A DNA stretch of 64,000 nucleotides. Source: Dimorphilus gyrociliatus. Lineage: Eukaryota > Animalia > Annelida. The notes beneath the pieces were generated by a model. The model was not told the origin of the DNA, searched no databases, and saw only the letters and a list, made by a program, of their open reading frames with translations. A program made the translations under genes and the position numbers. Positions 1 through 64,000 of the stretch are shown piece by piece; the first letter of the stretch is position 1; every line of letters begins with the position of its first letter. The stretch is from assembly GCA_904063045.1 (NCBI GenBank), contig CAJFCJ010000014.1, forward strand, positions 186,001-250,000, written 5' to 3'.

Positions 1-3000
1 TGAATTATCAAATTTACTGAGATTTCCTTTTTCCGTATGGCTTTACGCTAGAAAATACTTGAAACCTCTTTTTTCAACCTATCACTTTAAGGGAAGAGAA
101 TTATGGAAATGGAGGAATGAGGATGTTAGAAAGAGCTTAAAATCATTATACTTTAAAACGGCTGAATCGTTTAAAAATACTCACAAATGCTTAGCCGACT
201 ACTTTAGCAATAAATGGATTAATCATAAACCTTTGGTAGTCCCCGAAAGGTCTATTCAAATTATTGAACCTTACTCTTGTTGCAGATATTTAACTCCTCA
301 TCCTTTACTCTATTCCGAATATTTATACAATTATAGACGTATTACAGAATTAGGCCAACATTTTCTGCACAGCGTCGATATTGAGACGGTTAAATGCAAC
401 ATATATTTTAACCTGGAAAGTCTTATTTCATTAATACAAGCTCTGGGCGTTCATTTTCTTTTAGAAGAAATTGACCTTGTATTGAGACATTTCTTCGATA
501 CGGAACTCCATGTACTTAGAGATACAATTATTGCTTGCCATAAAATCTTAGAGGAAGATACTTTGCAATTACCTGTTGAAATAATAGGCCGATTAAGGAA
601 TATCGAATTCGGAAAGGACTTTCCCAACATCTCAGATCTTATGCTTCAGTGCGTTCAGTGGTGTGATTCGAATACGAAACCTTTGCTAGTTCCGCTTTCA
701 TCGTGGTTGCCAGATCCTAGGCAGAAAACTTTAATTACGTTAAATATTCCATCGACGAAGGCAATTATTACTGGAGAAACTCAATTTCTGACCATTTCAA
801 CTAAAGAGAATATTATAAAAATGTATCATATAGCCTCTAAACAACTTATTCGTTCCTCTTTTCCTTTAAAGTCAAGCGTTATCTTTCTACTCGATTGTAA
901 AGATGACAGAATCGCCGTCTCTACCGCCGACGGAAGCGTTATAATATGGAATTTAATTAACGGCAAATTTGACGGTTTTCTTAAGCAATCGTCTCCAATA
1001 AGAGCCAACGTATTGGCTAACGTTGGCGATAACTTACTATTGGGTAATAGTGACGGTTCTATGGATAGTTTTAACTTGAATACTCTTGAAGTTGTTGACA
1101 AGTTAAAACATCATAGTGACGCCATAACCGGATTACGAGTAAGTAAGGATGGAGAATATACAGTTTGCAGTAAGTCTATAATATGTTTACTCTGTATGGA
1201 ATAAGTAACTTTTAAATGCTCTTTTTTTTTTAACCGTCTCTTAGCATCCAGAGATAAAACTGTCAAATGTTTATCTTCCGATAACTTGGCCGTAATCATG
1301 GAAATATCCGATGAGAATTTAAATCAGCCTATTATTTTGATGTCCATAAGTAGCAATAATCTCTTTCTAGTACTTTGTAAGTTTAATACGTATTGTATAC
1401 TTTCTCTTGTCTTTTTGTTATTTTTTTCCTTTTTTGATGTTATCCCTTTCTTTATCTTGCTTTCATCTATCTTTAGCTTATTCTGAGTATAGGAAGATTA
1501 TAAGGATGAGAAACATGCTGTATATGTATAGGTGTATATATATAGCGGTTAAAGCCATTTTTCATGTTTCCATTTGTATCTAAGGTCACTTTCAAGGGTA
1601 ATCCCTCTTATTTTTTATTGAAAGATTTAGGTAGACCGCAGGAAATTTCGTCCACTTTCATGAAGTTAAAGAATTCCAATAGGAAGCGGGTATTCTCCTT
1701 ATTAATTCTCCTTTATGCATACAGTGTTTAGTTATAATAAGTACTAATATTCCAATTTTAATAGGCATTCTCTCCAATGCCAGTCCATTTCTCTGTTTAG
1801 CGAGGATTTATATACGAGACATTAAATTATATTTTCAGTATTTTGCTGATGAGTGCACCTCCATAAATCTTCTTTTCTCGCTGGAAGCGCAATTGTTTAT
1901 CATAATTTTTTTCGGTAGTCGTTATCTCTTCTACTAGACAATGTTGTCAAATTGCTTTGATAAGAAATAATAGCGATTACTTTTGAAAGTGCATTCGGGT
2001 ATGAAGAAGAGTACGCTAGTATATGCGCTCTTCTCCCTCTTTTCCATCTTCCTTCCGTTCTTCCTTTCATATTTTCCTTTCTCGTATAATTCTTAACATT
2101 ATTCTGTATATTCCCTATTTTTTCTTCATATTAGATTTAGAAGACGGTACAGTACAAATAAGATCCTTGGTTACTGGCACTTTTATACACAACCTTCAGA
2201 ATCCTTTACCAAAATTAACTAGTTTAGCAGTGTGTTCGGAGGGTATCTTTCTCTCTTGTGCAACGGAAAATCATATGGTTCATTTATTTAATATAAGATC
2301 GACAGAACTCTTGGAATCTAATAAGGTGGAATCCAGAGTTCATACAACGTTTCTATTTCCTAATGATTTTGTATTGATGAATGCTGGAGCGGATTCTATA
2401 GAATTTTCTACTCTATTAAAGAGAGAGAATGCTCAAACGGAAAAAGATAGGCATAGGAACGTCGTTAATTGCGTTACCGTTTCGAGAGACGGTAAAATGG
2501 CAGTTTCCGGGTCTAAAGACACAACTTTAAGAGTTTGGTCAGTTGATTCAGGAAGTCTAACAGATATTTTAGAAGGTCATTCGGGCCAAGTTACTTGCGT
2601 CGCCATCGCTAACGAAAACGCGTTTATAGCTTCGGGTTCGGCTGATAGAACAGTGAAAATCTGGAGTATAGTATTGGCGGAGGTGGTGACCAATTACGAA
2701 CAGCATAATTCAACTGTTACTTGCGTTAATGTTTTGGCGGACAATATGAGGATTCTTTCGGCGGAGGAGGAAGGTAAAGCTCTATTGTGGAATGCGGAAG
2801 ATGGTAGTACGTTGCTATCATGTTCCTGCCATACAAATCTGCTGGCAGTTTCTCCAATATCAAAGCTGGTATTCGCAGGTGATGGTGGTTGTACGGCAAA
2901 ATTATGGCTTTTGAATACTGGAGACGTCGTAGGAACGCTAACCCATACGGACAAAATAACATGCGTTGGATTTTCACCAGATAACGAATACATAGTTACT

Positions 3001-3849
3001 GGCTCAATGGATAATAGCTTAAAAATATGGTTAGCCTCCAGCGCTAAATTAACGCAAGTTCTCGTAGAGCATGAAACCCACGTAACTGCCGTCTCCGTTT
3101 GCTCCAAGACAGTTGTATCGGGCGACAAAGATGGTCTAGTTCTACTATGGGATATTGAATTCGGTAACGTGAAACAAAGAATGATGGGTCATACGGCTAG
3201 TATAGAAAGGGTTCTAACAGCGTCCGACTCGTCCATAATATTTACAACTGACTTTGCGGGCGAGATAAGGGTATGGATGTCTAAAACTGCAAAATTATTA
3301 GCAAGAATCGATCTTCATTACCCAATTGAAAATATAGTAATTAGTGTGAGTGCGTCTCACCTTGTTGCGAGAATAACAAATTCGATTCATGTACCGTTGC
3401 TTTGTTTACATAATTCCCCTGCAAAAGTTCTACCAAGGGCGGCTATCGAACTTGGCTCGACAAATAGCCTTCACGTAAATCCGGATATGTTACAGAATCA
3501 AATTTCAGGTTTAAACCTTTCCAGAGAAGTCTCTACCGAAATTGAGAATAACGACGAAAAATTACCGCTCCCCTTTAAATGGCATCAGAAAAGGGAATTG
3601 TCGGAATTTCCCGTTCCCTCAACGATTTTGGCCGAGAGGCAGGTAAAAAGTGACATATATTACGACGAAGAAGAGCCTGGTTCTAGTAGCGGTGGCCTAG
3701 GATCAACAACATCAACCACAATAGCTCCCTTACAAAAAGTTGTTGCCGCTCAACAACAGCACAAAGTACAAAAATCTCTACCAAGAGAGAAAAAAGAAAA
3801 TAATAAAAAGAAAAAAGAGAAGAAATCTTCAATTTGCTGCACATTATAA
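1..3849 (+). CDS. NACHT- and WD40-repeat protein (NWD1/NWD2-like), 3' part; gene starts upstream of the window
   Basis: Frame is open from base 2. Exons ~1-1169, 1245-1376 and 2135-3849 have phase-compatible GT-AG junctions. Post-NACHT helical motifs (LADYF..KW, YNYRRITEL, IYFNLE) are followed by many WD40 repeats (GSKDTTLRVWSV, GHSGQVTCVAI, GSADRTVKIW, GSMDNSLKIW). Confidence 0.85.
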
Positions 3850-4275
3850 TTTACATAAATAAATGAAGAAGATGGAGAGAAGAAAGAGAACAAACAGAGA
3901 AAAGAAAAGGGAAGAAACATTTATAGAAGAAAATTTCCTTCTCTCTTTCCTTCCTTCCTTTCTTCTTTCTTCTTTAGCTTGGCAAAGCTAAAAAAGAGAA
4001 CATTGGAAAATCAATTATTTAAATAAATAAATAGAAAAATTGTGTGTGTAATTATTTATATGTGGAAAAGAGTGCTTCTCCAGTTCATTTTCTTTTTTCT
4101 CATTCTCTTTCTTCTCTCTCTCTCTCTCTCTTCTTAATAAAAGTTACAAAAGCAAAACAGTTATAGGACAGATTGTAAAAGCTGATTATTGCTGATAATA
4201 ATCTGATTATTATAAACGCCTATTTAAGTCATTTGGGTGTGTTTATATGTATGTATATATGTGAGCATGTATCAA

Positions 4276-4279
4276 GAGA

Positions 4280-4318
<39 letters not shown>
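4276..4318. repeat. (GA)n microsatellite, one of many GA/CT, AT and TAA tracts in the intergenic DNA
   Basis: Direct reading of the sequence. Confidence 0.9.
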
Positions 4319-4323
<5 letters not shown>

Positions 4324-7300
4324 TATATCACAAGTAAATTTTCCTATACTTTTCTCTCTGTTTCTATCCTTTATTTCTCTTAAGTATTAATTCTATTTCC
4401 GGTTTATTCATATAAAACGTATAGCTTAAAAACTTATATATGTTATTCTATATACTGCAAAGTAAGCATGTATATTTCAAGGTGTAGTCTAAAAAAAGAA
4501 ATTGAGAGAATAGAATTAAAAAGAAAATGAAAGGATGGAAAATAGAAAAAAAGATTTTCCTTTTTTTTTCTTTAATAAAAGAACAGAAATTAACCAAAAG
4601 GGGTTTGTTGATTTGCTTTTTTCGTAAGGTAAAAGATGACGTCATACAAAGTAGTTTTTAACAAGATTCTTTGTCAGATGAAAAAGCGACTTACACGTCA
4701 ATAGAAGCGTACTACGCAAGAGTTGACAGAGAGATACATAGATAGATATGAAGCTGGATAGAGAGATAAAAATATAGAAAAATAGAAAGAGAGAGAGAGA
4801 GAGACAGAGATAGAGGAAATGGAGAAGTAGATAGAAAAATAGATTGATTGATAGATTGATTGACACAATATATTGATATAAGAAAGTAGAAAAGTTAAAG
4901 GTTATGCAGTACATACTATACACATAACAATACATGTCTATAAAGAAAACGAAAACTATGGCAACTTGAAGCATTCTTCTCTCTCTCTCTCTCTCTCTTT
5001 CTTTATATTTTGAAATTATTTAGAATGGCGTCATCTCTAATAAGAATAACACATTAACAAATACGTATCATAGATACGAATAATTCCTGTATAATTTCTC
5101 CAGTCATTCCCTTATCTCACCTTTATCTTCTTATTGTAGACATAAATATTTTTTTCACGTAAAATTTGGCGTCCAATATCCTTTTGAGGTTTTTTGATTA
5201 TTATTATTATTATTATTGCTGTTTTTTTTTGTTCTTGTACCCATTTTCTAGGACTAGGTTTAATGATAGGCCTAGTAAAGTATGGTTTTTGTTGTTTATT
5301 TTTTGAAATAAACTCGATCTATTTTTATCCTCTCAACATGACTATTTAAAATTGTCTAACTGCTCGTCGCATCTGCTCTCTCTCTCTCTCCACTGCTCTC
5401 TGTATGTATGGTTTACATATAAAGAGAGGAGGGAAAGAGTGACATTCAAGCGAGGGAATGCTACTCTTATTTTCAACTTTATTAAATTTAGATAAGGAAG
5501 CGATAAAAAAGCTCATATATTTTATAAATTTTATCATAAATGTTGTATTTATTATCTTTTATTAAGAGGATTTATGATCATTCATGAATCAATTAACTAA
5601 TTGATTAATTAACTAGTAATAAAATGTATGAAAAAACGATTATTCGTATTATTTAACTAGGAAAACTCTGTCTTCTTCTTCACATACTCGTTTCCCTCGA
5701 AAAACTGGTCTGATTAGCTCATTTAATACATGAACTATTCTGAATACAAAGTAATAAAGTAATAAATCCTATTGAGAGGTATTTTTACTTTTCCGTCTAT
5801 CCATTTCTCTTCGTGACAAATCAAATATATCCTACAAATTACTCAAGTAGAATTTACAAGTGTAATAGGCATATAAACAAGTCAACTCGGCTATAAACTA
5901 ATAATAATAATAATAATAATTCTCTTCTTCTTCTCTGTTACTTTTCTCTTTGAATACAATATTACAACTACATACATTTGATCTGTTACTTTTGAATGTA
6001 CAGTATAGGGGAAAGAGTAATGTAATGAGGGTAAAAATAAAAAAAAGGGAGGGAGAGGCAAAAAGGGCTAAGGAGAGGTAAAAGCATAAAAAGGGAAAGA
6101 GTTAAAAACTAATAAAACTAATAATAAAATATTGTTATAGGTCAGTTGATCAGGGTAGAATTTGAAAAAAGAAAAAAAAAAGTCCATACCTTTCCAGATA
6201 ATTAATATGTGGGAATATTGAAATATGTCTGTTAAAAATTGTTAAAAATCTGTTACGCATCGTACGTATACGTACTTTTATTCATATTACGTATATAATT
6301 ATCTATATATATGTATATATATATATATATATATACTGTATTTATAAATTTATTAAATATATTAATTAATTCAATCATTCATTCATTCATCTATTAATTG
6401 ATCCATTCATAGATTTATTCATTTCTTCTTCCGTTCAATTTATATTTCCTCTTTTCTTGCTTCCTTCCTAAATTACATATTTCTTTTCTTATCTTTCCCT
6501 CTCTCTCTCTCTCTCTCTCTCGATTTGACCCATCTAGCTCTTATTTCAGCCAATAAAAACCAAACAAGAAGAAACAAATCTTGTAAAAGTTTTAAATATT
6601 CCAGTTTCAACATTTATCGAACGCCAACAAGGCTAACCCTGTAGAATTTAATAGAGCGAAGAGAAATTATTCACTTTCCCTTTTCAATCTCTCCTAATTT
6701 CTTCTATTCTCTTTGGTGTTTCTCATCATTCCATCTCTTCAATTCGCCTTTTATCACTGTTCCGTAAAAAGGAACAATAACCGAAACAATATGAAAATAG
6801 TTAAACGGAAAGATACTTTTCTCTTTTCCATATTAATTAATATCAAAATCCTGATTGCCCTATTCGTACTTTTCTTTAATTGTCTCTTATATTTTTACCA
6901 ATTTCTTATTCTGTATAATTGGACACTTAGCAATAATGTTTCTTTCTTTCTTTCTTTCTATCTATCTTTCTTTCATTTTTCGTTATTTTTCACCTCTTTT
7001 CTTCATTCTTATCCTCTGTCTTTTCTTTCCGTCTTACAAGGTATTTAAATGATTTTTGAGATGAGAAAAGGTTTAATACGCTAGAGGTTTAAACGATAAT
7101 AGAAAATAATTTCATAAATAGACGGCTTTTCCCTGCTGCTGTGCCTGACAGAGAGCGAGAGAGAGAGAGAGAAAGAGAGAGCACGAGAGAGGAAGCCAGT
7201 ACGAATTGAAAGATAGTAAATGCAAAATAAAGAATAATTGACCTTCATATCTTGTAAAATAATTGGTTATAGTAGACACTTTTTCAACATAAAAGAAAGA

Positions 7301-8865
7301 GCGATTACATAAATGATGACATTTAAAAAATTAGAGGAGAGGGGGTTAGGTAAAAAAAAAAAAAAGATTTCAAACAAATGAAGTTGAAAGTTAATTAGAG
7401 CGAACACGTGTATTGGCAATTATCGTAATAATTTAGAGAAGAGTAAAAACGGGTTGGTTGAGCGAATTTAACTATAGAAACTAAAACTTTTCATTGAACA
7501 AATGAGGATGTAATTCTTTATATACTGAATATACAGTACATACTGTATATATATACAACATATAGAATAAAACGTTTGCCGTGTATTGTAATATTAAACA
7601 TAAACTGTTCTTCCGTCGCCTAGCTACGCGAGTTAAATACGCTTTTAAAGCGTGCGCATAAGGTGAAGAAGAGGAAGAAGATAAAGAGATGTACATAAAT
7701 GCATGTCTAAATGCTTACATACAAATACAGTATGTATATATGTATGTATATATGTATGTATACGTTTACATACATACGCGCATGCATGCATGCATACCAT
7801 CATTATAAATTTCTATCAAACTCATTTTTTTATTGAGTACAATTTAACAAAGAAATAGCGGTGATGAGGGTGTTGACTCGATCATCTTTTGTTAGCAAAT
7901 TAGTTACCCTTCTTTTTCATTACAAATTTTTAAAGCAGTTGATTTTCTATCTCTCTCTCTCTCTTCCTATCTGCAATTCCATTCTTGATAAAACGAAATA
8001 AATTTCTACCTTTAATCATGTAATTAATTACCAATTTCATTTGAGTAACCTGTCTCTGCTCTTTCGTGACCTCTTTGACACTTTAACCTATTTTTGCAAT
8101 AATTTATTATACATAGGTATATACGCAAAAGTTTCTTTTATTTCTCTTTATTAACCACCACCAGCAGCATCATATTCATTAGAACGTCATCTTCCCTCCC
8201 TGTTTACCTATTCTGACAAGTAATTCTATTGTGTAAGATTACATAACAACAAAATAGATAGAATTGTCCTTTGTTCTGTAATTGATCAAAAGACAGTTAT
8301 TTTTAGTAATTTAGTTAAATAGAATAAAATTATGAACTAGGTGAAAAAATAACATATTCTGAATATTAATGAGGCAGTAATTAAAATATGACCGGAAGTA
8401 TGAGCGAACTAATTGGAAAGAAGTAATTCATTTAAAAAAAATAAGAGTAAAAGCTTTTCACGTGTTCCTCTCATGGGATGAGGGAACTATCTGTTGCTCG
8501 CCTAATTCATTGTCCAAAATGGTTGATATGAATTGAATGACAGCTGTAATATATGCAGTGAAGATGTTATCTGTTCTATACAATAAAAGTAATAGTATAA
8601 AAGGGGTCCGAAACATTTATTCGCGCCCACCAGATCCGTTGGTTAACTCGGAAAGTTCTTTCCACTTTCTGATCCTTATTTTCCACATTTACCCGAGGTA
8701 TACTAGAGTTTCTCATCAATATTCTTTCAATATTAAAAGTATTAATAGTAATGACAGTAGTTATTATCACTATTATTACTTTTAATTCGTAGATTTACTT
8801 GTCGTTATCAGGATTAAGTTGTTGTATCTTTACAGATTTTTGAGTAATTGTTTAACTAAAGAAGC

Positions 8866-11800
8866 ATGAAGGACGATATTGTTGTTACCGGTATTTCTTG
8901 CCGTCTCCCCAGCACGTCAAATATGACGGAGCTGTGGAAAAATTTAACTGAAGGTGTTGACATGGTCAGTGAAAACGATCTTTATTGGCCAAGAGGTAAG
9001 ATTTTTCTTCATTATTTCATTCGTTTATAGTGTGCTCTTCAACGGATTAAACATAACCATTTGTTCATAATCTATCACTTCAAAAATCTATTTTCATACT
9101 CCGAATATAGGTATTCATGGCATTCCGAAAAGAAAGGGAGTTCTACCCGAAATTGATCGTTTCGACTCTCTCTTCTTCGAAATCAACCCTAAGCAGAATA
9201 AAGTTTATGATTTTGAACACAAAATTCTTTTGGAAGTAGTTCACGAGGCTATTCTCGATTCTGGTTATAGCTCTGAAGAACTTGCTGGTACTAGATGCGG
9301 TGTACTCGTTGGATCTGAAGGCAGCAGTGGTGCTACCGCCGAATTTTACGTTGATACAGCTGAAATTAACGGATTCGAAACAAAAAATCACGGTTCTATG
9401 ATGTCCAACTACATTTCTTTTTTCTACGATCTTAAAGGTAACCAGCTTTTCTTTATGAATATTCAGTGTTTTTCCTATTTCATCCACTTCTCTCTCATTA
9501 ACAATTTATTAATATCATAATAGGACCAAGTATGACCATAAATTCGGCCTGCAGTTCAAGCTTTCAAGCTCTCCGTCTAGCTTACCGCTATATGGAAGAT
9601 AATCAATGTGATTCTATGATCGTAGCTGGTTCTCACGCTCAATTTTCACCAATGGCTAATTTAACATTAACAAGAGCTATGATGTTGGCTAACGATGGTA
9701 AATGTAAAGTTTTCGATGAATCGGCTGATGGTTACGTAAGAAGTGATGGTATCGTTGCTATCCTTCTCCAAAGAGCTAGTCTAGCTAGAAGAATCTACGC
9801 AAACATTAGAGGCGTCTATGACAACTGTGACGGCAGAAAGAGTCAAGGTAATTTTTGAACAACATAAAAAAACAACTTATATCTCTTAATAAACTCTCTC
9901 TCTCTTCCTTTTATCTTTTTTCGCACAGGTACATCTTTCCCTAGCGCTCCATCCCAAAAGGATTTGTTAAGAGACTTTTATAAAGCAAACAACATGAATC
10001 CCGATGATGTTGTCTATATTGAAACTCACGGAACCGGAACCCAAGTAGGAGATAAAGCAGAAATTACCGCTCTTTCCGAATTCTTTTGCGGAAATGGCAG
10101 AAAAGACTTGTTAATAGGATCAATTAAGTCCAATCTCGGCCATACTGAAGTAACTTCCGGTACGTGTATTTTCATTAATGTTTCGCTTTAGTCAGTACTT
10201 TTCGAATGAAAAGACTAATAAAAATAAAACAAGCTAATTAACTAATTAACTGTTAATTAAAGGTTTGGCAAGCATGTGTAAAGTAATCTTGGCTATGCAA
10301 CACAAACTAATCCCGGGAAATCTTCATCTAAATCAATTCAACTCAAACATCCCCGAACTCTTTGATGGTTCAATGAAGGTTGTTAGGGAAAATATGGAAT
10401 GGGAAGGTGGACCAACTGCTATCAACTCATTCGGATTTGGTGGTGCTAAAGTTCATTGTGTTATTGAACCCTATCGAGAGAAGAAGAACAATGAAATTAA
10501 ATATGATGGACTAAGATTGGCTACCATCTGCGGAAGAACTGAAGAATCCACGAAATTCTTTTTAGAAAATATGCTTGAAAACAAGGATAACCTTGAGTTC
10601 CACTCTTTGACAGAGTCCCTTTCTCTCTCCTCCCCAATGGCTTATCCTTACAGAGGTTACGTTGTCATGAACTCTGAAGAGCAAATCATTACTGTTGAAG
10701 TGAGTTTTATTCCTCATTTGTTAATTCTATCCCCTTTTGTTTCATTTCTAATCTGTTTCCTCATTCCCTAAAACAGGATATCCCAAACAAAGGATCTGAT
10801 AAAGAAGTATGGTTCGTTTACAATGGTATGGGTTCTCAATGGCCCGGTATGGGCAAAGAACTTTTGGGCATGAAAGAATTCAGAGAGAGTTTCGAAGTAT
10901 GCAGCAAAGCTGTTGCCCCTCTAGGCATTGACTTAAAGAAGCTACTCCTGGAATTTAGCGAAGAAGATTGCGAAGAAATAGTAAAAGTTTTACTTTGCGT
11001 AACCGCCATTCAGGTAAGAGAAAAGGGATAAAGATGTCTATGATAACTTTCTCTGAACTTTTTTTTCTAACCATTCCAGATTTGCATAACTGACATTCTG
11101 GAAAAAGTTGGCGTTGTACCAAATGGTATTGTTGGTCATTCTCATGGTGAACTTGCTTGCGGTTACGGTGACAAGGCTTTGAACGCTGAACAAACCATGT
11201 TGATCGCCTACCATAAGGCTATGAGTATCGTCAACCAAAACACAGATGAAGGTTCTATGTGTGCCGTTATCGGAATCACTCTCCAAGAATTGGAAGAGAT
11301 AGTTCCTGAAGATGTCACTATTGCCTGTCATAACTCTGAAAGCATTCATACTATTTCCGGCGCCGTAGAGAATGTCGCGCGATTTATGGAAACATTGAAG
11401 GAGAAGAATATTAAATGCAAGGCAGTTAAGAGTTGCAAAGTGGGTTTCCATAGTTCACTCCTGGAAAAAACCTATCCCGAATACAGAAAAAATTTGGAAG
11501 AGGTTTGTACTGTTTGTTTGTTCTTTCAATGAAAGAAAATATAAAATTTCTGCTCTATATTTATCAGATTATACCAGAACCAAAGGAAAGATCTTCCAGA
11601 TGGATCAGTACTTCTCTTCCTGAAGAAGATTGGGAAGAAGATGTCGGTCTTACTGCTAACCCCGAATATTACATTGCCAACATGGCTAATCCTGTCTACT
11701 TTGTCGAAGCATGCAGTCTTATTCCAGAGAATGCAGTTATCATCGAAATTGGTGCTACTAACCTACTACAGAGTGTTGTTAAGGCTACCGTAGGCAAGAA

Positions 11801-14800
11801 GGCAACCTTCTGCCCAATGATACCTAAAGGACCAACAGATGAAACAACTCTTCTCTCCCATATAGGAAAGTAAGTATCCATCATTAAACATAATTAAAGT
11901 TTGAATGAATAGAATTTAAAGTCTAATCTTTATCTCATTCTCTTCACAATAGAATCTACTGCGCAGGTATTAATGTTAAACCACTGAACTTGGTTCCTAG
12001 AGTGCAATTCCCTGTCAAACTCGAAACACCTATGATAGCACCCTTCTTTAGATGGGATCATTCAGAAATCAACGAAAATCCAGTTGCCAGTTTGGATGAG
12101 GTTCAAAAAGTTAAACCACACGAAAGATTGATGACAATCAAGAACTTGTACGTTGCCAAAGATTCTTGGCTAAGAAGCCATCAAATCGATGGAAGACTTG
12201 TAGTTCCAGCCACCTATTACATTGACTTGCTTATTGATGTTTACTGCGATTTCAATAACTTGAAGAGAGATGACCCTGCATTGACATTCACCATGAACGA
12301 CTGGCTTATTCATAAAGCTTGCTTCATCCCAAATGAAGGTAAGAAGGAGTGTATAGATAAGAATGACTTGTATTAATGCTGTTGCTGTTTCTTTCCCCTT
12401 TATTAGAATACGTACCTATCCGTTTCCAAGTAACAATCTGCAAGAGATCTGGATATTTTGAAATTTTCGAAAGTAATACAGCAGTTGTTTGCGGTTACTT
12501 CATCCATCATCATTCGAGAAAGAATCATTGGAAGAATGTCGTTAAACATAAGATTATCGAACCCTACAGAGCGTCGAAGAACAAACTTCCCGGTTATAGT
12601 CCCGATGATCCAGAAGTATACAAAAAGGAAGAAATTTATCAATTCGTCGCCAGAGCAGGATACGAATACGGTGAAGCTCTACAACTGATTATCAGCGGAA
12701 AGAAGGACAATTGTTATATTACTTGGAATGGAAATTTGGGTGCTTTCTTGGATGGTATCAATCAATATCAGGCTTTTGTTAATGACATCGATACTATCTA
12801 TATCCCGTACGTTTACAATAAGGTCGAAATCGACTTGTACGAATTAAACTACATAAGAAAGCCTGGTGATGCAATCTATTCTGAAATTGCCGATAGAAGA
12901 GATTACCTCTATTCGGGTGGAGTTAGGATGATTGGAAAGAGATCCGAACATATTAATCGTAAAACTCTTGAACAAAATGCATCATTAAACGTCCAAATGT
13001 ACACTCCATACGCCTCATTCTCCGAAGAAGAAACTTACGATAACTATCAAGCTATAGTTCAAAAGATGCTTAAACTTTTCAATGAAGCCGAAAATAAGAA
13101 AGACGTACAAGAAGAGATTATCCAAATGCTTCATAAATGTAAGTGGACTCATCAGACGCTCGATTTTAATCTATTGGAAAAATTGAGAGATTTATGCGAT
13201 ACGGAAAATACTAAGGTTGATAAAAACAAGATGGCGTCCGTTAAGGATGATTTATTCCTATCAACTTTCATTAGCCAAGACGATATCCTTGAGTATTATT
13301 CGGTCATGGATCAAAACAATTTCAACCCCATAAAATCAATTTTACATTACGGTAATAATTCTATCTGGTCGAATGTATTGGCTTTGAATATGGGCGATTT
13401 AACTCAATTCCAACTGTCTGGTATCTTAACCACGGATGAAAAGAACGACAACTTGAAGAAACTCTTGCAATTTATTAAAACCCCTAAGAATGATTTAACT
13501 CAAAGAGGCAACTTCTTCACCTACGTTAGCGGTCTTTTCTCTACCAGCGAAGATGCCGATGAAGAACTTAAATTCTTATATAACCTAATCCAAGAACGTG
13601 GTGGCTTCCTTTGTATTCACGATTTCACTTGCGATAACGATAAAGTAATCGATACTCTAAACTTCTTCAAGAATCACGAACATGAACATAAAAAGGTTGG
13701 CAGAGAGGAAATGTGCAAGAGATTGCAAGATGTTGGATTTGATATATTCTACGAAAAGCACAACAATTTAACTTCAGTTTTCATTTGCCGTCCAGCAGTT
13801 GAAGTTGAAGAGGAGCCAACCATCATTGATATTACCGATTGCGAGAAATTCTCCTGGTTGGGACCTCTACAAGAAGCCCTTAAGAAAATCGAGAAGCCAG
13901 AAGAAAGAATCTGGTTGATTGCCAGCAAACCAGAGCCAAACGGAGTTCTTGGTCTTATCAAATGTCTTAAGAACGAGGAGAACGGCAACAAGGTTAGATG
14001 CTTGATGAATGGCGATCTCAAGGGACAAAGCCTACCTCCAGAATACATGCCCGGTGGAAGTACATTCAAGAAGATTGTCAAGAGAGATCTTCTTTTGAAT
14101 ATCTACAGAAAAGAAACTCTCGGCTGTGTAACACATAGAGATTTTATGAAGCAAAGAAAGAAGCCGAATTACTCCAAGAACGTCTGTCTTGGTCAAAAAA
14201 CTTTGGGCAACATGTCCAGCTTCTTCTGGTGGAACTTGCCCGAATTTTTGGTTGACGAAAAAATGGCTAGTGAACACGGAATGTTGCCAATAAACGTCCA
14301 CTATTCGGCATTAAACTTCAGAGATGTTATTGTCGCTACTGGAAGACTGAGAGAACAAAAGGCTAGAGGAAACGTTAAGGCTCTCGAGAATAAGATTGGT
14401 TCCGAATTTTCTGGTATTACCGAAAGTGGAAGAAGAGTTATGGGAATTGGAGCAAAGATGACGGCTATCGCATCAAAGGTAATCGCCGCCAATAATATGC
14501 TTTGGGATATTCCCGAAACCATGACATTAGCCGAAGGAGCATCAATTCCTATGGTCTACTTTACCGCTTATTTCGCTTTAATTGTTAAAGCTAAAATGAA
14601 GCCGGATGACGTTGTCCTTATTCATTCAGCAACCAGCGGTGTCGGTATGGCTGCGTTGGAAATTTGTAGACAATTCAAAGTAAAAAAAATTCTTTGTACT
14701 GTTGGTACCGCCGAAAAAGTCAAATTCTTACAAGAACACTACAAAATACCAAAGAGTTACATCTACAACTCCCGTAGCACAGACTTCTTTGATAGAGTTC

Positions 14801-16335
14801 TCGATAAAACTGAGGGAAGAGGTGTCGACATTATTCTCAATTCTCTTTCGGATGAGAAATTGACGCTTTCTTTCCAACTTATGACGAACGGTGGAAGATT
14901 CTGCGAAATTGGTAAGAATGATATCGTTAAGAATACTAAACTTGGTATGTCAACTTTCTTGAACGGTGTCTCCTTCCACGCTATTGTTTTGGAGACAATC
15001 TTGGGCAATGACGAAAACAGCGAATTTATCCAGACTAGAAGCCTATTGGAGAATGGCTTGAAAGATGGCTATGTAAAGCCGTTACCTCTACACATCTTCG
15101 ACATGGAAGGTGCCGAAGAATCGTTTAGATTAATGTCCAGTGGTACCCATATAGGAAAGATTATGATTAAGATTAGAAAAGACGACAAACCAGAAGAATA
15201 CACAAGTAGTTTAGAACGCTTAAGAACCTCAGAGAAGATGTTCTGTATGCCCGACCTGGTTTACATTATCACCGGAGGTTTAGGTGGTCTAGGAAATGAA
15301 TTGGCTAAGGCTCTTCTCAATAGATACGCCTACAAGATTATCTTGACAACGAGACAACCTAAAGTTAAAGGATATAAGAAGAAATTGTATAATCTCTTGT
15401 TCAATATCGAATCTAATGCCCAACTAACAGTTATGAACTACGACGTTAGTAACTACGACGAGGCCGTTCAGTTGTTTGACGAAGCTGACAAATTAGGTAA
15501 AGTTGGTGGTGTTTTCCATTTGGCTGGCTTACTACGTGATGCCGAATTCGCAAATCAAACCCAAGAAACATTTAAGGAAGTTTGCGATGTCAAGATTCTC
15601 GGAACCAAAAATATCGATAAGATAACAAGAGAAAGATACGGAAATGATTTGAAGAGTTTCGTAGTATTCAGTTCATTGGCCAGCGGTTTCGGTAACGCTG
15701 GACAAACTCCTTACGGTTTTGGCAACGCCTTCGCCGATTCGGTTTGCGAGCAGAGATGCGCCGATGGTTTAGCCGGAATGTCAATCCAATGGGGACCAAT
15801 GGCCGAAGTAGGAATGTACGAAGAGACCCTTCAACAAAGAAGGAAACAACTGAGAGAAAAGGGAGTGTCGGGAGCCGAGATTGAAGAATTGATGAATACC
15901 GGTATCTTCCAAGCACAAAGAATGGACTCTTATATGGACAGCTTTGAGAAATTTACTCTTACACCAATGCCAGTTGTCACTAGTTACGTTCTTTCCTCGC
16001 CACTTTTATTGCTCAGTCAAGGCAAAAACGATTTTGAAGTTGGTTTACAAGCTGTAGAAAAAGTACTAGGTTAGTATTTTATTGTCCTTTTAAGTGCTCC
16101 ATTTCCATCTTTTTAAAACTTTACCTTTCCAACAGGTGTAAAATCTTTGGCTGCAATGAAACCCGAGACGAAATTGTCCCAGATGGGTTTGGATTCTATC
16201 ATGGCCTCCGAAATCCATATTATCCTGAGAACCAAAATGGGTATGGAACTAAGTCCAGCTGACGTGAGAAACTTATCGCTCGGTGACATCTTGGCATGCG
16301 GTAAGAAAGAAGAGGAAGAGGAGGAAGAAGAATAG
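8866..16335 (+). CDS. FASN: Type I fatty acid synthase-like megasynthase (KS-MAT-DH-pseudoMT-ER-KR-ACP), 2219 aa, lacking a thioesterase domain
   Basis: Exons 8866-8995, 9111-9437, 9524-9847, 9929-10159, 10263-10699, 10777-11013, 11080-11502, 11568-11869, 11953-12338, 12407-16069 and 16136-16335 total 6660 nt, in frame. Motifs: KS SACSSS, HGTGT, KSNLGH; MAT GMGSQW, GHSHG, GFHS; DH HQIDG..VVP and FLDG; ER LNFRD, EIGK; KR TGGLGGLG, LRD, GQTPY; ACP GLDSIM. AATAAA at 16519. May be a paralogue rather than the housekeeping FASN. Confidence 0.9.
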
Positions 16336-18171
16336 ACTATACTAAGTAAACTAGAAGAAGAAGAGGAGAAAGAAGAAAATTTAAACCAAAAAAAACCAAA
16401 AAAAACCCCAAAAATACATATTTTTTAAGCATCCAAAAAATGGAAACAATAGAAGATATACCTCATTAAAAAAAGAAAAGAAAAAGACTTTGAACAACAA
16501 TAACAACAGTGAGAATATAATAAAGCAACAAAATCCATTTCTCACCATCTGAACATCATCAGCATCATCATTATCGTCGAAACGATTCATTAGAGTTCTT
16601 TTCTTTTTTTGTGTTCTCCCTCTTAATTTCTTTTTGTCAACATAATAACACTTTTTATCAACTGAAACATTGAAAATGGTATATGGGTCTTATGTAGTGT
16701 TAACCAGGCATTTACTACATAAATGACAAACATGAAATATTTAAGTTATTTCCTCAACAAGTGACACTTTTCATCAAAAGACTTATGAAACGCCGATGTT
16801 TTTGAATTGTTCAAAACAACAATAACAACGATAACAACAACAACAACAACAACTGCTATTTGTACATTTTATTGAACGTTTAAAAATGAACAATTACTTT
16901 TTTCGTTTTCTAAAAAATATGTAGCGTCACCAAATATTTTTAAAATGTTCTTTTCTTTCTATTTGTATCGATGGCAGTATAAAGCAATCCCTTCGGAAAA
17001 TTGCTTTTTGTAGATATTTACAACTAATTACGTTATATTCAATTAATTGTCGGCGTGGATGTTGTTACTTTGTCCTGTTTTTCGTTTTTAATACCTTTAT
17101 TTTTTTTTCTTTCCATCCTATTTTAATTCCTATCTCTCTCTACAAATGAAAATATATACTCTTGCGCAATCTGTAACTGTTAGTTTAAGGAAAAGGAGAA
17201 GAGAAAGAAAAAATAAAAAGAAAAGGAATTGGCAGTGAAAGGAAGAAGAAGAAAGAAGAAGAAAAAGTCCATTTTTCCTTTCATCCTGTTTCTTGTATGT
17301 TTTTTATTTTTGTTTTAAACACACTACTGCACTTTTAATGAAATTTACATATTCATGAGATAAATTGAACGTAGAATGTTCTTCTTTAAAATACCAGTCT
17401 TTTCAATAATATTTAATAGGTTTATAATATTAATAATTAGATAGGATTACGAATAAGTGGAAAGGGGAGGGAGAAGACTAGAGTAAGAGAGAGAGAGAGA
17501 GAGAGAGAGAGATACTCCATATATACTGTATATATATACATACATATATTTATAGATTTTACATATAGCACATTATATAGAACGAGCTAATACATTAGAC
17601 ATTAAGAGAGAGACTATTGTATATGATTTTTCCGAGAAAAAAGACGATGAAAAGTTATTAATTGAGCGTTTGAAGCTCAAATTTAATTTTGAATTATTTC
17701 TTCCCTACTTTCTCACCCTTTTTACCTTTCTATATTTATAATCTCAGTTTACAAAAAACTAACGGACACCTTATGAAGAAAAACAAAGCGTAAAAGAAAA
17801 AGAAAAGCTTCCTGGCTTGAAGCTTACATGTCTCTTTCTCGTCTGTTTCGCTGCATTTAAATGATGATAATTATTTAGAATAACTGGAAATATTAACAAA
17901 TTACCCAAATTTCTCATTAAATACTCTCTTCTTCCACTTACACGGTCTATGTGCCATGGGCCAGACGTTAATGTATCATTGCAATATTTAAAAAAAATAC
18001 GTTACAGAACATGCGCAATGCGAACCTTATCAATCAGTTGATCACAATTCAAAAATTCACTTTTAATCCTGGTGTTAACTAGCGATATCTTATCCATTTG
18101 TTGCTTTTTTCATCTAATTCATGACATTACGCATTATTTATTGTTAATATTTTTATTAGAAACATCTAAAC

Positions 18172-19483
18172 ATGTTCCAGCAAATAAAAGACTGTATGGC
18201 TTTCTGGTCTATGATATTTTTTCTACTAGGTTTCATCTTGTTTCTATGCCGAAAGTTGGAAAATTTAATCAGATCTTTCAAAGTGGGAGAAATCAAAGAA
18301 AAACGTGTTTTAATTACTGGATGCGACAGCGGTAGGTCAAAATTTTTTAACGAGACATAATTAATTAAGATAGTAATCACGTCTTCCCTTTTCTAATTTT
18401 GTAAATGTCTATATATTTGCTTTCTTTCTTTCTTTCCTCTCTTCCAATCAATTCTTCTCTTATTTACCATTCTTTGCGTTCCTCAATAGGTTTTGGTTAT
18501 CAACTCGCAAAAAGGCTGGACTCTAAGGGACTCTACGTTATAGCCCTTTGCTTACACGATCACAGTTGTACTCGGTTAAAATCTGAAAGTTCGTCCAAAC
18601 TAAGAGCATTCCAAGTGGACGTTTCAAAGGAAGAAGAAATTGAACAATTAAAGTGTCTTTTAAGAGAAGAACTAGAAGAGAAGGGACTACATGCTTTAGT
18701 AAACAACGCTGGAATAAGTAGTTCCGAAGCTGTAGCCGAAATCTATTGGTTAAAGGTGGGAGATTTTCAAGAAGTATTTAATGTCAACGTCTATCCAATA
18801 GTTAATTTTTGTAAACAATTTCTACCATATCTAAAAAGAGCTAAAGGGAGGATTGTTAATATGAGTTCAGCAGCAGCAAAATTAGCCGATCCAATTGAAA
18901 CGTCAATACCTTATCTAACAAGTAAATATGCTATGGCTGCTTATTCAGATTCATTAAGGTTTGAATTAGTTTTTCAACAATGCAACTTTCGTCCTTATGC
19001 CCCATCTTTCTTCATTAATACTAACATGATATACCTATGCATTATGTATTTTCTATAGAATTCTTCTGAAATTGAATAACATTCCAGTTAGCGTTCATAT
19101 TATAGAGCCAGGAATGTTTAGGACCAACTTCATGAACAGCCAAGAGATAATGGCTCGCATTTATAAAGGATTAGATAGAATACAAGAAAAGAAGCTTCGA
19201 AAAATATTTACAGATGTTGCCAATGATCAAGGTTTTTATAAAGGAACCTAATTATTTCACAGCAAATCAACGGCTGATTTTCTTTCTCTTATTATTAGCT
19301 AAAACTCTGAGGGAACGGTTGGAGAGAAAATTCCCACCAGACTCAACTCCGGTTATAGACTGCTACGAAAATGCTATTCTCTCTATTTGGCCGAAGAAAC
19401 GCAGTAGTGTAAACGCGAGTGGTTCAATTCTACTTTCATACTGTCCAAGTTGGTTAAGTGACGATATACTATTGGATATTTAA
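18172..19483 (+). CDS. Short-chain dehydrogenase/reductase, SDR9C (retinol dehydrogenase/17-beta-HSD6-like), copy 1, 328 aa
   Basis: Exons 18172-18331, 18490-18958, 19059-19231 and 19299-19483 (987 nt). N-terminal hydrophobic anchor, TGCDSGFG, NNAG, catalytic Ser (NMSS), YLTSK and IIEPG. Confidence 0.9.
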
Positions 19484-20019
19484 TAAACTGAAAATGGCAC
19501 CGTAAACGAGTAAAAAGGAAGAAACTAGGCTTTTTATTTCTAAAAATAAAATATATGTTTCAATGAAATAATAAAGGATTAGATAAACTAGTTAAAGGAA
19601 ATAATGGCAGCACGTGTTCAATTGTGTTTCCTTTACAACCTTTTGAACATTTTCCGTTTATTGCACGTTTGAAAATAAATTCCAATCAATATCGATTACA
19701 CAGATCCTATCGATAACGCCTGTATGTATATCGGAGGCTTTCTCGTTTTTCTTTTTCCAAATATAAACTATATTTCTGGTTGATTCATGAAGAATTTTTC
19801 TTCTTCTTCTTCTTCTTCTCTACTATTCTTAGGCTATTAGACTTTGAAAGAGGCCAGAGAGATAGAGATAGAAAGAGAGATGTAGAATAGAAAAAAACAA
19901 TAACAAATTACAAAAAGAGGGCTCATTTAAATGACAACGTAATCAATTTTTATATACAGCTGCTGTTCGTAGCCAACTTTGGCTGTATGCTGTGTGTCTG
20001 GCAATTCGTTAACAGTAAT

Positions 20020-21370
20020 ATGATGAACGAAGCTCTCTTTCTCCTAAGTTTGTCGTTAGCCTGTATAGGCTTATATGGCATTATCCGAAGAGTTGAAAGA
20101 TGGTTTAGGTCAGGTTATATTAAGAACTTTAAAAACAAGCACGTTCTTATAACAGGCTGCGACAGTGGTAAGTCATTCTGTTAAGTAAAAACTTAATTAT
20201 TTGACTTTCCGCCTTATTTCCCTTGACAGGTTTTGGCTACATGCTAGCCAAGAGGTTAGATAAATTAGGTATGCCTGTTACTGCTACTTGCCTTACAGAA
20301 GAAGGATGCGAAAGACTTGAATCTGAATGTTCGGCGAGACTAAAAGCTATCAGTCTCGACGTTACGAATGAAGAAGATGTCAACGATTTAAAGGAATGCC
20401 TAGAATACGAACTACGAGAAAAGGGCCTCTACGCACTTGTTAATAACGCAGGAGTAAGTCAGCCAAGAGTAGTGGCAGAGGTTTATTGGTCAAAGAGAGG
20501 AGATATTAGAGAGGTAATGGACGTGAATTCAACAGCAATGGCAAATATAACTTCCAAGTTTTTGCCATTACTATCAAGGGCAAACGGACGAGTAATTAAC
20601 ATGACATCAGCGAGTATGAGATTACCAAATCCTATTGGTGTTACAATAGCTTATGTTGTAAGTAAAGCTGCCGCATCAGCATTCTCTGATGCTTTCAGGT
20701 AAAAATTCTCGTAATTGATTATTTAATTACATCGTTTAATAGTTTCAGAAAGTCTGTATATACACGACTTATATATATATGTATATTTATATACTGTATA
20801 TAAGTGTGTATACAGAAATATAGAATATTAGGCAATTAACAACTTTTTCCTTTAGAATCTTAATGAAGCTTGACAAAAGGAACGTTTCTTTGCACATAAT
20901 CGAGCCAGGGATGTATAAAACTAGTGTTATGGATATTGAAAGAATAACTAAAGCTTACGAAAGAGGAATAGAAAGGATTCCAGATTCATTTAAACTTAAG
21001 AAGACATTCGAAAAACATTCTGCTAACATAAGTAGGTTTCTTTCTTTCTCTATTTTCCTATCCCCTTCCTATTTCCTTTCTCTCCTTCTCTAACTCTTTG
21101 TCTTTTCTTGCCTTTCACTCCGTTCCTCTCAAAATATGAATATATGAATATTTAATAAATTCTCTTTTATTCGCAGTTCGTAGCCTTCGGGAAAAGTTTA
21201 ATAATTCAGCCTCTTCTAATCTGGACGAAGTCATTGACTACTACGAGCACGCAATCCTATCAAAATATCCGAAGAAAAGGTATAATAAACTGGGAGAGCC
21301 TTCAGTTGTATTATCCTACTTTCCATCAATAATTACTGATAATATCCTATCTAAACCTGCTTTATATTGA
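20020..21370 (+). CDS. Short-chain dehydrogenase/reductase, SDR9C-like, copy 2, 328 aa
   Basis: Exons 20020-20167, 20230-20698, 20856-21031 and 21177-21370 (987 nt). TGCDSGFG, NNAG, NMTS, YVVSK and IIEPG. Intron positions match copy 1. Confidence 0.9.
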
Positions 21371-21878
21371 ATTTTAAAAAATATAGAATAATTTCGTTGT
21401 TATTAATAACAATATACAAAAGAACAAATATTTTTCATTCAAATACCAAATAGCTGCTTCTTAGACTCTAATTAAATTTCGAGCTTGGAAACCAAATCTA
21501 TATAGACCTGTTTATTACTTGTTTATGGTGAGAGCTATCCCCTCTGGGCGTCTAACGTCAAAGCAATAATATTGGTATAATATCAATCACTCCTTCTCTT
21601 CACATTCATATTTAATTAGTACTTTTGATAAATTTACAAGGAACGTTGACTCTTTCGAACAATCTAATTAACCGAGGTAAGGAACTTTCTGACGTACTAT
21701 CCGTTGCTTCAACGCTTGTGTACGTTCAACTTTGAGTAAGGCGAAGAGACTAGCATTCGAGCGATAAAGGGAATATCTGATTCGTTATCAATTTCCTTAT
21801 CCCTCGCTTGCGCAGGGAATTTGAATCGAAGGAAGAGAGAAGAGCATCGAATAAATAGAAAAAGAAGCTTGACAAATT

Positions 21879-22796
21879 ATGAATACTTCTATCTCATTTC
21901 GATATGAAAACTATAATTTTTATTTAATCTATACAATTGTGGAGTTGTGTCTTTCGGTTATTGTTTCTATTTGTAATGGGCTATTTATTGCTTCGATACT
22001 TAAAAGTAAGAAATTATGGACAATAGCCAACTCTTTTGTATTATCATTAGCAGTTGCAGATCTTATTGTTGGACCAGCTCTTCTTTACGAGTCTTTATTC
22101 CTCTTCTACCCACAACTTGGTGATAAATGGCCCACTTGTATATTGCGATTCTCCATCCTCGTCTCCTCTTTATGTAGCTCTATTCTATCGAATGTTTGCA
22201 TAAGTGTTGATCGGTTTATCGCCATAACTCAACCTCTCTATTATTTTACAATGCTTACTAAGAAGAAAGCAATTCTAATGATAGCATTTGCTTGGTGTTA
22301 TATGCCTATATGGTATCTTTTCGTACTGTTTGGCTGGAATACATGGAATCCATCGTTAGACTGTAATAACTATTTGCTCTATCATCCGAAGCCTTTCCAA
22401 TATGGCCTGGTTTTCACATTGATCTCTGGAGTTGCCATTAATTGGATCCTTTATTATAGGGTAATAAGAATTGGATTCAAAGTTGGAGCACAAATAATGG
22501 TTCAAAAGAAGATGGCTAAGAACTTTAAGAGAACTTACCTACAAATGGTTATATTGATACTATTTATAATATGCTGGTTTCCCTATACAGTTATAGCGAT
22601 AATAAGAGTTTTAACAAAATTCGAGGTTACGCTAATTAAAGATATTTGCATTATGATAGGCTATTTCAATTCAGCGATGAACTGGCTGGTTTATGTCTTC
22701 AAAAGTAAAGATTTTCGAATAGCATTTTTTAGGTTATTAAAAGTGAAATTTGTATCAAATAGAGTAGAGTCTCTAACCATAGCAACGGATAATTAG
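21879..22796 (+). CDS. Intronless class A (rhodopsin-like) GPCR, 305 aa
   Basis: Seven hydrophobic segments. TM1 N, LAVAD in TM2, DRF after TM3, CWFP in TM6, NSAMNWLVY in TM7. Confidence 0.88.
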   Translation: MNTSISFRYENYNFYLIYTIVELCLSVIVSICNGLFIASILKSKKLWTIANSFVLSLAVADLIVGPALLYESLFLFYPQLGDKWPTCILRFSILVSSLCSSILSNVCISVDRFIAITQPLYYFTMLTKKKAILMIAFAWCYMPIWYLFVLFGWNTWNPSLDCNNYLLYHPKPFQYGLVFTLISGVAINWILYYRVIRIGFKVGAQIMVQKKMAKNFKRTYLQMVILILFIICWFPYTVIAIIRVLTKFEVTLIKDICIMIGYFNSAMNWLVYVFKSKDFRIAFFRLLKVKFVSNRVESLTIATDN

Positions 22797-23198
22797 AAAC
22801 AAAAAAGGGGACGTTGAATCATCTCCACTTGAGATAAATAAGGCGAAAAAACGAATATAAATTGTACAAACAGTTATATCTAAACTGCATGTATGGACTT
22901 TTATATTATAATAAACATTTAGAGAGCGTTGCAATCGCAATGTATAAATCATTGACATACACCTCCTCTCTCTCTCTCTGTTGCTCAGTTGTTCTTGTAC
23001 GCTCTCTCTTTTTCTCTCTCTCTCCTTTACTTGTTTTTGTGCTTGCTCTCACTGTTTCTTTCCCTCTCCTCTTTCTATCTCTATCTACTTTTCCTCTTCT
23101 ACTTCTTCTTCTTCTCCCTTTATCCTTAATCCTCTTCTTTTGTTTCTTCTCTAATATCCTCCAAGAAGAAAGTCTGATAAGGAATTTGCTTAATTAAA

Positions 23199-24134
23199 AT
23201 GAATAGAACGGATGAAGGTACACTATCACCTTCCCATCCAAAATGGATAACATGGATTATACTTCAAATACTAATTATCCTTTCAAACTGTGTTACAATT
23301 AAGATAATGTTTTTGGTTAAGTGCCTACCTCGATTGATTATTAGATTGATATTATCGGTTGCAGTTGCTGATTTTACTCTAGGTTTTGGAGGCTTTATAA
23401 GATCAGTTTATATTCTATCATTCCGAAATGATATATTGTCATCTTACTTCTGCAATCTGGACGTTTTTCTCATTCATGTTTCGCTAATGTCATCTATTGT
23501 TAATATGACGGCTATAACTGTATTTAAGTTAATATCTATTTATTCTCCATTCGTCTACGAAAGGATAGAATCGCGATATGCTTTGATTATATGCCTAATT
23601 TGGTTTATAATACTTTGTATATGTTTAGAAGTGTTGATTGATAAAGACTTGGTAATTTTTGAAAGTAACGCCTTCATCTGCGAGTATGTGTTCAAAATAA
23701 ACGTTCCAACAACTATAAAAGTGATATTTATATTCGTAATACCACCGATTTTAATGTTTACATTGGACGTTCTACTACTAATGACGGCGAGGAAGCAGAT
23801 AAACAAAATACATAATATCCTCTCAACGAATAGTCCTGGTCAACGGAAATTTTTAAAGCAGCATTTAAAAACTGTTAAGACTGTTTTCTTGATGCACATT
23901 GGATTTTTTGTGGCGTGGATACCATTTTCAACAACAAATATTCTACCCAAAGCCTTTATTGGTCATTCATTTGAAAAATTCAAATTTAGCGTCTATCTTT
24001 TAGCATGGAGTAACAGTTTTTGGAATCCAATACTCTATTTATTTACAATTCAAGAATTTCGTCTAAGAATCAAGTTACTATTTTTTAAAATGAAGCCCAA
24101 TATAAATCCATCAGTAACGATAAGCGTCGCATAA
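23199..24134 (+). CDS. Intronless divergent class A GPCR, 311 aa
   Basis: Seven hydrophobic segments. VAVAD in TM2, a Cys at the top of TM3 and in ECL2, AWIP in TM6, NSFWNPILY in TM7. The DRY position reads FKL. Confidence 0.82.
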   Translation: MNRTDEGTLSPSHPKWITWIILQILIILSNCVTIKIMFLVKCLPRLIIRLILSVAVADFTLGFGGFIRSVYILSFRNDILSSYFCNLDVFLIHVSLMSSIVNMTAITVFKLISIYSPFVYERIESRYALIICLIWFIILCICLEVLIDKDLVIFESNAFICEYVFKINVPTTIKVIFIFVIPPILMFTLDVLLLMTARKQINKIHNILSTNSPGQRKFLKQHLKTVKTVFLMHIGFFVAWIPFSTTNILPKAFIGHSFEKFKFSVYLLAWSNSFWNPILYLFTIQEFRLRIKLLFFKMKPNINPSVTISVA

Positions 24135-24889
24135 TGCTGTGTATGTAACACTAATAAGATAATATATATCATAACGATTGAATAAATCTACAAACTTATA
24201 AGGAGTCTTATTAAGTTATTATTGTATTACTAGTAAAAAATGATTGAAAAGAACATTATATACAGTATTATACTGTCTGATCTATCTATTTATCTTTTAT
24301 CTATATGTCCTTCTGTCCATCTCTCTCTCTCTCTCTCTCTCTCGCTCTCGATATACTGTATATTCATCCATTTTCAATCAAGTTTCCATCCGTCTATCAA
24401 TCTATCCATTGGATTAAAAGGAAAGTTTACAACTTTTGATAGAGTTTTAAAAGTGAAAAATAAAGGTTAATAAAAAGTGTCTCCCTGTAGTAAGGAGAGA
24501 AAGACGAAGAGAAAGAGAAATGTTAAACTGTGCGTCAATTCTTTCTCTTTCCAACAAGCTTATTTAAATGTAAAGCATACTCTTTCTAACTCTTATTACC
24601 TGTCGTTATTTTTATTGTTGTTTAATCAGTTCTATTTGTTTATAAATTCTATAGAAATATTTAAATAAGGTAATAAATTAAATTTTTAAGATACTCTTTT
24701 AGATAAGGTTATAACGAAAGCTTTATATGATATATATATATATAATTTAGAATTACGCAACATTTTTCTCACACATATTTTGCAAAAAAAAAAATAAAGA
24801 AACCAATAAAATCAAATCCTGACAATGAACATTGAAATGCTTTTTTTTTTACCTAGAAATATGATACAATGAGGGAGAGAGAAGGAGAA

Positions 24890-24921
<32 letters not shown>

Positions 24922-25114
24922 AAGTGATATATATATAAAAATTATATATATATATATATATATATAAACATACAGATTATTTTTTATTTTGTATTTTTTT
25001 ACCGACAAAGGTCAAGGAAACAACAAACAGATATTTAATTTCAACAGTCGGTAATAGACAGTGATAGAGAGGAGAGCTGATTTAGGAAGAGGATAACATA
25101 CCTTAAATACATTA

Positions 25115-25186
25115 ATATATATATATATATACAAATATATATATATATATGTATATGTATATATGTATATATATATATATATATAT
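25115..25186. repeat. (AT)n-rich microsatellite
   Basis: Direct reading of the sequence. Confidence 0.85.
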
Positions 25187-25382
25187 TAATAAACTAATAG
25201 TTAACAACGTGCGTAAGTTCAAAGAAAATGTTTTTTCCTTTCGTCTTTTGTAACGTATTATTAAATTTGTGTTAGGTTTAGATTCAATACGAATTTTTTT
25301 ATTGACAAAAGGGGAAATATTTCAGTCAAGAAAGAAAGGTTGACAATAAAAATAACATTCTGAAAGGGAAAGACATATAGAA

Positions 25383-25417
<35 letters not shown>

Positions 25418-26152
25418 AAGAGTGTGTGTGTGAGATTAAGGCAGAGGGATATAGGAAAAGGAAATATAATTTTATCGTAGAGTAAATAGGCTGATGTCAT
25501 TTTCTATAATCTGTAAGTAGAAAAAGAAATGAATAAAGGTATAACCAACTTTAAATGGATCACGTGATTCGATAATAGTGCACGCTTGTAATATTAAGCG
25601 TAAATTATTACAGGCCATTTACAATGATTACTTATATCTACTGTACTATGCTTATATAGAATGTATATATATATATAAATATATTTTGTATGTCATTGTT
25701 AACGCCGTATAGTGGTTTTCAGAGATCTCTTCTCCTTCCCTTTTGCACATGCTAAACAGTATATAAATCTAGTCAAAATAAGGAATGATTGCTGATTATC
25801 AATCTATCAAAATTTTACAAATTTTTTAAGAATTGAATCCTAACAATAGCTAATCTAAATGACATTTTTTTCATTCTCTATATTAGATATTTATTTACAA
25901 AGGCCTATAAATATTAAACTTTTTACTCCGTGTCTATGGTTTATTGTATTCTGTACTATTTTACTTTTTTTTTTCACTCTTCCATTATAGGATTGATTAT
26001 TTTAGATAAATTACTATTAAGAAGTATACGGAGAACAGGAGACAATAGTTGTAATATAGCGAACGAAGCGGGTGGGAAAAAGAAAGAAATTCGCTTATAA
26101 GAGGACAAATATTAGAAGAAAGATAGAGAGAAGGAATAAAAACAAGTTTACT

Positions 26153-29100
26153 ATGGCCAATTTAACGACGAAAGATGAAATGAAAAATTGTAGTTACTGC
26201 AATCAGAGTGCGGTTACTATTTGCAGAAATTACGAATGTGCAAATTTACCTTATTTCTGCTCCTCATGCTATTCTAGGATGCATAATAACGAAGATAAAA
26301 GGCAGCATTATCATTTAAAATTGACAAATGTATGTAGATCTAATTCGGAGAGACTACAAAAAACTATGCGAGGAATTGAAGAGACCAAAGAGGTAAGCGT
26401 TTTTCCCTTATTCTTTACCGTCATCTTATTATCATCATTACTATATTTACAGTAAAACTTTTCATATATCATGTCTAAACAAACGATACAGATTGTAGAA
26501 ACGGATGGTTTGGACAACGTTGATTTTGGTCTGATTTTCAAACCAATTAAACAAAAAGTTAGAAAACGATCTTCGAATTTTGACCAATTAAAGGTTTTAT
26601 AGATTTAATTTCATCTATTTTACCGTTTAGTTGTCTTTTTATTACTGCTTTAATTATTAAAGTTTGCTTTTTATGTGAAAATTAGACAAAAGTACAAAAG
26701 AAGAGAAACCAAAAGCTATTTACGTATTAAATGTAATGTAATTATATAAAGCGTACAATAAATATATACAGTATGCGCAGTATATATTGTATTTATTGTA
26801 TGTGGCGTACTGTATACGCTTAAATAAGAAACAAACATCTATAGGCTATTATCAAAAGCAATTAAACTAAGATAAAAAGCATCCGACAGCCTTTCTATTT
26901 TGTCTTTCTGTCTCTCTCTCTCTCTTCCTTATTCGAAATGTTTTTTATCTGCCCACGCATAAGCGTTCTAATCCTTTGTCTTTTATCCCTCGTACAGATC
27001 TTTTATTACTAAAATATCAATTATCAAATTATTAATATTTGTTTTGTCTTTCGTTTTTCTCCCTAAAAACTTCTAGGAGAGCTTTGTGATAAGAATTGAT
27101 TTTCAAGAAAAATCCTACGACTTTACAATAGAGATCAAACCTAAAAAAACACTACGAGACGCCCTCTTTGCAATATCAAAAAAGTCTGGAATTAGTACAC
27201 TCGATTCTTCAAAAGTAGAAGTAAGAATTGAAAACTCACGCAGCCCGTTAAGTTTAGATAGCCCTGTCTGTCATTTAGCAAATTTAACTGTCATAGCAAC
27301 AGGTTAGTGAATAAGTTGGGTGTTTTTTTTTTATATTCTTTAATGTTGATTAAACTAACAATATCACTTTTTATATTTTTCTTTTTAAATGAAAAGAAGA
27401 AAAGAAAGAATTTAAATTAATATCCTCCTTTTCTCTTTTATTCTTTGTATGTGTTTTTTGTTTCTTTTTTTTTACTTTTCAAGGATTTCGTAAGGCTTTT
27501 AAAACTACTAAAAGTAAGTAAGAGCTAATTATGTTAAAAATATTATCTCTCTCTCTCTCTCTCTCTCTCTCCGTGTCTATCTGTCTGTCTTCCATCTTAC
27601 TACCTTTTCCTATTCTCTCACTAAATCCATCTATCTTATATTGATTAAAATATTTACAAGCTACCGTCTTTGCTTCTCTCTAACATCAATACACGCATAC
27701 ACTCTATTCCATAGCCATGATATGTCATTTTTTTTGTCAATACGGATAATTGATCCTTTGCATGACTTCATTATTTAAACAGTCAATGAAGAGGACTTTG
27801 TTAACATTCAAGACATTCTGGAGCAATTTAGACATCATCTACCAGCTTTACCTTCCCATTTGTACGTTAGCGCCACAGAATGCGATTCGGCCAGTATGAT
27901 CTTACCCGATTCTTGGACAGTTTACATAGACTATAAGAAGATGGACGAAGCGGAGAGGAAAAGGCATAATATCATTTGGGAAACTCTACAATTTGAATCA
28001 TCCTATCTAAAGAAATTAAAAACATTGGTTGACGTCTACGTTTCACCTTATTATAATCTACTGCAAAGAGGCTTTTTTACGGATTTGGATATGAAATTAG
28101 TTGTATCGAACCTTAAGGAAATGTACTTTCAATGTTGCAGTAGATGGAATAATGTTATATTACCTTTTATTAATAGTATTAAAAAAGGTAATTTAATGGA
28201 AATTGAAGATTTTAAAAATCTATATAACATTAGAAAAATGAGCACTTTAGGCGATGACGATATTAGCGATCTATTCCAAGAAGAGCATATTTATCACATG
28301 ACTGTTGACAAGTTAAAGGAATATATTAAGAACGTGAAAATGAATAATCAAGACTTTAATAAATTCTATTCGTGGGTCAATATCATGCTATGGGGTTTAG
28401 ATAAACACGAATTAAACTCTTATCTTACTGCTCCCATGCATCATCTTACTAGGCATACTCTCTTCCTTGAACGCCTCATCAAGTCCACTAATGAAAAGGA
28501 AACTCTTGAGAAATGCTCTCATAGGATTAAAAATTTCCTAAAAGGTGTCGAAGCTGAAATATGCATGAGAGAGAGATTAGAGGTTCTTACCGAATTTCAA
28601 ACTAGAATCGAAAGCTACGATTTTATCGATCCTGTACAGAATTTAAGCGAAACTTTAAAGAAAAGTCTTCGAATTTGTTTAACCTCCTCAATGGCTGGAT
28701 GTCCTGAAGATTGGCTTAGAAGATTGATAAGGGAAGGTGTTGTTAGAATGAAAGAATCACATCGTCACCACGACGTTATTTTATGCCTATTCACCGATTT
28801 TATTATGATTTGTCGTAAAGGGAGAAAAGTTGACGATAGGGTCCATTTGAAAATTTATAAGCCACCAATGAGATTAGACGTTATAAGCGTCTATCAAAAT
28901 GATTCTCACGAATTTTCTTTAGTCTATAAAAATGAAATGAACTTTATAACGTCTATATTCGTCTTTCAAAGTGCAGATCCTTGGTTTAATGATATTCAAA
29001 GGGCCAAATGTACATATAGAGAAATGTGGGATGGTAAAAAGGACGAAAATGACGAATTAACCTATTCGACAAGAGACTATTCTAGCAACGATCTCTTTCC

Positions 29101-29427
29101 TACTATTGATTACAGACACAAAGGCGAATTTATTCATCAAACACCTTTAGATAAAAGTCAATCTATTGGAAATGTTAATACCAACATAAAAAAAAGACCA
29201 CCAATTTTAAAGAAGAGTCATACGTGGGGTGGAAAAGATGAACACAAGCCTCAATTAAAAGTTCCCGATTGGAATCGAGTACAGAAATTAGTTCTAGACG
29301 GTCAACTAGAAGTTTCGTAAGTACAACTAGTAACAATAAACAAATTAATTAATTAATTGTTCATTTTCTCTATTTTATAAAGAGACGCCTAGAAAGGAAA
29401 GGAAACGCATTGAAGAAAATCGGATAA
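26153..29427 (+). CDS. PLEKHG5: PLEKHG5-like RhoGEF (N-terminal Cys/His zinc-binding motif, RBD-like, DH, PH), about 723 aa
   Basis: Proposed exons 26153-26392, 26492-26593, 27077-27302, 27484-27513, 27783-29311 and 29383-29427 are phase-consistent. CxxC...CxxC..MH motif; RBD-like segment (KKTLRDAL); DH start IWETLQFESSY; PH LIREGVVRMKE..LCLFTD and YKPPM. The architecture matches the PLEKHG5 family. The small exons are less certain. Confidence 0.75.
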
Positions 29428-29639
29428 TTTTAAAATATGATTCACCTTTCTACTACTTTCCCAAATTCTTTCTAGTTTTCTCTGTTCATTTTATATAAAT
29501 ACAGACGTCTATTTTTAAAATACAATTGTTCAGTAGAAACTTGCAGCTATGCCAGCGTCTATTGGGATAATTTACAGGTTTAGCAACGTATCAAGTAAGC
29601 ATTGCTGCTTTTATGTAAATTAGTCTATATTTCAGTTCA

Positions 29640-30560
29640 GGGTTAGGAAGAATAGTAGACTCTGATCATCAAGAGACCCGTTCAGTGGCTGACCATTGAC
29701 CCCTTCTTGACCATTGCCCATAGTGTTTGCCATTTTTGCAGACTCCATTTTATGTGGAGATATGGCTTTGTCAGGTTCTTTGCCGAGTCTACCGAAGCTT
29801 CCCTTAGGGGCAATGAAGGTCCGTTCATATTGTGATCCCTTGTTGCTCACCAGTTTCTTGAACGACAGGAAATTGTCACTGAATATCCTCTTCGGTCTCT
29901 TCTCTCTGGCCGCCATTCGTTCCTATGCAAGCGTGTCGGACACTGCTCAGTGTTTCTCTGAACAGTCATGTGGCGTACTTGATCACTTATTAAGACATAA
30001 ACAAACACCACGAAATTTGTGTATCACGTATCGATTCCTCAATCAAGATTTATGGAACAAGGCCTTGTCTCTCTGGCTGCTATTTGCTCTATAGCCATTT
30101 CAGTTGCCTTACTATCCATGCCTTCTGTTACCTCAAGTCAGACGACTTTACTTTGAAGACAAACTGCTAATCGCACATGAGATTTCCCACCACTCACCAA
30201 GTAAGGACAGAAATAATCAATGCCTATGTTTTCAAATATTCGCTGCTAGTTTGGAAGTCGAAGAGAGTATGATCTTCCTTTAGGTATCTTTTTTTCCTTG
30301 TGAATCAACTGCATTGTCTGCATCTATCTATAACTCTACAGATAATTGTCACCTCATTTAGTACTCAATAATTCTCTCTAACCAGGACTATCATTCAGGC
30401 TGGCAGTTGTCTTCATGAATCTTTTTGACAATCAGATATCCAACAGTGGATTTACCAGCCAAAAAAGGTGGGTAATTTGCTGCCATCTCATCATCCTTCC
30501 TTATCTTTCTAAGCATCGCTCTCTGGATACACTCCACTTGCACAATACAGTATCTCATCG
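29640..30560 (-). mobile_element. Degenerate Bel/Pao integrase-region fragment
   Basis: Minus-strand translation pieces AREKRPKRIFSDN, KNLTKPYLH..W..QKWQTLW and FLAGKSTVG parallel the integrase of the element at 53537-57174. Multiple frameshifts. Confidence 0.7.
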
Positions 30561-30651
30561 TCCTCTTTGGACTAATTTCTTGCTGGGACTATGACCTTAT
30601 AATTATAAGTAGTGTCATTGAAAAAAAATTTGGTCTACAAATATTGTTCCC

Positions 30652-31648
30652 TTGAATTTACAACATACAATTTCTTTTGGAAACATTGAAAAATGCATTT
30701 GGCTATCTTTAGAAATCCGCAAAGATATCCTGTTCCACTTAAGCATGCCAAAAATGACCATTCGAGGTATAGCAGCAAAATTTAATTGCAGCCCAGCTAC
30801 AGTGCACAATATAAAAAATCAGTTCAAGCAATTTAAAACAATAAATGACCTGCATAGGTCTGGTAGATCACATAAAATCACCAGGAGGATGGAACTGCAA
30901 CTCACAAGAACATGCTGATTGAACCCAAAATGGACAGCTAGAGGCATTCTAGAAAATTCTGCAGTTCCTATTCAGATATCACTATCTAGTGTGAAAAAAG
31001 TCCTATGTAAGTACAAACTAAATGGCAGAATTGCTGCAAAGAAGCCAGCCCTAAATAGAAAGCAAATTAAAAGCAGAATAGAATTTTGCAAACAAAAACT
31101 TAAATGGAGAAAAGTTATATTCAGCAATGAAAGCAAGATTAAACTGCATCTTTGTTGTTAGGAGGCCAGTTGGTAAAAGAAATGATCCAAAATATATAAC
31201 TAAAACAATAAAGTATGGTGGTGGTAGCATCATGGTCTTTGGATTTATAAAGTATAACGGAAAGAGAGGACTCTGCAAGGTCCCTACCAGAATGAATGCA
31301 GACGGCTATATAGATATACTCTCAGAAAATGTGTTGCCTACCTACAAATGGGGAGAAATTTTCCAGCAAGATGGAGTGAGCTGCCATACAGCAAAAAGAA
31401 CTATTGCATACATCAAGAATGAGATGAAATTGCTAGAAAACTGGCCTGCAAATAGCCCAGATATTAACATTATTGAGCCCATTTGGGGTATTTGCATGCT
31501 CAGACAGTCTAGAAATTTTAAAGAGCTTTGGGAAAGTTTTGAGGAGGAATTTTCAAAATATCAAATTTTGAGATACAGGGATTGTATGCCTCTATTGAAA
31601 GGAGGCTAAATGCAGTAAGAAAGGCAAAAGGCATGCAAACCAAGTAAT
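30652..31648 (+). pseudogene. Frameshifted Tc1 (DD34E) transposase relic
   Basis: HTH-like N-terminus, VIFSNESK, YGGGSIMVFG, QQDG...34 aa...NSPDINIIE. Split over several frames with a stop. No TIRs recognised. Confidence 0.85.
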
Positions 31649-32029
31649 AAATTTGATAATTTTATCATTTACAATCATTTGCCTATCTAAAAATGTATAT
31701 ATAAAATAAAAAAAGTACTTTTGATGGACCTGATTGATTTGTTATAATTACTTAATAGCAGTCTAAATTCATAGTATTGTAAAAAAAAGAGTGAAAAACT
31801 GATGATTAAAATATAGATATTTTAAAAAATTTTGCCTGATGTTTCATAAGTCATCTCTCTTACAGAAAAAAATATTCCTAACCATAAACTTCATTTGTAA
31901 ATCAAGATATTTGGATTTTTAGAAATTTTTACTCTTGTTATAATTAATAATATTGCGACTGTATTACAGAATTGTGGACAATTCCATCTAAAATTATTTC
32001 TTAGCTTTCTCATGACATTTTGGATACAT

Positions 32030-32224
32030 TCACTCTCTTTTTTTTACCCTCGCTAGCATCACTTAACTTGGTGCTTGACTGTGCTCATTTGTGATGCCAC
32101 ATTTGTGCCACATTGTTCTCTCTCTACTGTCCTAACTTTGGCTAAGTCAAGCTCGCCCTTTAAGTGACACTAACATACTGATATACATTCACTGACTCAC
32201 ACTGACTCACACTAGTACATAATG
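32030..32224 (-). mobile_element. Bel/Pao (family B) 3' LTR remnant, split from its element by the Tc1 insertion
   Basis: The reverse complement shares blocks (GTCACTTAA, TTGACTTAGCC, ATGAGCACAGTCAA, GAGTGAATGTA) with the LTR at 57200-57440. Confidence 0.7.
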
Positions 32225-32226
32225 TA

Positions 32227-33879
32227 CAGCCGCGGTCAAAAATGTTTATACATGAAAAAAAAGAAAATATTTTTTTTAAAAACTCATTTTTCTCTAATTT
32301 TGAGAAATAAAATTATTTTTCTTAAATAGAATGATGTTGTTTAAAGGGTATTTTATGTAATTTCATACAACATTTGTTTTTTTCAGCTTTTAAAAGTACT
32401 TTTTTTTTTTAATTTTAGACAACAAGTGCTTTTTGCAATTAAATTATATAATTTAAAAATGGCCATAAATATCTATAAAAACATGTTTTTTGTCTAAATA
32501 GTTTTTAGAACATTTGAATTTAGAACAAATCTGACTCCGCAGATAATTACTTACATTTCTTTGTCAAAATGAAATATCATTCTCAAATTAGAGAGCTAGC
32601 AAGGGCGAAAAAAGCTGAAATGACCTATAAAGAACTTGAGGCGGACTTAAATATCCCAAAACCTTCACTCCAGTATATCTGTGAGAACAAAAGAGCAGGA
32701 AAACCTGACAAAAGGGGAAGACCATCCAAAGCCAGTGAAAGACTGAAGTCACTAATTAAAAGAGAATGCATAAGATTACAGGAAAAAAGAGAGTTGGCAA
32801 CTGCTAAAAAAATTAAGGATAACTTAAGCCTGGATCTTTCTGAAAGAACCATTAGAAGGATTCTAAATAAAAATGGAGCAAAGTATCTGCCCATTTTGAA
32901 GGTATGCCCTTTGTCAGCAAGAGCAAAAACCACACGATTAAATATACTGGGTGGATGGATTCAGAGCCAAGTTGAATATAAAAATGTGGTCTTCACAGAT
33001 GAGTCCAGGTTTTCGCTGGATGGTCCTGATCATCTGTTAACCTGGCAGCTCAATGACAGGCCAAGGCTCTTTAGAGATAAGCTTCCAGTTGGTGGAGGAG
33101 GAGTGATGGTGTGGGGGTGTATATCCTCAGATGGTGAAGTTTTTATCCAAAGACTTCCCTCCAACATCTCTGGAGAGATTTATGCCGAATTTCTTCAGGG
33201 AACAGTTTTCCCAATTTTGAGGGAAAAATTTGGAGAAAACTTCACCTTTCAGCAGGATAATGCACCCCCACACACTGCCAGAGTAACAATGGATATCCTG
33301 GAGGAGAATGGAATTCAAGTCCTTGATTGGCCTCCATACTCTCCAGACCTCAACCCCATAGAGAATTTGTGGGGTTATTTAAAAATTAAAGTGTATGAAA
33401 TTCAAACACCAAAAACCCTTGACCATTTATGGGACAGGATACAGGAAGAGGTGGACAAAATCAATACAAGCAATAGAGATTTTGTGAAAAATTTATATAG
33501 AGGAATCGGGGAGAGAGTTTGGCAAGTTATTATCAATAAAGGAAACAGAATTAAAAAGTAGTTTTTAGACTGAGACAAAACGCAAAAATTTAGAAAAAAA
33601 ACCTTGACAAACTATGTAATTAAATTTATATAAATATTTTTGGCCATTTTTTTTGGGACTATTTTTAATGATAAATAAACATAGAATTAAAAAACATTCT
33701 TTTTTTTATATAAGAATATTTTTTTCAGTAAACTAAATCCATTTTCTGGTTTATAACATATTCTTCAACAAATATTTAAAAAAAGAACAAACAATTTTGT
33801 TGAAGAAATCCAAAAAAAAATTATTTTATAGAAAAAAAAAATTTTTTTTTTCATGTATAGATATTTATGACCGCGGCTG
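32227..33879 (+). mobile_element. Complete Tc1-family DNA transposon (1653 bp) with IR/DR-type ends
   Basis: Imperfect TIRs starting CAGCCGCGGTCA at both ends, TA target duplication at 32225-26 and 33880-81, and inner repeats of the terminal motif at 32461 and 33625-33645. Confidence 0.92.
32569..33561 (+). CDS. Tc1 transposase, DD34E, intact, 330 aa
   Basis: HTH region, VVFTDESRF, GGGGVMVWG, QQDNAPPH and SPDLNPIENLW. 34 residues counted between the second D and E. Confidence 0.95.
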   Translation: MKYHSQIRELARAKKAEMTYKELEADLNIPKPSLQYICENKRAGKPDKRGRPSKASERLKSLIKRECIRLQEKRELATAKKIKDNLSLDLSERTIRRILNKNGAKYLPILKVCPLSARAKTTRLNILGGWIQSQVEYKNVVFTDESRFSLDGPDHLLTWQLNDRPRLFRDKLPVGGGGVMVWGCISSDGEVFIQRLPSNISGEIYAEFLQGTVFPILREKFGENFTFQQDNAPPHTARVTMDILEENGIQVLDWPPYSPDLNPIENLWGYLKIKVYEIQTPKTLDHLWDRIQEEVDKINTSNRDFVKNLYRGIGERVWQVIINKGNRIKK

Positions 33880-33881
33880 TA

Positions 33882-36635
33882 TATTATTCATTCCCCCATG
33901 GATAGTAGTTTGCCCATGGCCCTGACCAATGAACACTTTTTTGTCTCTACCCTTTCTTTTGTTGCCATCATGGCTGGGTATAATCTCCATTAAGACTCCG
34001 GTTGCCCACTTATGTCTCGCCTTTTGATTATCTGAGATTAAAACTTTGTCTCCGATTTGTAACTTTCTTCCTCCTCTCATTTTCTGTTGTTGTCTCACTA
34101 ACTCCTGTATGTATATCTTCTTCCACTGTCTTTGTATCTTGTTCTAACATTTCTGATTCCATCTGCTCTCACTCCATTATAGCTCCTTTTGTCTCCTCTT
34201 GATTAAATTGGGCGTTACAAATAACTGGTCGGGGTCATCCAGTGGCTGCTGCAGTGGTTTGTCATTGATGACCTTTTCTACTTAGGACCACAGCATCTGT
34301 CACTTTTGGTGAGACCATTGATTATGTAGGTATGGCTTTGCCAAGTATTTAGCTGCTTTCACTGCTACTTCCCACACCCCTCCTTGGTAGGGGCCTTTGG
34401 GGCTGTGAATCTTCAGTCTATTTGATTTGGCTCCTGGGCCCTGGCTTTAAAGGTTTGGTAGTTATCCAAAATTATTAACTGACGGTCTTCTCTCTCTGGC
34501 CCATGCCCTTTCCAAGGCCAGCTCAATGGAATTCATGTGAAGGCCCTTTTACTTCCAGCCTCACCATCTTGCTCTGTAGGCATGTGAGGAGTAATATATA
34601 GAGCTTGCCTCCTTTCTTCAGTTTGAAAGGCCCAAAATGGTCAATACAAATATATTTAAATACTTCAAATTCTTTTCTAATTTGGAAGGAGTATGGTTTG
34701 TGTCCTTTCTTGTACCAGATTGTAGTCCTATACCTCCTGCATTGGTCATATTCTGTAATGACCTGCCTTATGATTGACACTTCATTCAATACCCAATAGA
34801 TCTCCCTAAGGATTGCTCTCATTCTAGCCAAAGGAGTGTGGCAGTTTTCTTCATGAATTTTTCTCACCAGCTGCTTTTTGATTTTCTGTCCAAGACCCTA
34901 GGGTTCTCTGTGTTGTTCTCCTTCTTCCCTAGTTGTCTTAGTTGGATTTGCATTCCATCTTTTCCTCTTACTATGACATATTTTGCCAATCATTTTGGGT
35001 CAATTTCCATTTGGGCTTCCCATATGGCCCTTTCTACCTCTTGGTGAACCTTCATCAACCAGCTCCCTCCCAGCCCTCTGCAATAAGAACAGAAGGTTGT
35101 GCTCTTCATTAGCCAGTTTTTTTAATAGCAGGACCCTACATGGCTTTCCTTGCTGTGCCACCATCATCTCTCTCTCTGCCCAATCATCATAGCTTTCTTG
35201 GTTAAATTTGGTTAGCCAATCTGCTGGTTAGCATTGCCCTTTGTGTGGTATCATTGGTCAGAGTCTGTGTGTTGCTGTATCTCCAGTACCCTTGTTCAGG
35301 CATATTTTTCCATGGGTATATCATCATTCATAAATAACCTTAAGACTACTTCAGAGTCAGTTAAGAACAGAGTGGGCCTTCTTGCCACCCCTTTGCTCAC
35401 TTCAAATGCCAATCTCACCCCCAACAATGCTGCAGCAAGCTCACACCTTGGTGTCATTTTCATTGCCAGTCTAATCATCAATGCCTTTGACCTTAGTAGT
35501 TTCTCAAATCCACCTGTACATGTGTAGATGGCTACCACTAATGTTGTGTCTGAGGCATCAGTGTAGATGTGATACTTCTCAGTACTTTCAGCATGACGAT
35601 CTATGCTTAATTTACTGGGCAGCCTAGCTACAACATCATTCCATTCTCTTCTCTTCTGGTCAGGTACCTCTTCATTCCAGTGGTTCATACCATTGCTTAC
35701 TTTTGAGAATGTGAGCCTTCATTTGTTCATCACAATATTTATTAGTCCAAGTGGGTCATAAATGCCAGCCACTGCCCCCAGCATATCTCTCCAGGTAGCC
35801 TTTGATTTTAACACCTTCTCCATTGCCCAATATAGTTTATCCCCTTTTCCTTCATATCTGATGCCCAGTACCTTTTCTGTCATACAATTTTCTTTTACAT
35901 GGGATCTTCTTTCTAATTTCTGTTGAATTAGTTGCCAGCTTGGTGAGTGTGAAGCAATTGCCTAGAGCCTTCAATACCTTCTCCAACACCTCAGATAGGT
36001 ATTCTTCATTGGATACGACAGAAAACGTCCCCAAATTCATGATTTAACCCTAACCCTAACCTAGCCCTTGTCTCTCCTTAACCTTTTTGATTGCTCCTAA
36101 CCCTTAGATGGAACCCCCCTAACTATAAATCAAAAGCTACTTTACCCCTCCTAACCATTTTTCAATCCGAAATGTTGCTTTCAAAAATCTCATTTGGGGA
36201 CGTTTTCTGTCGGCCCCTTCTTCATTATTGGATGCCAAGATCAAGTCATCTACATAGAAACTCCTTTCTATCTCCTCCCTCTCTTCTCTCAATAGGTGAG
36301 AGGCCTTCAGCACCTTTCTAAGGGTTGCTGAGACCACATAGGGGCTATCCTTTGCCCAGAACACTTGCCTTGTCATTATGTATTTGACTATGATCTCTCT
36401 TGACTTCAGCTCCCCAGGGGGCTAATATAGTAAACCAAAATATTGTCTGTCCAATTCACTTTTGTTCACTTGGTGGAACATTGCCTTTATGTTGCCTATT
36501 ATGTAGTGTTTACCACTTCTCCAATTTGTCAATGTTAAAGGTATATCTCCCACCAACCTCCCACCTGTTGAGATTGTATTGTTGATGCTTCTTCTGCAGT
36601 ATTTTGCTGCACAATCATAAACTATGCATAGCCCT
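33882..36635 (-). mobile_element. Degenerate Bel/Pao element (family B) pol: RT, RNase H and integrase
   Basis: Frameshifted homologue of 54600-57174 (GNIKAMFHQV, VFWAKDSP, FYVDDL, YTDASD, IDHFGPF). PPT GGGGAA precedes the LTR start TG near 33890. Confidence 0.88.
36016..36217. mobile_element. About 200 bp MITE-like insertion containing TAACCC repeats
   Basis: Perfect 21-bp inverted repeats CGACAGAAAACGTCCCCAAAT at 36016-36036 and 36192-36212, with internal TTAACCCTAACCCTAACCTAGCCC. It interrupts the Pao RT. Confidence 0.8.
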
Positions 36636-36769
36636 TGTAACAGCTGACAAATGGATTCTTCACTATCTGAAAAACAAAGAATATCTTGAACTTCATCATT
36701 TTCCAACATGCTATCATTGTGTAATGTTTCTAATTTTTGTAGCTTAGGTTCCTCTTTCAGGATCATCTT

Positions 36770-37560
36770 TGCTGGTTGATTTTTCTTATATTACCTGTTT
36801 GTTGGAGGTGGTGCATACTTTTGAACTTTTTGGTTTGCCAACTTTTCTTTGGTAGCATTTTCGTTGTCAGGTACATGCTTTCTATTCTAAAAATTTGGGG
36901 TTTCTGTAGAAGCATCTTTTCTTATCACCTGGGTCTTTTTGGGCTCTTTTCTCTTTTGTGTTTCCAACTTGGACACCATTGTGATTGGTTTTCTCTGAGT
37001 TAGTTTTAATGAGGTTTCTGCTTTCTTAGCAGCATTATATAGTTCTGCCAATATTTGACATCTAGGATGTAAGTTGTACACTAAATGTAGAATATCCTCT
37101 TGTAATCCTCTTTGCAAAACTTCCATCAGTTTTATTTCTTTCATTGTTGCAAGCCATTGTGGGTCCATTGGTCTATGTGGAGAAAACCCATTTATCAATT
37201 TCTTTGCTCTGTTAACAAACTGAACCACACTTTCTCCATTCATTTGCTTTAAACTAAACAGTTTCTCTTGATACTCCATAGGATCAAGATCAAATTTGTC
37301 ATGGAGGGTTTCCATATTTCCTCTACAGTATGCTCTCCATCAAGAGCCAATACCAAATCCCTTGTAGGACCAGTTAAATAATCAAAAAGATTTGCTTTCA
37401 CAACATCTTCACCAACCCAGCCATAAGCATGACATGCCTGATTAAAATCTTCCTTGAATTTTGAACACTCAATGCTTCCATACAACTTGAGGATAGTTCT
37501 TTGAGGGCTGTCCCAAGCAGCCCTTAATGTTTGAATTACTGTTGTGATATCAATATTTGG
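36770..37560 (-). mobile_element. Retrotransposon gag fragment (Ty3/Gypsy-like capsid region)
   Basis: FKEDF..AC..YGW, LFDYLTGP and KQMNGESVVQFVNRAKKL, followed by a decayed zinc knuckle. Frameshifted and unlike the neighbouring Pao gag. Confidence 0.6.
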
Positions 37561-37867
37561 GTTCTGTGATGGGTGATGTGTTCAATTTCCAAAATCTGGT
37601 GGAATTGTGATTCTATTTGTTTTCAATATGAGAGTTCAATAGCAGAGTAGATAGTTGGTAATAACAGGTTGTCAAATTACCAAATTGTCTTCCAATGTTG
37701 AGGAGTAGATGGATGGCTCCAGTGGAGGTTGTTTCCAGGCTATCTTCCCAGGTCCTTGGGTCCAGATAGGAATGCTTAGAATGAAAATAGTGAGGAGTTA
37801 TATACTTTCAGGTTTGCCTCTGATATCCAATCATCACTTTACAGTTGCCAAACTGTGTAGTTCATAT

Positions 37868-40800
37868 TGGGGCCGACAGAAAATGTCCCCAAGTGAGCTG
37901 CCAGATACAACAGCCTTCACTGACACACACTTGCTGACACACACACACACTGACACTAAACAATGTTTTGTTCATTCCCCCACGAACAAAATTTCACCCA
38001 CTGCCCTTGTGAACAGCCCTTTCTTGGTTTTGATTTCGCAGCTTCTTTTAACTCCATCATGACTTAGGAGGATTTTTGTCAACACACCTACCATCCAGCT
38101 GTGCCTTGGCTTGATTTTTATCAATGATTAAGACCTTATCTCCAATTTGCAGCTTTCGCCCTCCCCTTGTCTTCCTCTGTTGCCTTACTAATTCCTGGAC
38201 ATATATTTTACGCCGTTGTCTCTCCATTTTGTTCCATCGTCTTTGGTTCCATCTTGGGTCATTCTGTTGTAGCCTTTGCCCTTTGTTCAAAGAATTTGGT
38301 GTTACCAACACCTGGTCAGGGTCGTCCAAAGGATGTCAGGTCAGTTGTTTCGGCTAATGGTCTCTTTAACACGAGTACTTTACTTAAGATTTTAGCTTGT
38401 ACGTTATCCTGTGATCTCTCACACCATGCATCGTATTTTTGTTGCTTGAATTGTGTAGGCAATTTTGTCAGCCAGTCAGCAGGGTTGCTCTGTCCCTTTA
38501 CGTGAGACCATTGCTCAGGGCTAGTGTATTGTCATATTTCAGTTACTCTTGCCCTCGCATACTTCTCCATTTTTCTTCATTTTTTATGAACTTCAAAACC
38601 ACTTCGGAGTCAGTCAGGAAGACTGCTGGCCACCTAGTAACTCCCAGACTTACTTCCAGGGCTAGCCTCACTCCCAATAGGGCTGCTGCGAGTTCATGTC
38701 TTGGGGTGGTTTTCATAACTGGCTTAATGAGTAATGCTTTGGCACGTATCACCCTTTCCTGCTATGTAAGCATATATGACTGCCCCAATGACTTTGTCGG
38801 AGGCATCAGTGTAAATGTGGTACTCTTCAGCCTTTCTCCCATGTCATGTTACAGACAATTTATCTGGGAGTTTTGTTATCGCCTCATTCCATCTGGTTTT
38901 CTCTTGTTCCAGTACTTCCTCCCTCCAATGCTTCATGTCTCTTTGCAATTTTGAGAACATTACTCAGAGTCTGGCTACCACTATGGTCACCAGACCCAAT
39001 GGGTCGTAGATCTTTGCTATCATTCCCAGCATCTCTTTCCACGTTGCCTTCTGTCCTAGTGCCAGGTTGCTTAGGTTCCACTCCAGAATGGGTCATAATG
39101 GATCCCTAGCACTCTGTTTGGATAATTAGCGGGCCTTTGTTTGTGGGGAATTTGTTTTATTACAGCTTCAGAGTTTGATGATATTTTTGCCAATGTGAAG
39201 TAGTTGCCAAGAGTACTTTACTCAAGACTTCGCCCAGGTAGTCTTCACTGTCAGATGCTAGGATGAGGTCGTCGACATAGAAGCATCTTTCTATCTCTTT
39301 TCTCTCTTCATTGGTAAGGCTGGAGGCCTTCAGGACCTTCCTAAGCATTGCTGAGACCACATATGGGCTATCTTTAGCCCCAAACACATGCCTTGTCATT
39401 CTGTATTCTTCTAGGTTAGTGTCGATTTTTTGGCTCCCTTGCTTCCAATATAGTAGTCCAAAGTATTATTCATCAGGGACTTCCACCTGTAGCTATTATG
39501 TTGTTTATGTATTTGCCTCCATCCCTTGCTGAGCAGTCAGAAACGATTCTCATTTTTTCTTTGTTTGGGCTCAACACGCCATGATGAGGTATGAACCACT
39601 TTATTGTTCCATTTTTGGCATTTTTCTTTGCATAACCCTTTTCAAGGTAGTCCTTTATCCCTTCATTGTATTGCTTCTGGTATTCTATGTCTCTTGTAAA
39701 CTTCTTCTTTAGACTTTGTAGCCTGCTGTAAGCCACATGTCTGTTACACTGTAGTTCCATTTGTTTCCCATTAAAAAGAATAGGTGCATACACCCTTTCC
39801 ATCTTTAAAGTGTATTCTGTTTTCTAACTGTTTGACCCAAAGTTCATCATTTGTTGTCAGTTTCTGTTCCTTTGTCTCATTCCTATTCTTTAATATCAAG
39901 GCAATTTTTGTCAGTTGCCTTCTTTCTGTCCTCCAACCAACAATTGACCATCCCAACTTAGAACGCATAGCAGTGGGCTCATTGACCTTCCCTTCCAGAA
40001 TCGTTCTTGGGGCTATCAGGTCAATGTAGTCACAACCTATTAAAAAATCCACCTTATAATTTGTCAATTCTGGTATGTCTAAGTTTCTTAGATATGGCCA
40101 TTTTGCTCTCTCCTCATCCGTTATGGATCTTTGATCAATTGTGGTAATCTCTGAATATTTGAGGGCTACCAAATTCCTTTGTTTGATGCTTATCTGATAT
40201 CCCACCGCATTGTGTCTCTCCACTCTTCCCATCATTGTGAGATCAACTTCTACTATTTCTATAGGCTTCGCATTGATTCTTTTGGTGGCCCTTTTTGTAA
40301 TTATCATCATATCGGCTCCAGTGTCTTGAATTGCAATGAGGTTTCCATTCTCAGTTTCCACCTTTAATGCTATCATCCCATTCTCTCTTTCGATTATTGG
40401 GGTTTTCATCATCAGTATTTTCTTTTTACTGCCATTTCTTTTTTCACACTGATGCAGCATGTTGCTCTTTTTCTAGTTTTACATATCCTACATCCTGGTC
40501 TCCAACAGTCAGATGTGTTATGGCTACTTGCCATACAGTTTTCACATAAGTTCAACCTTCTAACTGCTTTGCTATGGTCTTTGATGCTCATCATTATGAA
40601 TTGTGGGCAGTTTCTTAAAGGGTGTGGCTTCCCACATACATAACAATCTATTCCCTTTCTTTTTCGTTGCCCTTCCCCAAGGCTGTCAGTTGTCATTGCT
40701 TGCTGCTCGATAATTACATTTTTTAGCCCACAGCTTTGGGCTTGCACGAACCTTGCCATGTTGTTCACTGTGAGTTTTGATTCAGCTGTTAACTGCTCAT

Positions 40801-42000
40801 CCTTCCATCTTGCTCTTAGTTGTGTGGTCATGTTGAACTTGCTGGCCATGACTTGGATTGCTTCCAACTGTTCACTTCCTAGATCATTTCTATCTTTATA
40901 ATCCTTGTAAACCTCCTTCTGTATTTGACTTAGTTTGTCATGTTTTCGAATGTTACCATCTGCCACTCTGCCCAATTTTTCTAACCTAGCAAAGGCTGCG
41001 CCACATTTTGTTTTTATTTCCCCATATTTTAAGCATAGGAATTTCATTGCACCATTGTAACCATCCTTTGGTGATGATCTGAATCTATCTACCTCTTCTT
41101 GTAACTCGATGCCCAAGTGCATATGCAGGGCTTTCTCTTCTTCACGTCTTTTTCTTTCCCTTTCTGTGGCCTCATCCACTGCAGTGGTTATAGTGGATCT
41201 TATCATTGCACTTTGCATTTGCTGGTTGTTTTTTACCATGGCTTGGTCTTGGGCTCTTTCCTCATTTCGTCTCTCCTTCTCCAACTCCATGGCCTCACCA
41301 ATTTCATCCATTATTTCTTGCTTTTTGTCAGTCCACCATTCTTCTCCTTTCACCATCCAATCTGTTAGGTCTTTGGAAGGTGGGTATTCTTCCTTCTTTG
41401 GGGTGTCCTCTATTTCATCATCAATGCTATCTTCCATCCTATCAAAGGCACTTGCATCTTTTTGTGTGGTCCAGCATTGCTTGCCAGACATTGTATGCTT
41501 TGGCATGCCTGTATCGACTTGCATCATTGATAGGTCTTCATCATCACTCTCATCTGCAGTTACTGCACTGTTTCTGTTCCTTTTTAAGGAAGATGTCCCT
41601 CTTGTGCTGGAACAGCTGCTGCTCCGTGTCGAGCCATGGCTATTGGCTTGGCCCTTTGCTGCCCCAATATAAATATTATTTATATTTGCTTCAATATTCT
41701 CCTTTTCACATTGCCATTAATGTTCTTCCCTTGTGGATCGTCTGTCCTTGGTGAGTAGCCTCCTTCAACCATAGGCAGGCATTTTTTTATTTTCCTTCTT
41801 GTCTCGGCCACTCTGTCCTCCAGATCACCCACAAAGAGTTTATCCCATTCATCTAACAATTTTTCTGCCATAAAACATCTCAATTTGATAAGTCCTGTAG
41901 TATATCTTCCATCATCCAGGCCCCTCTTAGTGTGACCCATGCATCTGTTAATGGTCTCCAGTCTTTGTGCTGTGGTCATGCTTTGTACTTTCTTTTCCAT
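37868..42000 (-). mobile_element. Bel/Pao element (family A), left copy: gag, protease, RT, RNase H, deleted integrase core, truncated LTR
   Basis: Pao zinc knuckles CYVCGKPH..C and LCENC...H...C, protease IQDTGAD, RT FYVDDL, RNase H TDASD/TPRHEL. PPT GGGGGAA precedes TG. Several stops and deletions. Confidence 0.88.
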
Positions 42001-43581
42001 GGCAAATAATTGTCGTTACCCCTTATTATAAATTTTTTTTTTATAAAATGTGAAACTTTACCCACTTAAGCGTGTTTGGGGCAAGGATTTTGGATCTGTG
42101 ATCCACAATCCCCAGAATGCAATGTTAATACATTGTATAAGAGTAAATTGAAGAATAAGCGTTTCAATTACATAGAGTATAGGATCTGAACCAAGGTAGA
42201 CAGCTACATTCTATTTTAGTAACCATTTCCATAACATCATTGTACTGGATACTTTTGTTTTGTTGTATTACCCCAACTAACCTGGTAAACAATCTTTTGC
42301 TATTGCAGTATATGTAGAATTAATGTTATTGTCTGTGTACAATGAGTTATGACTATGTCATTGAAATATTAATTTTGCCTGACAAAATGAAAGGAGACTG
42401 CCTTTCTCTAACACAGATACATACAAGTCTTCAATGTCTAAAAAGGTAAGTGAATCTGAAAATTGTCTAAGAAGTATTTAGTCTTCTTTTCCTACTGTTT
42501 TCTTTGCTTCATCTTTGATTGATGTTAAAGTTTGCCTTGGCTTGATAAATGAATGTAGGTCGTTCCTGGTGCGGTTGGTGTCAGTTGCTTTTTCTCTTGG
42601 AAAGAATGGATTGCTAACAATCCAATTATCTGTAACCGTGCAATCTTGTTCCTCCTGACTATATTTTAATTCAAAATTTAGCCTGTTAATACTTGTATAT
42701 CATTTGTGCACGATTTCTGCTCACTTTTTCCATTCCTGCAAGATCAATACAAATGAACTGTAATTATTTATTATTCATCATAAAAAGATATGTCAATGTG
42801 TGACTTGCGTGTTAAAGCTACAGTCCAACAGTATGGAATCCAATTCGTGTGGAGTTTTCAATCGTCCTGATTCTTGATCACATATTGAAAAACTAGAAAA
42901 ATACATACGTTATACATTGAAGCCATGATGCCATGGCGAAATATAAAAGAGTAGACAGTGCGTTTGATTAATATCATGAATCAGGAAAATGTTAATGACA
43001 GCAAAATAATTAAAAAAAAATTCACTATTAAAGTTATGAATATAAAATGTCTACAATATCACGAACACACCAAATATATTACATTAAACCTCAATAAACA
43101 TTATAGTAGTGCGAGTCTCATCAAAGACTGGTCTCCTGTCCGTATCTAACATGGCGACATATTGCGTCAGAACCATGTGTTGTTAGCTTTTAGCTATTAA
43201 CTCTAGAAAAACAATTATTAGACGGTGTTTCTCTTCATTTTGAAATGTTTATTAAAAGACAAATTAATTTATTGTATTAATTATAGTTGATTTATAATTG
43301 TATGATAATATCATATTTCATTTCTAAGAATTATTATAATTATTATTATTAATTATTATATTTTATTTTATTTAAACTAGTTTTCTACTTTTATATTTCA
43401 TTTAAATAAAAGCAGAAGGTGTCTAACAATATTCAACTGGTCACAGAGCATCATAGGAAAAAGACAAATTAATTTATTGTATTAATTATAGTTGATTTAT
43501 AATTGTATGAAAATATCATATTTCATTTCTAAGAATTATTATAATTATTATTATTAATTATTATATTTTATTTCATTTGAA

Positions 43582-44145
43582 CTAGTTTTCTACTTTTATA
43601 TTTCGTTTAAATAAACGGAGAAGGTGTCTGACAATATTCAACTGGTCACCGAGCATCATAGGAAACAGATCGTATTTATTTTCTGGTAAATGTATATCAT
43701 CAACAACTGTCTTAGTAGAATCAGAAAACTCCACTTCAATTGCCCAAATTCCAAAAAGCTTGTTCTTTAGTATTTCACAGAGTTGGTCGACAAACTTTCT
43801 GTGTTTTCCATGAAACAACTGTTTGCGTCTGCATAATTTTTCCAATTTTTTACCAAGGGATATCAATTTGCGGGCTATCTGCAAGGCTTCTTCAGGGCTT
43901 TTAGGTAGAAGTGAAGTGTTTTTCAAAGAAACCAGATTGAATGTAAAGTCTTTCTTGTCAAAGTTTTTGTATCCATCAACTAAGTAGTGATCTATAACCG
44001 ATAAATTCCTTTTAAAATCGTTAAGTTTCTCTTCTAAAATTCCTAGTTTTAAATTGACTACATCCTTTGTATTGTCATCATTATATGCTCCCGCACCAAA
44101 AACACATGATAAAAGGAACCCAAGTATGATGATCAAGCCACGCAT
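43582..44145 (-). CDS. Orphan secreted helical protein, 187 aa, copy 1
   Basis: Single-exon ORF with signal peptide MRGLIIILGFLLSCVFGA, an upstream TATATATA and a downstream AATAAA (43248-43253 on minus). Protein identical to copy 2. Confidence 0.75.
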   Translation of the reverse strand: MRGLIIILGFLLSCVFGAGAYNDDNTKDVVNLKLGILEEKLNDFKRNLSVIDHYLVDGYKNFDKKDFTFNLVSLKNTSLLPKSPEEALQIARKLISLGKKLEKLCRRKQLFHGKHRKFVDQLCEILKNKLFGIWAIEVEFSDSTKTVVDDIHLPENKYDLFPMMLGDQLNIVRHLLRLFKRNIKVEN

Positions 44146-44807
44146 GGTGTAAAAAAGTTGTGACCGTGCACACCTCTTCATTTAAAATTAAAAAAAAATC
44201 ACCTATATATAGATACATTGCGGTGGTTATTTTTGGAAAATTCCTTTCCATGGTTATCTAAAGTAACAAACAGGAGAATGTGGACATCGTAAATGTTGTT
44301 TGGCGAACTTTTAATTAACAGTTAAAATGGCTTCTTTGCTATATAGAATATAGAAAATATAGAGAAATAGCAAAGTTATGGGCAACAGGAAGAGTTAGGA
44401 CATGTACTAATAATAGCAAAAAGGACTTCAGGGTGACAAAAAGTATGGGGAAGGTGGAGTCTTGGTTTGTGAGTTGATAACATCCGATGACATATTTAAA
44501 GTCTGAAGGATAAGGAGAAGATTAAATGCCAAAAACTACAGCTCCTTCATTGCCTAATGGCTTTTTAAACAAATTTTTATAAAATTCCAAGTTTAATCTA
44601 TTATTTAACACCAAAAAATTTAAAAAAATAATATTTTTTCAAAAACAAAAAGATCTTTAATATTTTGCCTATAAAAATTTGAGGTGTTCCAATCTTCTTG
44701 TCATTTACTTTTCAATGAATATAACTTAATATAGGCTGTATTTTATATAAAACTCCATCTTCTAGATATTAGTTAACTATTCTAATATAGCTATTGTTTT
44801 ATTAGTC

Positions 44808-45210
44808 ATGTTCCACCAGGTGAATATGGATTTGGACAATCTACCTTACTTTAGCCTACTGTTCTGGAAACACGAACAACCAAAGAGGGACAAAAAGCTT
44901 GTGGAATATAGCATGGCGAGGCTTGTATTCAGGACAAAGAGCAGTCCATATATGGCGCCTGCAACTCTGAGAAAGATGCTCAGCCTGTTGCCCCATATGA
45001 CAGGTGAAGAGGTCGATGAGGTGGTACAAAGTTTTTATGTTGATGATTTGGTTCTGGCAGGAAGTAATGGACAAGGTCCTAGAAGCTATCGAAGGTTACT
45101 TCTATCTGACAATGATAGCGACAAACAATGATGTAGTTAAGAGAGCAATACATCAAGATGGAAGGGTAGATGTCCCTGCTGAGGGAATATTGGGATTGAA
45201 GTACAAAATG
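44808..45210 (+). mobile_element. Bel/Pao RT fragment (third family), mirrored at 48290-48697
   Basis: MFHQV, LVFRTKSSP and FYVDDL motifs, with frameshifts. Confidence 0.8.
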
Positions 45211-45361
45211 ACAGATGAATCTTGGGTTCATCTCCATAACCTATAAACACACATCATCTCCACCTGAAAAAATGACTAAATCATCTGAAAAACTGATGTG
45301 TACAGTTTTCTAGGACTGTTCAGGATTAATCCATGTTGAATTTATGGATTATTATTAAACA

Positions 45362-45750
45362 AAATCTGAAAAATATAGGAAATTAGGAGAAATAGCGAAA
45401 TTAAGGGCAACAGATAGAGTTTTAGGAATGGCGCTATTGTCAGTTAGCAACATCTTGAAATACAAACAGCGGGAGCAGGACAATAGGGGTGGTTCAAGGA
45501 ATCTTTCAGACAGAGAGATAACCAGGATGAATAGGATTGTGAAGAACCTGAAAGACAACAACGAAAGGTGATAGCAGCAAAGATATTGAAGGAATTAGAA
45601 TTGAATATAAGCCTCAGAACAATTCAGAGGGAGCTGAAAAGGCAAAACTTCAAATACAAAAACTGAATCTGGCAAAGAACTGATCTCAACCCCAAAGATT
45701 GCAAATGGAGAAAAACATACTGTCTCCAATTTATCAGCAAAAATCTAGAC
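45362..45750 (+). pseudogene. Tc1 transposase N-terminal (HTH) relic
   Basis: Translation pieces AAKILKELELNISLRTIQRELKRQNFKY resemble the matching region of the intact transposase at 32569. Stops are present. Confidence 0.6.
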
Positions 45751-45951
45751 TGTTTAATATTGGCTGTATTTACATTAAAACTTCGTCTCTTAGATATTAG
45801 TAAACTATTCTGTAGCATATTTTATTAGAAGGCTGATTGGCCAATAAGAGAAAAGCAGCCCGCAATGAAAAGGTTCAAAAGTTTAGATTAACTTTAATAC
45901 TATAATATTAAGAATAGCTTAACAGTGTGTTACCAGTCTGATATTTCAATT

Positions 45952-47504
45952 ATGAATTGTTTAGATTTTATGGTAATTACTTTGACAATTATCTATTCTT
46001 CTAAAGATGTTCAATCAGTGGTTTGTTGCGCAAAAGATTGCACTTATACAGACTGGTCTGAATGGTCAAAATGCGACGATCTATGCAGCGGGACACAAGA
46101 AAAGGAGCGGAGGAGAGAGATCAAAGCTAAGGCAGTTTGTGGTGGAAAAGACTGCAAAGAACGTTTAAGAGAGAAGAAGAATTGTAATTCTGAATGTATG
46201 TAAAAGTTGAGAAATGTCTGTAAAATTAAATTTATACGCTTACATTCAATTGTAGTTAGCTTTCCTTGTTGGCCTGGAAGACCAGCTTACTTTTGTAAAT
46301 GTTCCAAGGGATTTACGCAAGTGAACGGTAGATGTAAAATGATCAAGTCCGGTTAGTGATAGTTTACATATCTAATGATCCTATATTTTTAATAAATAAT
46401 ACTGTTTTTGCATAAACTATAGAAAGAACGACGGTAAAAGTCCACTCATTTATGTCTATTCTACGTTTAAGAGAGATGGATATTGTAGAACAACTGGACA
46501 AAAAAATCAATAATATTCAATACGTAAATGGCAATTTAATTGATATTACCTATAAATACAATCTAAGTATGAATCTAACTGTAAAAGAAACCAATCATTT
46601 TCTTATTGAAAGTGGTATATATTCTTATAAATTTGGCCTTGTTGACCTTCAAACATCAATGTATATTAAGAATGTTAATGGTAAGACTATATATATATTT
46701 ATCACCATCTCTTTTAATCTCTTACTAATTATTATAAAACAATTACAAAAGCAGATGAAATTCGTGCAAACGTTTCATTCCTTACTGACAATTGTTCAAC
46801 AAGAGTTTTCTCAAGAGATAATCCGTATTCTGGATATATAGTTTGTCAGAAGAGATATGCAAAACCGGAAATAATTCATGGTGAAAAGTAAATATATCAC
46901 TTTCGTATTTCGACTCTTTTATCATTTATTTATAATACTAAAACACAAAACTAGACTGTGTTTTCTGATAATATTGAAGCTGGGTGGAAAGTTAACCATA
47001 GACGCCGACTTACTACCTCCATCCAAGATTGTTGGTACTCATTCTTGCTATTTTGGACCTATTGAAGAATCAATTGAAAGGTGTATAACGTTTGACCTAC
47101 TCCCTCCAAAACATTGTTCAACTTTTAAAAAACAACCAATTAGTTGTCAAAAAGAACCGATAAAGATAAATTGCGACGACGTTAACGAATTAAAAACTCT
47201 CACAGTTTTATTCTCTGGTTGGAATGACACATTATCGATGATTAAAAGTTTTACGGCAAGTATCTACTCTCTACACGTAATTGAAGGTAATTACGAAAGA
47301 AAAGAGATAATAGATTCTATGGATTCGTATTCACCAAACGATACTGAAATGTCTTTAAAATTTTCGGATAATGGAGGATTTTTCGAAGTTGAACTACAAG
47401 CATTCGACAACGCTTTAAATGTGGAAAAGACCAGTAGACTTATTGAAATATTAAAAGATGGAAATGAATATAAATGTCATACATTTCTTCTAAAAAGTCT
47501 TTAA
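45952..47504 (+). pseudogene. Multi-exon gene fragment or pseudogene: putative secreted TSP1 + EGF-like + beta-sandwich protein
   Basis: TSP1 motif WSEWSKC...R.R....CGGKDC..CN. An EGF-like exon ~46256-46351 (CKCSKGFTQVNGRC). Later exons include SGWNDTLS..FEVELQAFDNALN. Some junctions do not keep frame, and the model ends just before a mariner relic. Confidence 0.55.
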
Positions 47505-47689
47505 GCAGTCTTAAGAAGATTTTTAAGTGTATTCAACTTAGAAAGACACAATAAATTGATAGATTCTAGATAGAATGATGAAATGACGACTCTAGTCCAA
47601 TGTCAAAAGTTAAAAGTATTAGGTATGATCTGAAATGATTTTTATTTATAGTTCTTAACTTATTTTGATAATTTTTTTATATTATATCT

Positions 47690-48255
47690 TATAGTCTACT
47701 CTAGAAAAATTAACTATTCTATTCCTTAATAGTCCCCCCCCCCCATTGTTTATACATGTCTGCCAGTTCGATGGAAGTAGATCTATCCTGTTCTGATAAG
47801 AGGAGGATGGTTTCCTCCTCAAACATTCCCTGATGTCTTTTTTGTAGCTCATCCAAATTTTTGTAATCAAATCCCCTGATATGATATTTCAGTTGTTCAA
47901 ATAGGTAAAAATCCGATAGGGCCATATCAGGGCTGTATGGGGGATGTGGACAGACAGACCATCCCTGATTTCTGATAAAATCTGTTGTGTACAGACTGGT
48001 ATGGGGTCTGGCATTACCATGCTGTAAAATAATCTGTTCCAGCCCTTATCCTATTTAGTCTCCTCCTTAGCCTCTTTAGGGTCTCCACATACTGAATAGA
48101 GTTGACTGTTTAATAATAATCCATAAATTCAACATGGATTAATCCTGAACAGTCCCAGAAAACTGTACACATCAGTTTTTCAGATGATTTAGTCATTTTT
48201 TCAGGTGGAGATGATGTGTGTTTGTAGGTTATGGAGATGAACCCAAGATTCATCT
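47690..48255 (-). pseudogene. Mariner-type transposase relic (catalytic half)
   Basis: DESWV, KLMCTVF*DCSGLIHVEF, HGNARPH and YSPDMALSDFYLF. Stops and frameshifts are present. Its first ~150 bp are mirrored at 45213-45361. Confidence 0.8.
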
Positions 48256-49289
48256 CAAGTTACTATTTTTTCTAAAGTAAATCGTGGACTCTGTCATTTT
48301 GTACTTCAATCCCAATATTCCCTCAGCAGGGACATCTACCCTTCTATCTTGATGTACTGCTCTCTTAACTACATCATTGCTTGTCGCTATCATTGTCAGA
48401 TAGAAGCAACCTTCGATAGCTTCTAGGACCTTCTCCATTACTTCCTGCCAGAACCAAATCATCAACATAAAAACTTTGTACCACCTCATCGACCTCTTCA
48501 CCTGTCATATGGGGCAACAGGCTGAGCATCTTTCTCAGAGTTGCAGGCGCCATATATGGACTGCTCTTTGTCCTGAATACAAGCCTCGCCATGCTATATT
48601 CCACAAGCTTTTTGTCCCTCTTTGGTTGTTCGTGTTTCCAGAACAGTAGGCTAAAGTAAGGTAGATTGTCCAAATCCATATTCACCTGGTGGAACATGAC
48701 TAATAAAACAATAGCTATATTAGAATAGTTAACTAATATCTAGAAGATGGAGTTTTATATAAAATACAGCCTATATTAAGTTATATTCATTGAAAAGTAA
48801 ATGACAAGAAGATTGGAACACCTCAAATTTTTATAGGCAAAATATTAAAGATCTTTTTGTTTTTGAAAAAATATTATTTTTTTAAATTTTTTGGTGTTAA
48901 ATAATAGATTAAACTTGGAATTTTATAAAAATTTGTTTAAAAAGCCATTAGGCAATGAAGGAGCTGTAGTTTTTGGCATTTAATCTTCTCCTTATCCTTC
49001 AGACTTTAAATATGTCATCGGATGTTATCAACTCACAAACCAAGACTCCACCTTCCCCATACTTTTTGTCACCCTGAAGTCCTTTTTGCTATTATTAGTA
49101 CATGTCCTAACTCTTCCTGTTGCCCATAACTTTGCTATTTCTCTATATTTTCTATATTCTATATAGCAAAGAAGCCATTTTAACTGTTAATTAAAAGTTC
49201 GCCAAACAACATTTACGATGTCCACATTCTCCTGTTTGTTACTTTAGATAACCATGGAAAGGAATTTTCCAAAGATAACCACCGCAATG

Positions 49290-49303
49290 TATCTATATAT
49301 AGG
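49290..49303 (+). promoter_or_regulatory. TATA-box-like element upstream of the orphan secreted gene
   Basis: TCTATATATAGG about 60-65 nt upstream of the ATG at 49360, conserved in the left copy. Confidence 0.45.
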
Positions 49304-49359
49304 TCATTCTTTTTTAATTTTAAACGAAGAGGTGTGCACGGTCACAACTTTTTTACACC

Positions 49360-49923
49360 ATGCGTGGCTTGATCATCATACTTGGGTTCCTTTTATCATG
49401 TGTTTTTGGTGCGGGAGCATATAATGATGATAATACAAAGGATGTAGTCAATTTAAAACTAGGAATTTTAGAAGAGAAACTTAACGATTTTAAAAGGAAT
49501 TTATCGGTTATAGATCACTACTTAGTTGATGGATACAAAAACTTTGACAAGAAAGACTTTACATTCAATCTGGTTTCTTTGAAAAACACTTCACTTCTAC
49601 CTAAAAGCCCTGAAGAAGCCTTGCAGATAGCCCGCAAATTGATATCCCTTGGTAAAAAATTGGAAAAATTATGCAGACGCAAACAGTTGTTTCATGGAAA
49701 ACACAGAAAGTTTGTCGACCAACTCTGTGAAATACTAAAGAACAAGCTTTTTGGAATTTGGGCAATTGAAGTGGAGTTTTCTGATTCTACTAAGACAGTT
49801 GTTGATGATATACATTTACCAGAAAATAAATACGATCTGTTTCCTATGATGCTCGGTGACCAGTTGAATATTGTCAGACACCTTCTCCGTTTATTTAAAC
49901 GAAATATAAAAGTAGAAAACTAG
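49360..49923 (+). CDS. Orphan secreted helical protein, 187 aa, copy 2
   Basis: Signal peptide, two N-glycosylation sequons (NLS, NTS), two mature-chain Cys, AATAAA at 50047. Confidence 0.75.
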   Translation: MRGLIIILGFLLSCVFGAGAYNDDNTKDVVNLKLGILEEKLNDFKRNLSVIDHYLVDGYKNFDKKDFTFNLVSLKNTSLLPKSPEEALQIARKLISLGKKLEKLCRRKQLFHGKHRKFVDQLCEILKNKLFGIWAIEVEFSDSTKTVVDDIHLPENKYDLFPMMLGDQLNIVRHLLRLFKRNIKVEN

Positions 49924-51298
49924 TTCAAATGAAATAAAATATAATAATTAATAATAATAATTATAATAATTCTTAGAAATGAAATATGATATTTTCATAC
50001 AATTATAAATCAACTATAATTAATACAATAAATTAATTTGTCTTTTAATAAACATTTCAAAATGAAGAGAAACACCGTCTAATAATTGTTTTTCTAGAGT
50101 TAATAGCTAAAAGCTAACAACACATGGTTCTGACGCAATATGTCGCCATGTTAGATACGGACAGGAGACCAGTCTTTGATGAGACTCGCACTACTATAAT
50201 GTTTATTGAGGTTTAATGTAATATATTTGGTGTGTTCGTGATATTGTAGACATTTTATATTCATAACTTTAATAGTGAATTTTTTTTTAATTATTTTGCT
50301 GTCATTAACATTTTCCTGATTCATGATATTAATCAAACGCACTGTCTACTCTTTTATATTTCGCCATGGCATCATGGCTTCAATGTATAACTTATGTATT
50401 TTTCTAGTTTTTCAATATGTGATCAAGAATCAGGACGATTGAAAACTCCACACGAATTGGATTCCATACTGTTGGACTGTAGCTTAACACGCAAGTCACA
50501 CATTGACATATCTTTTTATGATGAATAATAAATAATTACAGTTCATTTGTATTGATCTTGCAGGAATGGAAAAAGTGAGCAGAAATCGTGCACAAATGAT
50601 ATACAAGTATTAACAGGCTAAATTTTGAATTAAAATATAGTCAGGAGGAACAAGATTGCACGGTTACAGATAATTGGATTGTTAGCAATCCATTCTTTCC
50701 AAGAGAAAAAGCAACTGACACCAACCGCACCAGGAACGACCTACATTCATTTATCAAGCCAAGGCAAACTTTAACATCAATCAAAGATGAAGCAAAGAAA
50801 ACAGTAGGAAAAGAAGACTAAATACTTCTTAGACAATTTTCAGATTCACTTACCTTTTTAGACATTGAAGACTTGTATGTATCTGTGTTAGAGAAAGGCA
50901 GTCTCCTTTCATTTTGTCAGGCAAAATTAATATTTCAATGACATAGTCATAACTCATTGTACACAGACAATAACATTAATTCTACATATACTGCAATAGC
51001 AAAAGATTGTTTACCAGGTTAGTTGGGGTAATACAACAAAACAAAAGTATCCAGTACAATGATGTTATGGAAATGGTTACTAAAATAGAATGTAGCTGTC
51101 TACCTTGGTTCAGATCCTATACTCTATGTAATTGAAACGCTTATTCTTCAATTTACTCTTATACAATGTATTAACATTGCATTCTGGGGATTGTGGATCA
51201 CAGATCCAAAATCCTTGCCCCAAACACGCTTAAGTGGGTAAAGTTTCACATTTTATAAAAAAAAAATTTATAATAAGGGGTAACGACAATTATTTGCC

Positions 51299-53004
51299 AT
51301 GGAAAAGAAAGTACAAAGCATGACCACAGCACAAAGACTGGAGACCATTAACAGATGCATGGGTCACACTAAGAGGGGCCTGGATGATGGAAGATATACT
51401 ACAGGACTTATCAAATTGAGATGTTTTATGGCAGAAAAATTGTTAGATGAATGGGATAAACTCTTTGTGGGTGATCTGGAGGACAGAGTGGCCGAGACAA
51501 GAAGGAAAATAAAAAAATGCCTGCCTATGGTTGAAGGAGGCTACTCACCAAGGACAGACGATCCACAAGGGAAGAACATTAATGGCAATGTGAAAAGGAG
51601 AATATTGAAGCAAATATAAATAATATTTATATTGGGGCAGCAAAGGGCCAAGCCAATAGCCATGGCTCGACACGGAGCAGCAGCTGTTCCAGCACAAGAG
51701 GGACATCTTCCTTAAAAAGGAACAGAAACAGTGCAGTAACTGCAGATGAGAGCGATGATGAAGACCTATCAATGATGCAAGTCGATACAGGCATGCCAAA
51801 GCATACAATGTCTGGCAAGCAATGCTGGACCACACAAAAAGATGCAAGTGCCTTTGATAGGATGGAAGATAGCATTGATGATGAAATAGAGGACACCCCA
51901 AAGAAGGAAGAATACCCACCTTTCAAAGACCTAACAGATTGGATGGTGAAAGGAGAAGAATGGTGGACTGACAAAAAGCAAGAAATAATGGATGAAATTG
52001 GCGAGGCCATGGAGTTGGAGAAGGAGAGATGAAATGAGGAAAGAGCCCAAGACCAAGCCATGGTAAAAAACAACCAGCAAATGCAAAGTGCAATGATAAG
52101 ATCCACTATAACCACTGCAGTGGATGAGGCCACAGAAAGGGAAAGAAAAAGACGTGAAGAAGAGAAAGCCCTGCATATGCACTTGGGCATCGAGTTACAA
52201 GAAGAGGTAGATAGATTCAGATCATCACCAAAGGATGGTTACAATGGTGCAATGAAATTCCTATGCTTAAAATATGGGGAAATAAAAACAAAATGTGGCG
52301 CAGCCTTTGCTAGGTTAGAAAAATTGGGCAGAGTGGCAGATGGTAACATTCGAAAACATGACAAACTAAGTCAAATACAGAAGGAGGTTTACAAGGATTA
52401 TAAAGATAGAAATGATCTAGGAAGTGAACAGTTGGAAGCAATCCAAGTCATGGCCAGCAAGTTCAACATGACCACACAACTAAGAGCAAGATGGAAGGAT
52501 GAGCAGTTAACAGCTGAATCAAAACTCACAGTGAACAACATGGCAAGGTTCGTGCAAGCCCAAAGCTGTGGGCTAAAAAATGTAATTATCGAGCAGCAAG
52601 CAATGACAACTGACAGCCTTGGGGAAGGGCAACGAAAAAGAAAGGGAATAGATTGTTATGTATGTGGGAAGCCACACCCTTTAAGAAACTGCCCACAATT
52701 CATAATGATGAGCATCAAAGACCATAGCAAAGCAGTTAGAAGGTTGAACTTATGTGAAAACTGTATGGCAAGTAGCCATAACACATCTGACTGTTGGAGA
52801 CCAGGATGTAGGACATGTAAAACCAGAAAAAGAGCAACATGCTGCATCAGTGTGAAAAAAGAAATGGCAGTAAAAAGAAAATACTGATGATGAAAACCCC
52901 AATAATTGAAAGAGAGAATGGGATGACAGCATTAAGGGTGGAAACTGAGAATGGAAACCTCATTGCAATTCAAGACACTGGAGCCGATATGATGATAATT
53001 ACAA
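51299..53004 (+). mobile_element. Bel/Pao family A, right copy, gag and start of protease
   Basis: Mirror of 40295-42000, with an extra stop near 52030. Confidence 0.88.
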
Positions 53005-53536
53005 TTACTACGCAATAGGAGACATTAAAGCAATGTTTCATCAAGCGAACCTTGAAGTCCCTGATGAACAATACTTTGGACTACTATATTGGAAGCAAGG
53101 GAGCCAAAAAATCGACAGTAACCTAGAAGAATACAGAATGACAAGGCATGTGTTTGGGGCTAAAGATAGCCCATATGTGGTCACAACAGTAATTCAAACA
53201 TTAAGGGCTGCTTGGGACAGCCCTCAAAGAACTATCCTCAAGTTGTATGGAAGCATTGAGTGTTCAAAATTCAAGGAAGATTTTAATCAGGCATGTCATG
53301 CTTATGGCTGGGTTGGTGAAGATGTTGTGAAAGCAAATCTTTTTGATTATTTAACTGGTCCTACAAGGGATTTGGTATTGGCTCTTGATGGAGAGCATAC
53401 TGTAGAGGAAATATGGAAACCCTCCATGACAAATTTGATCTTGATTCTATGGAGTATCAAGAGAAACTGTTTAGTTTAAAGCAAATGAATGGAGAAAGTG
53501 TGGTTCAGTTTGTTAACAGAGCAAAGAAATTGATAA
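53005..53536 (+). mobile_element. Chimeric patch: Pao family A RT piece fused to a Gypsy-like gag piece
   Basis: 53005-53180 matches 58490-58670, and 53181-53536 matches the reverse complement of ~37190-37548. Confidence 0.8.
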
Positions 53537-56500
53537 ACCGCATCTCTTGAGAAATTGCCCACAATTCAAGAGAATGGATACAGAGGGTCGTAACAGGCTT
53601 GTGAAAAAATTGGGACTTTGTGATAATTGTATGACGAACAGCCATAACGTAGCCGAATGCTGGAAATTGAAATGTAGGACATGCGGGGCAGCAAAAAGTT
53701 ACTTGCTGCATCATTGTCAAAAGAAGGTCGCCCCAAAGGTCATGATGGTAAAGGCCCCGAGAATCGAGAAAGAGCATGGGATGACTGCATTGGAACTGCC
53801 TGCCAAAAAGGGTAACCTAGTAATAATACAGGATACTGGAGCGGACATGTCAATCATCACGGAGAAAGCAGCAAAAAGAATAAATGCGAGGCCTATAGAG
53901 ATAGTGGAAATCGAACTCGCAATGATGGGGAGAGTAGAGAAACACAAGGCTATGAGGTATGAGTTTGAAATCAAGGGAAGATGCCTGGAAGCTTTAGAAT
54001 ACCCGGAGATCGCCTTAATAAGCCAAAATGCTATAACGACAGAGGAACGAAAGAGATGGCCATATTTAAAGGACATCCCCATCCCGCAACTGGAACGCAG
54101 ACAAGTAGACCTGCTGTTAGGATGCGACTATGCAGACTTGATCGCACCCAGGACAATATTGGAAGGAGATGTGAATGAGCCAATTGCCATGCTTTCAAAA
54201 CTAGGATGGTCAATAACAGGACGGAAATTAGAAAAAGGGAGGCAGGCGAAAGTATCTTTGATATTAAAGGGGGATAGCTCAAAGGAACAAAAGCTAACTC
54301 TAAGGGATGAAGAATGGGTAGAAAAGTTGGATAAGAACATATCCTTCAAAGATGGAAAGGTATACGCCCCCATTCTGTTTAATGGTGATGAGAAGGAGCT
54401 GCGGTGTAACAGATATATGGCATACAAAAGGTTGGAGGGCCTACAAGAAAGGTTCACAAGAGATAAACAGTATGAGGAACAATATGATGAAGGCATCATG
54501 GACTATATAAACAAGGGTTACGCAAGAAGAAAGGGAGAAAAGGACATAATAAAATGGTTCATACCACATCACGGCGTAGCGAATCCGAATAAGAAAGGAT
54601 TGCGAATAGTATATGATTGAGCAGCAAAATACTATGGGCGGAGCGTTAATGATACAATATCAACAGGCGGGAGGTTAGTGGGAGACATACCTTCAACATT
54701 GACAAATTGGAGGAGTGGGAAGCACTATCTAATAGGAGACATAAAAGCGATGTTCCACCAAGTAAACCTTAAAGAAGTGGACCAACTGTACTTTGGTCTA
54801 CTTTACTGGCCCCCTGGAAAGCCAAAGTCAAGAGGCAATATAGTAGAGTATCTCATGACAAGACATGTATTTGGGGCAAAAGATAGTCCTTACGTAGTAT
54901 CAGCAACCCTGAGAAAGGTGTTGAAGGCCTCTCACTTGTCAAGAGAGGAGAGGGAAGAGATAACAAGAAGTTTTTATGTGGACGACCTTATATTGGCATC
55001 CAATGACGAAGATTACCTAAGGGAAGTGTTAGGGAAGGTGTTGAAGGCTCTCGATAGCTACTTCACGCTTACGAAGCTGGCGACGAACTCGATAGAAATT
55101 AGAAAGACCATCCCACCTGAAAGGAGAATTTATGATTACCCAGAAAAGGTGTTGGGCATTAAATATGAAGGAAAAGAGGATAAACTGTATTGGATAATAC
55201 AAAAGAAGACATTAGAGCTCAAGGCTACTTGGAGAGACATGTTAGGGGCAGTGGCAAGCATTTATGATCCCCTTGGATTAATAAACATTGTGACGAGCAA
55301 ATTAAGGCTCACATTTTCACAACTCAGCAAAGGCATGAGCCATTGGAAAGAGGAAATACCAGAAGAGAAGAGAAGAGACTGGAACACAATCGTAGCCAGG
55401 TTGCCTAGACAATTAAATATAGCTCGCTACGCCGGGAGCTCCAAAGGGTACCACATCTATACGGACGCCTCAGATACAACGTTGGGAGTTGCAATCTACT
55501 CATATGCTAATGGAACCGAAATGATAATGAGGTCAAAGGCCTTGATGGTTAGACCAGCCATGAAAACAACACCAAGGCGTGAGCTGGCTGCAGCATTACA
55601 AGGGGTGAGATTGGCACTGGAGGTGAGCAAAGGGGTGGCGAGAAGGCCTGCCCTATTTATGACAGACTCGGAAGTGGTACTGAGGTACATCAAGAATGAC
55701 GAAATCCCGATGGAAAAGTACGCACGAACAAGGGTGCTGGAGATATGGCAGTACACAGACCCAGATCAGTGGCACCATGTGAAGAGCGAAAATAACCCAG
55801 CAGATTGGTTAACTAAAATACCAGTAAAATTCAACCAGGAAAGGTATGACAAATGGGCAAAGAGAGAAATAACAATGACACAACAAGGACAGCCATGCAA
55901 GGTACTGTTGCTGAAAAAACCAGCCGATAATGAGCAGGACTTTGCAAAGTTCCTATCCCAGAGAGCGGGGAAGGAGCTGACCAATGTAAATGATGTCAAC
56001 CTGGAAGTAGAGAAAGCCATATGTGAAGCTCAAATGGAGATAGACCCAAAAAGACTGGCAAAATATGTGATAACAAGGGGACAGGACGGAATGAGAATCC
56101 AACTCAGACGACTGGGGAAGAAGGAGAGCTACCTTGAGAACCCTAGGATCTTGGATGGAAAGTCGACGATTGGAAAATTGATGGTGAAAAGGATTCATGA
56201 GGAAAACTGCCACGCCCCCCTGGCTAGAATGAGAGTAATCTTAAGAGAGAACCTATTGGGTACTGAATGAGGTAGCTACCATAAGACGAGTCATTGTGGA
56301 ATGTGATCAGTGCAGGAGGTATAGATCTACAATCCGTTATGAGAAAAGAGGCAACAAGCCGTACTCCTTTCAAATTGAAAATGACCTAGAAATATTTAAA
56401 TATATTGGCATCGACCATTTTGGCCCCTTTAAGCTCAAACAAGGCGGCAAGCTCTATGTATTGCTACTTATATGTCTGCAGAGTAAAACTGTACGGCTGG

Positions 56501-57445
56501 AGGTAACAGAGGGTCTAGACACAAACTCCACCAAGCTGGCGTTGGAAAGAGCATGGGCAAGGGAGAGGAGACCATCCTTAATAATCTCTGACAATTATAG
56601 GACCTTTAAGGCTATGGCTCAGGAAAAAAACCAAATCGATTGGCAATTCACGGCACCAAAGGCGCCCTACCAAGGAGGCGTGTGGGAGGTAGCAGTTAAG
56701 GCAGCTAAATATTTGGCCAAACCATATCTACACAATTGCTGGTCTCACCAGAAATGGCAGACGCTGTGGTTGCTAGTAGAGAAGGTAATAAACGATAAGC
56801 CATTACAGCAGCCGCTAGATGACCCTGACCAGATATTGGTAACACCCAATTTACTAAAGAAGAGACAACGGGAGCTACGTTGGAATGAAAGCAAATGGAG
56901 TCAGAAGCGTTGGAACGAGATACAGCGACAATGGAAAAGGATCTACCTGCAAGAGCTGGTCAGACAACAGCGGAGAACGAAGGGAGGAAGAAAGCTGCAA
57001 GTCGGAGACAAGGTCCTAGTCACTGACAAACAAAAGGCTAGGCATAGATGGGTGACTGGAGTATTAACAGAAATCATACCTAGCCATGATGGAGCCACGA
57101 GAAAGTGCAAGTTGAATACAGCAAGGGGCCCGCTTATCAGGGCTGCAGGAGAACTATTGTTCGTGGGAGAGTAAACAGAACGTTATATACTAACGTTCCG
57201 TTCACATTACATGATATGAGTGAATGTGTGTTAGTGTGCGAGTGTCAGTGTCTGAGCGTCACTTAAGAAGGGAGTTTGACTTAGCCCAGAGTCGGGACAG
57301 TCCAACTTGATGTTATGCCACATCGTTGATAACGACGTGGCATGAACGTGGCATGAATGTGGCAATACAGATGAGCACAGTCAAACACCCAATTAAGTGA
57401 CACTAACAAAGTATAAAAGGGAGTGAATGTAATAGAACGGTGTGA
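53537..57445 (+). mobile_element. Bel/Pao element (family B): gag knuckles, protease, RT, RNase H, integrase and 3' LTR; nearly intact pol
   Basis: IIQDTGAD, GDIKAMFHQV, FYVDDL, YTDASD, TPRRELAA, NPADWLTK, HHCC finger, IDHFGPF/IISDN/GGVWE. One stop (54618-54620) and one frameshift (~56255). LTR-like sequence follows 57174. Confidence 0.92.
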
Positions 57446-57548
57446 GAGACCAAAAGAATATCAAATAAAATTTATACGAAATTCTTAGGAATTTCGTGCT
57501 ATAAGCGAAAAACAAAATCTTATAAAATATATATATAGCATTATATAT

Positions 57549-60150
57549 ATAGCATTAAAGGTGGAAACTGAGAATGGAAACCTCATTGCAATTCAAGACA
57601 CTGGAGCCGATATGATGATAATTACAAAAAGGGCCACCAAAAGAATCAATGCAAAGCCTATAGAAATAGTAGAAGTCGATCTCACAATGATGGGAAGAGT
57701 GGAGAGACACAAGGCGGTGAGATATCAGATAAGCATCAAACAAAGGAATTTGGTAGCCCTCAAATATTCAGAGATTACCACAATTGATCAAAGATCCATA
57801 ACGGATGAGGAGAGAGCAAAATGGCCATATCTAAGAAACTTAGACATACCAGAATTGACAAATTATAAGGTGGATTTTTTAATAGGTTGTGACTACATTG
57901 ACCTGATAGCCCCAAGAACGATTCTGGAAGGGAAGGTCAATGAGCCCACTGCTATGCGTTCTAAGTTGGGATGGTCAATTGTTGGTTGGAGGACAGAAAG
58001 AAGGCAACTGACAAAAATTGCCTTGATATTAAAGAATAGGAATGAGACAAAGGAACAGAAACTGACAACAAATGATGAACTTTGGGTCAAACAGTTAGAA
58101 AACAGAATACACTTTAAAGATGGAAAGGGTGTATGCACCTATTCTTTTTAATGGGAAACAAATGGAACTACAGTGTAACAGACATGTGGCTTACAGCAGG
58201 CTACAAAGTCTAAAGAAGAAGTTTACAGGAGGCATAGAATACCAGAAGCAATACAATGAAGGGATAAAGGACTACCTTGAAAAGGGTTATGCAAAGAAAA
58301 ATGCCAAAAATGGAACAATAAAGTGGTTTATACCTCATCATGGCGTGTTGAGCCCAAACAAAGAAAAAATGAGAATCGTTTATGACTGCTCAGCAAGGGA
58401 TGGAGGCAAATACATAAACGACATAATAGCTACAGGTGGAAGTCTGGTGGGCGACATACCTAACACTTTAGTGAACTGGAGAAGCGGAAAATACTACGCA
58501 ATAGGAGACATTAAAGCAATGTTTCATCAAGCGAACCTTGAAGTCCCTGATGAACAATACTTTGGACTACTATATTGGAAGCAAGGGAGCCAAAAAATCG
58601 ACAGTAACCTAGAAGAATACAGAATGACAAGGCATGTGTTTGGGGCTAAAGATAGCCCATATGTGGTCTCAGCAATGCTTAGGAAGGTCCTGAAGGCCTC
58701 CAGCCTTACCAATGAAGAGAGAAAAGAGATAGAAAGATGCTTCTATGTCGACGACCTCATCCTAGCATCTGACAGTGAAGACTACCTGGGCGAAGTCTTG
58801 AGTAAAGTACTAAAGGCTCTTGGCAACTACTTCACATTGGCAAAAATAACATCAAACTCTGAAGCTGTAATAAAACAAATTCCCCACGAACAAAGGCCCG
58901 CTAATTATCCAAAGAAAGTGCTAGGGATCCATTATGACCCACAGAATGATAGGCTGGAGTGGAACCTAAGCAACCTGGCACTAGGACAGAAGGCAACGTG
59001 GAAAGAGATGCTGGGAATGATAGCAAAGATCTACGACCCATTGGGTCTGGTGACCATAGTGGTAGCCAGACTCTGAGTAATGTTCTCAGAATTGCAAAGA
59101 GACATGAAGCATTGGAGGGAGGAAGTACTGGAACAAGAGAAAACCAGATGGAATGAGGCGATAACAAAACTCCCAGATAAATTGTCTGTAACATGACATG
59201 TGAGAAAGGCTGAAGAGTACCACATTTACACTGATGCCTCCGACGAAGTCATTGGGGCAGTCATATATGCTTACATAGCAGGAAAGGGTGATACGTGCCA
59301 AAGCATTACTCGTTAAGCCAGTTATGAAAACCACCCCAAGACATGAACTCGCAGCAGCCCTATTGGGAGTGAGGCTAGCCCTGGAAGTAAGTCTGGGAGT
59401 TACTAGGTGGCCAGCAGTCTTCCTGACTGACTCCGAAGTGGTTTTGAAGTTCATAAAAAATGAAGAAAAATGGATAAGTATGCGAGGGCAAGAGTAACTG
59501 AAATATGACAATACACTAGCCCTGAGCAATGGTCTCACGTAAAGGGACAGAGCAACCCTGCTGACTGGCTGACAAAATTGCCTACACAATTCAAGCAACA
59601 AAAATACGATGCATGGTGTGAGAGATCACAGGATAACGTACAAGCTAAAATCTTAAGTAAAGTACTCGTGTTAAAGAGACCATTAGCCGAAACAACTGAC
59701 CTGACATCCTTTGGACAACCCTGACCAGGTGTTGGTAACACCAAATTCTTTGAACAAAGGGCAAAGGCTACAACAGAATGACCCAAGATGGAACCAAAGA
59801 CGATGGAACAAAATGGAGAGACAACGGCGTAAAATATATGTCCAGGAATTAGTAAGGCAACAGAGGAAGACAAGGGGAGGGCGAAAGCTGCAAATTGGAG
59901 ATAAGGTCTTAATCATTGATAAAAATCAAGCCAAGGCACAGCTGGATGGTAGGTGTGTTGACAAAAATCCTCCTAAGTCATGATGGAGTTAAAAGAAGCT
60001 GCGAAATCAAAACCAAGAAAGGGCTGTTCACAAGGGCAGTGGGTGAAATTTTGTTCGTGGGGGAATGAACAAAACATTGTTTAGTGTCAGTGTGTGTGTG
60101 TGTCAGCAAGTGTGTGTCAGTGAAGGCTGTTGTATCTGGCAGCTCACTTG
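57549..60150 (+). mobile_element. Bel/Pao family A, right copy: protease, RT, RNase H, integrase tail and truncated LTR
   Basis: ORFs 57561-58151 and 58120-59076. PPT at ~60058-60064 precedes TGAACAAAAC. Confidence 0.9.
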
Positions 60151-60299
60151 GGGACGTTTTCTGTCGGCCCCAATATGAACTACACAGTTTGGCAACTGTA
60201 AAGTGATGATTGGATATCAGATGCAAACCTCAAAGTATATAACTCCTCACTATTTTCTGCATGTAATGAACCAACAAGACAGTTAAGGAAGGGAGTGAA

Positions 60300-61020
60300 A
60301 GCACTCTTGAGAAGATTGCAACCGTTATAGAAGAATAAAGAATATTCTCTAAAGAATGTAAGAAACACCTCATTGCCAAGTATGCTAACTACCTAAGCCA
60401 AGGGTAAAATGACAAATAATAGGACAGTATGCTCTAACTATGGAAATAATCATACAGTCAAATCATGTATGCAATGCAGGATCTGAAATTGGCAGAAAAG
60501 GGTTCAGATAAACAGAAGGGTCGGCCTTTGTGAGAATTTCCTAAATACCGACAATCACAAGGGTGATAGATGCTCACGATCATCATGTGGAGGATATGCA
60601 AAGAACAAAAATTTGTGATTTCATTGTTGTGAGGTAAAGGGACTGGTGAAAAGGGTTTTAATCGGGGCAACGAGAGAGAAGAACACATCTTTGACAGCAA
60701 TGCAAATTGATATAAATGGTAAAGGAATGGTAGCCATGCTGGATATAGGAGCAGACATTACCTTGGTCAGAAATGGGACACTGTGTCGCATAAATGCTAA
60801 ATAAATAGATTCACATGCAGTGAAATTGCGAGAAGGAGAAATATATTGCTCCAGGGTATGAATTGATGGTGGCAAGGAAGGATATAGTTGTGATGGTTTA
60901 TAGAGACATAGCCACAGTTACTCAGGTGGAGTTATCAACGGAAGAAAGAAGAGAATACCTGAAGGAGGTGTGGAATCCCCAAATCAACCATAAGAATATC
61001 GATAGGTACACTGATAAATT
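60300..61020 (+). mobile_element. Highly decayed LTR-retrotransposon gag/protease remnant
   Basis: CENFLNTDNHKGDRC (knuckle-like) and MQIDING..AMLDIGADITLV (protease-like). Confidence 0.55.
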
Positions 61021-61326
61021 ATGAACGAAGACAAAATAAATAAAGACTGATAGCTAAAGATTATTATATATATTAAGATTATTAGATATTATAATAGCTA
61101 TTGCAGCTTGTCCCGTATATGCGAAATGGAAAAATCGTTTAAGAACGACGTTTTTTTTGCAGTATATATTGTTGAACGTCATCTACATCATTTCAACTCA
61201 TGGTCACATGTACTTAACTCTTACCAGTAGAGATATTTCATTCGATTTACTAGTTTACCCTGCAGATGGAGCTGGTCGTGAAGTATTATCGATCGTTAGT
61301 GAATAGGCTTAGAGAAAGATTCCACA

Positions 61327-63333
61327 ATGACGGACTCTCTGCAAAATGAATGTTGCAGAGTAATCCGAAGACATATAAATGATCTAAAGGACAACTTGCA
61401 TACTTTACCTGTCAAATTACTCTGGAGTAGGATATTATATAAACTATTTTGCTATTCGACGTCTACAACGTTCTTAAACTGGAATTTTTACAAATTTCTC
61501 CATCCTCTCTATCAACTGCAATATTTAGAATTTTCGAAATGGCATAATTTGACAAACTATCATTTATCGATTCTTGGTAAACACGTGATCAATCTAAAAT
61601 GTATCCAAATAGATTGTCCTCAAGGAATAAACGATTCGGGTCTAGTAGGTATGCTGCAAAATCTAACGCAACTGCAAAGTTTATCGGTGACGATAAACAA
61701 TAATAATATCACTCTACGTTGGTTGGAAAGTTTGCGGTGCGAAGAAACGTTTACTGATTTAGAAATAAAAGGTTTAAAGAAATGTAACGCCGAGAGATTG
61801 CCACTTGTTGAACAATTTTTTTCAAAACACAACAAATTAACGAGCGTTAAATTAGACGCTTCAATCCCGGAAAATATATTAAAGCGTTTATTGAAAGTGA
61901 TAAATACTTCTTTGGTAAGGCGAAAAATATTTCTTATCTTTCTTCTAAATGTTGTTTTCTACGATAAGACAAAGGAAAGAGAGAAGATAAAATCTATTAA
62001 TTCCTCCAGGTTCATTTATCGTTTAGAGACGACGCCGCCGAAGGACTTCACTTGAATACAATTACAATTATAAGAAAGTATTGTTTAAGACTTGAAAGTA
62101 TCTCCATCGTTCTTCGGAGATGCCATCCGCGCACTATCCTTTTACCTTGCCTCTGTCCAAACTTGGTCTCTTTTAAAATGAATCCTTATATGAAAAGTAC
62201 CATTAACTTTGAGAATCTCTTATCGATATCTTCAAAATTAAAGGTAAATGTAGAGAAGATAAATAGTAATTGTCTAATGACTTTTGATCGTTATATAAAC
62301 CAATTAGACGCTTCATCTAAGATCGGTAAGAATTCTTCGAGATGATTCTAACGAAGAGGAAAGAAATTACGAAAGGATGACCATTGAAAGTCTTTCATTA
62401 TACGCAGTGTCCTTTCCGAATGCTAGAGTTGCAATGAAATTCGTGTCTTCTTTGATATCTTTAAAAGAGTTATACATGAAAAATTCACCGCAATTCGACG
62501 AACCATCCTTAGAGATGATTTTCTCAAAGATAGGTTCAAACCTAAATCATTTAAAAATCTTTGGAGACTGCTCTGATTTTGTTTGTAAATTAATTGGTTT
62601 ACATTGTTGTAAACTTGCCAAACTGGAATTGAATTTTGAAGAAAATTCAAGAGAATTCCATTCAATAACCGAGAATGAAAACTTTAAAAGTAAACTAATA
62701 CTTTTACATCTAACTTCAAACGTAAATAGATATTTGTTTCTTTTTCATCTTTTCATCATTTCTCTTTTTTCCAACCAGCTTTTGCCAACAACTTTATATT
62801 CGATAACCAATTTTACAAGACTTATTAGACTCTACTTGACCGACTTTATCGATAATGATTTTTTAATTCTATTAAGCGAAAGATGTCGTCAATTGCAGGA
62901 TGCTTATTTCGAAAACTGCGATAAAGTAACATTCTTTACTTTTAAATGTTTGTTTTAAATCTTTTATATACATATCTCTCTCTTTATATTTCTTCTTCTT
63001 CTTCTTCTTCTTCTCCTCCTTCTTCCTCTTCCCAACATTTAGATCAATGATTTTGGAATTTTTAGTTTTACTTCCGGTTGTATTGAATTAGAAACATTGA
63101 AAATGAATAAACTAGAGAATATTAGCGAAAATTCTATAAGACAAATATGTAAATTGATGAATCTAAAGCATCTGTCATTGTACGGCGTTCCAGACCACGT
63201 GGCTAAATTTGGTGTAACATATTTAAAGGTTAGTCGAAATAAAGTCCTCTTTTCTTATCTTATCTAATTACTAATTTTTTCTTATTTAATATAGAACTAT
63301 TCAGAAATTGATAGCTTTCGTATCTCCACGTAA
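61327..63333 (+). CDS. Leucine-rich repeat protein (RNI-like/FBXL-AMN1-type LRRs), multi-exon
   Basis: LRR patterns (LQYLEFS, LQSLSVT, LKELYMKNSP, LETLKMNKLENISENSIRQI). Exon 1 61327-61914, exon 2 62010-62243, further exons to a stop at 63331-63333. Confidence 0.75.
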
Positions 63334-63751
63334 CCCATGTGTGTGTGGGGGGGCTACTTTCTTATATTCGAACAGGCCTATTGGTAAATTATTTCTGGAA
63401 TTTTTAAACACTATTGTATAGTGTACTGGTTGTGTTTATTTAAGCCTAGTATTTAGTAAATATACAGTAAGATTACGAAAGTATGCTCTATTAGAGTTGT
63501 TAGATGGTATTTTTATTAAATAACGTAGTACAATGGTTATATTCACGAAACATAAAATAAACCCAGCCGTCTTCTTTCATTTTTTTATATGAAAAAACCA
63601 TATAAATGTATATATTCTATATATTATGAATATTACTGTATACATTTATACAACATCATTATTAGCCATTTTATACTTTGTTGATAAATCTAGTATCATT
63701 CTAACTATTGAACATTCAGAAATGTAGCAATTTCTTCTTTTAGACGATATA

Positions 63752-64000
63752 TCAAGAAATATATGGGCAGTTTCCTTCTGTTACCTTAACATTGTCCAAT
63801 GCTATATCTCCTTTACCAGCTCCTCTAGACCTGGCTGTAATGATTATTTGATCAATGTCATCGGTAGATTTTAAAGGAATATATATATTGTTCCATTTAT
63901 TTCCCATATTCTCGCTCTTTCTGTAGAGTGATGCTTTCAAAAGTCCTCGTCTCGATGATAGTATTTCGAATTCTCCTATTTCGTTTTGAGATCCAGACAT
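63752..64000 (-). CDS. MAM-domain protein, 3' part (gene continues beyond the window)
   Basis: GNKWNN...GKGDIALDNVKVTEGNC matches the MAM C-terminal signature. Confidence 0.75.
   Translation of the reverse strand: MSGSQNEIGEFEILSSRRGLLKASLYRKSENMGNKWNNIYIPLKSTDDIDQIIITARSRGAGKGDIALDNVKVTEGNCPYIS

What the first reader, a model, noticed from the sequence alone, without database searches (positions are those of the whole stretch)
8866..16335. Complete FAS-like megasynthase with no thioesterase
The spliced model is 2219 aa and stops right after the ACP in an acidic tail (CGKKEEEEEEEE-stop), with AATAAA about 185 nt later. No TE-sized ORF lies between it and the next gene. Canonical animal FASN ends in a TE. 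Chain release must then occur in trans or by cyclisation/transfer, which fits a specialised animal FAS-like polyketide synthase (AFPK-type) rather than the housekeeping FAS (inference).
Basis: partly seen in the sequence, partly recalled or inferred. Interest (0 to 1): 0.8.

Follow-up and report, generated by a model that had tools for sequence, protein, structure and literature searches.

The report
Release-less fatty-acid-synthase-like gene in worm
[quoted passage not shown] It is a fast-evolving duplicate of the worm's other synthase gene, so it extends a kind of enzyme known from molluscs and arthropods to an annelid.

Summary
An 11-exon gene (8866-16335, + strand) encodes 2219 aa with the order KS, AT, DH, pseudo-ME/pseudo-KR, ER, KR, ACP, and stops after ...LACGKKEEEEEEEE.

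- **No hidden TE exon.** RNA contigs from two studies run colinear through the suspected GTAAGA donor, the stop and at least 760 nt of 3'UTR. A TE profile finds nothing in any frame of the 64 kb.
- **Conserved ending.** Two relatives about 80% identical (L001 genomic, L002 mRNA) end the same way and lack that donor. dN/dS is 0.04-0.12.
- **Active sites.** All catalytic motifs are intact. The malonyl-binding Arg606 equivalent is Lys, and the ER cofactor loop reads SATSGVG.
- **Ancestry.** The gene sits inside the animal FAS clade as the long-branched sister of DgyrCDS7222 of Dimorphilus gyrociliatus. That holds in two separate partitions (support 99 and 97) and is backed by shared derived ER residues. 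It does not group with mollusc AFPKs (AU p 0.009).

It is therefore an independently derived, AFPK-like, TE-less paralogue, not a member of the described AFPK clades. TE loss alone does not show a specialised role here. This scan already reported that the sister gene on other DNA of this genome (s1-080431) also lacks a TE; I could not verify that. The product and the release route are inferred. New member of a known kind; moderate interest.

The parts
8866..8995 (+). Exon 1: start ATG at 8866 and the KS N-terminus
   Evidence: ORF preceded by an in-frame stop. The orthologous mRNA L002 has the same MKDE start with an upstream stop. Donor GTAAGA.
9111..9437 (+). Exon 2: KS N-terminal domain
   Evidence: PF00109 E 1e-17. 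The junction matches P0187 at 24/29 and 28/29 residues.
9524..9847 (+). Exon 3: KS with the active-site Cys (INSACSSS)
   Evidence: PF00109 E 4e-26. Motif alignment.
9929..10159 (+). Exon 4: KS C-terminal domain with both His residues (ETHGTGT, KSNLGH)
   Evidence: PF02801 E 1e-23. Motifs.
10263..10699 (+). Exon 5: KS-AT linker
   Evidence: PF16197 KAsynt_C_assoc E 7e-27.
10777..11013 (+). Exon 6: first part of the acyltransferase (MAT)
   Evidence: PF00698 E 3e-13.
11080..11502 (+). Exon 7: MAT with GHSHGE and Lys in place of the Arg606 equivalent (AYHKA)
   Evidence: PF00698 E 1.5e-20. Arg occurs in 96 of 105 homologues; Lys occurs only in this clade.
11568..11869 (+). Exon 8: end of MAT and linker
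   Evidence: PF00698 E 8e-6. tblastn of P0187.
11953..12338 (+). Exon 9: DH N-terminal half with HQIDGRLVVP
   Evidence: PF21089 PKS_DH_N. Motif.
12407..16069 (+). Exon 10 (3663 nt): DH C-terminal half (DGINQ), pseudo-ME, pseudo-KR, ER (HSATSGVG; Lys kept; Glu for the Asp1797 equivalent), KR (GGLGGLG, Lys/Ser/Tyr/Asn)
   Evidence: PF21149, PF00107/PF13602 and PF08659. Best PDB match is human FASN at E 1e-148. Motifs. dN/dS 0.04-0.12.
16070..16135 (+). Intron 10 (66 nt, GT..AG), removed in RNA
   Evidence: The joint 16067>16134 (cut +2) is seen in contigs of X1 and X3. The public model DgyrCDS7222 breaks at the same position.
16136..16335 (+). Exon 11: ACP (GLDS), acidic tail KKEEEEEEEE and the TAG stop at 16333-16335
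   Evidence: PF00550 E 2e-6. Sequence. The same ending is found in L001 and L002.
16301..16306 (+). GTAAGA inside the last codons: a chance donor look-alike, not used
   Evidence: RNA contigs are colinear across it. L001 reads GGAGAA and L002 reads GGAAAC at this place.
16336..17093 (+). 3'UTR, minimum extent
   Evidence: X1 contigs cover to 16811 and 16865-17093. The X3 contig covers to 17093 and holds 233 further letters.
16688..16727 (+). Conserved hairpin in the 3'UTR (9-bp stem, 16-nt loop)
   Evidence: About 50 nt are invariant in the window, L001 and L002 although coding dS is saturated. No Rfam family matches.

Best explanation
This is a functional, transcribed gene for a 2219-aa iterative type I synthase derived from the animal fatty acid synthase. 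It has KS, MAT, DH, pseudo-ME/pseudo-KR, ER, KR and ACP, but no thioesterase. It arose by duplication of a FAS-like gene within the worm's own lineage; its sister is DgyrCDS7222 of Dimorphilus gyrociliatus. It then evolved roughly 2-2.7 times faster than that sister and changed the carboxylate-binding Arg of the loading domain to Lys. Shown: gene structure, expression, TE absence, conservation, intact active sites and ancestry. Inferred: the enzyme loads a starter and malonyl-type extender units through MAT, possibly with altered selectivity because of the Lys. It builds a largely or fully reduced acyl chain on its ACP. The chain leaves without a cis hydrolase, most likely by back-transfer to CoA through the MAT domain or by a free-standing thioesterase or acyltransferase. 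The conserved acidic tail may help dock such a partner. I read it as the specialised member of the paralogue pair, AFPK-like in the functional sense, rather than the bulk palmitate synthase.
For: - **Architecture:** domain order by Pfam. FASN is the best solved relative (E 1e-148), ahead of EcPKS1 (1e-113) and EcPKS2 (1e-91).
- **Gene model:** 11 exons, 6660 nt.
- **Expression:** spliced RNA contigs from two studies run colinear through the stop into the 3'UTR. The 7281-nt X1 contig fits 94 nt of 5'UTR, 6660 nt of CDS and about 527 nt of 3'UTR.
- **No TE:** none anywhere in the window or in L001.
- **Conserved ending:** L001 and L002 (78-83% identical) stop at the same place with acidic tails.
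- **Selection:** dN/dS is 0.04-0.12 in every domain region while dS is saturated.
- **Active sites:** catalytic motifs are intact.
- **Loading domain:** Lys at the Arg606 position occurs only in this clade. The role of R606 in binding extender carboxylates, and MAT-mediated off-loading to CoA, are described in PMC6954729.
- **Ancestry:** sister to DgyrCDS7222 in the pseudo-KR/ER/KR tree (99) and the KS-AT tree (97), plus shared SATS and Glu characters in the ER.
- **Divergence:** 33-34% identity to FASN, against 45-52% among FASNs of different phyla.
Against: No product, substrate or partner has been observed. With all reducing domains apparently active, the product could be an ordinary saturated fatty acid. 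Another agent reports that the sister gene also lacks a TE. If so, TE loss is ancestral and either paralogue, or both, could serve primary metabolism. I found no TE-bearing FASN from this species, but I could not search its genome. Lys for Arg is conservative and may only tune activity. The ER loop (SATSGVG) and the Glu for Asp1797 might weaken the ER. No thioesterase-like gene lies in the window.
Confidence: 0.6

Rival explanations
1. It is a housekeeping fatty acid synthase, or one of two isozymes. The dinophilid lineage lost the cis TE from its FAS before the duplication, and bulk fatty acids are released in trans. On this reading TE absence says nothing about specialised chemistry.
For: All catalytic domains, including DH, ER and KR, are intact and under purifying selection. 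The two paralogues share derived ER residues, so shared ancestral changes do exist. Another agent's note (s1-080431) says the sister gene is also TE-less. The only D. gyrociliatus protein among the 120 hits listed in the KS-AT word search was that sister. RNA contig depth in X3 is high, although the tool warns that depth cannot rank genes.
Against: This copy has by far the longer branch (1.79 against 0.67; 1.28 against 0.70) and the lowest identity to FASN. It alone changed Arg606, whereas DgyrCDS7222 keeps AYWRG. These patterns are typical of the neofunctionalised copy. The TE status of the sister was not verified here: its public model stops in an intron before the ACP.
Confidence: 0.27
2. 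The TE exists but was missed. It would be reached by alternative splicing from the GTAAGA at 16301, or it lies in a misassembled or more distant region.
For: A GTAAGA donor-like hexamer sits 33 nt before the stop. Contigs drop rare isoforms (tool caveat).
Against: Contigs of two RNA data sets are colinear with the genome from exon 10 through the stop to 17093 and show no joint at 16301. The hexamer is absent in L001 and L002, which still stop at the same place. The L002 mRNA carries a 311-nt 3'UTR that holds the conserved hairpin. There is no TE signal in 64 kb, nor in the 1.9 kb downstream of the gene in L001.
Confidence: 0.03
3. It is a decaying or non-functional FAS duplicate, or a bacterial or contaminant FAS-like gene.
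For: The branch is long, and bacterial 'animal-type' FAS-like proteins exist among the hits.
Against: dN/dS is 0.04-0.12 across three lineages and there is no frame disruption. The gene is transcribed and spliced. It has ten GT..AG introns and lies inside the animal clade with support 99-100, apart from the bacterial group.
Confidence: 0.02

Closest known systems
Animal cytosolic fatty acid synthase (FASN; e.g. human 8vf7, pig 2vz8, Drosophila 6fn6)
   Same: It has the same domain order up to the ACP, including the FAS-specific pseudo-KR and KS-AT linker families, and the same catalytic motifs. It falls within the animal FAS clade.
   Different: There is no TE. Identity is only 33-34%. The Arg606 equivalent is Lys. 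The ER loop reads SATSGVG, and Glu replaces the Asp1797 equivalent.
DgyrCDS7222, annotated 'Fatty acid synthase' of Dimorphilus gyrociliatus (P0239)
   Same: It is the sister gene in two independent partitions. It shares the derived ER residues and the intron position before the ACP exon.
   Different: Identity to it is only about 37% overall (46% in KS). It keeps Arg606, has a shorter branch and is 41% identical to FASN. Its public model is cut before the ACP, so its C-terminus could not be compared here.
Mollusc animal FAS-like PKSs (AFPK mo-clades 1-3; EcPKS1/EcPKS2, PDB 9cq1/9ctk; Lin et al. 2024, PMC10764717)
   Same: Both derive from the animal FAS, lack a TE, and are about as diverged from FASN domain by domain.
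   Different: This gene has a separate origin (AU p 0.009 against one clade). The ER and the other reducing motifs are retained here, whereas the Elysia sequence has a degenerate ER loop. Pyrone-type self-release, proposed for EcPKS1/2, needs unreduced keto groups and is not expected from a fully reducing enzyme (inference).
Arthropod FAS-like proteins annotated without a TE (e.g. Amblyomma americanum XP_077491843.1, millipede GAB6031064.1)
   Same: These are FAS-like, end about 45-65 residues after the ACP serine, and nest among TE-bearing FAS.
   Different: They are unrelated lineages. Their TE absence rests on gene models or ORF calls only and was not checked with RNA.

Membership tests
Animal type I fatty acid synthase (FASN) | Domain order KS-MAT-DH-pseudoME-pseudoKR-ER-KR-ACP | tested here: met
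   Pfam on the exon pieces. The alignment to FASN structures covers pseudo-KR to KR.
Animal type I fatty acid synthase (FASN) | [quoted passage not shown] | tested here: not met
   The stop comes 50 codons after the ACP serine. The TE profile gives E>3 in all frames of the 64 kb. RNA is colinear through the stop.
Animal type I fatty acid synthase (FASN) | Placement in the animal FAS clade on KS and on reducing-domain trees | tested here: met
   Support is 99-100 for the animal clade that holds window exon 10. The KS-AT tree used the orthologue P0187 as proxy (support 95).
Animal type I fatty acid synthase (FASN) | MAT with the Ser-His dyad and Arg606, which binds the extender carboxylate | tested here: not met
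   GHSHGE is present, but Lys stands at the Arg position in the window, L001 and L002. Arg occurs in 96 of 105 homologues.
Animal FAS-like PKS (AFPK, Lin et al. 2024) | [quoted passage not shown] | tested here: met
   The PKS outgroup is separated with support 100.
Animal FAS-like PKS (AFPK, Lin et al. 2024) | Separated from true FAS by the authors' HMM score pattern (AFPK-finder) | not testable with these tools
   The tool is not on hand. As a proxy only: 33-34% identity to FASN against 45-52% among FASNs, and a stem 2-4 times longer.
Animal FAS-like PKS (AFPK, Lin et al. 2024) | Membership of a described mollusc or arthropod AFPK clade | tested here: not met
   It is sister to DgyrCDS7222. 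One clade with the Elysia and Pecten sequences is rejected, p-AU 0.009. The group was named after the tree had been seen, and only one Elysia AFPK was sampled.
Animal FAS-like PKS (AFPK, Lin et al. 2024) | Makes a product other than a plain saturated fatty acid | not testable with these tools
   This needs enzyme assays. The sequence shows all reducing domains intact, which does not favour a classical polyketide.
Canonical type I PKS (bacterial, fungal or animal PKS clades) | Groups with PKS modules; lacks the FAS-type pseudo-KR | tested here: not met
   FAS_pseudo-KR E 1e-21. PKS modules match only the ER-KR part, at about 170-250 bits against 400-510 for FAS-like proteins.

The most novel reading that the evidence does not exclude
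The dinophilid annelid lineage lost the FAS thioesterase before its FAS gene duplicated. The worm would then have no TE-bearing FASN at all, and even its primary fatty-acid synthesis would depend on release in trans, by MAT transfer to CoA or by a free-standing enzyme such as the acyl-ACP-thioesterase-like gene noted elsewhere in this genome (s1-084294). That would be an exception to the rule that every animal FAS carries its own TE.
Probability: 0.22. Interest if true: 0.75.

Novelty: new member of a known kind. Interest (0 to 1): 0.5.

Why it matters
The survey that defined AFPKs found them only in molluscs and arthropods and states that all animal FAS carry a TE (PMC10764717). Here a third phylum has a TE-less FAS derivative. 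It is expressed, held under strong purifying selection in at least three lineages, and arose independently from the worm's own FAS. That makes loss of the release domain a recurrent route of FAS diversification in animals. It also offers a small, culturable worm with a compact genome in which release in trans can be studied, and in which the effect of the natural Arg606-to-Lys change can be measured.

Tried and rejected
- **Word search with exon 10** found only one close relative, because full-length kin exceed its length limit. Re-querying with P0001 and then P0187 solved this.
- **FastTree** placed the window clade outside all animal FAS. The site-heterogeneous model moved it inside, so I treat the first placement as long-branch attraction.
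- **The DgyrCDS7222 locus** could not be fetched: no gene with exactly this product is on record. Its TE status is therefore unverified.
- **The search of earlier findings by sequence** was blank.
- **'noTE' labels** on metagenome-derived hits come largely from ORF-type gene calls that stop at introns, as P0001 does. I did not count TE losses on the tree.
- **The SDR neighbours as release enzymes:** they are DHRS9-like alcohol dehydrogenases, not thioester reductases. I do not claim a cluster.
- **Rfam** has no family for the 3'UTR hairpin.
- Exons were handled one at a time by reference, and the KS-AT tree used the stored orthologue P0187 as proxy.
Full report
**What is there**

The + strand between 8866 and 16335 holds a chain of open frames. 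[quoted passage not shown]

I placed the splice sites using the protein of a relative (P0187) as a guide. This gave 11 exons separated by GT..AG introns of 65-115 nt. There is no internal stop, and the total is 6660 nt, which is 2219 aa plus a TAG at 16333-16335. The protein ends ...LSLGDILACGKKEEEEEEEE, 50 codons after the ACP serine and with the four-helix ACP complete.

**Is a TE hidden somewhere?**

- I built a profile from 91 TE domains of FAS proteins found here. It recognises 126 control proteins but gives nothing better than E 3.7 in any stop-to-stop frame of the 64-kb window. tblastn with the same tails is equally empty.
- The next gene, starting at 18172, is a DHRS9-like short-chain dehydrogenase, followed by a tandem copy and two intronless GPCR genes.
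Contigs from a coral metatranscriptome (X1) and from a second data set whose contigs are spliced (X3) both remove the 66-nt intron 10. They then run colinear with the genome across the GTAAGA at 16301, the stop and the 3'UTR, to at least 17093. The pieces break at 16303-16416 only because the tool skips the GAA repeat; the record coordinates stay in register.
- The X1 contig is 7281 nt long. With window position 14800 at its position 5285, it fits 94 nt of 5'UTR, the 6660-nt CDS as modelled and about 527 nt of 3'UTR.
- Contigs can miss rare isoforms, so a minor TE-bearing isoform is not strictly excluded.

**Conservation**

Two relatives were found. L001 is a genomic contig with the same intron layout. 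L002 is a 7034-nt mRNA contig that encodes P0187.

- They are 78-83% identical to the window protein over exon 10, and synonymous sites are saturated (dS 1 to over 2).
- dN/dS is 0.04-0.12 in each of the DH/pseudo-ME, pseudo-KR, ER and KR parts.
- Both stop at the same place with acidic tails (ACGEKEDEEED and ACGNKEEEEDD).
- Neither has GT at the position of the window's GTAAGA.
- A block of about 50 nt in the 3'UTR that forms a 9-bp hairpin is invariant in all three.

The TE-less end is therefore an old, selected state, not an assembly or annotation accident.

**Active sites**

- Present: the KS Cys and both His residues, the MAT GHSxGE, the DH HxxxGxxxxP and DxxxQ, the KR GGLGGLG with Lys/Ser/Tyr/Asn, the ER Lys, and the ACP GLDS.
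- Departure 1: the residue equivalent to Arg606 of mammalian MAT is Lys in the window, L001 and L002. It is Arg in 96 of 105 homologues with a GHSxGE motif, and Lys occurs nowhere else in that set. Arg606 binds the carboxylate of extender units, and its removal alters specificity (PMC6954729).
- Departure 2: the ER cofactor loop reads SATSGVG instead of SGSGGVG, and the Asp1797 equivalent is Glu. The ER is as constrained as the other domains, so I take it as probably active. From my own knowledge, mitochondrial enoyl reductases work with an NSGVG loop. That is a lead, not a test.

**Ancestry**

- A full HMMER search found no representative more than 38% identical over pseudo-KR/ER/KR.
- FastTree put the window clade at the base of all animal FAS-like proteins. 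Under a site-heterogeneous model it falls inside the animal clade with support 100.
- The last word search brought in DgyrCDS7222 of Dimorphilus gyrociliatus (P0239) as the best hit.
- With P0239 included, the window clade is its sister with support 99 on pseudo-KR/ER/KR (window exon 10 included). It is also its sister with support 97 on KS-AT (orthologue P0187 as proxy).
- The two genes also share the SATS loop, the Glu for Asp1797, and the intron position before the ACP exon. These characters do not depend on tree inference.
- The window branch is 2-2.7 times longer than the sister's.
- Identity to Lottia or bird FASN is 33-34% for the window clade and 41% for DgyrCDS7222. FASNs of different phyla share 45-52%.
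- Holding the window clade together with the Elysia AFPK and the Pecten FAS-like protein costs 29 log-likelihood units (p-AU 0.009). I named that group after seeing the tree.

**Species**

Other agents' notes name the genome as D. gyrociliatus. My evidence agrees with that: the nearest named relative comes from that species, and the genome has short introns and low GC. This does not prove it.

**How it probably works**

Shown: this is an intact, expressed, selected, TE-less FAS paralogue. The rest is inferred.

- It is an iterative synthase that reduces each round and so builds a mostly saturated chain.
- Its loading and extender choice may be shifted by the Lys.
- It releases the chain without its own hydrolase.
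- The two routes I rank first are back-transfer to CoA by the MAT domain, which off-loads short acyl groups in mammalian FAS (PMC6954729), and a free-standing thioesterase or acyltransferase.
- Pyrone-type self-release, proposed for EcPKS1/2 (PMC10515154), needs unreduced keto groups and is less likely here.
- No thioesterase-like gene lies in the window.
- The DHRS9-like neighbours are not release enzymes by family, and I do not claim a cluster.

**Comparison with what is known, and a caveat**

The AFPK survey says that all animal FAS have a TE, that mollusc AFPK clades 1-3 lack one, and that AFPKs were found only in molluscs and arthropods (PMC10764717). This gene works like that kind of enzyme in being FAS-derived and TE-less. 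It is not a member of the described clades, and it may not make a polyketide at all.

This scan already reported the sister gene on other DNA of the same genome as TE-less (s1-080431). I could not check that. Its public model stops inside the intron before the ACP, and its locus could not be fetched. TE absence then cannot by itself mark this copy as specialised. My preference for a specialised role rests on the faster evolution and the Arg-to-Lys change.

Noticed in passing
window 16688-16727 (also L001 8745-8795, L002 6973-7020): A block of about 50 nt in the 3'UTR forms a 9-bp hairpin with a 16-nt loop. It is invariant in three lineages whose synonymous sites are saturated. There is no covariation because the sequence does not vary, and no Rfam family matches.
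   Followed up: partly
window 18172-19480 and about 20020-21367 (+): Two tandem, spliced genes for membrane-anchored short-chain dehydrogenases lie here. Their closest solved relative is human DHRS9 (E 1e-24). Both are covered by spliced contigs in X3. Another note (s1-083163) proposes a cluster with the synthase; I found no evidence for or against co-function.
   Followed up: partly
window 21879-22796 and 23199-24134 (+): Two intronless rhodopsin-family GPCR ORFs lie side by side (7tm_1, E 7e-30 and 8e-22).
   Followed up: no
window about 34000-42000 (-) and 52000-60000 (+); 31127-33561 (+): Two regions with strong strand composition skew. The region at 52-60 kb holds BEL/Pao-type retroelement ORFs (RVT_1, Peptidase_A17); the two large ORFs tested in the 34-42 kb region matched no Pfam family. 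Two Tc1/mariner-like DDE_3 transposase ORFs lie at 31-33.6 kb. Observed only.
   Followed up: no
P0239 (DgyrCDS7222, public annotation), C-terminus: The public model ends ...SVLG followed by 19 odd residues. It reads into the intron at the position of the window's intron 10 and so lacks its ACP exon and whatever follows. Domain-based surveys that use this model would misjudge its C-terminus.
   Followed up: partly
window 59-3849 (+): Two WD40-repeat ORFs lie upstream (381 and 608 aa). The second has many beta-propeller family matches.
   Followed up: no
hits P0062, P0127 and others: A group of bacterial proteins (Gammaproteobacteria, vent metagenome) has the full animal-type FAS architecture, including a TE and in one case a true methyltransferase. 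It branches just outside the animal FAS clade.
   Followed up: no
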